Below are positions 1 through 64,000 of a stretch of DNA of 64,000 bases, piece by piece (the first letter of the stretch is position 1; each line of letters begins with the position of its first letter). Location: contig NC_090600.1 in the NCBI RefSeq assembly GCF_000497125.1, positions 1,013,197 to 1,077,196 on the forward strand. Direction: 5' to 3'. The translations under genes and the position numbers were made by a program. A model generated the notes under the pieces. It did no database searches and had not been told where the DNA came from. It saw only the letters and a program-made list of their open reading frames with translations. The stretch is from Spironucleus salmonicida. Its lineage: Eukaryota.

Positions 1-1931
1 AATTTATCTGGGATGAGGTCAGTAATGGATATAATTATGTGAGCAGTATACTGCAGAAGACGAAATAGTTGCGGAAGCTGACACTAAAATCTAACGGTGG
101 GTATTCAAAATATTTACCAGACATCTCAGAGATTAAGCAACTAGAGATATTAGTGCTCACTCATATCAGTGGTAATATATATTTATCTCCCTGCATACGG
201 ATCGTTATACTCAAGAATTGTAGGATTGACAAATTATATTACAGTTCTAACTACCTTCCGGACCTACTAGAACTTACCATAATAAATATAGCTCATGATT
301 AGACTTTCCTTGGTAATTTACTAGAGAAAGCAAAATAACTGCGAAACCTAACACTAATGGGTAACTCTATATACTACTCACATACACCATGTATGTCATA
401 CTTGAAATAGCTGGAGGTATTAGTGCTTGATAGAATGAGTGGTGATATCTACTTGTCTCCTAACATACGCAGCATTACCATCACGGATTGCGCGATTCAC
501 AGTATTTAATTTAGTGCTGAATCTTTGTCGTAACTGTAGGAGCTTACCTTGTGTAGTGTTAAATATGATAAAACTATCCTAAGTTAGATACTTTAAAATG
601 CGCATAGGTTGCAGAAGTTTAAACTTAAAGATAATGGTATCTTATAGTACGGTCCGCCAGACATCTCCTCGCTAACGTAGTTAAAGATGGTAAAGTTTTC
701 CAACATTTATGGTGATATATACTTGCCCTCCTGCATAGAAAGCTTTACTCTTAACAATTGTAAGATTAAAAAAGTCCAGATCGATGCTGAATCGTTGCCT
801 CATCTGCAGGAATTTACCATAATTGAAGTATCCTATTATTAGAATTTCGTTAATAAAATACTGTAGAAGTCACATGGGTTGCGTAATCTAACAATGAAAA
901 GTAAAGATAATAATTAAAAATATCCACTAGATATGTCAATGTTGCAGCAGCTGGAGATAATCATGCTAGATAGAATACGTGACAATATCAACTTTCCTCC
1001 AAGTATACGAACAGTTACTCTCAAGGATTGCACGATTACTGACTTTCAGTGCAATGCTGAGTCACTATCAGCTCTGTGGGAATTCACCTTGCTGGATGTA
1101 AGCTGTGATTAAAGTTAACTGAATAATTTATTGCAAAAGATGCATAGCTTACGACACCTTACACTGGAACGCGGTGGCCGATCAAGCTCTAATTATAAAT
1201 TTTATCTATTAAAAATATTCTCAGGGAAGTATCTGGAAACATTATGTCTTGAATAAATGATATGCACTATTTACATCTCTTCTACCATACGGAGCATCTT
1301 CCTCACATAGTGCACGATTCACGGAGTGTAGTGTAGTAGTGACTAAATCTTAAACCTACGAAAACTTTCAATGATTAATGTGAATGCTCCAAAAACTGCA
1401 TTGCGTAATGTTCTACAGAAGGCAAACAGGCTTCAGAGCCTAGTAGTGCACGGATACTACAGAAAATCTTATACTATCGCGTAGCTATACCTGCAGCCAT
1501 CAGTGTTGGTGTTGGATCTAGAAAATGTGAATGTCAATCAGCTAGTCTTGACCGCTGCTCCTCGCATAGAAAAACTACGGCTCCATCATATTATCGTTAA
1601 GAAAAATTATATGCCTGAAATATCCAGGCTGATTAAGGCTAAGACAGCCACCCTTCTTGACGTTAGTGACATTAATGTGGATGTTGGGACGCTGGCTGAT
1701 CCCAATCTCGCATAATTTGCTCTTTCTACATTTATCCAGAGAGCTGGGATGGATGTTAAGCTGAATCTTACTGTGGGGTGTCACTACTACCAGCGTGGTA
1801 ATATGATGTACCAGAATGATGATAACACACCGGCGGCGCTGCCCACGAGTCTTACTATCTTCCTGTTACAACTAAAGATCAGATAATTGTCCAGTGAACT
1901 GGTCGTACTGGGTATGGCGCTGGCGGAGTGA
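1..1931 (+). CDS. LRR protein A, left copy (5' part lies outside the window)
   Basis: Continuous frame under table 6 joining track ORFs 69 and 1503. Recurrent motifs LRKLTL..LPDISxLKQLExLxL..GDIYLPPSIRSITLxxCxI..LPxLxELTI. Ends ...LGMALAE* at TGA 1929-1931. Confidence 0.85.
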
Positions 1932-3723
1932 ATCCCTTTCATATATCTCTATTCTAATATTATCCTTCTAATGACCACTTGCAACATATGTTTATTGGCT
2001 GCGCTTACGCTAACCCATCCAATCACTCTTCAGCCACCTGCTGTGAAAGTACTTTACACACATTCATCAGAAGGAATTTATATAACTCTATCTGTAGCTT
2101 CAATATATGATACGTCTGCCGATTTCCACATTGCTCATAAGCTGGATGTGAGTCATTCTCATATTTCAGAGAGTTTATTATATATCGTATTATTTACATT
2201 CCAATAAGCTTATGCTTGCAATATAAAATCATTTAACAACGAAACTTGTTGTATTAATACAAAATTTGATACTAGATGAATATAACCAACTGAGCTCCAT
2301 GTGAATGTGGCTGCGCATGATTGATAAAATATACTGAATATAACGTCTACATTGTGCAGGTTCACGTGGCATGTCTTATTTCTGCCATACTTTCATACTC
2401 CAAATTTGTATCATTTCTAAAATTCTGACACCAGTTAATCTGACACTTACAACACGAGTAGTATACATTTTATCAGTTGATGCTGACTGTAGAAGGCTAT
2501 TTCCTGATAGTATAGCGGCTACAGGCTCTATACCTTACAATTATACGTCAAAAAATATTCTAAGTACGATTTGTGATAGTTAAATTTGTTTCCAAACAAG
2601 AGTAACCATTTTAGAAGATATATTAGATCAATTTAAGCCCCTGCTGTCCTTTTGCCATTTCTTTTTCTCAATGTCAGGCGCTACTGCTTAATAGTTGCTA
2701 TTTGACATATATATTCTAGCATATTTGTAGCCAGCCTACTATCTTGCACCCCATACACCTCTCCTGACAACATTTTCATCCCACACAAGATGCCAGATAG
2801 GGGATCCGACTAGATATCCTAATACCTATACCTAAGACATTCAGGTGAATTTCTCCCACTTTTATTAGTGTATATAACCAGAATTCGATCGCTTCTGACC
2901 AATAAACCAAATATGTTGGCTTCAGCTACAGCAGCAATCCCAGGTGAACAGTGAAGCCAGTGCTGGCACTATTCATACAAATATTCTTCGATTTCAGCTA
3001 ACTGCGCAAAAGCATCTTATCAGCGTCGTGATCTCCGCTGCGAATGTAATTCCAAAATTTTATATTCTTATATATCAAAATTATGCCTTTTTGAAACATC
3101 GGCTGTTCCCTAGAATTTTTCAAACCAAGTCTTAAAAGCCAGATAGACTTAATGCTGTATGTTCAAATTTCTTTTAAACAATTTTTCAATTCTATAACAA
3201 CCGACAAATGCGTTATTTCCTCAATAATCTGCCCTTTTCCTTAATATTTTTAATCTAATTCATCTGTTATATCACCTCTAAAATAAATTATTCTTATCCT
3301 AAATATCGCTCCATTCCGAACTTGCCCAAACTGTTCTCACCAGCAAGAGCCACTCGCTAAAATACAAGTAGTGGAATTCCACGTAACATCACCATAATTA
3401 ATTTTTAGTCTCAAACTTGAAAACGCCAATTCCACATATTTATTAATTTTAGAGGACAAATTTACTTATTTCATGAGGTTTACTCTCGAGGGCAAATTAT
3501 TCGGAATACGCGAATTCAGCTACAAAATTAAAATTTTTTGCACCTAAAGCAGTCGGATTCGCGCGCAAAAATGGCTTTTTGTTATATTAAATGCGAAATG
3601 CACGGTTTCAGGAAGTCGAAATAGGTGCTCCTGACGTCAGCAGGCGCCAGATTTCGAGGGTCAATTGGAATACGCTGACGACAATCTGGATTAAATCGTC
3701 TGAAAAGTTGTATAAACACGAAA

Positions 3724-4410
3724 ATGAGCTATGTGAGAAAACGATCTGCCACCGCATTTTCGACTTCAAAAGTTCCAAAAAATGCAGGTAAAGCGAATAC
3801 AGCGCTACCCCTGCGCAATCATCAAACTGCAGTTTATGGAGAATAAGGCTAGGAGCTCTGCGGGGTCCATCTGGTGCCGTTCGTTGAAGTTGCGCGGATG
3901 CAAAGGAAAATACACGATTCTCATTTCCGTTAGATTCCGCGGTTAGGGGCTGAATTTCAGAGACACGATAAAGGGCTTTCCGGAAGTAATACTGGGGGAA
4001 AATTAATTACTCAAAGGGAATGGGAGCTGCTGGCTGACGATGACGAAACCTGTGATGCATCCAGTTATAGTCCACCGGTGGCTCTACCAGCAGCTAATCG
4101 GCAGTTACTTCGCTATGTACATTTTTTGTTCGGTACTATCTGGCGGTAATCCTCAGAAAGTCGCCCAAGAGCCGTACTGACAAAGTTAACCACACAGTCA
4201 ATTATGGTCCCAAATAACGCGCTCAAGGCAGCGAACGTCCAAGTTTAAGCGAATGCTGGAACCAAAAAGTTTCATTTTAACCTCGTAGAGTTGCTGTAGT
4301 ACCGTAAAAGAAAACTTAGACCGTTGATTCAGTCCCAATAGAGATTTACTCCCGAGGGTCTAGTCGTACATCAAACTGGTGCGGTTCTGCCAGGTGAGTT
4401 TCGACGATGA
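3724..4410 (+). CDS. Hypothetical 228-aa ORF at the cassette centre, possibly the 5' part of a decayed longer gene
   Basis: aaaATG at 3724 (MSYVRKRSATAFS...), open to TGA 4408-4410 under table 6. The frame is preserved in the second copy. No family recognised. Confidence 0.4.
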
Positions 4411-5352
4411 GTCCATGAGTGGTGTAGAGAACAGGAGCAGGGACGCTTAAAGTTGACCTAGATCATGCATTTCTGCATCCAGAAAATGCAGGAACATGAG
4501 TACGGATCCGTGAACTAGAAGGACCCCACGTTAGAAAGTCCGCCAGAAGCCGCCATGGCTCTGTCTGACACTAGGGACGTGGGATCTGGTAGTTCATCAC
4601 TCACGCGAGTTTACAGGTCTGGTAGCACCTTGGCTTGTACATGCAGTGGCTTTTACTGTGCTGTTGGGGCGCTGCGGACTCCCGGCATATATTCCTAAGA
4701 GCTAAACGGTGATTGGAAAATGGTATTCTGGAGAGACAAGGGTGCGTGGTTCACGGTCGTAGGGGACAGTTTTGGTTGCTTCTGGCGGGTTCTCCTTTCG
4801 TGAATCTGCACTTTCTCAACGGCTGATCCTGGAGGCGAAGCTGAGAGGTCCACTGGCCTCGATGGGTGCGGGGAGTAGCGCTGCGAGGTCATGACTGCAA
4901 TGGTAGATATGTGGTTCCGAGCACTGCCGATGTTTAATGCTATCTGACTCTAGATGAGAAAGGTCGGGTAGGTTAGCAGAAGTTTGTAATTAGACCTATA
5001 ATATAATACTCATGATATTCTCACTTAAATGCACGGCGAAGTCCGAATCCAGCTCAAGCTGAGGGGAGGCAGGCGTACCGCGCACTGAAACTACCCCAAC
5101 AGTTTATTACTACCAGCGGACTCACAATACAGTCCTAATACAGGCTAGTAGCCATTGTGTGGGATACCCTGTACCCCAAGCACGGAGGATCTCGGGCATC
5201 CTGCGGGTGCGCGGCGTCCCGACCACATTCTCACGGATATCAAACGCAGCCGGGAGATAAAGCATTGCAGTACGGGAACCACTAGCGGGCGCGACCACGG
5301 CGTAGTAAACACCCAAGCTGTTCGCATTAGGAGCGGGATATTTCGAGATGGC

Positions 5353-7137
5353 TCACTCCAGTAGCGTCTGGGCGAGCATTGTAAGCTCGCTGGCTAGGGG
5401 TATTATCTTCTGTCGGTACACGAATGCCACCAGATTCGCAGGCAACACCACAATCTTATCTACACTATGGGTTTTCTGATACATCGTTTTGTCTCTCTGG
5501 ATGTAGTGTCGCCCCACCGGTATATGCATCCTAGCATATACACCTTCCCGCTGTATGAAGACCCGGAGATTAAATGTATTAATACGGTTATAACGACGCT
5601 AAAAATACCCATATTCCTTTCCAATTGCTTATATATCAATTTTTATTATCGTTCTGGATTTGATTATCCTGACTAGGACTTAAAATTCGTAATAATCGGT
5701 CAAAACTTAATAGATCGACAAAATTTTAACTTTAGGGGTACCAAGTTGGATTAGATGTGATAACCGCATCATTTTGAGTTCCAGCTCAGTAACTGACGGT
5801 TACAAGTAGATCTTCCATATTCTAACAGTATCTTTGAATGTACCACCGAGAATTAGCTTCTGAAGTTTATCTGCCTTCTGCAACACCATGGTAAGAGAAG
5901 GGTCCACAGATTTCATATAGTGCACAGTTAGCTCCAGCAGGTTCGGTAGCGTCTCAGTATCGCACGAGAACTTCGTAATCTTGCATTTATAGATGGACAC
6001 GCTCCGGATGCTGTGAGGTAGGTAGATTTAGCCCTGCATTCCGGTAATTGACAAATATTCCAGTGCTATCAGCTTTGAAATATCTGGTAATATCATATGA
6101 TTCCTATAGTTATTCGTCAGTTATAACTAGCGTATCTTAGGCGATATCTACACTATCATCTACAGTTTCTCGCCCAAGAACGTAACAGAACTAAATGCAT
6201 TGTCCACGGTCAGCTCGAGTAGGTTTGGTAGTAATTCAGCATCGCATTAGAATTTTGTAATCTTGCAGTTAGTGAGAGTGACACTCCGAATACCTTATGG
6301 TATATAAATCTCTCCCTTCCTGTAAGCTAAATTTAGAGTTTCGAGTAACTTTAGTTTGGAAATATCTGGTAATGTAGACACAATACCAAATTTACTCACC
6401 AACACCAGTTTCTGCAGTCCAGTCGCCTTCTGTAGTATCTAACTCAAAGATATATCTACATATGATACACTGTACATGGTGAACTCTTTTAGGTAAGGTA
6501 GTAACTCAACGTCGCAATATAACTTTGTTATACTGGATTTATCGATTTCTATGGTCCTAATGCTGGGAGGTAGGTAGACGCTACCTTTTGTACGAAATAA
6601 TTCCAGTGTCTCCAACTTCTTCAGGCTGGGCATCTCTGGTAGGATCAGACGATAGTATGTATAGTTATCCAAAGTCAGCTTCCGCAACTCTTGTGCGCCC
6701 TTCAGCACGTCAACAAGCGGTCCCCAGTCGCGTATCCATTTGAATCCATCTTTATTCAACGCTTAACCGCACGATACTGCCACCTCTGCGAGGTTCGGGA
6801 GGTCTCGCCCCTGGGGGTTGGTGCACGCAATGGGCGAGTCGACGATGGTGAGCCTGGCGAGGGCGTGGCTGACCTCCATACTGCCGCTCACCCGCGCCAG
6901 GCGCAGCTCTCGCACGTTCTACGCATGCTTCAGTGGCTCCGTGCCATCCATGTTCGCAAGATCCAGTCGGACCACCCCGGCCAGGCTCACCACGGAGTCC
7001 CACCCGCCGTCGAGCGAGAGGTGTGTGTCTGGGGAGGCGGAGGCGCCTGTCTATGGGACTGATATCGCGTCTTCACAGTCGTGGGTACTCTGGGGCGCAT
7101 CCCCGCCGCGGTCTGCCGAGCACGCACTTTATGTCAT
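5353..7137 (-). CDS. LRR protein B (594 aa)
   Basis: aaaATG at 7137 (MTQSACSADRGGDAPQ...). One frame joins track ORFs 6439-6759 and 5800-6000 and ends ...LAQTLLE* with AGTGA. Three ~90-aa LRR modules. Confidence 0.85.
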
Positions 7138-8465
7138 TTTGATAGGGAGTAGCAGAGTGGCGAGTACCCAAATTCCGGTGTCTTGATACGCGCGCCTCTG
7201 GGCAGCAGAAGCCAGCCGCACCCTCCACGAGGCGCCAGCTTGCCTCCGTGATGTTCTTTGCGGCCCTGGCCAGCGCTCGTCCTGCTGATTACCTCACGCC
7301 CATCTAGTATGCCACCATGCGAATAGGAGCCCGCAGTCTACCCCGGCTCCCAGACGCCGCTGGGCTGGTTCTTGAAGGCGCTGCGACCGATGCCACGAGT
7401 CTGAGCGACGTTCGGGCACGGGCGCAGAGACAGGTATGGGCAGCTAGGCAATGCTATATCAATATGGAAGAGCGGGTTTATCTGCAGACTTTGGAGGGGT
7501 TGCGATAGAGAATCCCAACAATATGCTACCCCATCCATGCTGGTCGGGAGAAGGGTACCCCGGCAGCTCTCAAAAGGGGCCCTGGGAGTGAATGCCAACC
7601 GCGATGGCAATATCGGCGTGGAAAAGTATTTGCGCCGGGTCGTTCCTCACCTCAATACCACAACGGGGATATACATGTATCTGCACAGCTTAGTGTAGGC
7701 AGCATGCACACTTTAAAACGGTGGATGCAAATTACTCCTAGCGCTGCCTCGGTAGAGTCGTTGCGGCGGGGTCGGTACTTTGCTAGCGACTCGTCCATTA
7801 CTAACTTCGCAGCCCCGTTCGTCCCCGGGCAGGACAGCCGGGCGACCACTCTGGCCACGTAATGTGCTATGCCATAGCGAACGTCGAGAAGCGGCCCTGG
7901 GTCGGACGTGGGCCACCAGCTAGCAATACCGGCACGCCCTCAGGGCAGGGCACGGCACATTCAGTGGTTCGGACCCGACGCCAACCCAGCTCACAGCGAG
8001 CACGAGATAGTTCCAGGCGGTCCAGAGGAAGTCGTCTTGCGTGATGATTGCTGCGCTGGTACCGCTGGACACGAGCCTACCATGTTGGGGAACCGCTCCA
8101 CGTGGATGCCAGATATTCCGAGCAGGGGCGGTGGCACTAGGCCTTGGTTGCTCCCGGAAGTTGAGGATACACGGTTTAGGCCGTTGGCGTATATTCAGTA
8201 ATATAGTTCTGAAGCGGAGCGAAGATAGCACGATAGGTGTATGCCTGCGTGCTAAGCAGTGGTAGGCACGCGAAAGGCACCCTGGCTAAGGAATCGCAGA
8301 CTGCCTGTGACCCCGCAGGCGATCTCGGCGGCTTCTTTGTGTTGCTTCACTCTCCCTCACCACGCAGCAAATACACGCATTGATGTTAAACTCGTCTCTG
8401 GAATATGGCACTATCCCGCCTGCAGTTCCGGAGGTCCAGTTAGATTAGGATGCCCGGCACCGCGA
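6776..8465. repeat. GC-rich block, copy 1 (LRR constant 5' end plus upstream region)
   Basis: Direct match to 55495-57181 and inverted match to 46465-48151. More diverged than those two are from each other (24-nt insertion, 1-nt indels). Weak similarity to the left arm's flank appears to continue to ~8770. Confidence 0.93.
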
Positions 8466-8495
8466 CCAGTAGCGCGCAGTCCCGGTCCAGGCTGA
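7317..8495 (+). CDS. Putative 392-aa hypothetical protein inside the GC-rich block
   Basis: Track ORFs 7317, 7908 and 8259 are in one frame with no TGA until 8493-8495. The frame is disrupted in the other two copies. Confidence 0.35.
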
Positions 8496-10225
8496 TCCTT
8501 CCACGCTCTTTGTCGTCCAGCTCACACCACACCACTACACCGCACGAAAGCATTCTAGACAGAACTAGTAGGCATCGAGCTCCCGGCAGGTTAGGCTGCA
8601 AAGGGTGCCGCGCTAGCTACTATGGTCGCCACCGGCCATGCACCAGCTGCTGCCCCTCATGCACGAGTAGCAGAAAGACTCTCCATCCGTGTTCGCATAG
8701 TGGATCTCAATGCTGCCCCGCAGGAAGCACATCCCCAAAGTTCAGTGCAGTGTGGTAGTTTTAGCGATGTCTACCTCTAGAGCATTTAAAGATCCCCCAC
8801 TTCACCAATACTAGATTTATCGCATGACCTGATGCAGATGCTCTGGCAATTTTACGGGATGTCTGTCATACTTCCCCTGTGCCGCAGTAGCTAATACATA
8901 TTTACCATCTTGTGCATCAAATATGGCGGTAACGTTATAAAAAATATCGCATGAGCTATGTGAATGACAATTTATTCATTGTGGTATATTTGTGAGAGAT
9001 AGCATAGATTCTATATTACTTACTTTCTAATACGGGCTTAGGCATTGAGTCACTTTTTGTGTTATAGCTCTTCTACCAAATATTTCCAAATCTGAAATTC
9101 GCAATTTTCAAAATAGTATATATCTACTCTGAACAAAACAGCATGAAAGAGGCATACTCAATATTATTTGCACAACTACAGGTATGACACATTGAGGAAA
9201 TTATGCTCTATTGTGATATTTTATATACAAGTAATTAACATCAGACTCATTTATTTTAAATATAACTTTTGAGATTGAGAGCGCGTGTATTATAATGGTA
9301 ACACCATAATGACTGTGAACTCGTATTCTTGGATTAATAACTTATCCGAATGATAATCACTAAGTTTCCAATTTATTTTTATAGAAAGCCTTGCATACAA
9401 ACTTGACTAGAGTTAGCTATTGTAGTATTTTACAAATAGTTTTTATAGTCATTAATACTACTCATTACATAATTATCATAAATGTATATTCCTAATTTCT
9501 ACTAACCGCATATAAGGCTACATTAACTTGACACTATTATACTAATTGGGTCGCTAATATGAAGTAACCATGGTGGAATTGTACATATTCACCCTATTTC
9601 AAGTCTGGTATGAACAGCCAAGCCAACGAATACAAATTATAGAAACTGTACTGTTTTAAGGTTTGGGATAGTATATGCTTACTTCTTACTTTTGCTAATA
9701 TTAGTGTAACTAGTAAAATTTGTAATTATTATATTATGGCGTAAATATATTCACACAATATAAACAATAGACGGAACAAGAATTACTAAAACTAAATAGC
9801 CCTAAGCAGCACTCCTAAGAAAGCATAGAACTTAAGAATAGGTCGATGAGTGGTTTTATTAAATGCCGTAATATCCAACGATTACATTAAATAAATTGAA
9901 TTGAATATACTACTGGAGATTAATTGGCCAGCGCGAACATAGTTCAATTATCATTTACCTAATACACACTTGAATATATATACCTCAAATACTAGTATAA
10001 GGTTAGAAAAAGTTATAATTTCTTTTACTCAGTGTTTGATACTCGCGATAGCATAATGAAAATGCAAATAGTTGTATAATCTACCACAAAATTAGTATGG
10101 TTATTTCTATATAAAATCAAAGCACCATTTACCAATGGTAGCTCAACCTGTGGTTTCCGCAATACATTCTTTGGGAATTATCTTAGTTTAGTCAGAATAT
10201 ATACTATAATATGTTGTCTATAAAA

Positions 10226-11671
10226 ATGTTGCTGTCACTATAAATATCATGCCTTTTGAATTCAAAGGCAACCTACTTAATGCAAACCAATACTATGCAC
10301 TTCCAGTCTGGCCTCAACCCGTACCTCCTCCCAAAGGAGAAAATTCTATGCGACCAGTTCATGGGCGAAACCGTCAACTTAGTCATTTTGATCGGACCGT
10401 ATACCTTCAAAGCCGATGCTATTTTGTACTCATCACTATCTCGGGTGATTTTAGCGTCCGAAGACGCAAACCATGATGATATCGACCTGTATACCGTTGC
10501 AAAGTTCACTCTCGTCCTCACGAAGCAGCTCGTGGACTAGGCAGGATAGATTGACTCTTTCGCGATCAGAAGGTTCAGCAGGACCTCGTGCATCAATTCT
10601 GGAATTTTTATCTGCGACGATACCAAGATGCAGCTGCTTTTCAAGAACGAGACCTGTGCATTCGACGCTAGTCTAACGCAAGTAATTGTGCAATTTTTTA
10701 ACTAAGGAGATGTAATAACCGTAATGAATTAGAGTGCTGGCGTTGTTGACTTCGACCAGATAGCCGTCATGGACGTTAAGGCGACCTGTGCCGACCAGGG
10801 GTGCCGTGATAATTTGTCCCAGCTCAGTTAGCTCGACGCAGTGTTTGGGTACTTCCTTTTCAAGACGGAATAGAAGATGACCAAGAAGGTTCGTGCATAC
10901 AATAACTCCGGTATTGACGCGGAGGTGGAGCTGGAGCTCACATTCTATATGCGGAATTTGGCGCAGGTCGAGTACATGAAGTCGTTCACAGACGTCACGC
11001 AAGTCGCTATCTTCCACGTATAGAAGGAGTATTTCGTCGTGACAAATTTTCCGAACCTGGCCTAGGACATAAGTGGCCTGACCTTCATTATCACCAACTC
11101 CACTGACTTCTTCTCCCTGACCTCACCACCCCAGTCCACCTCCGCATTCATCATTAACTGCGTTGGTACCTGCGATAAAACCCTCGCCGCTATCCATGCT
11201 ACCATGGCTACCGACAGTATTTCTTTCGCCCTAGCACAGCAGACTGGCACATAACAGAAGATCCTCATACCTGCGACCGCGCTCTTCACGTGCATATCTG
11301 CATCTGCCATCAAGTTATACAAGACGCAGATCTGTGCTGTGATTGAGCTGTATGCTGGTTGTGAGTTTGATTTTGGGGTCCAGATCGTGCGAATCGATTT
11401 CGACGGTCTCAGTTTCCAGGGCAGTTTCGCCGTAAACTTCGTCGATGTGGCATACTGCTTCGAGAGCGACTCCCACATCAGCTCTAGCATCCAGGGCGGC
11501 AATAGTGTTGGTGTGGTTCAGATAGGAACCTAGATCTACCCTTTCGGACATGTTTTCGCACTGATTGAGAGCTCGAGCCTCTGGTTAGGCTGGTGCGTCT
11601 TCGCAGTGTTACTAGTCATGACAATGACGGGTGGGCTGCTGTGGGTGCTTCTACGCGAGGTGAAAGCATGA
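10226..11671 (+). CDS. Hypothetical type I membrane protein (481 aa)
   Basis: Starts MLLSLQISCLLNSK (short signal-like; upstream in-frame ATGs exist). Joins track ORFs 10256 and 11339. C-terminal hydrophobic helix WLGWCVFAVLLVMTMTGGLLWVLL then REVKA*. Confidence 0.75.
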
Positions 11672-11897
11672 AAGTCGGGGTGAGCGTATGAAATTCATTC
11701 ACAGCACGCAGATCAGAACCCAACATTTCTCAGCCCTGGTACCAAATACACATTAGCACACTGTAGCGCACTGCGGGTGTTCATTTGCATGCTGTGGGCA
11801 GACCACCTTGCGAGCATTTTGCTTCACATCGAGCTGTATGACTGTGATGAAAATTCGCCCACCCTAGTCTATCCATATATGAACATTCCACTCCAAA

Positions 11898-13343
11898 ATG
11901 CAGATCTCACTCTCGTTCCAGGGCGGAGGTGCCTTTCAGTACCTCCTGCAGACCACGGTCGATGGCGTACTATACAAGACGCCACTTCGCAGGGAGTCAT
12001 CATAATCTTCGGAGCTGCTTCCGCACACACCCACGTTCCAGCTTCTCTGCCAGGCCCCGGGCCGCCCGATCCAGGTGCACGTCTTAGACTCCAGATCGGG
12101 GCAGATCTAGATTCAGGGGGTCTCCCTGCGCTACACCGTCGACTCCACGTAGAAGCTTCGCTACGCTGCTTTCGAGGTTTCCACCCTTCAGCGAGTATTT
12201 CCTGAGCGCGCGGTCGTCCACTTCTCGTAGTACTCAGCGGATGCTGGTAGGCATGTGGTTGTCCCACAAGGTGACTTTTCGGTAACTTGGATTATGTAGA
12301 CGCCCGTAGGACAAATTGAGACGGCCAGACTGCACGTGGGTGGAGGCCCTTTCAGCTATTTCCAGATTGAGCACGGAGTTCCAGAGTTATCAGCCAGTCA
12401 GTAACTATTTTTGATACTACTGCAACAAAAACTTAGCCCCAAACAGACAAAACTTGCTGCGGCGCTCCTGCCGCTATTTCGGATGGATACTCTAGGCACG
12501 GATAAGCAGTTTTAGAAGCTGGCCAAAATCTCGAAGGGACCACCTCTAAGCCTTTCAGCCGTCTTACTACGTGTATTTTGTGGTAGTCCTGGGGAGCTCC
12601 GGACTCCATCAACTTCCCTATTTCTGCTATCCGAGGAGCGGTTAACGGTGGACTAGCTTCGCCCGGTAAAGGTCAATGCATCCTCTTATCGAGTATCCCC
12701 GCAGACTTTCTCGCTGCTCGGCGCGTCCTATGGCGCCACGGTCCCGTAGACCGATTTCTTTGTGCATGCAATCGACTTTTCAGATGAGGCACCAGTGGAC
12801 ATCCAGCTCTTCCGAGATCTCCTCCGCCTAAACGACGGCAAGACCTCGATCGGTATGGGCTTCCAGACTTTGGAAGTGTTTGTGGAAGGATCGTACGCGG
12901 CTCCTGCTGGGTCTCCTTGTATATACCAGCAGGTGGTTCGGAAACGCATCACATTCCAGTAGTAGACCCAGACGCATGCAGAAGTCCTGGTATGTAGTTA
13001 AAATAGGCTTGTGCAAGCGTAGGCCGACTGGACGGAGGGATTTTCGGAGGATTCATCTGAAATACAAACACCAATGATAGAGGCCCCTAAGGCTCAAAAA
13101 CCTGAAGCTACGCCACGGCACGTTCACAACAGCACACCCGGTAAAGCAACTGCACTGAAGTCCTCATTTTAGGACCGGACGACGGCTACCAAGCTGCAGA
13201 CCTTCCCGAAACGAGCCAACTCACAAATGCAGATCCCATAGGTTCTAGCTATGCCGGGACCAGACACAGCTGCTGCCAAAATCGCGAAGCAAATTAACGA
13301 GGCAAAGCGACGCGTGAAGGCGCTGGGCTTTTAGCGGAAGTGA
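11898..13343 (+). CDS. Hypothetical protein (481 aa)
   Basis: aaaATG 11898 (MQISLSFQGGGAFQYLL...), TGA-free frame including track ORF 12762, ends ...KALGFQRK* on AGTGA. Confidence 0.75.
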
Positions 13344-14489
13344 GTGGATTTTCGCGGCATGTGTTAGGTGCGAATTTTACTTAGAGTTTTCTGCAGCAGT
13401 CTAGACTTGGAGGTCAGTGCGCAGAGGGAAATCGCAAAATTTTGCGTATTCGTAAGGAGTAATTTTCTGGTGATATAATGCTAGCAATGCAGCAAATCGC
13501 TTGAAACAGGGCATTTCCAGCGTAATACGAAAGAAAAACAAGGCTCACTTTGCGTTGGGGCAGATTACAGTTCCGTCTTCGTAGGTGATGCACTTATCGG
13601 CGTTGACGTCAGTTTTAGTTTTTTATGGGCAGATTACTGTACCATCCTCGTATTGCATGCATTTTTTGTCAGCGTCCATTTAGTGTGAAAGGAAAGTATA
13701 CAATTTAGATTGACACAGGTTTTAAAAATCCTGCAAATACTAATAATATATACTGATAATTGGAAAAATATTGTAAACTTAATATATAAATAATTAAAAA
13801 TATATAATAATATTATCTCTATCAAAAATTATACATTTCTATTTTTGCTATAAAAGATTGTGGAAATAGCCTAATTTAGTGAAATGGATTTAATAATATA
13901 AAGAGCTATAATGAGGAGAGATATTTAATAATATTATAAAGTGCTGAATATTTCCGATATGTAAGTGAATTCACCTTCATTCATAATATTCTCTAATAGT
14001 GGAGTTATAGACTGTAAATACTTTGATTCCTAATAATAATTTATTATTTTTAACAAATTTAAAGCAACTTGTGTACGAATACAGCTTAAGCTTCCAAGAT
14101 AAATAAGATGAAAAATTAAATAATCATAAGTTCTTATGACAATATTAACTTTGTAATCAGTTAATAAAATTAAATCTGTTTACAATATTTAATAAATCTA
14201 TGAACTATTGTTTTCTATTTAACCTTCAGCAGTATTAGGAAAAACTACAAATATCTTCTAATACTAAATAAATAACCTCCTGATTAAGTATCATTGTAGA
14301 CAAATTTCCTAAATTGTCACTATAAATCCATTATTTTGACATTAATTCATTTATTATATCTTAATACTAGCTAAAATCACTATTTTCCAACCAAGCAAGC
14401 TTAACCCCCTTCGAATCCAACTAATTATAAAAATTTTATATTATATTTAATAAATAATAATACTATTATTCACTTTTTCCATCAGAAAA

Positions 14490-14843
14490 ATGAAACTCAG
14501 CCCGCAGCAAATCTAGCATATATCCGCCATGATGCACCCTCCACAATCTCAAATTATTACCAAAATAGCTAAAATTTAACCATAGCCGCCGTTTTAGCCC
14601 CTCAATAACCCTCCTCTGTGCATGCAGCTGACCGAAAAGTTGTGGATCGCGCAGAAAAACGATGAAATTGGCCTCAAAAAGCCTCCACAAAAAACGAAAG
14701 TTGTCACTCCCATTGGCCTTCTGGAGCTCGAACTCAAGCAGCTCAAAAACGACATTTTGTACGCCAATTCTGAGCCTTAAAAGCTCCAAAAATTGAGCAG
14801 AAAACTCGACGTTTTGCAGCGTAAAATCAGTGAAAAATAGTGA
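14490..14843 (+). CDS. Hypothetical protein (117 aa) with coiled-coil-like C-terminus
   Basis: MKLSPQQIQHISAMMHPP...LQRKISEKQ*; stop lies within AGTGA. Confidence 0.6.
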
Positions 14844-14844
14844 G

Positions 14845-15522
14845 TCAGGAAGCCCGTTCCAGCTGCTTTCTGAGGCCCGAAATTGTGTCGTTCAGCGCCT
14901 CGCGATCCAGCGAGTCTTCGTGATGCTTCGTTTCGAGGAAATCGCAGTACTGGGTGACGCTTTAGCAGGCCTGGAGTTTGGCCTAGAGCTAGTTTATGAG
15001 GAGCCGGTTTTGGCCGTTTTCGAGTGTCAGGCATCTGATTTGTTGCGTTTGGATCAGGTGGGTTGGGGGATGCTCAAATTTGGCGATTAGGGCCTGCTGG
15101 GCGAGCAAGTTTTGACAGTTGTAAAGCTGGGCGGCTAGATTCGTGATAGCTTGGTTTTTTCTGTCAACTTCTACAAAATTATCTAACTGGAACAGCTTTA
15201 TGCGCTACTTTAACTGCTGGAGCTCATTTTAGAGTTTTTCGCATTTCGTTGAATAGAAGTAGTAATTTTTCCCTAAAACGTAAGCGTTAAATCTCAGAAG
15301 TTCGTTCTCCTCAAACGTTTCGATGGATATCTCTTTTTAGGATTGCAGATCAATTAACTATGCTTATAGCTATCTAATTATAATCATATAATTGGTATCA
15401 ATAAAATCTTATTTTAACTTATCAGAATGCATTTATGCTACTGCTGTGTTCAATTTTTAATTTGTTTCACCAAGATCTTACTTTAGTAGAGAAATTTTTT
15501 AATAATTTTAAAAATCAGCCAT
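14845..15522 (-). CDS. Hypothetical coiled-coil protein (~225 aa; alternative start 15570)
   Basis: MADFQNYQKISLLKQDLGE...GLRKQLERAS*; Q/L/E-rich heptads, no internal TGA. Confidence 0.65.
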
Positions 15523-15752
15523 TGGTAGTTTATTTTTGATATATCTGTAACTATTGTTTTTAACAGGCATTATAAAATAATCTTTCGTGATGGTAAATAA
15601 TAATTTTGCTAATTTTATCGTGAATTGACATTTTTTAATTAATGAATAATTATTTATATTATAATAAGTTATATTTTAAAATACGATTTTCAACGTAAGG
15701 TTTTTAATAATTAAATCAATAATATATATTGTGCATAATTTAAGTATTTAAA

Positions 15753-16340
15753 ATGATATTCCTCATAACAGTATAACAAAGAAATATTCCGATACCAGCT
15801 ACTCCTGGTAATATTAATAACCTTACATTTGCGGAGCTAAAAGCTAAGCTCCCATCAGCCTCACCTTTTAATCCAAAAATTCTATCTCCTGAAATTCGTC
15901 AAAAGATCCCAAAGAAATATTTAGACGATCCTATTAAATATAGAAATGAATTGAATAATATTAGAATAGATTAGTTGGGGGAAACCGTAGGTTAGTCTTA
16001 AGATTAACTACGATTTTCTAATTCTTCTGACCCTATGGTTCGTCTGAACCCTCAAATTCGCTCTCTCTGCAAATTTTCTGAAATTGAGGGAGTATGTGAA
16101 GTTAAGGAGATAATAGAGGATCCAGAACATGCAAGCTTATGCATATTGACATTTTAATTTGGGGGAGAATAGTATTTTCTGAAACATCGTTATAGAAATC
16201 CTTTCCTAGCATGGGTATAATAAGAAAAGATAAAGATTGGTTCATCTGTTAATTGTATTAAATTAACTAAAATTGAAGGCTCAGATAGCTGCCTAGATAC
16301 TGAGTGGGAGTTTACCGAGGTTATCCATGCTGAAAAATGA
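15753..16340 (+). CDS. Hypothetical protein (195 aa), possibly secreted
   Basis: aaaATG, MIFLITVQQRNIPIPATPG...VIHAEK*, open under table 6. Confidence 0.65.
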
Positions 16341-16724
16341 GATTTTATCATTATTCACTATTTACAACTTTATAAAACAGCTCTGAGTAACAAAGAATAT
16401 TAGTTTAGTGTTCATATAGAATTTAACTTCATATTTCTAAATTTTTCTAAAACAGCTGAGAATCAAATAAATGTTCAATTTTTAAAATTTTGTTTATTGA
16501 GTAAATAATATAGAAATATAGGTAAATATAGTTAACAAAATATCTAGTATGGGTTTATAATTAAGGTAATTCTCAAATTAAATTATAAATAGATATTCCT
16601 TTACTTATCAGTAGTATCATTATAATTAATGCTGGTAAATTATCTCAGATATAATTTCTTGTAGAATACTTTTTAAACAATCTTATGAATTCTGAATATT
16701 AAGTTCATTCATATTAAGAAAACT

Positions 16725-16797
16725 AGGGAGTAACGAGAATTGAACTCGTGACCGATCACTTTGCAGGCGATTGCTCTACCACCTGAGCTATACTCCC
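16725..16797 (-). tRNA. tRNA-Cys (GCA)
   Basis: GGGAGTATAGCTCAGGTGGTAGAGCAATCGCCTGCAAAGTGATCGGTCACGAGTTCAATTCTCGTTACTCCCT folds as a cloverleaf. Anticodon loop CTGCAAA, discriminator U, followed by a TTTT run. Confidence 0.95.
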
Positions 16798-17850
16798 GCA
16801 ATACCACATTAGGGATGACTAATATATGTTTATATAAAATTAAATCTAAGTTCTGATGAAAACAAACTTTTTAAATGTGAAAACGAATTTTTGTAAATAA
16901 AAATAAAATAATCTTGTATCACTTATAATATTAAATCTTTGGAAATATATATTATACCTAATTGCAGAGTATTTACTGCTTTATATAAAACGACATATAA
17001 ATTTATAATTAAAAAGAAGTTGAATAACTATAATTGTCATCATCACTGCTTTCTACTATCCACTAATAAAATAAAGTAGATTAAATACACCAAATATAAC
17101 TACAAATTATATTAGGAAACAACATTTCACAATATAAATTTCAATTTTCTTGCTTTTAATACGAATTTATTTATCATAAATCTGAGTCCTACTTTAAGCA
17201 ACTTATATATAACCTAGAAGTATAATAAATAATTTTATTATTTATGTAAAGTACTAACAAAGGTTACTATGAATTACCAATCATCAACACCTCTGCTTTG
17301 ATATTATATCGAATTTTAGTACACACGGTATTAATAGTCTTAATCTTTACTAACCTTACTATAAAGGAAGTATAATATACTTTATTATTTATTATTGAAA
17401 GTTATGGGTAATTTATAAACAAAATGCTAAAGCATCACTCTTTCATTAGAAAACTAAGCAAACAGTTCATAAAATAAAAAGAAAAAATATAACATATAAT
17501 ATATATATTTACATTATAGAAATATATAGTTGAAAACGATTAAATAGGGACAGAATAAGTTGTAAAATTTTTAATAATTATCTTTTCAATACAACAAAAT
17601 AAGTTTAAAATCAAACTTATATATTCATACAATTAATACCTCGAAATACTTCTTAGTTAACAAAGATTTTCAATAATAATCAATGGGAATCAATTTCTAT
17701 GATAAACCCTTAAAGTCTATATACATGGAGAATGTAGTTATCATCAATAAATAATATAACACATTAATATTCTTAACAAATAAGGAAATGAGATGTATTC
17801 TTTTAGTATAATTTGATAAAATTCAAATAATTTCTTAATTAAAATGAATA

Positions 17851-18309
17851 ATGCTAGCAAAAAACCATGAGAGATGTGGATAAGTATCTGTTACGGATTA
17901 GAAAATTATCGTTCTAGAATCTATATCAGATACTGATCGGGAAAAATTCACTGTGTCATCGCCATCTCATAAACAGTATTATAAGCAAGCTAGGTGCTGC
18001 TAGGACCCAATTTCCTTAACATATTTGCACTAATATTACGTTCGGTCTAATTTAACTAAATTGAGTTTGCAAGAAGAGCCATAAAAAGAACACGAGATTT
18101 ACGAATAGTACTTTGTATAACCTTCTGAACACCACGTTCAGACAACAAAGGACAACACATGCTTACATATGCATCATCTATACGGCCGAGTTTAATAGAT
18201 CTAATAGCTAGTTCACGTTAGTCACAGAAGGTTAGAGTCATTCTTAATTTGTGTGGTTCAGTATAACTTATATTTTAGATAATAAAATTATGATTATATA
18301 AAATTCTGA
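17851..18309 (+). CDS. Possible hypothetical protein (152 aa)
   Basis: TGA-free frame MLAKNHERCGQVSVTDQKII... in a locally less AT-rich patch; no motif recognised. Confidence 0.35.
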
Positions 18310-19311
18310 TTTGTGGTTTTAACGTAAATTATGAATTATAGTAATAAATATTGAGGTTTGAATTGTATTTTCTCAATAGAAATAATTAAAATTATCATTA
18401 TTATACTATTTAATTACTATTTATTTAGTTATTATTCTATACATTAGTAATACAATATCTGATTAACTTATAGTTGTGGTTTGTAACATCCGGGAATATA
18501 ATTTTTTCTTATGTCGATCTTTATAGTTATAACGTATAATTTTTTTTCAATATTATAATGTAAACGTTGTAAATAATAATACTAGCGTTAAATTTATTAT
18601 ATATTCATGACGTTTATGTTTCTGCTTATGTAATTACTATACAATTTTATCTACTTGAATTATTACATAGATATTATATTCCATATACACAACCTTCATT
18701 CTAAACAACCAAAAATACATCCACATCTCCCTCGCTAAAAAGCCCATTCTATTAAACACATACTATGAAAAATATGGCCACAAATTAATCGCGTAAGTAA
18801 TGAATTTTCAACAGATTCACAAAGACATATATGGCATGAAATATGTGTTTAAATTGAGAAAACTGTGGGACATCTATCTATTTCTTTAACTGTAAATCCA
18901 TAAAAAATTAGTGATTCGGGGTTCATAAAAACAGTCATATTATTGTCTTGATTTTTAACAAAAAATTATTACTAAATAAGTCCTTTAGAGATTTCTAAGC
19001 CTTCTGTTTCTTCATATTTTACAACCTTTATAATTTTAAAATCAAAAGAAAAAAAGAATTGAAAAATGTTATTTGTTATTGTATAATTAAGAAATACAAA
19101 CTTAAAATGTGTTTAAAATAGTTAGTTTTACTAAAATGGTACAGGATATTGAAAAAATTGGCGGACTGGATTAAACGTCATTTTTTGAATGAGATCAATA
19201 TTATTTAATAATTTAACATCAATATATTATAAGTAAATTATTCAACTAATAAATGATAACATAAATATTTTTGGAAATATAACTTAATCTCAAGCAATTC
19301 TCACTTCAATC

Positions 19312-19815
19312 TCAGCTGAAAGCAGAGGTACTTCTTAAGATAGCAATAAAATCTTCTTCATCAATTTCACCATCTCCATCTCTATCAAATTCTTAAATCA
19401 TGCTCATGAGCTCTTCATCTGAAATATTCTCGCCTAAATCCTTGGCCACTCTTCTCAAATTCTTTAAACTGATCTTACCAGTATTATCATCATCGAATAA
19501 TCTGAAAGCCTTTAAGATTTCTTCTGTAGGATCACGATTAGAAATTTTTTCAACCATGACTTCTTCAAAAGCTTCAAATGAAATTTCCCCAGTGTTGTCC
19601 TTGTCATATTCTTGCATTATTTTTTAGACCTCTTCTTTCTTGACGTCAAAACCTAAAGCACGCATAGCAACTTTCAGTTCATGGAAATCAATACGGCCAG
19701 AACGATCAGAATCGAAGAGCTCAAAAGCTTCACGAATTTCATGAGTCATTTCTTCAGTAATCTTAGGTTTTTAGAGCTTGCGCTGACGAGTAGGCTAAAG
19801 AGAAGTTCTCTGCAT
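19312..19815 (-). CDS. CETN3: Centrin (centrin-3/Cdc31-like EF-hand protein, 167 aa)
   Basis: [35 protein letters not shown]...[22 protein letters not shown]...[15 protein letters not shown]; four EF hands. Confidence 0.93.
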
Positions 19816-20149
19816 TTTAACTTATGGAAGGGAAATTTTGGTCTATCTAAATTTATGCATATTAAATTATATAATAATTATATATTAAATTATGTTTTAG
19901 AAAACTTAAGATTTAACATTTATTAACTGTCATAGCTAACTTAAACTGCATTAAGATAAAACTTAATTTTATTCAGGTAGTAATTAGGATCAAACTCTAT
20001 ATTTAAACTAAGATATATTATATAATATTAAACATAGATTGCATTTTATTAATTTAAGTATAAAAACATCAGTCAGTAATTATTAAACACTTAGTATTGT
20101 ATGTTATTAGTAATTTAAGAACATTAACTCAAATCTCACACTTTTAGTG

Positions 20150-20461
20150 TCATTATTAATCATATTCCTCCCAAATACTAGTTTCTGCTTCAACAGTAAT
20201 AGAATTATGTGACTCTTAGAGTATGAGAAATTAATCTAATGACTAAATTTTGTTTATATTTAAAGCTTGATTGTCGCTAAAATTTTTTTGCGATGGGAAT
20301 GCATTCATTTCAATCTCATCACAATATTAGTTCATTTTTTATGGCATTGACATTACTTAATGGAATTCACATTGCACTAATTATTTTTAGCTATGTATCT
20401 TTACTAAAACCTCTATGTCTTCATCGGCCTACTCTGTAATTTTAGATACCCGACCACCCAT
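20150..20461 (-). CDS. Small hypothetical protein (103 aa) with N-myristoylation-like start
   Basis: MGGRVSKITEQADEDIE...IWEEYDQQ*; aaaaATG context. Confidence 0.55.
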
Positions 20462-20774
20462 TTTTAGTAGGATATAGTTTATATACTTTTTAATTAATTA
20501 TATGCTCCATTCAGTTTTTTGTAATAATCAAATATAAAATAATAGACTAATATTGTTTAATGATAATACTATATAAATATGTTATATATATACTTAAAAT
20601 TTATTATATAATTATTATTTAATTCATTTTATAATTATAAATTTTTAGGCTTTACAATTTTAGTTTGAAAAATCTTTATTTAATTAAAAAATAAATTATT
20701 AAAACAAAAAATATTTTATTATTAACTCTTATTATCATAACTACACTTCACTAGAGATAAACAAATAAGAACAA

Positions 20775-22613
20775 TCATTTCACCATGTTTACAATCTTCT
20801 GAATTTGCTCAATACTGAAGCCTTAACCGTTCCCCTTAAGTTGACTTATTTGCTCCTTCAGTTTCATTAACTTCTTCTGCATCTCTTCCATGTCTTCGTT
20901 ATCCGCCTATTAAGCTTCTTTGTTAATCTTTTCGCACGAGTAGTAAATAGCCTCAATAATTTTTTCAATGCTCATAACATGCATAACGTACCCTAGAAGA
21001 TCCTATTTCGTTTATACTAGGCTCGGTATTGCGACTTTTGCAGATTCGCTAAAGATTTGGCGGAAAGTGTCATCTAGCTAAATTGGTGAGGAATTCTGCA
21101 ACATAAAATTAGACTTTGTGGCTTTCGCTAGTACTTATTCAAGACGCTTTATTTCGCGATCATTTATTCTGATTGTTTCAGAATAATCAACTTGACACTG
21201 CACAGACGGCGCGTGAATTGGCAATATTGGTGATGCTGAACGAAGCATATCCGGAGACTACTAAATAGGTGACAACATCCTTTACTGAGGTTTTTATGGC
21301 TCGATATATTGGGGTGGATTTTACAAGTGGAGTATCTGGTAGCGTATTTGCTTTACTAACGGCGGAGGAGGCGGAAGAACGGTAAGTTACATACCTGGTT
21401 AAATTATAGGAGAAGGAATACTCCTAACTGGAATAACCTCTTCCACTACTTTCTAAACGGGGCTTTAGGCTGCAGGGGCAGGTTCCGGAACAGATTCCTC
21501 TGCTATAGGATTCTCCTACTCTGGCTTTTACAAATGGCTTAATTTGATAATTCCGCATTTGGTTTCTAAACTTAATGGCTATCCCGCTGAAGATTTAAAT
21601 AAGGCTGACATTTACGTAGTCGATATATTGTCTGTAGATATTTATTTTAATGAAACTGGGTCATATTAAACTAAGTCCCAGTTATTTTTCCAACTATCAT
21701 CGTTCAGATTGTAAAAGCTTGGCTTACCTCCTGCTGACAGGCACATTTGATTCTAAATAACTAGGATTCCAGAGCCTTCATAACTACACAAAATATTTTT
21801 ATCTTCTGTTAAAATATCTTCTATATTTTAAACTTCGCATAATACTGAACTGAGATAGGACCCCATAATAGACTCTTTGATGGTTGCAAATTTTGATAAT
21901 TAAGGATAGATTTTTTCGTTTAATGTAGATGCATCGTTTGTAAGATTTACATTTGTCATGAACGGAATTACTAAATCAGAATTTTTCCCTTAATTGATAG
22001 AGTTAACAAGTCCAGATAATACTTTTGTCTTGTCGATGGCTATCTTATTAGTTGGCTAAAATATATTAAGCCCAGAACTGATTTTCTTGGTAAAAAGCAG
22101 CGTATCCAAATTCATTCCATATCCTTAAATGTACCCAAAAATACTTATCAACTTGGGTTTCTCTTAAAAATAAATTTTGAACCGGTCCATGTTCGGATCA
22201 AGCTAGATCATCGAGTATGTCTCCTCAGCCGATTAAACTCTGAGACCATTTTCATGGAATATCTTACTAATGTGGATGAATGTGCTAAAAATTTCAACTG
22301 AAAACTTAGGACTCGATATCTCCCCAATTTCTAAAGTGAAATTTCCGCTTATATCGTTAGCTATGAAATCATGAACTCCGGGTGAAATTTTTCTGCTAAG
22401 AACAGACATCAATTTACCATCAACTGTCTAGGAAAATGTTATATCTTATGCCTCAAATCCATCTGGAATTAAAAATTATAATTAAGGCTCAAGTTTCTTC
22501 ATAGTTCTTGTGAATGTATGGTTTTCTCTGCGGAAGAAAATATCAATTTGGATACTTAAGTTAGCTTTAAGCATTGATTCCAGCTTCTGGATCGTGAAGA
22601 CGACTGAGCGCAT
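20775..22613 (-). CDS. Hypothetical protein (612 aa) with Pro-rich linker and C-terminal coiled coil
   Basis: MRSVVFTIQKLESMLKANL...QKIVNMVK*; 1.8 kb without an in-frame TGA; AGTGA ~25 nt downstream. Confidence 0.8.
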
Positions 22614-22783
22614 AATGAAAAAATAATTTCTAGTATATAATATTATATATGTGAATACTTATATTTACTGACTCTTTAAAAATGCAATTATGCAATGTTA
22701 GTTAGATTTGCGATTAGTAAAATAGTTGAAGATATATTAAGAATTGGAGTAATGTAGTACCGTATTTATAAATATGGCATCAG

Positions 22784-23089
22784 TCATTCGAAAACTTACG
22801 CGAGGACTCCACGAAGGTTTAAATTTTCTCTTTCAAGCTTTAGTATTCGTTCTTCCTATGTATCAATGATAGCTTTCATTTCATTTAATTAAAGATGCAA
22901 CGCGTCTTCGGCTCTGGCTACAATATCAGCAGAAGTTGCAATAATAGGCTTACCATTATGTGCCTAAATACACTGTATTAACCTCATTTCTAGATCTGTC
23001 GCCTAGGCTGTTTAGAGGCTTTCAAAGCTAAGTTCAGATTTAAAAAAGGCAGCTGAGAGATCTTGAAGATAAGCTTCAACGTTTTGCAT
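22784..23089 (-). CDS. Small coiled-coil hypothetical protein (101 aa)
   Basis: C-rich tract then ttaaaATG; MQNVEAYLQDLSAAFF...LERENLNLRGVLAQVFE*. Confidence 0.65.
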
Positions 23090-23138
23090 TTTAAGGGGTA
23101 GTTGGAGTGGTATTAGATACTAATGCGAAGCAGGAAAC

Positions 23139-23498
23139 TCATGTCATAAGGGATGGTTTTCTATTATTTTATATACTAGACTTAAGCATCTCGACCTCTT
23201 TACACTCCCGAATCATAACCAACTCGGTATGTAACTTGCCTACTTCCCCAAGAGACATATCGAATGCTATGAAGACATCAGCTAGTTAGGCCTTTGCCTT
23301 CTTGAGCTACTTCGCCAACATCCTTGAATAACGCAGTATTAGGTTAACCTCTTATATCTTATCTATAGTGCAGGACTATTATAAGAAGATTTTTTGCTTT
23401 AGTGTCTCATTTTCCTACTCTATAGAATTCAGCTACATTAGCATCTTTCTACGATACTCAGAATGCACTTTTTATAAAAAATCAAATTTGGTATCCAT
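23139..23498 (-). CDS. Small coiled-coil hypothetical protein (119 aa)
   Basis: MDTKFDFLQKVHSEYRRKML...RKPSLMT*. Confidence 0.6.
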
Positions 23499-23539
23499 TT
23501 TTATAGTAAAAGAAAGATGGAAAAATAAATATAAAAAGA

Positions 23540-23601
23540 TGCATCGGGGGGCTACGCAGGATGCCTAACCCTCCAGACGACGTCCTTCCTCAGGTGATGC
23601 A
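23540..23601. ncRNA. Candidate small structured RNA
   Basis: 62-nt GC-rich island in an AT-rich intergenic gap. Closing stem TGCATC/GATGCA, inner hairpin GGGGGGCTA..TAACCCTCC, T-run after it on the minus strand. Confidence 0.4.
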
Positions 23602-23611
23602 GTATTTAATA

Positions 23612-24025
23612 TCACTTACCGTTTGAACCACACTTACCACAGTGCTTTCTGTCCTTATGATTAGAAAGTCTAACGCCGGCACCGCAACGCTTGCAGTACT
23701 CACGGAGAGAGTCTACAGTATCACCCTTAACGGAATAAAGCTTGAGGATGGCGAGTTTTACCTTCTTATCAACGTGGCTCTTGTGCTTGGGGGTCTTTTT
23801 GACCTTTTTCTTACGCTTCTTATCCTTACCAGCACCATCAACTGGTGTAACAGCGATGATTGTGGAATCCTCAGGGATGGTCCTGAGCGTGGCGGCAGTC
23901 TGGAGCATCTTACCGGCGAACATGAAGGCAACAGCGCCTACAAGTTCCTAATATTGCTTGACCGATATGTTCTCGTCAACTGTGACGGCGAGAGTCTCAG
24001 TGGGGTACTATACAAAGAGCTTCAT
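23612..24025 (-). CDS. RPS27A: Ubiquitin-like/40S ribosomal protein S27a (eS31) fusion, 137 aa
   Basis: KKRKKKVKKTPKHKSHVDKKVKLAILKLYSV...CKRCGAGVRLSNHKDRKHCGKCG zinc ribbon, preceded by a ~65-aa domain starting MKLFVQ. Confidence 0.93.
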
Positions 24026-24093
24026 AGCAATGGAGTGGGTTTTTTGAATTGAAGTTAAATAAAACTACTTTTATAATAGTATATAAATGCTAG

Positions 24094-24678
24094 TCATGTC
24101 ATGTCAGCTGTTGGTCTGGCGAGTTACAAAACCTACGCACCTTGCAACTGTTCCGCCTCTGTAGCATATACTTGTATAATTTTTACCATGCTTTCGCTTC
24201 TCTCTTCTGCAATAAAAGCACGACGCTCTGCTTCTAGAAGTTACTGATCTCGCTTTGCTAACTTATCCTTAATCAAATCATTCTGAATCTCATACTAAAT
24301 AAGTTATTTACATTACCCCTAAAGGAAAGTATTAGAACTAACTAATTTAGAATTTGTATCTTCTACTTTATGTATTCTGTTTCTTAGCTTCTTATTTAAG
24401 CTTTAAAGTGTTGAGAGGCGCTAAGCGTTAGCCTTAGCACCTTCTTCCACGTCCTGAATATCCCTAGCTGCAAAATAAAAACACTTTTTCATCATTTGAT
24501 AATGTTAGTCTAGAGCATCCAAGTCATCCTAATATTGACTAATGGAGCTGTTTATCTCTTAATTTTTAACTGTCAGGTTTACATTTTCCTGAAGCAATTT
24601 TTGTAATTTCTTGAATTAAATCCTGTTCTAGTAATTTAATTAAGATAAAATAGAATCGGCAACATGATATCTATTCAT
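24094..24678 (-). CDS. Hypothetical coiled-coil protein (194 aa)
   Basis: MNRYHVADSILSQLNY...LARPTADMT*; TGA-free frame. Confidence 0.65.
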
Positions 24679-25787
24679 TCTAAATTATATAATTAGATGG
24701 AAATTGAAATTATAATATAACTTTATATACTAAATTTCTGATTAGATCTTAATCATTCTATTTTATTTATTACTATTATATCTTAATATATCTTGTAAAA
24801 TAAAATTTTATAAATATTTTCCAAATTACATAACAAATATTTGCAAAATCACTATTCGTATTATGATTATATTTAAGTAACTAATAGTAAAAACTTTACA
24901 CAAAATTATAAATTTTATATTAATAACTAATAACCAAAATAATTTTTATTTTTAAATTCTAAATTATTGAATTAAATTTTTTATATGATCTTATTTTCAT
25001 TATGTAGATTTATTTTCGAATCATAATTATCTTGAATAATTATATTATGTATATAAAAAATATTATTAATATTTAATTTTATTTATTAAATACTTATGTA
25101 CTTCATTATTTGATAGCATGAATAATAAAAGAAAGGGTAATACTAATTTTGATGATTATTTTAATAATATATGCAATGCCTGAAATGCTAAAAACTTAAG
25201 CATAATGCTAAATTAAACTTTAATAGCTTTAAATGATAAAACTTGGAAGTTTTGTTAATATAATGGAAATGTATACTGTTGGATATGTATAATTTGTATC
25301 AACTTATTTAAAAATTATTATCAACGAAACTAATCAATGCTAATATAATATGCAGTATTTACCTCAAGATTAGTATTGAGATGGAATGTAAAGAATATAA
25401 ATTTGATTATTATAATTAGCTATTATTCAAAATAATTTCATTGATCCTATAAAATAAATAAAGGAATGAATCCATTTATTTATATATTATTTATATGAGA
25501 AATAATAAATACAAAAAAGTAATATTTGAATTTTTGCCATACATTGTGTGTCATCAAAGAATTTATGTAACTCTTACTATTGGAAAATTACGTTAAAATA
25601 GTATTATATATACCAAGTATATATAAATAACATATAAATTTAGAAATGGAAAGGAAATGTGGTTTGTGTATTAGTAGGATAATTTAAGATAATAACAAAT
25701 TATTACTCTGATAAAAAAAATAGTTCTTAAGGAAAGAAGTTAGTATAAGTCACGTTATACGTGAATCCCCAAAAATAAAATCTACAA

Positions 25788-26297
25788 ATGGATGAACTTT
25801 CGCTATCTGCTATCGTTGCACTTTTAACTGTTCAGGAACAAATATGCCTTAAATTTGATACTAGTGGTATGGTATAGGTACTAGGATCACATTTATATTA
25901 TTAGTTTACTTTATTAAAACCTGACTTTTTAATTGATAGTCCAGATACATATTAGGCCGTACTCAATATAATATAGGGTATCCCAGCTGACTAAATATCA
26001 ATGCTGCATATTAAAAGAATTATATATTGTGACAAAACTAGACGAATCCTCATATTATAAGATATAAGCTAAGAGGGCTAATTATTCGCAGATTATGTAA
26101 AAAGATTATTGGAAGTAACATCTGATTATGAGTCTTCTTTATAGATAGATGATTTAGAAGGTGAAGAAGATACACCAGAAGTATATGTAAACGAAGACTC
26201 TAAAATATTAGAAGATAAAGATTGGATGTCAGCGTCTGACTCTATATTAGCTGATTCTAACGCTGAATTTACTCTAGCATCAAGATTTCTATGGTGA
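25788..26297 (+). CDS. Hypothetical protein with acidic C-terminus (169 aa)
   Basis: MDELSLSAIVALLTVQEQ...DDLEGEEDTPEV...ASRFLW*. Confidence 0.6.
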
Positions 26298-27306
26298 TGG
26301 ACGACTAAATAATCGATACTTGAGTATTTTTCTACAATCAAAAACTATTGCAAATGGGTATTTGTAACAAACTTTATTGATATATTAAAATATATACTAA
26401 CTAATCTATAATAATCTCAAATAAAACTAATCTGATTAATTAATGATTGTTTAAAATCTGATGCAATATGATATACCATAGTTTTGATTTTAGAAGTAAT
26501 ACTATTAGTGAAACTTGTATATTATAGTTTATTTAGAGTAAAATATTAATTGAATCCTAAAATTAGTCATAATCTTTTAATTAAAATTATATAAAAATTA
26601 TAATATTATGTTTTATATTACCTTAGTTAGTATTATCTCTTAATATTACTTAAAATAACTAATTAAAATATTTTTTGCTAAAATTACAATATATTTCATT
26701 TTATATAAACTTTCAATATCTGTAATAAATAAATTAGAACTTATTTAATTATTTTCAAATAGTATATTATATGGTCATTATCATTATTGATTTTAATACT
26801 AGCTAAATTAATATTATAAAATAAATAAAGAGCATCTTGAATTTTCTTATTTAGCTAATCTATTTACAAACTATTACAGATCGTACATTTAAATTAACTA
26901 AAATAAGTTTATATAAGAACATTAATTTATTTTTCAGATAAAATTATACAATCTAACTAATATTTTAAAACTTAACCCTTAAATTAATGAATTAAAGATT
27001 ATTTTAAAATTTTATTAATGGCCTGACATTATTGTATATTGCTTCGATTATAGAATGAAATTTTAACGATTAATAATTTAACTAGTGTTTTTTATTATTT
27101 CAAAATCATAATTTGTTAAGTTTATGATATATTCTCATAAATAACGTTTAGTTTTTTATCTTATCTAATTTTTAAAATTATACTTGAGAACCATATTACT
27201 TATCAATAATGTGATATTAGTTAGCCATTTTGATGAAATTTAATTTCCTATATTGGACACATAACTCGTTTATGCAAATTTATTTAAATCAAAATAAAGT
27301 TTTCAT

Positions 27307-28167
27307 TCAAGGAGTGAGTAAGAAACATTAAACTTCTATGCCACAGTGATTTTGGCCTCTAATAATTCTGAAGAAACCATTTTCTCCAAAACTGTTACCC
27401 CATGAGTTTTTAACAGTCCAGTAAGGAGTACCATTTTCTTCACCATAGCCTACAAACATAACAGAGTGTTTACCTTCTGCATAACCAGAAGTATGTTCAT
27501 AAATACCACTTTCATAGTACATGAAATCAGAGAAGACAAAAAAGTCAGTTTAAACAACACCTTTAGTGATGGCAACTTTAATAGATTCTTCATCAGCACA
27601 TACATTTTCAGTCTTAGTTGCTTTGACGAATTCAAGATCAGATTTATCATTACATTTTTTAGGACATTTACCGCTTTTTCCAGATATACCAGAAGTATAC
27701 GGAGTGCATTTATTAGTTACAGTACCTGTATTAATAAGATAGTTCTAAACAGCTTTGATATATCCACCATCGCATCCTACATCTGTTGGGTCGCAAGAAA
27801 CTACATATTATTCAGAAAGCTAAATACGTTTTTTGTCTAACTTTTAAATACATCTGTTGTCAGCAAGTTGATTAACAGATGAGAAGGCCCAGCACGAGCC
27901 ACAGTCTGCCTAATCCCGAACAGTCTTAGCTCCAGCACACTCTGGCATTTCATGATTCCAATTCCAAAATTCTGGCACTTCGCCAGTTAATTTCACGGTA
28001 GGAGCTGGTAGTTGCTACATATTCTTACTTAATAGAGATTTTACTTAGACAACAGACATACCCTCAAAACGTTTAGGAATACCAGCCTTCCATTTCATAT
28101 TAGGCACACGCTTTAGAGATTCGAGGAACTCCTGCTTATGATAGAGCTCAGCCAGGACAACAAACAT
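27307..28167 (-). CDS. Cathepsin B-like cysteine protease (papain family C1A, 286 aa)
   Basis: Catalytic motifs [27 protein letters not shown] and YWTVKNSWG. The oxyanion-hole Gln is encoded by TAG. Confidence 0.95.
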
Positions 28168-29259
28168 TTGTTAGAAACGGGAGTTAAGAACCGATTTATT
28201 TTTATAAGATAAATAAATCTTTATAGTTTATAATCAAATTTAGAAAATTTTATTTTCGTAATTATAAAATAATTAGTTATTACTGCAGTTGAGCCTTATT
28301 TTTGATGAAGGAAGTATTATTACTCTTATTACTTAATATGTATTATATTACGAGATTTCATACGTTATATTGATATGATATATATTTATTTATAAATAGT
28401 ATTGATATCAAAAATACACTATGATTATACTTACTGAAAATGTAATTGTATAATATTAAATTATACTTCCGTATTATATTATTATATATACATTAAATAA
28501 AAAATTAATTCGATAAATTTTTATAAGGTGGCGTGGAACCCTAAAAACTTAATGATATTAACAATATATTTTTCTATACAAATAATAAAAGTATTTGTAT
28601 TTGTATATGATATTATATTATAAATAAATTCAAGGATAATTCTTAACATATAATTAAATTATAGTTACAATTGTAACTTCTGAAGTAGATACTAACAGTT
28701 AAATAGTATTTATTATCATATAAAACACTATAATCTGTTATAAAAATAATTATAATTATTCACTAACATATAAAGCTTCCTATAAAACATTAATTATATT
28801 TATTCGTGTAGTACTAGATAGAATCAGTTTAGGAATTCATTAATAAATAAACATATCTTCTATTTGCTAATTTGACTATTATAATTATAGTTGTTTTAAT
28901 ATATGTAAATATTTTTAAACTAGAGACTATTTAATTCATCGAGAGATGCTACAAGTTGATTTCGAAGAAGTGAATGCACAACGCATCATTGATGTATAAA
29001 TAAATAATTAATGAACTTATAATTATTAATATTATTTCTTTAAACTTTAAACAGTATTTTTATGTAAAATTCAAATTCTAACATAAAATACAAATATTGA
29101 ATAATTTTTCTATATTTAAATGACTGTGGTATCAGTAGCATAAAATTTATAATATATGAATTCAATTTTTATAGAGTTAGTTTCGATCATAATATTTTAA
29201 ATGTCATTTACTAAAAACAAAGGTTATAATAATAAATAATATTATTATATTTCTTTAAA

Positions 29260-29742
29260 ATGTAATCACCATTCATCGATTTTGTTAATAGAAAATAAAA
29301 CACATTAAAGATGAGTCGACCTATGTCTACTAGTAAATTTTATCTTAGTAATAGTAATACTGTTACTTTTTAAGAAAGGATAGATTTTGATAATGTATAT
29401 CTTAGATTATCAAAAACATGTTAGGATTAAGAGTATTAATAAAAATAACAAATTTATGCATCTGTATACTATAAATAACGAGAAATTCTCAATAAAATAA
29501 AAAATGAAGAGATTGAAAGGACTATTGTAAAACATGCTATTTCAGATCTCCAGAAAATCACAGCTTTAGCGAGTGCAAATAGATACAAAAAGTACTAGTA
29601 ACATATCCCAGGGCAGCCTTATAGAAAAAGTCGAGATACAATTGAGTAAGATACGTTTGATTTGGGATTTGATATTGTAAGCGTTATAGACAGATGTGCA
29701 ACAAGAAAGTCCCTCAATTAGAGCTAGACAAAGTTTAAATGA
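29260..29742 (+). CDS. Hypothetical protein (160 aa)
   Basis: aaaATG, MQSPFIDFVNRKQ...QSQTKFK*, open under table 6. Confidence 0.55.
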
Positions 29743-30148
29743 TTGTAGCAATAATATGCTACTTTTTATCATGTGTGATAGTTAATAAATATATATTATT
29801 TATGCAATTAAATTATTTAAGAGTAATCATCAAACAAGTTTTAAAGATTACATGCAAAAAATTATGATTTAACACGCTCTTAAGGTCTAGTTAGCAAAAA
29901 ATTAGCACATATACTTAACATTATTAAATAGTATACTTTGTACACAAAATATTACAACAGTTTATAATTATACTACCCATTACAGCTAAAATCATATAAT
30001 ATGTATTATCTAAACCTACAATCGTGTTTAGTACCTAAATTACAAACTATTATGTCATCAATAAACCTTAGCTTTAATCATTTATATAAAATTACCATAT
30101 TATATATTACAATCTCTATATACTTTCCCACTCCAATTTTTTAAAAAT

Positions 30149-33100
30149 ATGTACGCCGATATCAAATCTTTTCAGGTAGAGGCCTCCGACAGAATTTAGC
30201 ATCTGATGCTGGATGCCAAAAAGACAACTGCATACGTATTGCTTCAGGATGGCTCGTTTTCGGCCTTCAGGTCATCCACCGTCAGGCCAACGTTCACGCG
30301 AGACTCTCCATCGCTCCAGCTGAAAGCATCCCTGATCGCATCACACCCATTTCTAGATATTTGCGCGATCTCGACGCTCACCGGCGAGGTTCACATTTTC
30401 AACAGCGAAACCAACGAGCTGACGCAGCTCCCTCCTCTACACCAATCTGAGCTCTCGATACTGCAATTTATTGCATACGGCCGTATACTCATCACCGGTG
30501 ACGTATCCGGTAGACTAATAGTTTCCCAATTCGACCCCAAAACTTTGACGCTGACACCAGTTGCCAAAATCCAGCGGTCTGGGCGCCCCATTTTCGCATT
30601 TGAGCGCACTGCCTGCACGCAGAACTTCTATCTGAACTTCGCTTAGGAGGAGCAGATTGGCGACAAGATCGCGAGCTAAATAGGTCAGGGCCCGCTCGAA
30701 ATCATAGTCGGATACGACAAAGGCGATTTACTAGTTATTCAGGACGCTGCGAAGCATTAGATCATCGCAAACCTACCACAAGGGATTTTTAAGGTCTTTT
30801 ACTGGGGTGAAAACGATACTGGTGCAGCGATCAGCCCAGCGGGTGATCTGGTGATTTTTGGCTTCGAAACAGTCGGCTGGAGGTCAAAAAAACTCATTTT
30901 TGGCCGTAGCAAGCTCGAATTCAGCCAGAAAAATGACATTGTGCAAGTCGGTAACTGTAAGCTTGCATATGTTAGTACAACTGGTGCGCAGATCAAAATT
31001 ATTGACGTTTTCAACTAGAATGCGCAGATCATTGAAATTGATGATTTCCTATCAGATTTCACTGGTGTCAATGGTACAATTTCGTATATCCACGGTGTTG
31101 GCGTAATAGTGCCAGTAAAGTCCGTCAATTACCTCGTAATCATTGATTTGGAGCAGTCGAAAGTCGTAAAAAGTCGCTTCAATTCGGAGTGCTTTAACAA
31201 CAATTTTTTGAGCGTTTTAGACGGAAATATAGCTGATATCACCAAAACCACCGCAACAAGCAGCTAAAACTACACAGTAGTTGACACTATTGAATTATCC
31301 TTCAAAAACGCGTTTTCGAAGGCAAATTCGGACTCAATTTTGCTCAGCGACCGGGAATTTGCATTCCCGTCCGATGGCACGCTCTAAGTCTTCCAAATCC
31401 TGTCGTTCAAGCGCCCAAAGACGTCAAGCTCGACGCAAATCAACGCCGTTTTGCTCCAGCAAACCCTGCAGAACGAGTCGCCCATCAACAAGCACTTCCT
31501 CGAAAACCAGTTCCAGCGCGCCAGAAACACGATACTTTCCGCATTTCAGACCAATTACAATACCGTGAAAATAATTTTTGAGGGAGTGGAAAGTCTAATT
31601 CAAACTGAATTCGAAATTGAAAACATAGCCACAATCTTATCCGCCAGCGACAAACAGGGCTATGTCGTCGTTTAGGGTGGAAGGAATATTGCGACATTCG
31701 AGGTCCAGAACACCCAAACGAGCCAAATTGAGTCCTTCAAAACCGAGCACGAAGTCACCGCAATCGCGCTGTTCGGGCGGCACATTATCGCCTCGCTGAC
31801 AGTTCGCGAGGAGGGAAAAGCCGCGCGCTTTGAGCTCCAAAAGCTCACGATTTCGGGCACCGTCTCGCAGACGCTGAGCCTGGGCTGCAAAATCCTCAAA
31901 ATTCAGGTCGTGAATTTTCACTTGTTCTTGTGCGCTTAGCAGGTGCTGTTTTACGCCGAAATGAAGGGCTTCAGCCAGGTCCTCGAGATCTGCAAAATTG
32001 CGAAAGATTACCTCTTCAGCACCGAGAATGACCAGGTCATGCTCATTAATGAGCTCCCCGGGCCCATGATCAACATAAAAGACTCGCTCAAGAACTCGTT
32101 CAACATCCAAACCGTGCAGATTAGCGGGTTTACGGCGATCTCGTCGCTGGAGAACATCAATTTCGTGAATTTGGCGTTCAGCTTCACCTGTTTCAACGAT
32201 ATTTTGTGCCAAAACATCGAAATTCCAACCGTTTTCACACTGCAGGTCGATATTTCCGACATCCAGCAGATCATAAATTCTAAGGAAATCACGTCCTCGA
32301 ATTTCGTCAAAAGCGCGCGCGTTCTGGATTTCACGCCTCACGTCGTGAGAGAAGCGAAGTTCGACTGTTTCGAGAACCTGTGCGTAGAAACCGAGCTCAC
32401 CGATCTGAACATATTCCTGCTAATCGGCTTTTCGGCCTCAATTTCGAAGCGCTTTTGCGTCTTTCACAGGAACGTTTTACTGTACGAAAACTGCACAATT
32501 CTGCGCCAAATCGTCGAAAGCACGCGCGAGTTCGCTGAGGAAGAGGAGCACCAGGATATTCAGCTTGCGAACGGGCTCAGCATGGTCCAGTTTTTGCAGT
32601 TTTTGTCCATCAAGGTCAGCAAGACCGAGCGCGAGCGCATCCTGACGGCGAACTGCGACAATTACGTTGATAAGAACATTATAATGATCTAAGGTGTTTT
32701 CGCCCCTTTTTTGATTCCAAAGATCGAAAACCACGAAATTTCGTGTCAGCTTTTAAGTTTTATTAGTCCCATTATAGGTGTAATTTGCCGGGAAAACCGG
32801 CGCAAGCAGCTCGTCCAAAAGGTGCTCTCGCTGACCTCCTTGACGCCATCTGAGCCGTTCAACCAGTCCCCAAAGACAACTTTCACGCTCACGAAGTTCA
32901 TCATTTCGGTGCAGAATAACCGCTTTTCGGACGCCTACAACTTCGTCGCACAGTTCGACTCGCCCGAAATCTGGCGCTCGCTGGCGTCGCTATGCGTCAA
33001 AAACAACTACTTCGACCTGCTGAAAACGTGCATTTCGCACTTGAAGCAGCCAATGGTCTCGCTCATTTTGCGCTCGAACTCAATCGCGTCCGACAACAAA

Positions 33101-34978
33101 AACCAGGAAATCTCGTCGCTGCTTTCGATCATTTTGAACGATTTGAACACCGGAATGCAAATCGTCCAGAGCAAGCCGATTTTGTCCTCTAAGATCATGA
33201 ACCAGGTAGGTTTAGGCACGTTCCAGCTCGAGGCGAAGACCTCCGGCTTCAGCTCAATAACGCGGAAATCGACTATCTACAACCAGGCAAACCGGCTCTT
33301 CCAGCTCGGGGACAACGTTGGCTCTAACGCGTGCTACAGCGAGATTTTTTAGGGCGAAAACATCTACATTTCGGATGTGATATAGCAGCAGAACCAAGTC
33401 CAGAATTTGAACGCAAAGGAGCAGATTATGCAGGAGTTCGAGAGCAACGGGCTCACCCAGGCGGTGCAGCTGGCGAAGCGCCTGAACAGCAAATCGAGCC
33501 TCTTCACGGCGGCGAATCTGCTCGAGAAGGCTGCCTACGACCAGAATAACGTGAACTGGATCCAGGAGGCCGCGAAGTTGTACAATTTGGCAGGCTGCCA
33601 GACGCACGCGTTGCAGTGCGGAATAGCGTGCCAAAACGACGATGTGATTTACAACATCGGCAGTACTACTAAGAACTAGCGGATTTCGCTCCAGGCGGCT
33701 GCATATTTCGCGAAGAAGGCGGGCGAGGGCGATTGCCTGGAGAGGGCGCTGGTCCTCTACTCGTGCTCTGGTTTCACCGGCCAGGCGGTCGAGTTGTGCC
33801 TCCAAACTGGCAAAATCAAGGAGCTCTCGGGCCTGCTGAACGACTCACTGAACAACAACGGGAAGATCTCGCAGGAGCTGCTCATCAAGTCCGGCACCAT
33901 GCTGATTTAGTTGGACCAGTCGCAGTTCGCTCTGGATGACTATAACTCCTTCTTGACGACCGGCATTCTGGCGCTGGCGCACGCGAAGGCGACCGACCAG
34001 GCGCTCCATTTCATCGCGTCTGACAAGCTCAAAATTAACGCGAAACTGGCCGACTTGCTCACTCCAGAAGATGCAAAAACTGCTGAAAACCAGCAGATTG
34101 TCATCACGATCGGTAAGCTGCTTTTCAAGGCCGAGCTGTACCAGGAGGCCGTCTAGAAATTCATTTTGGCGAACGATTCCTACCTGGCGCTGAACGCGCT
34201 CATTAAGCTCGGCAACGTTGAAAAGGTTGTCAAGTTCGCATAAATGTCCCGCAACAAGAACTGCTTCATCGCTGCCGGCAACTTCCTCCAAACTCAAAAC
34301 TTCCGCGATAATCTGCAGTTTATGACCTGGATTATCCAGTTTTACCAAAAGGCGAACGCGATCGAGTTCCTGATCAAGTTCTTCATGAACTGCGCGACGG
34401 AGGAAATCGACGTCTTCAACGACTACGAGAAGGCCATGGACGCGCTCAGAGAGGCCGCGAAGTGGATCGGAAAGTTCATAGTCCAGCTGCAGGAGAACAA
34501 CGAGTCGAACGAGAAGCTGGAGAGGCTCAGGAACGATAAGAAGCTCGTTGAGCAGAACGGGCGGCTCATAATGGGCTTCCTGAACCTAATCGACTTCGCG
34601 CGCAACAACCTGAACAACGTCGACGCCAGCGAGACGCTCACGCAGAACGCCAAAAAGCTCACGCAGGCGATCGTTGCGCAGGATAACTGCATGGTGCAGG
34701 TTCCGCACGTTTTGGCCTTTATGTGCGAGTTCCATGCGCAGCGAGGTGAGAGCAGTCGCGTGCTACAGATCATGAAGAACATGCAGAGCCAGGGTTTCAG
34801 CGTCGAAAAATACGTTGACGAGGGAGTAGTATCGCAGTACGGTAGCGAGCTCGGGATCGAGGTCAAGAAGAAGGCCGACCTACAGGACGTTGAGGTGGAA
34901 CAGGGAGTGCAGGAGGAAGTTCAGCAGAGTCCCGTGAACGACGACATTGGGGACGTCGACATCGAGATTGAGCTCTGA
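30149..34978 (+). CDS. IFT140: Intraflagellar transport protein 140 (WD40 + TPR, ~1609 aa)
   Basis: One frame links track ORFs 30206, 31451, 31943, 32711, 33407, 33911 and 34244. C-terminal ALIKLGNVEKVVKFAQMSRNKNCFIAAGNFLQT...FYQKA...CATEEIDVFNDYEKAMDAL matches the IFT140 pattern as I recall it. Confidence 0.9.
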
Positions 34979-36186
34979 GGGGCGAGTGAAGGTATTGGAA
35001 ACGTTTGGCTTTTGCGCGACTTTGGTCGTAAATCGTCGGGCAGGGTTCGCGCGATGGGAGAAATTTGATGCTGGTTGGTGGTACTAGGATAACTAGTGTA
35101 TCTGTAGTGCGGACTTCGACCCGGCTATCACTCGTTAGTTAAGTGAGTTGCGTGACATGAATTGCTCTGTTGGTGTTGAATTTGCTATCAGTTTAGTGAA
35201 ATAATGGTAGTCAGATGAAGACTCGTGAGCTGTAAGCTGGATTAACGCTACTCAAAGGCATTCTCATGATGGCGAGCTTAACACTATAGTTTAGCCACAT
35301 TGCGAGAAAACTCCACATTCTGCTACTTGGTACTGCGGTACTGTAAAATATATTCTGCGATTGAGGGAGTTGGCCGCAGTCTAATATAATATGAATATAT
35401 ATTTCAGATAAAGACCAGATAGTTTTGACGAGTTCGGTAAATTGGCATATCTTGTGATGACAAAGGTGAATATTGCCGTGATTGAGATATGCTAGCATGG
35501 GTAAGCAAAACAAGCCTTAGCCTTCTTGTATATATCTTTTACCTGTCCTAGCTAAGGACTGCGATGTACTAAACAGTCTAGAACTGCTCAGTCCCTTAAA
35601 TTACGGTAAATGATGTAAATTAGTACGAAAACCCTAGCTGAACCTAGTACCTAAGAGTACGTCTGAAACAAGTAGTTACTAAACTTTAAGTAATAATATA
35701 TAAAGTAAAAATTTAAATTTTACTTTTTATATTATTTAGTTTAGAGAGTAAAGTTTTATTACAGTGGAATGCTTTTCTGACAAAAATATGGTAATGACTA
35801 AATTTATGGGAAACCATTAAAATAATTAATCCTATAACAACATAATACTTGTAAAATATAAAAATACTTGCTTTGCATTAGTTAGCGAGCTATAATTGCC
35901 AATGCTGTATAATAAATATAATTCATGAGTACCTTAAACCAAAAAATAACAACCTATCATATAAGTTCAGTAATTATATGTAAAAATATAAAAACTAAAA
36001 ACTGCATACTAGCAATATATATCAATATTAGTACACCAAACCTACCTAGCTTTCATCAAAAACTTCCATCAGATAGACCATATAGTCATACCTAATATTA
36101 ATAAATTGTGTATTTAAAAAATAATAAATTTAACCTACAATAATTTATGCCAATCATTATAATCTAAATTTAACTTTTGTTTCTAA

Positions 36187-37080
36187 ATGACAGATCCAGG
36201 TACCTGCTCAAACAACGGTATACGCTGTTCAGTTGGATATTCTTGTCCATCCTACACTGATGAGAGTGTTACCTGTCTGCCATGCTCAGATAAAATGACA
36301 GCTGGCTAACGTTGTGTATGTAAACCAGGTATAGAGATCGTGGACTGTATATAGTGTTCAAATGGGAAATGTTCAGCATGTTTGCCTGGAACTTACCTTG
36401 ATGTTGATTATTGTCCAGACTGCTCTAAGGGATGTGAAGTATGCATCGATAAAAATACATGTACAAAATGCTCCAAAGATTATTTCCTAAATGAAACTAC
36501 CAACTAGTGCACTTCTGAATGTACATCCAATATGGCTTGTCAATTCAATGGCGGTGGTTATTGTGATAAAAGTACAGGCAAGTGCATACCCTGTAACGCA
36601 GACTGTGAAATTTGCTCTGCTGCTAACGTGTGCGACACTTGTAAAGATAGTCGTAATATGGCTTCCAAGGAAGGACTTTGTATTGTGACGTGTGAAGAGC
36701 GGGGAAATGGTTAGTATTGTGATAATGATGTCGTAAAGTAGTGCGAAAAGGATATAAAAACTTCCTGCAGGTGTGGTGAAGCCATAAATTGTGAAATGTG
36801 CAGCCCTGAGGGGACCTAATGCAGTACTTGTCTGGCAGAATTTATGATAAACGAAGTTGGACACTGTACGGACTGTGGAGACGGATTTGAGCGAATAGAA
36901 ACAGTATGCTTGCCCAAGCAGACCGATGACGGCTAAGTTCTTAGAGGTGGATCTATCTTCGGCATTATATTCAGTGTTCTTGCAGTAATTGGAGGTTTAG
37001 GTATTGGGATTGCACTATTTTTGATCAAGAGGGGGAAGAAGGTTAAACCTGACGTTGGCGTGACTAATAATCTCGAGTGA
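36187..37080 (+). CDS. Cysteine-rich membrane protein (VSP/CRMP-like, 297 aa)
   Basis: Dense CxxC/CxC motifs, C-terminal TM GSIFGIIFSVLAVIGGLGIGIALFLI followed by KRGKK; stop in AGTGA. Confidence 0.92.
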
Positions 37081-37550
37081 AATTTTCGTCTAATTATTGT
37101 TACTATGGTAATTTGGTAGTTGCACCAATTGATATTGCAACTTCTACTTAAATGTATTATTTTGACTTGGTCGCGTATTGATTAAATGTTTCATTTTAGG
37201 ATAAAATGAGTATATTATATATGTATACATTATAATACTACTTCATCAAATGCATTGAATTTAGTTATTTTAGCCTGTTAAGTTTTTCAAAGTAGTACCT
37301 CAATTTATATTCATGGCCTATATATAATCGTTTTCTATATCTCAAAGTATTAATCATAATTTTCTATAACAATCGGTTGAAAATAGTCTAAGCACATAAC
37401 AAACCAAGAATAACTATGTAATTATCAACTGCCGATTTGTGAATTATTTCATTTCCGTAATTGTATCAGACCTGATGTTTGCTTAGTTCAGGGTAGTCTA
37501 GGTGTGGATTTGAGGTTATCAACTCTTAGTGATAAATATGCTCAATCCGA

Positions 37551-39917
37551 TCAGTTATAATAGGTTTCTACCTTGGCTACTCTGGTAATGCGCCTTTTAT
37601 ACTTCTAAATTAACGTAATTGTACTTCCTATGACGATAACTATCGCAACTACTGATAAAATAATTGCAGTAATTTAGATTCCACTGAGTTTGTTACCTTG
37701 CTCACCAGCTTAGGTTCCATCAGCCCAGCACATATACTATTGCTTCTAATAGCCCTCTGCACATAATTTACACTTTCCATTTCGATCTTTAAGCATATGA
37801 GGTAGACATTCCGCGCAGTCCTTAAAATCTTCAGTGCAAGAGCCACAATTCATCGCATCTGCGCATTTACACTGGGATGTTATGATGCCATTACACAGGG
37901 ATGGGACCCCATTATTGCAGTAATACCCATCTTTAATTCTAAAGCACTCTTCTGTACATTCGCCGGCGGTGGTTGTCACGAATCCGATACGGCAGTTCGA
38001 GCACGACTCAAAATTAGAGCAAAAGTTGCAGTTTTCAGCGCATGGTTAGCAGCTTTACGACACTGGATCACAGAACCCATCTAGAATCTCATGGCATTGG
38101 TTGTGGGCAGTGCAGGGAAAAGTGCACTAGCCCGAAACTTCATCCATCACATAGTTTTCGAGGCACGCTACGCAGGTATCTTCGTCGGTACACGTCAGAC
38201 ATCCGTTCGAGCAGTAGTGGCATTGACCATCGATGAGGAAGCTCTCCTGCATACATTTACTGCATTACCCAGCAAAACAAGAAAGACAGCTAAAGGTCTG
38301 TACTGAGTCTTCGCAAAAACAGCCATCGCTGAAATCTATTCCTTCTGAGCATGGAAGGCAGGCAACTACGTCCCCGTACTCGACAGGACAGTAGTAACCG
38401 GTCTTGCATTCTAGTTCTGTATAAGAGCAAGTGCCAGATACTGAAATGTCCTGCTATTAGGGCCAACACATAGTACCAACTATGTGATATCCGGGTTCAC
38501 ACTCGGTGCATGCTCCGCTGGAATCTTTCGCAGTGTGCGGGAGGCATGTACTGCATGTATTACCACTTGGCTCACATGATGCGCAGTTCTTCGCACTGCC
38601 GCACTTGCATTCGGAAGTGAGGTCTTAGAAGCACATCTTAGATTCTCCGTTATCACAAAACTGGCCGTTATGGAGGTTGCTGCAACTAGGCTCGCAGGTG
38701 CCGTTAGTGGTCGTCACAAATACGGCTGAGCACGCGTTGCAAAAATCTAGAGACGTGCAAGCCTCGCAGGTACCAACACATGCAAGACATTTCTCGCTTT
38801 CCATGTCGCAGAACCCCTCATCTCTATCGAAGCAGTCGAGGTTGGACCTGCATTTGAAGACACACTGTTATGTCTCAGGATCTAATTTATAATCCTCCCA
38901 ACACTCGTCACATTTACCCTCCCTTTCGCATTTTTTACAGCCTTCTGCGCAGTCCGCGCAGGCCCCCTCTACCAAAAAGGTCCCACTGAGACATTTTGCA
39001 CACTGGGTTCCTGCGCAGCTCCAGCAGTCTCCTAGAGAAACGCCTACCTCGCAGAAGCAGCCGTGGCCAAGCCCCATGTCCTCTGTACAGGGCAGGCATG
39101 CAACTGGCACCGAAGCGAACTCTGGGCAGTAGTGGCCTTTAGCGCAGGTGGTTTCCTCGAAGGAGCACGTGCCGGGATCCTCGCTGATCTCGGCCCAGCA
39201 CAAGCCCTCGTTCATCGCAAAGCCATGCTCGCACTGTGTGCAGTTTCCGGCGCTGTCTTTTTGGATGTGCAGGAGGCAGACTTAACAGCTTTTTCCATCT
39301 GAACTGCACGTGGCGCAACCGGCAGAACGTCCGCAGTTGCACTCAGAGGTGCTGTCATCAGAGCAGGGGTGTGGCTGGCCATCTAGGCAGTAGAAACCAG
39401 TTTGAAGACCTTTGCACTCCGGTGTACAGGTTCCTAGCGTTGTCATCACGTAATTGTAGCCGCACACGTTGCATGTGGTCTCGGACGTGCAGTCCAGGCA
39501 TTCTTCCGCGCAGTGCTTGCACGTCTTAGATTTCTGGTCACAGAACCCGCCCGTGATGTCCAGGCAATCGCTGCTGCTGGTGCAAGGGAAGGCGCAGCTT
39601 TTGGAGTCAGGGTGAAAAACATAGCCCTAAATGCATTTTGTACATGTGCTTCCGTCTGTGCACGTCTCGCACCCGTGCGGACAGTCTTCACACTCTCCTG
39701 CCTCTAGATAGGTCTCTGGAATGCATTTAACGCATTTTTGGTCTCGGCACTCGCTGCAGTTGTAGGACTACACGTGGTCTTTGCAGTAGCAGCCTGAGCC
39801 ATAGGAAACGCCTTCTGAGCATGGCTAACAGTCCACAATAGTCTAGTCCTGTGCGGGGCAGTAGTATTAAGCGTTACATGTCGCTGCCATATTGGAGCAC
39901 ACACCAGATTCTGTCAT
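37551..39917 (-). CDS. Cysteine-rich membrane protein (788 aa, three tandem ~240-aa units)
   Basis: One frame joins track ORFs 39282, 38868 and 37746. MTESGVCSN... to TM ITAIILSVVAIVIVIGSTITLI and tail KYKRR...YYN*. Confidence 0.9.
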
Positions 39918-42900
39918 TCTAAAATATCGGTATGGGAGTATAAGTGAATAAGAAACGCAGTTAGAATATTTTGAAAAACACTACAGTATGTATCTTAGGA
40001 CAATAATGGGAGTTTAATTCAGGCAACCATACATAGCACATTGTGTGGATAGTAATGCAATAATCCGAAATTTAGTTTAAATATAGAATATTCATCCTCA
40101 ATATTACTAATATTAAAATAATTAAGTTTATACATATACTAAATTAACTTAATTTAGTATATATAAAATTTTGTGGTTTAAGTGTGATTACTATTTGATA
40201 TTCTATAACAATAAAGTACTAAACTGGTATATATATAATATTTATAATTAATTTACTATAACTAAACTATTAGGTAATAGAGAAGTTATCTTGTAAATTA
40301 GTTTCTTAATGATTGATAATTTTTTACTTTTACACAATAGCATTAACTATACATAACTGCAGCAAAGCAATAAGCTAGGTAATCTATTAGATAATAATAG
40401 GATGTCTATTTTTTATCTGCTAAATTACAGGTGAGATGAAAATACGCTTGGCACTAATTATTTAGCTATTCATCTATCCAGTATTTGTCTACCACCCGTG
40501 TAGCTAGTTTCCCTGAAATATCTATGCATTATTTATTTATACTAAATATTATATAATATACTATATGTACAGTTTCATTATGCATTTCAATAACATCCCA
40601 CAAACCTCTGCGCGCCGGTTACGCTGCAGGCCACCTACCTCGGCTGCCTATTATCTTCCGACCGATGACATATGGTGCGGATAATGCTAGTATCAGGAAT
40701 ATTAGCCTGATCAGTTAGTCGGCTACGGCAGTGATACCCTGGACCTTTGACGTAGGTTACTCTGCATAGAAACACTCCTAGCACGAGTTATTGTAACCCT
40801 GGCTTTGACGTAGTACTGGTGCCTCCAGCTGTTGTGATAGAAGCCGGAGCCAGATTTCCATATCCACGCGCGACCAGAGGCCGTACTTCGTACTGTCCGG
40901 GGTCATCGAAACTTTGAAAGCGTATATCGGCAGTTTCCAAGGAAGAATACGTTCCAGGGTGGGACTAAAATACGTCTCGGCATGGGTTCATTATGAGTGA
41001 CTTGTAATTCTGGAAAGGCAGGATTATATGCACGCGAAAGGAACTTCACGCGCACATAACTGCCTATTAAAATGAGGAACTTTACCAAATTTTACCATAC
41101 AATAATTCAGTAAGCTAAGGCTACGCCAGTGTGCAAAAGTATAGATTAATAAATTATAGCACGAGGAAATCGGCGGACAAGGACAAATTTTGGCAGGGAG
41201 AAGTCTAGCCTGGCTAGTATATAGTAATCTATATAATTGTAGATCGCTCCAGCTTTAAGAGTGGGTCTTAGATATTACGCTGCTCTGAGTGAGAGTTCTT
41301 GCCCATTGAAGGCCCCTAAAGTAATTACATGAAATTAAGTCAAGGTAGAAGTAATTGGTGGGAGTCTAGTTAGTGTAAATATGATTTATATCTGGTAAAT
41401 TCAGGTAGTGCTCTTCCTCAACTGGTGAAAATGATATTCTAGCATTATGTGCTACTTTACACACGCACCAATTACCATATTTCACACTCCCATAGTATGG
41501 AAATACTTATTCAACTTTGACATTGCCTTTATTGGCCTCACATCGCACTAGGCTCTCATTCTAAACTTCAAATCTTCCAGGAAGCGCTTTTTCGGGCGTG
41601 CCATAATAATTTTGTAGGCGTCGTCTTCCACACCGCACGCCATCATGTGCCGACTCTAACCAAACTACCACTTGCTCCTCAACCCAGATGCTCATTCTCG
41701 CTAAAATGTTTGAAAATGCACTAATTAGAAGGAACTCTTTATACTTAAATTGTGTGGATACAAATCTATGCATTTAGATTACCAGGTCAGGTTGCTCCTG
41801 AAATAAGATTTTCCCACTTATAGCGTAGACGGCTCACACCACTTGAGCTGCTACTTCTAGTACCAACTGGGGAAAGGTGCTCTAATATGAACAAGATCGC
41901 AGTACGCTACTAGTAACCGGTAAATGATATCAAAAGCTCTTCCCATGCTACTTATCTAGCTGGAAACGACGCTGCCTATGTACCCAGTAGCGATATGCAG
42001 TAAACGAAATCCTCTGGTATTCGTTAAAGGCGCCTCCAGCCCCGAAGTTATAGTAATGAATTTTTACCATAAATTTTTAAGCTTATTGCTTTGCAGCACT
42101 TTGAATATTCTCAAACTGCGCGCTTTCGAGCGGTCCCTGCTCCAACGGAAACACACTACCCCTGGACTTCTGTCACGCCAAGCGAATTGATTGAACGTAG
42201 AGATTTCCGTCTTTTGCGCAGCCAAATTCCATGTTAGTTTACAGTTTTAGCTTCGCAGAGCTCGCCAAAAGGCGCTAATCTGGTCGCAGAGCGGTACCTA
42301 AAAAGCTATTTGCGACTAAAGAAAGCGATGAATTGACTAGCACGACTTTCCATTGAGATTTACAGATTTGTTATTGTGACGCTACCGCTGTAGAGTCCAA
42401 TCCCAGAAAATTATTATAATGTAATACTTGAGCAAATCCGCGATTCTGCAGTGTGCAGTTGCGTAGGCCCTAGTTGCTGCTTTCTGTATTTAACGGAGGA
42501 TATGCAGTTACTGCAAATCCGAAGAGACGTGGCACAGAAGTTATTTATCACTGGATTCCGCACATTACTAACGTCTAACTGGGCAAACGGCGACCCGTAA
42601 CACGGTTGCTCAGGGACGTTACCAGGTCCGTGCGCTGCTAGGAAACGGAGCGATTCTGCTGAGTTAGCGACGGAAGGTGAGATAAAATGTCATGGGAGGT
42701 GTGGCTGAACAAGTAATTCGGCCAGTCGTCCAGATACTGATTCATCGGGCGCCTGGATTATGCAAATCTGATGATTAGCGCAATACTCTAAAGCGGAGGG
42801 CGAAGAGCTGCTCAAATTAAATAGCCGTTCGTGATGTTTGCTGGAACTTGATATTGTGCTCCGTTATGGTCGTGATAAAACTAGTCCCACCTGCTGTCTC

Positions 42901-45900
42901 TGGCATCTCGGCTATAGCTAGGAAAGCCTGGTGCTGCCTAATGATTCATGTCTGCAGTTTTATGAACTTAACGCACGTTTGAGTCAATCCAAATTTTGAA
43001 AACACTGTCGTCCTGCTACGAAAACGCAGGAGCTGGCATCTTTATTGGATGGGCTACGGGAACCAATTTTGGCCAATGAGTCAGAATTTTGTGGCGCAAG
43101 CTGGGAACTTTGCAGCATTTATGCTGAAACTGCGTAGACTTTGCCGAGCACAACCAGCTAGCGTTTCCTAAGCGGCCGCGCGTATGATTCTTTGATTTCA
43201 GTTGTTCTATTTAACTTGCAGGATTGTGGGTAAACTTAACATTAGCATTCTTAAGAATAGGAGTTTAGAGTCTGGAGATGTTATCTTCATCGCAATTATG
43301 CCGTGATATGCTTTCTACCATGTTGAAGCATAAAAACCACTAATATTGTATGTACTAGAAATTCACAATCGAGTATAAATCCAAATAGTATGCGTTTTAT
43401 CGGTTCTATGGTGTACTTAGAGCAATGCCTTAAATAGCACACCAAACTTTTATAACGCCACCAGCTAACTATTGGTAAGGCATCTGGGCCCTGTGCATTT
43501 CTCTATAGCTTGCCTGACCTCGAAATGCTAGGAATCATCAACAGGTGGGCTTCTATGTGGCGAAGTCCTGCTTTCTCGGGTTGGTGGGCAGCCGTTGATG
43601 TTGGGAAGGTACATACGTATTCAGCCTTTTAGACGCCAGGTTGCGTATCTAATATGAAACTATATTTTCCATATTTGATGTGGACATGTCCAGTTTCCTG
43701 CTCCCACTAGTAGATTATGGGAGTAACTTAACATCATTTTGCCGATAATTTTAGAAGGGTTGGTAGTTATTAGGTATGCTAGAGTACAGTAGCATAGGTT
43801 AACTGCAAGTTCGGTAAAGAATGATTATTGGGTCATATTCTATCCGCATTGATTATAGGTATTACTGTTGCTAATTCCAGAAACATAACTATTAAGCGCA
43901 TTAGAGGTTCCACAAGAGAGGAAGGGAAACGTAAGAAAATATACTTAAATTTCTGGTAATGCTAGTATGCATTAAGGCCAATCAAGTTTCAGTCTAACTG
44001 CCATACTAGCCTGTATCTAAAATTATAATCAGAAATCTGATTAAACGCACCACTAGAGTGTAGTACGAGAATGCATGAAAGAATAACTTACCGTACTGAA
44101 ATAGCTGATGGCATTGCGGTGAAAGGATCTCTCCTATATTCTCACAATAGTCAAGCCGCGCCAAGTATTAAAGTTCCAGCGTACAATACCCAATTAATAG
44201 TGCTACCAGCTTTGGTGAAACCTCCCATGCTTGATAAAATGCAGCGGAAAGGATATTTCGGTCGGGTGGTTAGATTTATGTAGCATCTACTTGGAAATGA
44301 AACAATAGCTATAAGCTGAGAAATCATCGTTCTATAAGCAGCGCTCCAATATAATAACTTCGCCATAAGGTACGGTATTATCCAGCAGCTGTGCAGAATA
44401 ATTTATTCACTAATTGGCCAAATCGCTGAGTCTTCCTCCTGATATCCAGGTCTCCTTCACACTTGAAGGCTGGCCTTTTGCCTCTCCTACGCCCAAGGTG
44501 GCGACTTGCGTCAAACCTTAACAGACTTTACCATAACTAAGGCTATGAGCGTATAGGATTGGGCAAGCCTTAACCACTGCCAACATGAAGTTTGCATACC
44601 ACTTGATTTTAAGGAATATCCGCGCAGACCATTTCTGGCGCTCCCTAAATCCTCATGGTGCATAATTGTCTCCATACTTCAACCTGCAATGGGTTTATTA
44701 CTTTATGGTATATATTGCAAATACACAAAAATAATTAGGCCTTACATTAAATTAAGCAGTAGTCATATACATAAGCCAATATTGTGTAAATAAGAAGCTA
44801 CCCTCGTGTGCTGATAAGTTTAAATTACCGCTAGACATGCATTAAAGGAAGTTTACCATTAATATATAATATTAGTTTTTACTAACACTTTGTCGGTCTA
44901 TTTCCTATAACAGAACTAGTTGAATTGGTTATGTCAGTTTCTTCTGCATACTACGAAGGTACAGTAACATAAAAGAACCGTTATACAGGTTGCAGTAATC
45001 TCAGCGAGACACAATTTGGAAATATACACGCAATAGCTCCTAACTAGCATAACAGACCAAATTAATTGTTGGCTTTAAGTGCTTTTCGCGACCTTCTTTA
45101 TAAATTTAGACACTTAACACGGCAGTAAAGATAATCACGCCACACCAGTCACTAATTAACCAGTTCTGTACAGGTTAGCATATACAGCATATGACCAAGA
45201 TTTTCCAACAGCATGCCATTCATTACAAAATTGATAGTAAGTCGATTTCTGAAAATGGGTATGTTATAGCTATTATAGCGCAAGCAGCAGTTAACATCCC
45301 TTCCGCAGTGAAATTTAATATTTTGTAGAGCAGACGGTTCTGCCTACCCTAGAACTGCGGAGTTCGACTTTAACATGTTGTTATTTGCTGAGTAGTAAAT
45401 CGTACTATGGTGACGAATACACCGAGCAGAGAACAATAAATCATTAGTGCAGTACTAGGAGCATACACTGTAAGTTGGTAGAAAAATAATTTTGAACTCC
45501 AGGTCAGAGTTTCGCACCAGTTTTGCCGGATCGCTTCGTCGTGGTATGGTACTGTTTAGCCCTTAGTCATGGGTAGGCTCATCAGGTTTTGGCAAACCTT
45601 CACTTCGCGTGGACGCATGATTCTATTGCTTTCCACATACGCTAAGATACGTTTTCTAGTTTACAGTAATTCCCAAATGTCTAAAAATGGAATCGCATTT
45701 AGTATCCACATTTAATTTAAAGCATGCATGAGATATTCTTAATATAGTGTTGATTGGTGATAACATTGATATGCGCATTGTTATAGCGTTCTTCGCTTCT
45801 AAATGCATAATTTATTTTTATATGCAGCAAGGCGCTTAACTAACATCTGTAAACTTTCAAGTTGGTGTAAAATTACCCAGAGTGGCACACCACCTTGCGA

Positions 45901-46464
45901 AGTATAAGGTACCGAGGTGCCCTGTGCTGCCTCCACCGGGTACGCTTCCAGCGTTTCACGCCTTGGCTCATGTATCCCTGGAATGGATTGTTCGCCAGAC
46001 ACGAAAATAGTATGCAGTATGAACGTACGTCCAGGTGGAAGTGCGAGCGCAGCACTTCAGTCCCTGCCCCGAAGCCCTATCGCGGTATACTGGGCGGACT
46101 ACGCACCCAGCTGTCCGCGTATGACTAAAATTTACACACTCCATACAGAACTTCAGGGTCTGCGCGTCCTTTGGGTGCCGTGTGAAGATCCCCTGCGCTG
46201 ATGGCGACGCTGCATTATCCTACTACGCGTGCCTGCGGGCGAGAAGCGGTGTTGGCCCTACAGTATCTCCACCTACAGGACATGCTGCAACAGGAGGGCA
46301 GAGTGCGGCACGTTCGGGACAGCTGGGCGTCCGTGAGGGGTACCAGTACTGCACGGTGCCAGTGCTTGCTCGCCCACGGAGCTCTCTTCGGGATTCCCGG
46401 CCGCAGATCACCTTCGACGCTACAGTAGCTGGAGACATGCGGCCTGATAACCCTGGACCGGAAA

Positions 46465-48151
46465 GATATGCTTGTTGCGGTGCCGGGCATGCTAAACTAA
46501 GTTGATGTAGTAGGTACAGGGTAGACTTTCTGGTCTGGATGGTGCCATATTCCAGAGACGAGTTTAACATCAATGCATGTATCTCCTGCGTGGTGAGGGA
46601 CAGTGAAGTAGCACAAAGAGGCCGCCGAGATCGCCTGCGGGGTCACAGGCAGTCTGCGATTCCTTAGCCAGGGTGCCTTTCGCGTCCCTACCACTGCTTA
46701 GCACGCAGGTATACACTTATCGTGCTATCTTCGCTCCGCTTCAGAACTATATTACTGAATATACGCCAACGGCCTAAACCGTGTATCCTCAACTTCCGGG
46801 AGCAACCAAGGCCTAGTGCCACCACCCGTGCTCGGAATATCTGGCATCCACGTGGAGCGGTTCCCCAACATGGTAGGCTAGTGGCCAGCGGTACCAGCGT
46901 AGCAATCACCACGCAAGGCGACTTCCTCTGGACCGCCTGGAACAATCTCGTACTCGCTGTGAACTGGGCTGGTGCCGGGCCCGAACCACTGAATGTGCCG
47001 TGCCCTGCCCTGAGGGCGTGCCGGTATTGCTAGCTGGTGTCCCACGTCCTACCCAGGGCCGCTTCTCGACGTTCACTATGGCATAGCACGTTACGTGGCC
47101 AGAGTGGTCGCCCGGCTGTCCTGCCCGGGGACGAACGGGGCTGCAAAGTTAGTAACGGACTAGTCGCTAGCAAAGTACCGACCCCGCCGCAACGACTCAC
47201 CGAGGCAGCGCTAGGAGTAATTTGCATCCACCGTTTTAAAGTGTGCATGCTGCCTACACTAAGCTGTGCAGATACATGTATATCCCCGTTGTGGTATTGA
47301 GGTGAGGAACGACCCGGCGCAAATACTTTTCCACGCCGATATTGCCATCGCGGTTGACATTCATTCCCAGGGCCCCTTTTGAGAGCTGCCGGGGTACCAT
47401 TCTCCCGACCAGCACGGATGGGGCAGTATATTTTTGGGATTCTCTATCGCAACCTCTCCAAAGTCTGCAGATAAACCCGCTCTTCCATATCGATATAGCA
47501 TTGCGTACCTGCCCAGACCTGTCTCTGCGCCCGTGCCCGAACGTCGCTCAGACCGTGGCATCGGTCGCAGCGCCTTCAAGAACCCGCCCAGCGGCGTCGG
47601 GGATCCGGGGTAGACTGCGGGCTCCTATTCGCATGGTGGCATACTAGATGGGCGTGAGGTAATCAGCAGGACGAGCGCTGGCCATGGTCGCACAGAACAT
47701 CACGGAGGCAAGCTGGCACCTCGTGGAGGGTGCGGCTGGCTTCTGCTGCCCAGGGACGCGCACCGCAAGACACCGGAATTTTGGTACTCGCCACTCTGCT
47801 ACTCCCTATCAAAATGACATAAAGTGCGTGCTCGGCAGACCGCGGCGGGGATGGTCCCCAGAGTACCCAGGGGGGCTCAGGCACCTCCACCTCCCCAGAT
47901 ACACACCTCTCGCTCGACGGCGGGTGGGACTCCGCGCTGAGCCTGGCCGGGGTGGCCCGACTGGATCTTGCGAACATGGATGGCACGGAGCCACTGAAGC
48001 ATGCGTAGAACGTGAGAGAGCTGCGCCTGGAGCGGGTGAGCGGCAGTATGGAGGTCAGCCGCGCCCTCGCCAGGCTCACCATCGTCGACTCTCCCATTGC
48101 GTGCACCAACCCCCAGGGGCGAGACCTCCCGAACCTCGCAGAGGTGGCAGT
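46465..48151. repeat. Left arm of the 1687-bp inverted repeat (GC-rich block copy 2)
   Basis: Reverse complement of 55495-57181. Begins GATATGCTTGTTGCGG, ends GAGGTGGCAGT. Mirrored identical ORFs in the track (47037/56346, 46722/56613). Confidence 0.96.
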
Positions 48152-50654
48152 GTCCTCCACATTTTAAGGGGGTTATTACTCATGCTTAGGGAGTCACGGC
48201 TGGTTGCATCTGGTCCATGTATTATAAAGGGCGAACCAGCTGCGATGCCTGACGCTAGATTGTGATGGTAGTGACTACGAGTATCCGCCATATATGACCT
48301 AACTGAAGTAACTGGAGATGTTAGTGCTCACTAGAATAAGGGGAAGCGTTTACTTATCCCATAGCATACGGAGTATCACTCTCACTAACTGTAAGATTAC
48401 TAACTTCTAGTGTGATGTTGATTCGCTACCGGACCTGCGAGAGCTTACCATAGTAGATATTAATAAAGAGCAAACTTTCCTGAGTAAGATACTGGAGAGG
48501 GCCCACGGGCTGCGTAATCTGACGCTGTAATATGTTGGTATATATTATAGCAAATATTAAGTTTAGATACTAGATATCTCAATGTTGAAGTTTCTGGAAA
48601 CATTAGTTGTTACTGAAATAAATGTTGATCTATATCTACCATAAACTATACGAAGTATCACACTCAAAGATTGTAATATTACGAACTTCCAGTGTGATGC
48701 TAAATTGCTTCCCGACCTGCAGGAATTTATCTGGGATGAGGTCAGTAATGGATATAATTATGTGAGCAGTATACTGCAGAAGACGAAATAGTTGCGGAAG
48801 CTGACACTAAAATCTAACGGTGGGTATTCAAAATATTTACCAGACATCTCAGAGATTAAGCAACTAGAGATATTAGTGCTCACTCATATCAGTGGTAATA
48901 TATATTTATCTCCCTGCATACGGATCGTTATACTCAAGAATTGTAGGATTGACAAATTATATTACAGTTCTAACTACCTTCCGGACCTACTAGAACTTAC
49001 CATAATAAATATAGCTCATGATTAGACTTTCCTTGGTAATTTACTAGAGAAAGCAAAATAACTGCGAAACCTAACACTAATGGGTAACTCTATATACTAC
49101 TCACATACACCATGTATGTCATACATGAAATAGCTGGAGGTATTAGTGCTTGATAGAATGAGTGGTGATATCTACTTGTCTCCTAACATACGCAGCATTA
49201 CCATCACGGATTGCGCGATTCACAGTATTTAATTTAGTGCTGAATCTTTGTCGTAACTGTAGGAGCTTACCTTGTGTAGTGTTAAATATGATAAAACTAT
49301 CCTAAGTTAGATACTTTAAAATGCGCATAGGTTGCAGAAGTTTAAACTTAAAGATAATGGTATCTTATAGTACGGTCCGCCAGACATCTCCTCGCTAACG
49401 TAGTTAAAGATGGTAAAGTTTTCCAACATTTATGGTGATATATACTTGCCCTCCTGCATAGAAAGCTTTACTCTTAACAATTGTAAGATTAAAAAAGTCC
49501 AGATCGATGCTGAATCGTTGCCTCATCTGCAGGAATTTACCATAATTGAAGTATCCTATTATTAGAATTTCGTTAATAAAATACTGTAGAAGTCACATGG
49601 GTTGCGTAATCTAACAATGAAAAGTAAAGATAATAATTAAAAATATCCACTAGATATGTCAATGTTGCAGCAGCTGGAGATAATCATGCTAGATAGAATA
49701 CGTGACAATATCAACTTTCCTCCAAGTATACGAACAGTTACTCTCAAGGATTGCACGATTACTGACTTTCAGTGCAATGCTGAGTCACTATCAGCTCTGT
49801 GGGAATTCACCTTGCTGGATGTAAGCTGTGATTAAAGTTAACTGAATAATTTATTGCAAAAGATGCATAGCTTACGACACCTTACACTGGAACGCGGTGG
49901 CCGATCAAGCTCTAATTATAAATTTTATCTATTAAAAATATTCTCAGGGAAGTATCTGGAAACATTATGTCTTGAATAAATGATATGCACTATTTACATC
50001 TCTTCTACCATACGGAGCATCTTCCTCACATAGTGCACGATTCACGGAGTGTAGTGTAGTAGTGACTAAATCTTAAACCTACGAAAACTTTCAATGATTA
50101 ATGTGAATGCTCCAAAAACTGCATTGCGTAATGTTCTACAGAAGGCAAACAGGCTTCAGAGCCTAGTAGTGCACGGATACTACAGAAAATCTTATACTAT
50201 CGCGTAGCTATACCTGCAGCCATCAGTGTTGGTGTTGGATCTAGAAAATGTGAATGTCAATCAGCTAGTCTTGACCGCTGCTCCTCGCATAGAAAAACTA
50301 CGGCTCCATCATATTATCGTTAAGAAAAATTATATGCCTGAAATATCCAGGCTGATTAAGGCTAAGACAGCCACCCTTCTTGACGTTAGTGACATTAATG
50401 TGGATGTTGGGACGCTGGCTGATCCCAATCTCGCATAATTTGCTCTTTCTACATTTATCCAGAGAGCTGGGATGGATGTTAAGCTGAATCTTACTGTGGG
50501 GTGTCACTACTACCAGCGTGGTAATATGATGTACCAGAATGATGATAACACACCGGCGGCGCTGCCCACGAGTCTTACTATCTTCCTGTTACAACTAAAG
50601 ATCAGATAATTGTCCAGTGAACTGGTCGTACTGGGTATGGCGCTGGCGGAGTGA
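47814..50654 (+). CDS. LRR protein A, right copy, full length (946 aa)
   Basis: aaaATG 47814 (MTQSACSADRGGDGPQSTQGG...), in frame with track ORFs 48792 and 50226. Seven ~90-aa LRR modules. TGA 50652-50654 within AGTGA. No signal peptide or TM seen. Confidence 0.88.
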
Positions 50655-53600
50655 ATCCCTTTCATATATCTCTATTCTAATATTATCCTTCTAATGACCA
50701 CTTGCAACATATGTTTATTGGCTGCGCTTACGCTAACCCATCCAATCACTCTTCAGCCACCTGCTGTGAAAGTACTTTACACACATTCATCAGAAGGAAT
50801 TTATATAACTCTATCTGTAGCTTCAATATATGATACGTCTGCCGATTTCCACATTGCTCATAAGCTGGATGTGAGTCATTCTCATATTTCAGAGAGTTTA
50901 TTATATATCGTATTATTTACATTCCAATAAGCTTATGCTTGCAATATAAAATCATTTAACAACGAAACTTGTTGTATTAATACAAAATTTGATACTAGAT
51001 GAATATAACCAACTGAGCTCCATGTGAATGTGGCTGCGCATGATTGATAAAATATACTGAATATAACGTCTACATTGTGCAGGTTCACGTGGCATGTCTT
51101 ATTTCTGCCATACTTTCATACTCCAAATTTGTATCATTTCTAAAATTCTGACACCAGTTAATCTGACACTTACAACACGAGTAGTATACATTTTATCAGT
51201 TGATGCTGACTGTAGAAGGCTATTTCCTGATAGTATAGCGGCTACAGGCTCTATACCTTACAATTATACGTCAAAAAATATTCTAAGTACGATTTGTGAT
51301 AGTTAAATTTGTTTCCAAACAAGAGTAACCATTTTAGAAGATATATTAGATCAATTTAAGCCCCTGCTGTCCTTTTGCCATTTCTTTTTCTCAATGTCAG
51401 GCGCTACTGCTTAATAGTTGCTATTTGACATATATATTCTAGCATATTTGTAGCCAGCCTACTATCTTGCACCCCATACACCTCTCCTGACAACATTTTC
51501 ATCCCACACAAGATGCCAGATAGGGGATCCGACTAGATATCCTAATACCTATACCTAAGACATTCAGGTGAATTTCTCCCACTTTTATTAGTGTATATAA
51601 CCAGAATTCGATCGCTTCTGACCAATAAACCAAATATGTTGGCTTCAGCTACAACAGCAATCCCAGGTGAACAGTGAAGCCAGTGCTGGCACTATTCATA
51701 CAAATATTCTTCGATTTCAGCTAACTGCGCAAAAACATCTTATCAGCGTCGTGATCTCCGCTGCGAATGTAATTCCAAAATTTTATATTCTTATATATCA
51801 AAATTATGCCTTTTTGAAACATCGGCTGTTCCCTAGAATTTTTCAAACCAAGTCTTAAAAGCCAGATAGACTTAATAATGTATGTTCAAATTTCTTTAAA
51901 ACAATTTTTCAATTCCATAACAACCGACAAATCCGTTATTTCCTCAATAATCTACCCTTTTCCTTAATATTTTTAATCTAGTTCATCTGTTATATCACCT
52001 CTAAAATAAATTATTACCATAAATCTCACTCCATTCCGAACATGCCCAAACTGTTCTCGCCTGCAAGACCCACTCGCTAAAATACAAGTAGTGGAATTCC
52101 ACGTAACATCACCATAATGAATTTTTAGTCTCAAACTTGAAAACGCCAATTCCACATATTTATTAATTTTAGAGGACAAATTTACTTATTTCATGAGGTT
52201 TACTCTCGAGGGCAAATTATTCGGAATACGCGAATTCAGCTACAAAATTAAAATTTTTTGCACCTAAAGCAGTCGGATTCGCGCGCAAAGATGGCTTTTT
52301 GTTATATTAAATGCGAAATGCACGGTTTCAGGAAGTCGAAATAGGTGCTCCTGACGTCAGCAGGCGCCAGATTTCGAGGGTCAATTGGCATACGCTGACG
52401 AAAATCTGGATTAAATCGTCTGAAAAGTTGTATAAACACGAAAATGAGCTATGTGAGAAAACGATCTGCCACCGCATTTTCGACTTCAAAAGTTTCAAAA
52501 AATGCAGGTAAAGCGAATACAGCGCTACCCCTGCGCAATCATCAAACTGCAGTTTATGGAGAATAAGGCTAGGAGCTCTGCGGGGTCCATCTGGTGCCGT
52601 TCGTTGAAGTTGCGCGGATGCAAAGGAAAATACACGATTCTCATTTCCGTTAGATTCCGCGGTTAGGGGCTGAATTTCAGAGACACGATAAAGGGCTTTC
52701 CGGAAGTAATACTGGGGGAAAATTAATTACTCAAAGGGAATGGGAGCTGCTGGCTGACGATGACGAAACCTGTGATGCATCCAGTTATAGTCCACCGGTG
52801 GCTCTACCAGCAGCTAATCAGCAGTTACTTCGCTATGTATATTTTTTGTTCGGTACCATCTGGCGGTAATCCTCAGAAAGTCGCCCAAGAGCCGTACTGA
52901 CAAAGTTAACCACACAGTCAATTATGGTCCCAAACAACGCGCTCAAGGCAGCGAACGTCCAAGTTTAAGCGAATGCTGGAACCAAAAAGTTCTATTTTAA
53001 TCTCGTATAGTTGCTGTAGGACCGTAAAAGAAAACTTAGACCGTTGATTCAGTCTCAATAGAGATTTAATCCCGAGGGTCTAGTCGTACATCAAACTGGT
53101 GCGGTTCTGCCAGGTGAGTTTCGACGATGAGTCCATGAGTGGTGTAGAGAACAGGAGCAGGGACGCTTAAAATTGAGTTAGATCATGCAGTTCTGCAGAT
53201 AGAAAATGCAGGAACATGAGTACGGATCCGTGAACTAGAAGGACCCCACGTTAGAAAGTCCGCCAGAAGCCGCCATGGCTCTGTCTGACACTAGGGACGT
53301 GGGATCTGGTAGTTCATCACTCACGCGAGTTTACAGGTCTGGTAGCACCTTGGCTTGCCGTGCAGTGGCTTTTACTGTGCTGTTGGGGCGCTGCGGACTC
53401 CCTGCATATATTCCTAAGCGCTAAACGGTGATTGCAAAATGGTATTCTGGAGAGACAAGGGTGCGTGGTTCACGGTCGTAGGGGACAGTTTTGGTTGCTT
53501 CTGGCGGGTTCTCCTTTCGTGAATCTGCACTTTCTCAACGGCTGAGCCTGGAGGCGAAGCTGAGAGGTCCACTGGTCTCGATGGGTGCGGGGAGTAGCGC

Positions 53601-54279
53601 TGCGAGGTCATGGCTGCAATGGTAGATATGTAGTTCCGAGCACTGCCGATGTTTAATGCTACCTGACTCTAGATGAGAAAGGTCGGGTAGGTGAGCAGAA
53701 GTTTGTAATTAGACCTATAATATAATACTCATGATATTCTCACTTAAATGCACGGCGAAGTCCGAATCCAGCTCAAGCTGAGGGGAGGCAGGCGTACCGC
53801 GCACTGAAACTACCCCAACAGTTTATTACTACCAGCGGACTCACAATACAGTCCTAATACAGGCTAGTAGCCATTGTGTGGGATACCCTGTACCCCAAGC
53901 ACGGAGGATCTCGGGCATCCTGCGGGTGCACGGCGTCCAGACCACATTCCTATGGATATCAAGCGCAGCCGTGAGATAAAGCAGTGCAGTACGGGAATCA
54001 CCTGTGGGTGCGACCACGGCGTAGTAAACACCCAAGCTGTTCGCATTAGGAGCGGGAGATTTCGAGACAGCTCACTCCAGTAGCGTCTGGACGAGCATAG
54101 TAAGCTATCTGGCTAGGGGTATTATCTTTTGCCGGTACACGAATGCCACCAGATTCGCAGGCAACACCACAATCTTCTCTACACTATTGGTTTTCTGATA
54201 CATCGTTTTGCCCCTCTGAATATAGTACCGCCCCACTACCATATCTATCCTAGCATCTACACCGTCCCTCTGTATGAAG
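48724..54279 (+). repeat. Segmental duplication, right copy of 1-5560
   Basis: Direct sequence match to the start of the window. Confidence 0.97.
52444..53130 (+). CDS. Second copy of the cassette-centre hypothetical ORF (228 aa)
   Basis: Same frame and same TGA as 3724-4410; about a dozen substitutions seen. Confidence 0.4.
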
Positions 54280-55832
54280 GCCTGGAACACGAAATTTAGA
54301 TTACTGATACATAATACACCATACATATGGTGTATTAACCCTATGTTGAGTATTTACATACTCGATATTGTTCTGGATTTAATTAGCCTGATTAGCACTG
54401 GAACTCTGTAATCGTGAGTGCCAACATTATTGAGCAATAAATTTTTGACTCCAGGGGTCCCAACTAGGATCAGTTCTCCAAAACATATATTTTACAGTTT
54501 CAGGATCGTAACGGATGGCTATAGGTTGATACTCCCAATGTAAACAATACCTTTCATCCACCCATATATAATTAGATTCTGAACTTTAATTGCCTTCTGC
54601 AGCACCATGGTCAGAGAAGGGTCCACGTATCTCATATAGTTTATGGTTAGCTCTAGCAGGTTCGGTAGCGTCTCGGTATCGCACGAGAACTTCGTAATCT
54701 TGCATTTCTCAATGGACACGCTCCGGATACTGGGAGGTAGGTAGATATCACCCTCCATTCCGGCGAGTGTCAGAAATTCCAGTACGGTCAGTCTTGAAAT
54801 ATCTGGCAAAAGCATACGCTGCATGTAGTTATTCTCCAGTTTTAACTTCTGTAACATAGGCGATATCTATACTATCGTCTGCAGTTACTCGCCAAGGCAA
54901 GCAACCGCACTGAATGCATTATACACAGTCAGCTACCGTAGGTCTGGTAGTGACTCAGGTTAGTACTATAGCTTCGTAATCTTACATCGCGTGAGGGTGA
55001 TGCTCCGGATACTTGGTTGTAACGAAATCTCACCCTTCATGTTTTCTAGGTTTAGGGTATCCAAAACCTTTAGTTTGGACATGTCTGGCAGTGGAGTCAC
55101 AATATACAAATGCATCCCTAGCTACAGCTTACCCAACCTAGGTGCCTTGTGCAGTATCTAACTCAGAGATATATCTACATGTGCCATACATTCCATGATG
55201 AGCTACCGCATGTCCGGTAGTGAATCAACATCACATTAGAACTTTGTAATTTTACATCCTATTAGGATGATGCTCTGGATATTTGGAAGTAGATGGAGAC
55301 TACCCTTTGTACAGCATAGTTACAGTGTCTCTAACTTATACAGACTGGGAAGCTCAAACTGAATGAAATTATGGTGATGGGAGTTTACCAATTTCAGCTT
55401 CCGCAGCTCTTGTGCGTTCTATATCAGGTTAATAGGCAGTCCCCAATTGCAGCTCATCTTGAATTGACTCTAATGCAACGTTTAGCTGCACTATACTGCC
55501 ACCTCTGCGAGGTTCGGGAGGTCTCGCCCCTGAGGGTTGGCGCACGCAATGGGCGAGTCGACGATGGTGAGCCTGGTGAGGGCGCGGCTAACCTCCATAC
55601 TGCCGCTCACCCGCTCCAGGCGCAGCTCTCTCACGTTCTACGCATGCTTCAGTGGCTCCGTGCCATCCATGTTCGCAAGATCCAGTCGGGCCACCCCGGC
55701 CAGGCTCAGCGCGGAGTCCCACCCGCCGTCGAGCGAGAGGTGTGTATCTGGGGAGGTGGAGGTGCCTGAGCCCCCCTGGGTACTCTGGGGACCATCCCCG
55801 CCGCGGTCTGCCGAGCACGCACTTTATGTCAT
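54072..55832 (-). CDS. LRR protein C (586 aa), positional counterpart of LRR B
   Basis: ATG 55832 (MTQSACSADRGGDGPQ...), in frame with track ORFs 54519 and 54105, ends ...QTLLE* on AGTGA. Three LRR modules. Confidence 0.85.
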
Positions 55833-57181
55833 TTTGATAGGGAGTAGCAGAGTGGCGAGTACCAAAATTCCGGTGTCTTGCGGTGCGCGTCCCTGGGCAG
55901 CAGAAGCCAGCCGCACCCTCCACGAGGTGCCAGCTTGCCTCCATGATGTTCTTTGCGGCCCTGGCCAGCGCTCGTCCTGCTGATTACCTCCCGCCCATCT
56001 AGTATGCCACCATGCGAATAGGAGCCCGCAGTCTACCCCGGCTCCCAGACGCCGCTGGGCGGGTTCTTGAAGGCGCTGCGACCGATGCCACGGTCTGAGC
56101 GACGTTCGGGCACGGGCGCAGAGACAGGTCTGGGCAGGTACGCAATGCTATATCGATATGGAAGAGCGGGTTTATCTGCAGACTTTGGAGAGGTTGCGAT
56201 AGAGAATCCCAAAAATATACTGCCCCATCCGTGCTGGTCGGGAGAATGGTACCCCGGCAGCTCTCAAAAGGGGCCCTGGGAATGAATGTCAACCGCGATG
56301 GCAATATCGGCGTGGAAAAGTATTTGCGCCGGGTCGTTCCTCACCTCAATACCACAACGGGGATATACATGTATCTGCACAGCTTAGTGTAGGCAGCATG
56401 CACACTTTAAAACGGTGGATGCAAATTACTCCTAGCGCTGCCTCGGTGAGTCGTTGCGGCGGGGTCGGTACTTTGCTAGCGACTAGTCCGTTACTAACTT
56501 TGCAGCCCCGTTCGTCCCCGGGCAGGACAGCCGGGCGACCACTCTGGCCACGTAACGTGCTATGCCATAGTGAACGTCGAGAAGCGGCCCTGGGTAGGAC
56601 GTGGGACACCAGCTAGCAATACCGGCACGCCCTCAGGGCAGGGCACGGCACATTCAGTGGTTCGGGCCCGGCACCAGCCCAGTTCACAGCGAGTACGAGA
56701 TTGTTCCAGGCGGTCCAGAGGAAGTCGCCTTGCGTGGTGATTGCTACGCTGGTACCGCTGGCCACTAGCCTACCATGTTGGGGAACCGCTCCACGTGGAT
56801 GCCAGATATTCCGAGCACGGGTGGTGGCACTAGGCCTTGGTTGCTCCCGGAAGTTGAGGATACACGGTTTAGGCCGTTGGCGTATATTCAGTAATATAGT
56901 TCTGAAGCGGAGCGAAGATAGCACGATAAGTGTATACCTGCGTGCTAAGCAGTGGTAGGGACGCGAAAGGCACCCTGGCTAAGGAATCGCAGACTGCCTG
57001 TGACCCCGCAGGCGATCTCGGCGGCCTCTTTGTGGTACTTGACTGTCCCTCACCACACAGCAAATACATGCATTGATGTTAAACTCGTCTCTGGAATATG
57101 GCACCATCCAGACCAGAAAGTCTACCCTGTACCTACTACATCAACTTAGTTTAGCATGCCCGGCACCGCAACAAGCATATC
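55495..57181. repeat. Right arm of the 1687-bp inverted repeat (GC-rich block copy 3)
   Basis: Starts ACTGCCACCTC, ends CCGCAACAAGCATATC; near-identical reverse complement of 46465-48151. Confidence 0.96.
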
Positions 57182-58002
57182 GTCCGTGCATCAAGTCTAC
57201 ATATCTTAATTCTACATATCTCCATTCTGCCATAGACATCCAATGAAATCTGCCCTCAAACCTCCCCGAAAAGCGAATCCGCACCACTTAAAATGCTGAC
57301 ATTTAGAACCAGTCAATAAATAAACATTCTTGTACCGCTTATTTCTCCACTGCGAACTTGCGGGATTTGCGCACAAACGGCACAGATTTATCTAGAAAAA
57401 ATAATGTTATGAAACGAGCAAATTTTAGATTTTTACGTTTTTTTAATGTGAAAACAATATTGTGAGAAAGTGAAAAATGTGCTAAACGAATTTCAGGATC
57501 TGGGGTGAAATTTTGCAAAAATAGGATGTGGAGGTAGCAGAAACTGGTCCAAAATACGATTCTCGTGTGTCTGAAGAAGGCGTTTGCTGGGTTTTAATGC
57601 GCGAAAATGGGAGGTCCAGGGTGTCGAAAAATGGAATATTCGATTGGTGGGTTTGGGAGCGGTTTTGAGAGCTTTAAGATGGGCCTAAACTGGGTATTAG
57701 GAATATATTTCTGGCAGAGGATGTTGGGGTGAGATTTATGAGTTTCTGGGATGTGATTTTGGAGGTTCTGGGATGATTTGGGGGTCAGTTGAATTTGGCG
57801 GTCATATCATGGTGCTAAGAGAATATTTGTATTTTTGCGTTCTGGCGCAATTCTGTTCTGGGAGGCTTTCCCTGCGCGTGTTAGAGATGCGGACGGTGGC
57901 TATGGGCTGTTTGGCGCACTATGGTCGTGCGTGCGTTTTTTATGTAGCAAATGCGTTCAAATCATGTGAGTATAGACATAACAGTATAATTATAATATCA
58001 TT

Positions 58003-58737
58003 TCAAATAACTTCTTCGATCTTCTTGCAAGTTTGCTCTAACAATTAAAGCAAGCCTTCCTCGGTTTGCTCTCTTTCTTCTCTTTCGCATTTCAATTTGT
58101 TTTGAAGAGAGCTAGCAATTTCGGTCAATTTAGCGTACAAACTATCTGTCTCCTAAACTCTTTCTCTCTATTCTTAGCTTAACAAATCTCTTAATTTTGT
58201 TGTCTCGTCACGCATCTCCTTTTAGATTCTTTAAATTTCATTCTCTCTGAAAGCTCTCTCCTAACCTAGCTCACCAATTAGTTCACCACAAGCATTTTAG
58301 ACGTCAGACCTTTGAGAGTTATTAACGCTTTCTCTGAAAGTTTTTTCTCTTTCAATTTCGCCCCTTAAATCGCCACTTCTTTCTTCAATAAGCTTCTGAA
58401 TCCTCATCTCGAGCTCCTTTCTGTGCTATCTTTCTATGTTGAATTCAACAGTTTGAGCGCTCTCAACGACACGAATTTCTTTAGTTTTCTTCTCATCTAA
58501 GATTTCTCTCTGTGATTTTTAGGTAGAAATAGCGTCTTAAATTGCTGACATCTACTCCTTAATAGAAGCAAAATTCGAGCGATCTGCAGATGACTGACGT
58601 TGGAGTGAATCTTCGATTCTCTTAACTGCACGCTCAATTTCTGACTTATAGCGATCACGCTCTTATTTAGATGTTGAGGAAAAACCACGCATGCGGTCTT
58701 AGAGTTAGGCCATACGGTTAAGTGCGGGAGATTGCAT
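58003..58737 (-). CDS. SF-assemblin/beta-giardin family coiled-coil protein (244 aa)
   Basis: MQSPALNRMAQLQDRMRGF..., periodic ExxxRE motifs, C-terminal EREEREQTEEGLLQLLEQTC typical of striated-fibre assemblins. Confidence 0.8.
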
Positions 58738-59249
58738 TAAAATTCGGAATGGAAAAAATTATTAATATATTAATTATATAATAAAGTAATAAAATAATAA
58801 TACAAAGTGATAATTTTGAAATTTCAGATATTATAGAAAAAGCGATAAAACTTTTATGAATATTTTGGTATCATTATAATATACCTAAACATATTGTAAA
58901 TATGTTTAACTAGCTGTAATTAATTAGTAATTATGATTTCAAAAACAGTTAAATACACCTATCTAGCGAAATACATCAAATATCTTTAATCATAATTTAC
59001 AAGAAATCTTAAAATTGATAAAGAATAAATAAATTTTCGAATATTCATTACATGAAATTACTAATAATACTAAATACATTAAATAATTTTCATTATTACA
59101 AATATCAAATTTTAGATTTCGAATAATAGGTCTCTTAATTTTATTAATTATATAATATAACAATTCAATATAGATAATTATAATTTTTAGTTTATACATC
59201 ATATATAGTAAAGTAATACAAATTTCTTTACCACTTTAAATTTTACTAA

Positions 59250-59975
59250 ATGTCAGCACTTGCCCCTAACTCACCATCTCAGTTAAAAATTAAAAATATG
59301 TAAGAGACCCTAACAAATTTTAATGGTACTCGTCAGGATGACCCATAAACTATTGCTCGCATCAATGTTTTATCCGAAAAGATTCATAAATCATCAACTT
59401 CAGATGCTTCTAAATTTTAGCTTTTGAATGACTAACTTACGAAATTATAATAAGCACATTCCGCAGAAAAAGCATCTAGAGAGCTTACTGATAAAAGAAA
59501 AACAAAGGAAATAGAATTAGTCGAAGCCGGTTTTATTGAATCCATCCAAAACGAGCAATCTGTAAGAACTGAGGTCGTAAGAAGGCTAACAACCCAAATC
59601 GAAAATATGTCTGAAGTTTCTTCTTAAGACTTACACGTTGTATCAAACTAGCGTGAATCTACAAATGAGCAAAATTTGAAGTTTATGAGAGAGAATATTA
59701 CGAAGGTAGTGGAAACTATTTCGTCTGACAGGGAACATGCAGATAAAGAGATTTCTCGCCTACACAGCGAATTGGACTCAATTGTCTAGGAGATTCGCGA
59801 TGGCGTATACAACGAAGCCCAAGAAAGAGAGAATCAGCAGGTTTACTTCCAGGAAACGTTCGCGAAGGTATGCCAAATGCTCTAAAATAAGTTGAGCGCC
59901 GAAAGAGGCGACAGAGAGAAAACTGAGGAAGAACTTGTCAATTTGTTAGAGCAAGTTTGCGATAGAATGCATTGA
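59250..59975 (+). CDS. SF-assemblin/beta-giardin family coiled-coil protein (241 aa)
   Basis: MSALAPNSPSQLKL...; shares KxKEI and LQNKLxxERxxRExTEExLxxLLEQxC with its divergent neighbour. Confidence 0.8.
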
Positions 59976-60012
59976 ATGAAATTGTTGCTGTTTTTATCTA
60001 CGAACCATAGGA

Positions 60013-60294
60013 ATGCAAAATTACTCGTACCAGGAAGACTCGACGCAAATCGACTCGTTCTGGGACGATAACACCTCGCCATAACAGTCCGCGGGGCTAC
60101 GAACGCCGTCGAGCGGGTTTTTTGAGTAGCCTGAGGAGAGGTAGTCAAAAATCGACATTAACCTGCATTTGGTCCAAAAAACGTTACAAAAATCGATTTT
60201 TTTATTCTGCTTTGCTGAGCAAATCGAGGAACATATTTCTGAGATTTATCAGGACCAGCTGTAGCTAATTGACAAGATCAGCACGATAACCTGA
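60013..60294 (+). CDS. Small hypothetical protein (93 aa)
   Basis: MQNYSYQEDSTQIDSFWDD...LIDKISTIT*. Confidence 0.5.
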
Positions 60295-60427
60295 TTATTA
60301 ATCATTTATTATATATTTTGTATTTTTAATTAATTTTAATATTATTATATATAAATCTTAATATATATATTCCACTCCATTTTATATTTTCCTAATTAAA
60401 TTATATAATATTCATATTATCCAAATT

Positions 60428-60973
60428 TCACTTCTTTTTCTTACCAAAAAAAATCCACCCAGCCAAACTCACGTTGAAAATCGCAAATACGCCCACCACG
60501 ACTCCCTTGAACGCAAACGACTCGGTGAATGCGCCTCCCTGAATCTCGAAATTTGTAACTGCACAGCCGGCGCAGCTACCAGAAAAGTGGTCCTAAAAGC
60601 GAATTTGGCGCCTCAAGTTTCCGTAAGTTCGCTGACAGAAGCCAGCGACGTGTTGCACGCAGGATATTTCGCGCGTGAAATTCAGGGAGTTCGACGATAC
60701 CAAAACAGTGCTGTTCGAAAGGGCTGGTACCCCTTAAGTTACATCATAATTTAAAGAGGAATTTTTAAATTTTAACGGTAAAGTGAAAAGTTTGAGATTA
60801 TTGATTTTAGGAGTGAAAATTTGGTTTTGAATTGGAATCTGATAAGTTAGTTACGTATTTTTAAAGGGGAACGAAATGCTAATTTCCGGAGTATTGGCGC
60901 CTTCTGGGTCTGATACAATACTGGAATTGCTTATTTCGTAGATTCGTGGCAGATCGCAAATCAGAACGAGCAT
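60428..60973 (-). CDS. Small type I membrane protein (181 aa) ending in KKKK
   Basis: MLVLICDLPRIYEIS...GVVVGVFAIFNVSLAGWIFFGKKKK*; stop in AGTGA. Confidence 0.7.
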
Positions 60974-61339
60974 TTCAACGAGTAATTGTTTTGATTTTGG
61001 TTTGTAAGTCAGGTCTTAAGTTCATATATTATTGATAATATACAGTTATATGTCTTTATTATAATATGTAGAATAATAAATATTATAGAATATTATATCG
61101 TTAAACAGAATTTAATAAATTATGATTTATATGTATTAAGATATATTATTAATATTATATTAAAATCTTATAAATGTCAAAATATCATTGATTAACTTTG
61201 TTCATTTGTTAGCATATTAGCAACATGTAAAATATCAATATTATCAATTATAATCTTTATATTATAAAATTACAATGATTAAGTCAGTTTATAATTATAA
61301 TTCTTATAAACTCAAATTGAATCACTGATTTGTATATTA

Positions 61340-62632
61340 TCAAACCTAAGCGCATTCAATCTCTAAATTATTATTTTTCTTACCATTTATAAGCATTATT
61401 GAATCTATTTCTTCTTAACTTTTTCCTTTAGTCTCAGGTGAAAGGAAAAACAAAATAGCTCCTGTAAGAATAGTACAAATAAGGTATGTAACATATGGTA
61501 ACCACTCTTTTGTAATTACAAGAACTGGAAATAAGTACATAACAAAAATATTAGGAATATGATTAAAGCAATTAAGAATAGTTGTAAAAATTCCTTTAGC
61601 CTGAGCAGGCAATAGTTCAGAGGCATATACATAAAATACAGGTCCAGGTCCAATTTCATAGCCTATTATAAATAGTACTGATGCAAATAATAGCAGAGCA
61701 GTATTACTAGTGGATAATGAATAATTTATGATTAAGCAAACCAAAGCAATACAACATATAAGTGAACCACCAAAAAGCAATATTTTTCGTCCCAAACGTT
61801 CAATAAAAATTAAAGCAACTAATGTTGAAAGGAAGTTCACAGTATTAAGTATAAGCGCTCCAAATACAGAGCTTAATTTGTGATTAAAAACAGAATTAAA
61901 TGTTTGAGTAGAGTACAAAAGGACTCCATTTACACCTGTACCCATTTACAATACACCTAACAATATACAATTAATTAAAATTTTAGTATATTTTCTAGTA
62001 AATACTTCTTTAAAGTGGATATCTTTAGTCTCTCTAGGTTTAGTATCTGGAATGAAGAATAAGGTTATAAATGCTAATGTAGGCCATATAAGAGAGGATG
62101 CGAAAGTCATCCACCAACAATTATATGATGTTTCAAACATACGAATAAGATATAGAACTATTGTTGCCAGCAAAATACCTAAACAAACTTATACTTAGAA
62201 CATAACTCCGAGTAGACCTCTTTGGTGTGTTTCTGCATGTTCACCAACAAGGACGACTATAGTATTTGCCATAACTTAAGATCCATAACCTGTTAAAATT
62301 CGCATTACTAAAAGATAATATTCATTAACAGCAACACATCCTGCAGCATAAAATATAACGCAAATTGCAGATCCAACAAATGCAGTTTTCTTATATCCAA
62401 TAACCTTAATCCAAATAGAAACTGTTAAAGAACCCAATAAGAATCCTACTACAAACCCGATCGAAAGAATGGATAAAAATTTCTAAATTAAGTCGTTATT
62501 TGATTCAAATGTACCACCGTATACAGCTTGATAATATAGTGTCATAATATCAGTTGAGAAATTTCCAATAGTGAATCCTACTGTTTATCCAGCCCATGTT
62601 TAAAGCATGAACAGTAACCCAAAAGCTACCAT
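61340..62632 (-). CDS. MFS sugar porter (hexose transporter-like, 430 aa)
   Basis: Many TM helices. Motifs LQMGTGVNGVLLYS (Q = TAA), ERLGRK, GPGPVFYVYASELLP, PETKGKS. Confidence 0.93.
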
Positions 62633-63666
62633 TATGTGAAAATAAATGTAAACTATTAAATGTGTATAGAATATTGTAAAACAGTATTCAAATTTTTAAT
62701 TTCTAAATACTATACAATAAAAAGTATCACATAAATATACTGTGGAAGAGATAATCTTTAATAAGTTTGTGTTTTACATAAAGTTTAATTTAATATAATA
62801 AACTTTATTATTATAAATTATATAATTGTAGTGTGATATATTTCTATATTTACTCATTATTTTGTACTAAATTCACATTATATTAAAAAAAACATATAAT
62901 ATAAATTAAAGTTTATCAAACTGTTTATAATTGCCGTCATTAAGATACTGATACATTACTAGGCAAATAATTTAAATATTATCCGAACTATAAATAATGT
63001 ATAAAATATATATTATAGTTATTAAAATATATGTACCTTTATTTAAATCTACTTAGTATATTATTATTTATCTAGTGGAGTAATAAGTTAAATTTAGCTC
63101 AATAATAATTGTTATTTTATTACTAGCATAACAAAAAATCTGCTATAGTTTAAATATGTATTAACAGTATCTATAATTATAAGATGAAATTAAAGGGAAT
63201 CAACATGTTTACTGAGTACACTGAAATTTTACACCCTACAATTTTATACTAGAAATTTTATATACAAAAATATGGGATATTTAATTTAATACTAGTTAAC
63301 TGTGTAAAATTGTTGATTTCAGAACCATAGATATATTATTAAGACAAGTGTTACTTTATAAACTAGTCGTCTGTGACGTTAAATATATTGTAAAGAATAT
63401 CTGAAGTTCAGGATTATTGAATTTTTCTGAATTTATTTTGTATAAACGAGTTTATCTTAATAATTATAAGTCGTAAACTATAAATTATGATTTTTCGTAA
63501 ATAGATCTGCTTTAAAAGAATATTAAATATCAGACCTTACTAAAATTTAAGTAAAATTATTAACACTTCTATCTCCATAGTTTTAATTTTTTTCTTGCAT
63601 TTTTACCAATCAAAACAAATCGAAAATAGTATACATCACTTTATTATAAACTAATTTAGCAATTGA

Positions 63667-64000
63667 ATGATCAAATTACTTATCGATATTTAAGATACAG
63701 GGATAAGCTACCAACTACCATCACAGCTCCTATAGTACCAGCTTTCGTCTTCTGTTCCCTTATTCTCTCGGTAAAATCGTCTGAATCGCCTTTGTTCACT
63801 CATCTTGGAGTGTGACTCTTCTGAATATCTCACATAGTTGTTAGAGGTACTGTTCCGAGACCATAAATGTGCACACCGCATTTCACTTTAGATGCGTCGC
63901 ATATGGCTCAGTTTCAAGCGATAAAGCATCTGTATATGGAGGCAATCATTATGGTGTTATATACCTTAAATGCTTACTGTCCAGCTTTTTCCTCGCGGGC
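63667..64000 (+). CDS. Possible hypothetical protein running off the window
   Basis: ATG 63667 (MIKLLIDIQDTGISYQLP...), TGA-free to the window end. Confidence 0.3.

What the first reader, a model, noticed from the sequence alone, without database searches (positions are those of the whole stretch)
47814..48400. Constant/variable junction at the same nucleotide in three LRR genes
Seen: LRR A, B and C share the GC-rich N-terminus MTQSACSADRGGD...DLPNLAEVAV. DNA identity collapses right after GAGGTGGCAGT in all three (48151, 6776, 55495). Composition switches there from GC-rich to AT-rich with the frame kept. Inference: a fixed boundary suggests a recurrent recombination or conversion endpoint joining a constant module to exchangeable LRR arrays, loosely analogous to cassette-diversified receptors. 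An alternative is a domain boundary where homogenisation simply stops.
Basis: partly seen in the sequence, partly recalled or inferred. Interest (0 to 1): 0.75.

Follow-up and report, generated by a model that had tools for sequence, protein, structure and literature searches.

The report
Gene-conversion edge inside Spironucleus LRR genes
In a fish-parasite protist, a small family of leucine-rich-repeat genes keeps nearly identical, GC-rich front ends, probably because the copies keep overwriting each other, and the copying stops at the same codon where the first highly variable loop begins; this looks like ordinary paralog homogenisation with an unusually fixed edge, not an antibody-like gene-assembly system.

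Summary
Genes A, B and C (genetic code 6, Spironucleus) share a GC-rich 5' block; identity and GC fall at the 11-mer with the frame kept. The junction is the inner end of two inverted repeats (6,660 and 1,687 bp, 99%). The family has nine genes in four deeply diverged body types, and in 18 of 21 pairs identity drops within -15..+5 nt of the same point, also in a second subfamily on other contigs. The block is homogenised at synonymous and non-coding sites, is mosaic, and ends where the most divergent loop starts. Best reading: recurrent, probably GC-biased gene conversion that stalls at a fixed heterology or selection barrier. The cassette-receptor reading is not supported: eight of nine genes are complete, no donor cassettes or tyrosine recombinase were found, identity runs through the junction between like bodies, 3' edges are ragged, and four sequencing runs list only the three assembled branches. 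GC bias itself was not shown. The scan noted GC-rich repeat arms cutting genes on other DNA of this genome before; the same-codon edge across four body types is what this locus adds.

The parts
47814..50654 (+). LRR gene A, 946 aa in code 6: constant block, seven 90-100-aa repeat units, C-terminal domain
   Evidence: (PF24758 E 8e-25); untemplated poly(A) loose end at 50664 in run X5
47814..48151 (+). constant GC-rich 5' coding block of A (113 codons; about 40 disordered residues, then beta strands that cap the solenoid)
48141..48151 (+). junction 11-mer of A; last bases of identity with B and C, at the end of the strand LPNLAEVAV
48152..48185 (+). first hypervariable loop, an insertion of about 10 aa that the later repeat units lack; most divergent 10-codon block of those examined
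   Evidence: low pLDDT at residues 118-128 of the model of C
46465..48151 (+). left arm of the 1,687-bp inverted repeat (98.99% to 55495-57181)
55495..57181 (-). right arm of the 1,687-bp inverted repeat; holds the 5' block of C; junction 11-mer at 55495-55505
54072..55832 (-). LRR gene C, 586 aa
5353..7137 (-). LRR gene B, 594 aa; junction 11-mer at 6776-6786
6773..13432 (-). right arm of the 6,660-bp inverted repeat (99.05%); the left arm lies just left of the window (G000:C5:1005995-1012627) and ends at the junction of A'
1..1931 (+). body of A', a second copy of gene A (start at G000:C5:1012287, outside the window); one base differs from A in 2,838
48724..57109 (+). direct copy of window 1-8416 (93.4% overall; about 100% in the A body, 92-100% between the genes, 58-80% in the B/C bodies)
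47033..47368 (+). decayed remnant (67% DNA identity) of the F420-ligase-like gene that stands intact upstream of the C3/C8 paralogs; shared by the arms, with next to no RNA-like cover

Best explanation
These are ordinary, complete paralogs of a Spironucleus LRR family whose 5' ends lie in repeat arms that are repeatedly overwritten by non-allelic gene conversion. Shown: the upstream flank and first 113-121 codons are homogenised at the DNA level, in mosaic tracts, while the bodies are old (synonymous sites near saturation). Shown: homogenisation between unlike bodies ends at the close of a beta strand, directly before the most divergent loop. Inferred: tracts that start in the shared flank cannot be resolved past that heterology, or are purged by selection because they would erase a paralog's own binding surface, so many events pile up against one inherited edge. 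Inferred: long conversion with a repair bias to G/C raised or preserved GC in the block, while bodies that escaped conversion drifted towards the genome's AT-rich mutation pressure. Inferred: the proteins are cytosolic LRR solenoids (no hydrophobic leader or membrane span) that bind partners with variable repeats between a shared N-cap and a C-terminal domain; repeat number changes by unequal exchange among units.
For: dS in the constant block 0.03-0.07 within subfamilies against 0.86 (B-C), 2.0-2.7 (D5-D6/D7) or saturated (A-B, A-C) just after it. Not a plain rate difference: A is far closer to C than to D7 in the block (dS 0.03 vs 0.44) but closer to D7 than to C in unit 1 (1.13 vs saturated). 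dN/dS of the block is about 1 for A-B and B-C and 0.53-0.61 between subfamilies, so protein constraint does not explain it. The arms include non-coding, decayed sequence. Mosaic arms: 42 of 114 variable columns group inverted-repeat partners (A,C | A',B), all upstream of -696; downstream A' follows A and C. The first 10 codons after the junction are the least conserved of 18 blocks (0.32 nt, 0.12 aa identity). All 5 A-C differences in the last 249 nt lie within 96 nt of the edge, and D6/D8 differ from D5 at -24, -6, -5, as expected if conversion weakens near a passive barrier. Homogenisation also works from the 3' side (B-C last 45 codons dS 0.10; D5-D6 last 190 codons dS 0.04-0.08) with high GC3 there in the D genes (0.87-0.91). 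9 of 12 repeat edges examined have more GC inside than on both outer sides, 6 of the 9 that are not LRR junctions. Surface positions of the 7 internal D units show dN/dS 1.39 against 0.55 in the framework (21 non-independent pairs). Literature: same signature in fugu protocadherins (PMC1852091, passages), opsin peak of divergence (PMC3924837, passages), duplicated regions of S. salmonicida 44.7% GC against 30.7% (PMC9509377, passages).
Against: The direction of bias was not shown: no outgroup or polymorphism data, and the few private changes are uninformative. GC does not track present identity everywhere: the A body is 99.96% identical to A' yet has GC3 0.41, and unit 1 of D6-D9 is 94-99% identical with GC3 about 0.65; this needs the added assumption that these became homogenised late. 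The 5' edge is far more fixed than the 3' edges and than the fugu boundaries, which differ among subclusters; a passive barrier explains this only if the loop diverged first in every lineage, which is not shown. Trees did not reject one clade of A, B, C in unit 1 (p-AU 0.34 DNA, 0.31 protein) and supported it for C-terminal DNA (100/99, long branches, uneven composition), so topological conflict between subfamilies is not shown. dN/dS above 1 was not seen for B vs C (0.54 at exposed and loop sites) or among A's units (0.75). 3 of 12 edges lack the GC step, and edges picked from BLAST ends are sharp partly by construction.
Confidence: 0.75

Rival explanations
1. One-off duplications: each inverted repeat arose once by a homology-primed template switch that ended in the conserved strand before the loop and grafted a GC-rich upstream block onto an older LRR body; little conversion since.
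For: Both inner arm ends coincide with the junction and the outer ends meet unrelated sequence abruptly; the upstream block descends from a very GC-rich cluster on C3/C8 (GC3 0.91-0.99), so its GC could be inherited.
Against: Arms are mosaic with tracts of different age; four body types share the edge in register, which would need at least three separate grafts ending at one codon; 3' parts are homogenised too.
Confidence: 0.12
2. Fixed-site exchange: an enzyme or a fragile DNA or chromatin feature sets crossovers at the GAGGT motif, so LRR bodies are swapped behind a constant promoter and cap in the germ line or in growing cells.
For: 18 of 21 pairs drop within -15..+5 nt, across two subfamilies about 75% alike; A'/B and A/C face each other across 7.3-kb spacers bounded by 99% arms, an invertible layout; a 20-mer about 60-80 nt upstream of the junction is identical in 9 of 9 genes.
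Against: Only GAGGT is common at the edge; the run of synonymous identity between subfamilies is not significant (permutation p 0.20); 0 tyrosine recombinase matches in the genome with 14 of 14 controls positive; the 6 reverse transcriptase matches lie about 370 kb or more from the nearest paralog or on another contig; swapping bodies between near-identical constant blocks that each have their own upstream region gains little; only three branches listed in 4 of 4 runs, DNA depth about 2:1:1 as assembled.
Confidence: 0.07
3. Local hypermutation: a mutator acts downstream of a fixed point in the gene, making the bodies diverge fast and lose GC, with no need for conversion of the 5' block.
For: Fixed start point, GC loss downstream, very AT-rich Tyr/Asp/Asn loops in the D units (GC3 0.39), long branch of D5 in unit 1.
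Against: A and A' differ at 1 of 2,838 bases and unit 1 of D6-D9 is 94-99% identical, so the region is not generally mutating fast; the A-body contig shows 0 or 1 other letter in the runs laid; within- and between-subfamily rate ratios disagree (about 10-90-fold against 2.5-5.5-fold).
Confidence: 0.04
4. Assembly artefact: collapsed or chimeric repeats produced the shared block.
For: Near-identical repeats are hard to assemble; D9 has a one-base frameshift in the block that may be an error; no listed contig spans the whole stretch.
Against: The three branches at 48151 stand in contigs of 4 of 4 runs from 2 studies, with DNA depth near 2:1:1, and arm variants of the other copies are seen in the reads.
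Confidence: 0.02

Closest known systems
[quoted passage not shown] 2004 seen only as a reference entry)
   Same: Paralogs more than 99% identical in one part and 68-80% in the other (the two table rows shown), a discrete boundary inside the coding sequence, higher GC3 in the homogenised part (54-69% vs 38-45%).
   Different: There the 3' part is homogenised and the boundary differs among subclusters (EC4 or EC5); here it is the 5' part plus flank, the copies are inverted or on other contigs, and the edge is the same codon in two subfamilies.
Peak of divergence kept by selection under conversion, red/green opsins (review PMC3924837, passages read)
   Same: B vs C and D5 vs D6 are islands of old divergence between flanks homogenised from both sides; the review also names accumulated substitutions and indels as what stops conversion.
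   Different: Islands here span 170-430 codons, not one exon; selected sites are not known.
Primate X palindromes with GC-biased arm-to-arm conversion (PMC8981503, passages read; lead came from earlier scan notes)
   Same: Inverted arms of 99% identity, more GC than flanks, spacer of intermediate GC.
   Different: Arms here are 1.7-6.7 kb, the GC step is 15-25 points rather than about 4, and the arm ends inside a working gene; bias direction was measured there, not here.
GC-rich segments and duplicated regions of S. salmonicida (PMC1805757 and PMC9509377, passages read)
   Same: Sharp GC shifts along the genome, called hard to explain in 2007; duplicated regions reported at 44.7% GC vs 30.7%.
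   Different: The passages read do not describe this LRR family, an intragenic edge, or GC-biased conversion as the cause.
Lamprey variable lymphocyte receptors (PMC3308329, passages read)
   Same: LRR solenoid with shared ends and variable middle; conversion-like copying guided by short homology.
   Different: VLR genes are incomplete in the germ line and filled from hundreds of flanking cassettes in single cells; here the genes are complete, nine in all, with no cassettes found and no secretion signal or anchor.

Membership tests
Regional concerted evolution by non-allelic gene conversion | Near identity at synonymous and non-coding sites in part of old paralogs | tested here: met
   dS 0.03-0.07 vs 0.86 to saturated; arms 99% incl. 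decayed upstream DNA
Regional concerted evolution by non-allelic gene conversion | Homologous, in-register but diverged sequence beyond the boundary | tested here: met
   unit 1 aligns in frame across all body types
Regional concerted evolution by non-allelic gene conversion | Mosaic tracts that show more than one event | tested here: met
   A' switches type between -696 and -660; D5 has D6-type ends around a unique middle
GC-biased gene conversion | Higher GC3 in homogenised than in non-homogenised parts | tested here: met
   block 0.77-0.84 vs bodies 0.41-0.67; D C-termini 0.87-0.91; exceptions: A/A' body, D6-D9 unit 1
GC-biased gene conversion | Excess of AT-to-GC fixations in polarised changes | not testable with these tools
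   no relatives held for this genome, no close homolog outside it; private changes too few
Island of divergence held by selection | Diversifying selection on the non-converted part | tested here: inconclusive
   dN/dS 1.39 at exposed and loop sites of internal D units, 0.54 for B vs C, 0.75 among A units; pairs not independent, no significance test
VLR-type cassette assembly | Incomplete germ-line gene with a non-coding intervening stretch | tested here: not met
   8 of 9 genes are complete open frames; the ninth has a one-base frameshift in the block
VLR-type cassette assembly | Library of separate LRR donor cassettes | tested here: not met
   A body: 18 of 21 matches in the nine genes, 3 weak matches to the C-terminal domain elsewhere; D5 middle: 26 of 26 in the genes; C body DNA: 4 of 4. 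Counts are lower bounds; the B-body DNA search did not complete
VLR-type cassette assembly | New combinations in individual cells | tested here: inconclusive
   only three branches at 48151 in 4 of 4 runs, but contigs drop rare variants
VLR-type cassette assembly | AID/APOBEC-type deaminase | not tested
   no search run
Shufflon-type site-specific inversion (features recalled, not from a call) | Conserved crossover site at each variable segment | tested here: not met
   only GAGGT shared at the edge; upstream identity run p 0.20
Shufflon-type site-specific inversion (features recalled, not from a call) | Dedicated site-specific recombinase | tested here: not met
   PF00589: 0 matches in the genome, 14 of 14 controls positive; none among 28 proteins scanned against Pfam; serine recombinases not searched genome-wide
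Shufflon-type site-specific inversion (features recalled, not from a call) | One expressed constant part, silent variable parts | tested here: not met
   every body has its own block; A, B and C body sequence stands in contigs of both RNA-like runs
F-box/LRR proteins (automatic UniRef name of paralogs) | F-box domain | tested here: not met
   no F-box family at E 0.1 for A, B, C; residues 1-120 of the model hold no helix
BspA-like or VSP-like surface proteins | Signal peptide or membrane span; LRR_5 repeats | tested here: not met
   highest 19-residue hydropathy 1.21-1.47 in 9 of 9 sequences, polar N-termini (a crude scan); no LRR_5 hit

The most novel reading that the evidence does not exclude
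The parasite has a programmed or strongly channelled exchange point inside this LRR family: crossovers or conversion ends are set at one codon, so that whole binding bodies are moved behind a shared promoter and cap, by inversion of the 7.3-kb spacers or ectopic exchange, at a rate too low to show in contigs and by an enzyme not of the tyrosine recombinase family. It would be a first domain-shuffling system in diplomonads.
Probability: 0.07. Interest if true: 0.8.

Novelty: new member of a known kind. Interest (0 to 1): 0.33.

Why it matters
The mechanism is known. The locus is a clean natural test of two questions. First, what makes the sharp GC-rich segments of S. salmonicida, which PMC1805757 could not explain by mutation or selection: here GC3 falls by 15-35 points inside single transcribed genes exactly where homogenisation ends, so expression-level codon selection cannot be the cause. 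Second, what fixes the edge of an island of divergence: four old body types share one edge, which allows heterology and selection to be told apart with more isolates. It also flags an undescribed, transcribed LRR family with changing repeat number (2 to 7 units) as a candidate set of variable binding proteins in a fish pathogen. My searches found no paper on the family or on GC-biased conversion in Spironucleus (open-licence library only).

Tried and rejected
Intron at GAG|GT: not needed, all frames are open under code 6. Mobile element with terminal inverted repeats: arms differ in length between the two units, hold ordinary or decayed host genes, and 28 proteins scanned gave no transposase or integrase family. 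Purifying selection on the N-terminal protein alone: rejected by dS and by dN/dS near 1. A cis signal in the 36-nt stretch shared by both subfamilies: p 0.20. Tree conflict between subfamilies: not shown (A' and D9 left out as a near-copy and a frameshifted gene; the same two were left out). A possible tenth paralog from a loose end in run X4: 0 matches in the genome; it is a blend of two known unit starts (agreement 0.8), dropped. No holder was on record as RNA; X5 and X7 are guessed RNA, and contigs cannot give a start site or level. The first unit split mis-cut some units and the script failed; redone by hand-set starts. Homologs: 6 hits, all this family (only 8000 candidates scored, near lengths only); the profile search gave 3 strong hits of this family, then generic LRR matches of at most 97.5 bits, none of the 150 listed having its best stretch start before profile position 111; the Atlas look-up of residues 28-140 gave unnamed or weak LRR_4 clusters, a lead only; the fold search gave generic LRR solenoids, TM 0.24-0.44. 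The B-body DNA search did not complete, so donors for B were covered only by the protein searches. Supplements of the papers were not opened; annotation tables there may name these genes.
Full report
Setting. The window reads with TAA/TAG as glutamine and lies on contig C5 of G000. Paralogs on contigs of the same genome are named hypothetical proteins of Spironucleus salmonicida by their source, so the organism is taken to be this diplomonad fish parasite.

The observation. GAGGTGGCAGT occurs three times, at the places given. A (47814-50654 +, 946 aa), B (7137-5353 -, 594 aa) and C (55832-54072 -, 586 aa) are open across it. The identity change-point is at 0 for A-B and A-C and +2 for B-C; identity falls from 0.96-0.97 to 0.51, 0.46 and 0.64. 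GC over 150 nt falls from 0.66-0.68 to 0.43-0.49.

What the shared block is. It is longer than the N-terminus. A and C face each other as the inner ends of a 1,687-bp inverted repeat (98.99%); B faces a fourth gene, A', across a 6,660-bp inverted repeat (99.05%); both spacers are 7.3 kb, and the two units are a 10.6-kb direct duplication. A' differs from A at 1 of 2,838 bases. The upstream part of the arms holds decayed remnants of genes that stand intact and very GC-rich before the paralogs on C3 and C8, among them an F420-ligase-like gene. So within the window the three junctions are not independent: B and C fill the same slot, and both are bounded by their heterology with the A body.

The family. 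The block finds nine genes in the genome, four on C5 and five on C3 and C8 at 73-75% identity; a 20-mer of the block gives the same nine. Eight are complete, D9 has a one-base frameshift in the block. Each has the block, 2 to 7 repeat units of 90-100 aa and a C-terminal domain. There are four old body types: A, B/C, D5 and D6-D9. In 18 of 21 pairs among seven genes (A' and D9 left out) identity drops within -15..+5 nt of the same point; the other 3 pairs (D6, D7, D8) show no drop. The D5 break against D6-D8, from 0.96-0.98 to 0.38-0.40, is a second, separate case on other contigs.

Homogenisation, not constraint. dS is 0.03-0.07 in the block within subfamilies and 0.86 to saturated in the next 90 codons between unlike bodies; dN/dS in the block is about 1 for A-B and B-C. 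A is nearer to C than to D7 in the block and nearer to D7 than to C in unit 1, which a slower rate cannot produce, although trees did not reject one clade of A, B, C there (p-AU 0.34 and 0.31). The arms are mosaic: upstream of -696, 42 columns pair each gene with its inverted-repeat partner; downstream of -660 A' follows A and C, and B alone keeps 24 extra bases that the D genes also have in length. Homogenisation also comes from the 3' side, over the last 45 codons of B/C and about 190 codons of D5/D6, with gradual edges at unrelated places. Between like bodies it runs through the junction (A/A', D6-D9). The junction is therefore where copying stops between unlike bodies, not a place where it must stop.

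Why there. The edge lies at the end of the strand LPNLxEVxx (strand 110-115 in the model of C, mean pLDDT 73), just before a loop of about 10 extra residues that later units lack and that is poorly modelled (118-128). These first 10 codons are the least conserved of 18 blocks examined (0.32 nt, 0.12 aa). Differences between near-identical blocks gather close to the edge in A-C and D5-D6/D8, as expected where conversion weakens, and not expected at a precise crossover site; A-B and D5-D7 do not show this. Whether heterology alone or selection holds the edge is open: exposed and loop sites of internal D units give dN/dS 1.39 against 0.55, but B-C and A's units stay below 1.

GC. GC3 is 0.77-0.84 in the block, 0.41-0.67 in the bodies and 0.87-0.91 in the homogenised C-termini of the D genes. 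Nine of 12 repeat edges in the fetched regions have more GC inside than on both outer sides. This fits biased conversion, as in fugu protocadherins (PMC1852091) and primate palindromes (PMC8981503), and the species-wide report that duplicated regions hold 44.7% GC against 30.7% (PMC9509377). It is not proof: the direction of bias could not be measured, and the A/A' body and D6-D9 unit 1 are near-identical without being GC-rich.

Reads. Contigs of four runs were laid on 46300-51300. Each run lists two joints leaving 48151 besides the A path; their landing places fit C and B, and DNA depths are near 2:1:1 (23.9/13.9/11.3 and 393/213/244, one sample), as assembled. In two guessed-RNA runs the bins upstream of 47803 have depth 0-9 and those from 47803 to 50641 have 370-2784 (paralogs summed); one run ends in 11 untemplated A at 50664, ten bases past the stop. 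The block is thus very probably part of the transcript and all three C5 bodies are present in these runs; contigs cannot fix the start or show rare variants.

The cassette idea. VLR genes are incomplete and filled from hundreds of cassettes (PMC3308329). Here the genes are complete, and searches with the A body, the D5 middle and the C body found only family genes plus 3 weak C-terminal matches. No tyrosine recombinase was found, reverse transcriptases lie far away, and only GAGGT is common to all edges. The proteins have no hydrophobic leader or span and no F-box, and resemble only generic LRR solenoids. Homologous recombination between the arms could invert the spacers, but as each body already has its own near-identical block this would change little.

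Verdict. A real, sharp and recurrent edge; best explained (0.75) as regional concerted evolution, probably GC-biased, stalled at the first hypervariable loop of an LRR family. Earlier notes of this scan describe GC-rich repeat arms that cut through genes elsewhere in this genome; they agree with a reading I had already recorded, are unchecked, and gave me one paper. None covered this family. New member of a known kind; interest 0.33. A fixed-site exchange system is not excluded (0.07) and would deserve 0.8.

Noticed in passing
G000:C3 about 1083400-1106300 and C8 95000-140000, 183000-197000 (L013-L015, L017, L020, L023): A multi-copy cluster with GC3 0.91-0.99: F420-0:gamma-glutamyl-ligase-like gene (PF01996, 6 copies in the fetched stretches), a phosphoribosyltransferase (PF00156), a Cys-rich 271-aa gene and the LRR genes, in nested inverted and direct repeats of 3.6-15 kb; the C5 arms hold a decayed version.
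   Followed up: partly
G000:C3:1097735 - (L009, L014): Paralog D9 has a one-base frameshift in the constant block; pseudogene or assembly error. A D9-type body sequence stands in a contig of run X7.
   Followed up: no
L025:4149-5972 + and its inverted copy near G000:C3:1054755; also C1:871107: Distant relatives share only the C-terminal domain and lack the constant block; protein P0013 (361 aa, source not shown) shares it too.
   Followed up: partly
D6, D7, D8, D9 internal repeat units: Units are patchworks of each other (72-91% identity) with AT-rich Tyr/Asp-rich loops; repeat number differs among close paralogs.
   Followed up: partly
G000:C8:199382-203999 (L024) and 176406-179656 (L022): A GC-rich (66-69%) array of short tandem units running off the fetched stretch, and a second array of about 350-bp units.
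   Followed up: no
window 36187-37080 + and 37551-40034 -: Two cysteine-rich proteins with a C-terminal hydrophobic span, facing each other; they look like the cysteine-rich membrane proteins of diplomonads (label recalled; no Pfam hit).
   Followed up: no
window 29393-34978 +, 27307-28167 -, 19312-19860 -: IFT140-like gene with GC 42-57% in AT-rich surroundings (copy number not checked), a papain-family protease and a centrin-like EF-hand protein.
   Followed up: no
window about 43200-45550: A 2.4-kb stretch 67% alike to G000:C3:1080610-1083109, left of the C3 cluster; more of the old synteny between the two loci.
   Followed up: no

What the first reader, a model, noticed from the sequence alone, without database searches (positions are those of the whole stretch)
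54279..55494. Hypervariable LRR array (B vs C) inside an otherwise near-identical duplication
Seen: I found only one difference between the LRR A copies over 1.9 kb (T402/A49125, Leu/Met). B and C, at equivalent positions and equal in length apart from an 8-aa N-terminal indel, differ heavily. Framework stretches are kept (SIRSVSIxKCKITKFSCDTETLPNLLELT, VDPSLTMVLQKA) while residues around the LxLxx strands change (KLQKLILGGTFKDTVRIWKIYL vs KVQNLIIYGWMKGIVYIGSINL). Established: these strand positions form the concave binding face of LRR solenoids. Inference: diversifying selection on ligand-binding proteins lacking a visible signal peptide or TM, possibly an intracellular recognition or defence family.
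Basis: partly seen in the sequence, partly recalled or inferred. Interest (0 to 1): 0.7.

Follow-up and report, generated by a model that had tools for sequence, protein, structure and literature searches.

The report
Old LRR island inside converted duplicates
In a fish-parasite genome, copies of a repeat-protein gene keep old, very different middle parts while the DNA around them is repeatedly made alike by copy-to-copy correction, a known pattern that hints the copies bind different partners but does not show unusually fast evolution.

Summary
Observation confirmed, interpretation half right. B and C are colinear sister genes of a Spironucleus salmonicida LRR family (9 copies at three loci). 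Their arrays differ at 31% of bases against 3-6% in the flanks, but synonymous sites are as diverged: dS about 0.55, 28 of 99 fourfold sites versus 5 of 83 in head and tail. The array is old; the flanks were later homogenised by gene conversion. dN/dS is 0.27 at buried, 0.48 at framework and about 1.0 at exposed strand and loop positions, never significantly above 1 for B/C. The high dS does not clear selection: the island sits on the LRR array in all four copy pairs profiled (17 of 28 gene bins versus 3 of 217 elsewhere), the known signature of selection against conversion, though repeat-number change can start it passively. A Tyr-rich loop in paralogs gives omega about 2.5 (post hoc, fragile). 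No signal peptide, TM, F-box or BspA repeat. Three family members, probably A, B and C, are induced 20-58-fold without antioxidants in a published table. The scan noted converted palindromes elsewhere in this genome. Defence role untested.

The parts
54072..55832 (-). LRR gene C, 586 aa: 113-aa head, three 4-strand super-repeats (100, 90, 94 aa), C-terminal cap
   Evidence: RNA-like contigs cover the ORF and fall to near zero above 55916, favouring this ATG over the 718-aa reading from 56228
54249..55493 (-). Divergence island of C against B (LRR array and first part of the cap)
   Evidence: 385 of 1245 bases differ; dS about 0.55
55494..55832 (-). Constant head of C, inside the palindrome arm, GC3 0.78
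   Evidence: 99% identical to the A heads over nt 1-338; GC3
5353..7137 (-). LRR gene B, 594 aa, positional sister of C
47814..50654 (+). LRR gene A2, 946 aa, seven super-repeats
   Evidence: RNA-like contigs cover it from about the ATG to the stop
1..1931 (+). 3' part of LRR gene A1 (starts 910 bases before the window, G000:C5:1012287)
46465..48151 (+). Left arm of unit 2 (upstream DNA plus head of A2)
   Evidence: 99.0% identical to the right arm over 1687 bases
55495..57181 (-). Right arm of unit 2 (upstream DNA plus head of C)
6773..13432 (-). Right arm of unit 1 (6.7 kb; partner at G000:C5:1005995-1012627)
   Evidence: 99.05% over 6660 bases
50655..54071 (.). Spacer of unit 2, with a decayed trace of a cytosolic carboxypeptidase-like gene; no RNA-like cover except the 3' end of C
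   Evidence: 73% match of 51678-51824 to the carboxypeptidase-like ORF on C3
56024..56566 (-). Decayed F420-0:gamma-glutamyl ligase-like gene upstream of C (also 47080-47373 and 7579-7740); intact upstream of the C3 and C8 paralogs
   Evidence: tblastn 30-41%; PF01996 E=7e-53 on the intact copy

Best explanation
B and C descend from one gene by an old duplication of the A-spacer-B/C unit. Since then gene conversion has kept rewriting everything that can still pair: arm to arm within each palindrome (upstream DNA and head) and unit to unit (all of A, the spacer). The B and C arrays escaped and drifted apart as a block, synonymous sites included (shown by the divergence pattern; conversion itself is inferred). 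The same escape at the array recurs at the C8 and C3 loci, so selection most likely removes conversions that would erase distinct binding surfaces (inferred, about 55% given the history). The proteins are expressed, soluble LRR solenoids with a shared head and upstream region and different arrays. Most likely they are co-induced cytosolic protein-binding adaptors, each with its own partner set, read out through exposed strand residues and a Tyr-rich loop, and switched on under thiol or antioxidant deprivation (inferred). The confidence given is for the history plus maintained, expressed function; the binding role alone is about 0.6, a defence role about 0.2.
For: dS 0.56-0.58 by ML, 0.62 by NG86 against 3-6% in flanks. 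Units pair B1-C1, B2-C2, B3-C3 with support 100, 94, 100. Upstream -1250..-331: A1 vs B 0 of 919, A2 vs C 5 of 920, but between units 39 of 919: arms follow their unit, as arm-to-arm conversion predicts; from about -320 A1 switches to the unit 2 type and stays so through A. 200-base bins at 10% or more: 17 of 28 in LRR nt 200-1599 versus 3 of 217 elsewhere over four pairs; E vs F head pS 0.04, array 0.6, cap 0.07. Buried omega 0.14-0.38 in every set. Tyr 46 of 326 loop residues versus 58 of 2138 (units not independent). Peak-of-divergence theory: PMC3924837, PMC2588116 (passages). GC3 0.78-0.79 in heads, 0.35-0.56 in C5 arrays; duplicated regions of the species are GC-rich (PMC9509377 passage). 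RNA-like contigs over A and C only. Induction table.
Against: No direct test of omega above 1 passes for B/C. The four pairs are not independent (E is used twice; three loci). At C3 and C8 the arrays differ in unit number, which can block conversion with no selection. No orthologue from a second strain or species was available, so the control used in PMC2588116 (flat orthologous divergence) is missing. The loop class was chosen after seeing the alignment; its signal is p=0.03 with its own dS, p=0.08-0.47 after dropping 2 of 7 units, absent in B/C (omega about 1.0) and gone in the cap once the loop has its own dS (0.81). The link of the three induced locus tags to A, B, C is by elimination. No binding partner is known.
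Confidence: 0.7

Rival explanations
1. Passive escape. An early indel or repeat-number change broke pairing in the array; conversion stopped there and divergence snowballed. Exposed positions and loops simply evolve near neutrality. No selection for difference.
For: Omega about 1.0 at exposed and loop positions is what neutrality gives; across 25 units exposed omega is 0.65, below 1. Unit number varies 2-7 among paralogs. Conversion edges that cut through genes are reported elsewhere in this genome (AI notes, unchecked).
Against: B and C have the same unit number and lengths (100, 90, 94), so no large indel separates them. The 2.8-kb A array, with seven units, was homogenised whole, so arrays can convert. 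Pseudogenic spacer DNA stays at 3%.
Confidence: 0.3
2. One reading: recent duplication, then fast positive selection on the concave face.
For: Exposed positions differ more often (51 of 82). In the younger C3/C8 set M2a beats M1a for middle units (p=0.010) and unit 1 (p=0.0002), not for the cap (p=0.18); exposed cap positions give omega 1.0-2.1 depending on the fit, p=0.065.
Against: dS in the B/C array is about ten times the flank divergence, also at codons with the same residue (73 of 219 differ). Site-model signals in recombining repeats are prone to false positives (own knowledge); the unit 1 signal clusters in one short patch, as a conversion tract would.
Confidence: 0.07
3. One of the two arrays was replaced, after a young duplication, by an array from a lost paralog or a divergent allele of another lineage.
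For: Explains an old block in 3-6% diverged flanks in one step. The island has fairly sharp edges.
Against: No donor in G000: only B matches C along its length. It would have to be invoked again at C8 and C3.
Confidence: 0.12
4. Targeted hypermutation of the array, or an assembly artefact joining haplotypes.
For: The sharp contrast with flanks.
Against: Differences are spread over all base pairs with no adenine or cytosine bias (A/G 91, C/T 81, A/T 71, G/T 63, A/C 53, C/G 26). The listed contigs over the C array show no other letters in 4 of 4 runs (contigs drop rare variants). DNA depth fits two A copies. A, B and C also stand as separate proteins in a second protein source.
Confidence: 0.03

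Closest known systems
Divergence peaks in duplicates under gene conversion (red/green opsin exon 5; Drosophila CG18281/CG17637), PMC3924837 and PMC2588116, passages read
   Same: Local high paralog divergence flanked by homogenised DNA, read as selection against conversion.
   Different: Here the peak is 1.2 kb, spans a repeat array and recurs at three loci; the orthologue control is lacking and repeat-number change offers a neutral trigger.
Plant NLR and RLP clusters (RPP8: bioRxiv 10.1101/694240, abstract and outline only; Cf-4/9: seen only as a reference title in PMC3924837)
   Same: Clustered LRR paralogs with intergenic exchange and variable exposed positions.
   Different: No NB-ARC, TIR, CC, kinase or TM part; omega above 1 on the concave face is not shown for B/C; no pathogen link.
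Tetrahymena lineage-specific LRR genes (PMC6564038, passages read)
   Same: Species-specific protist LRR families, variable repeat number, ectopic recombination, mostly purifying selection, function only guessed.
   Different: Thousands of genes with 90-bp exons there; 9 intronless genes with a 90-100-aa four-strand unit here.
BspA-like LRR proteins of Trichomonas, Entamoeba and Trepomonas (PMC11437800, PMC6397501, passages read)
   Same: LRR expansions in anaerobic protists, linked in those papers to oxidative stress or host contact.
   Different: Defined by Pfam LRR_5 and often a TM segment; neither is found here.
F-box/FBD LRR proteins (Pfam PF24758; automatic UniRef label on paralogs)
   Same: Best Pfam match of the repeats (E=3e-10 for C, 8e-25 for A).
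   Different: No F-box or FBD domain hit; the label rests on the repeat alone.

Membership tests
LRR solenoid superfamily | Tandem LxxLxLxx strands forming a parallel sheet | tested here: met
   PF24758 above cut-off for A, B, C; model pLDDT 72, strands at the motif positions; top Foldseek hits are LRR proteins, TM about 0.3-0.45
BspA-like (TpLRR) | Pfam LRR_5 repeats | tested here: not met
   no LRR_5 hit at E<=0.1 for A, B, C
BspA-like (TpLRR) | Surface anchor (TM segment or CaaX) | tested here: not met
   max Kyte-Doolittle 19-mer 1.21-1.44 in 8 of 8 intact proteins, no C-terminal Cys
F-box/LRR substrate adaptors | N-terminal F-box domain | tested here: not met
   no F-box family at E<=0.1; head is modelled as disordered then strands, not helices
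NLR immune receptors | NB-ARC/NACHT nucleotide-binding domain | tested here: not met
   none in Pfam or NCBIfam scans
NLR/RLP-like diversifying LRR receptors | dN/dS above 1 at exposed xxLxLxx positions | tested here: not met
   B/C 1.07-1.15, not significant; 25 units 0.65; C3/C8 cap 1.8, p=0.065
NLR/RLP-like diversifying LRR receptors | Specific recognition of a foreign ligand | not testable with these tools
   no partner known
Divergence peak under gene conversion | Paralog divergence high locally, low on both sides | tested here: met
Divergence peak under gene conversion | Evidence of conversion in the flanks | tested here: met
   arm sites group by unit, then switch
Divergence peak under gene conversion | Orthologous divergence flat across the peak | not testable with these tools
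   no second strain or species with the family: only S. salmonicida proteins above E=1e-30

The most novel reading that the evidence does not exclude
A small diplomonad repertoire of intracellular recognition proteins: one shared upstream region and head, held constant by palindrome conversion so that all copies are induced together by thiol stress, joined to separately maintained LRR arrays with Tyr-rich variable loops that bind different foreign or damaged proteins. That would be an NLR-like logic built without any NLR domain.
Probability: 0.17. Interest if true: 0.7.

Novelty: new member of a known kind. Interest (0 to 1): 0.36.

Why it matters
It corrects a tempting reading: near-identical flanks in this genome date the last conversion, not the duplication, so a divergent island is not proof of fast evolution. 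It also leaves a small, testable gene family: constant head and upstream DNA, distinct arrays at three loci, and strong induction of three members when antioxidants are withheld, in a parasite that must survive oxygenated tissue. If the arrays bind different partners, divergence islands become a way to scan this genome for selected differences.

Tried and rejected
Transposon with long terminal inverted repeats: rejected; arms differ in length (1.7 and 6.7 kb), hold ordinary or decayed genes, and 12 of the 13 other ORFs scanned had no Pfam hit, the one hit being IFT140. Inversion switch: the arms carry near-identical upstream DNA and heads, so a flip would change little; no joints among contigs. 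Repeat shuffling as the cause of B/C difference: rejected by positional pairing. A short B-C conversion patch near C343-410: longest identical run 32 bases, clustering test p=0.27, not shown. F unit 1 was left out of the 25-unit tree as aberrant, and indel-rich loop columns were dropped there (75 codons kept); B/C tests stopped at residue 505 because 506-516 aligns poorly. Distant relatives: 463 hits at E<=0.001, only 3 below 1e-30, all family members; of 10 others scanned, 9 are generic LRR proteins and 1 (P0016) is a distant copy in G000. Atlas hits 0.89-0.92 are generic LRR clusters, leads only. NCBIfam LRR-effector matches are far below cut-off. No RNA holder is listed as RNA on record; X5 and X8 are guessed RNA. 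B was not in the stretch laid. No complex was predicted: no candidate partner.

Full report
Setting. The window is G000:C5:1013197-1077196, read with table 6; homologs carry the name Spironucleus salmonicida. It holds two copies, 48.7 kb apart, of a unit A(+), spacer, B or C(-). Each unit is bounded by inverted arms: 1687 bases at 99.0% for unit 2 and 6660 bases at 99.05% for unit 1. In both, arm identity ends at about gene base 338, the end of the 113-aa head.

The family. G000 has nine copies: A1, B, A2, C on C5, three on C8 (D, E, F) and two on C3 (G, and H with a frameshift in the head). Weak matches to the C-terminal cap lie at three further places, and P0016 is a fourth; these counts are lower bounds. 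Each gene has a head, 2-7 super-repeats of 90-100 aa with four LxxLxLxx strands, and a cap. The model of C (pLDDT 72, pTM 0.71, 7 sequences) has strands at those motifs and one helix per unit; the ends are low confidence. Foldseek gives generic LRR matches. A search of 1.84 billion representatives found only family members below E=1e-30 (3 of 463 hits).

Check of the observation. A1 and A2 differ at 1 of 2841 bases; B and C at 385 of 1245 in the array, 21 of 339 in the head, 20 of 177 in the tail; the spacer next to them at 65 of 2198 and the upstream DNA at 39 of 918. The quoted motifs are right. DNA contig depth fits two A copies and one C in X1, less cleanly in X3, and the listed contigs over the C array show no other letters in any of the four runs (one sample, possibly the source of the assembly, for the DNA runs).

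Is it fast evolution? No. NG86 gives dS 0.62, dN 0.34 for the finding; fourfold sites differ at 28 of 99 there and 5 of 83 in head plus tail. My own codon ML models (GY and MG, F3x4) give dS 0.56-0.58 and omega 1.07-1.15 exposed, 0.23-0.27 buried, about 0.6 other; exposed versus 1, p=0.49 and 0.74; M2a versus M1a, p=0.15 and 0.32. With loops split off, pS is 0.39-0.52 in all five classes, and exposed plus loop positions give omega 0.98. On 25 units and 75 codons M2a finds no selected class and exposed omega is 0.65. The younger C3/C8 copies show more: the loop after strand 2 has omega 2.5 (p=0.0002 with shared dS), 2.6 with its own dS (p=0.03), and loses significance when 2 of 7 units are dropped; in the cap the loop signal vanishes with its own dS. 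That class was chosen after seeing the data. The loop is Tyr-rich (46 of 326 versus 58 of 2138 residues).

Why old DNA sits in young-looking flanks. Between -1250 and -331 the two arms of a unit match each other (0 of 919; 5 of 920) better than the same arm of the other unit (39 of 919). From about -320 A1 mostly follows the unit 2 type while B keeps its own, and A1 equals A2 through the gene and 1.2 kb on. So there are layers of age: 0.04% (A), under 1% (arms), 3-6% (between units), dS 0.55 (B/C array). This is concerted evolution by conversion (inferred). GC3 is 0.78-0.79 in heads and 0.35-0.56 in C5 array units, in line with the report that duplicated regions of this species are GC-rich and cover 19.2% of the genome (PMC9509377, passages). 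Earlier AI notes of this scan describe such palindromes on other pieces of this genome (unchecked); my reading was set before I saw them. B and C units pair by position, so they are sisters, not strangers joined by a crossover.

Does selection hold the island? In four pair profiles, 20 of 245 bins of 200 bases reach 10% or fail to align; 17 lie in LRR bases 200-1599 (28 bins), two at block edges and one in a cysteine-rich membrane-type gene. E versus F has pS 0.04 in the head, 0.6 in the array, 0.07 in the cap. A local peak amid converted DNA is the described signature of selection against conversion (PMC3924837, PMC2588116; passages), so high dS does not refute selection. Against: three loci only, E used twice, unit number differs at C3 and C8, and the orthologue control is missing. 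For: B and C have equal unit lengths, and the longer A array was converted whole. I put selection at about 55%.

Expression and likely role. RNA-like contigs cover A and C and almost none of the arms or spacer (RNA status is the tool's guess). No TM or signal-like stretch is present. In supplementary file 3 of PMC6397501 (rows seen; file cut when stored, two picture PDFs unread), 7 rows share the family's OrthoMCL group. Three neighbouring tags (13729, 13736, 13741) have log2 fold change 4.6, 5.8 and 4.4 without antioxidants; the other four, among them F and G, change by -0.4 to +0.7, and D, in another group, by -0.2. The five tags between the three are not significantly induced. That the three are A, B and C is inferred by elimination, as these three also stand in the older protein source. 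The main text does not mention them. Four searches for the species with LRR or expression terms listed no paper on this family; the first genome paper of the species was not read, and unseen supplements may bear on this.

Verdict. Real feature; old divergence island in a converting duplication; probably maintained function with distinct binding surfaces; positive selection on the concave face not shown; defence role speculative. New member of a known kind, interest 0.36.

Noticed in passing
window 56228-54072 (-); P0009: A 718-aa reading of C is in the databases; RNA-like cover and the A/B starts favour the ATG at 55832, so the longer start is probably an over-call.
   Followed up: partly
G000:C3:1086773-1087945, 1098171-1099343, 1104715-1105887; C8:102759-103931, 128251-129423, 190231-191403: Six intact F420-0:gamma-glutamyl ligase-like genes (PF01996), five of them directly upstream of an LRR paralog and decayed on C5; possibly of bacterial origin (not tested).
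   Followed up: partly
G000:C3:1091325-1094048; L013:1325-4045: Cytosolic carboxypeptidase-like ORF (weak M14 hits) in the spacer of the C3 palindrome; broken copies follow the LRR genes on C8 and C5.
   Followed up: partly
G000:C3:1083733-1084548; window 8583-8723: Cys-rich PHD/ADD-like ORF (label recalled) on C3 with decayed copies on C5 and C8.
   Followed up: no
window 41627-45555: Decayed copy (64-67% identity) of G000:C3:1078951-1083109, showing that the C5 cluster came from the same source block as the C3 cluster.
   Followed up: partly
G000:C8:138261 region; L020:7821-9554: The only non-edge divergence peak outside the LRR genes (16%) lies in a cysteine-rich membrane-type gene.
   Followed up: no
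G000:C3:1030148-1031974, C3:1054755-1057538, C3:1070005-1071090, C1:871107-871526: Distant proteins sharing only the C-terminal cap of the family (23-25% identity for the three found).
   Followed up: partly
window 29393-34978, 19312-19860, 27307-28167, 36187-37080, 37551-40034: IFT140 (Pfam), and by recalled resemblance a centrin, a cathepsin B and two cysteine-rich membrane proteins between the two units; ordinary.
   Followed up: no
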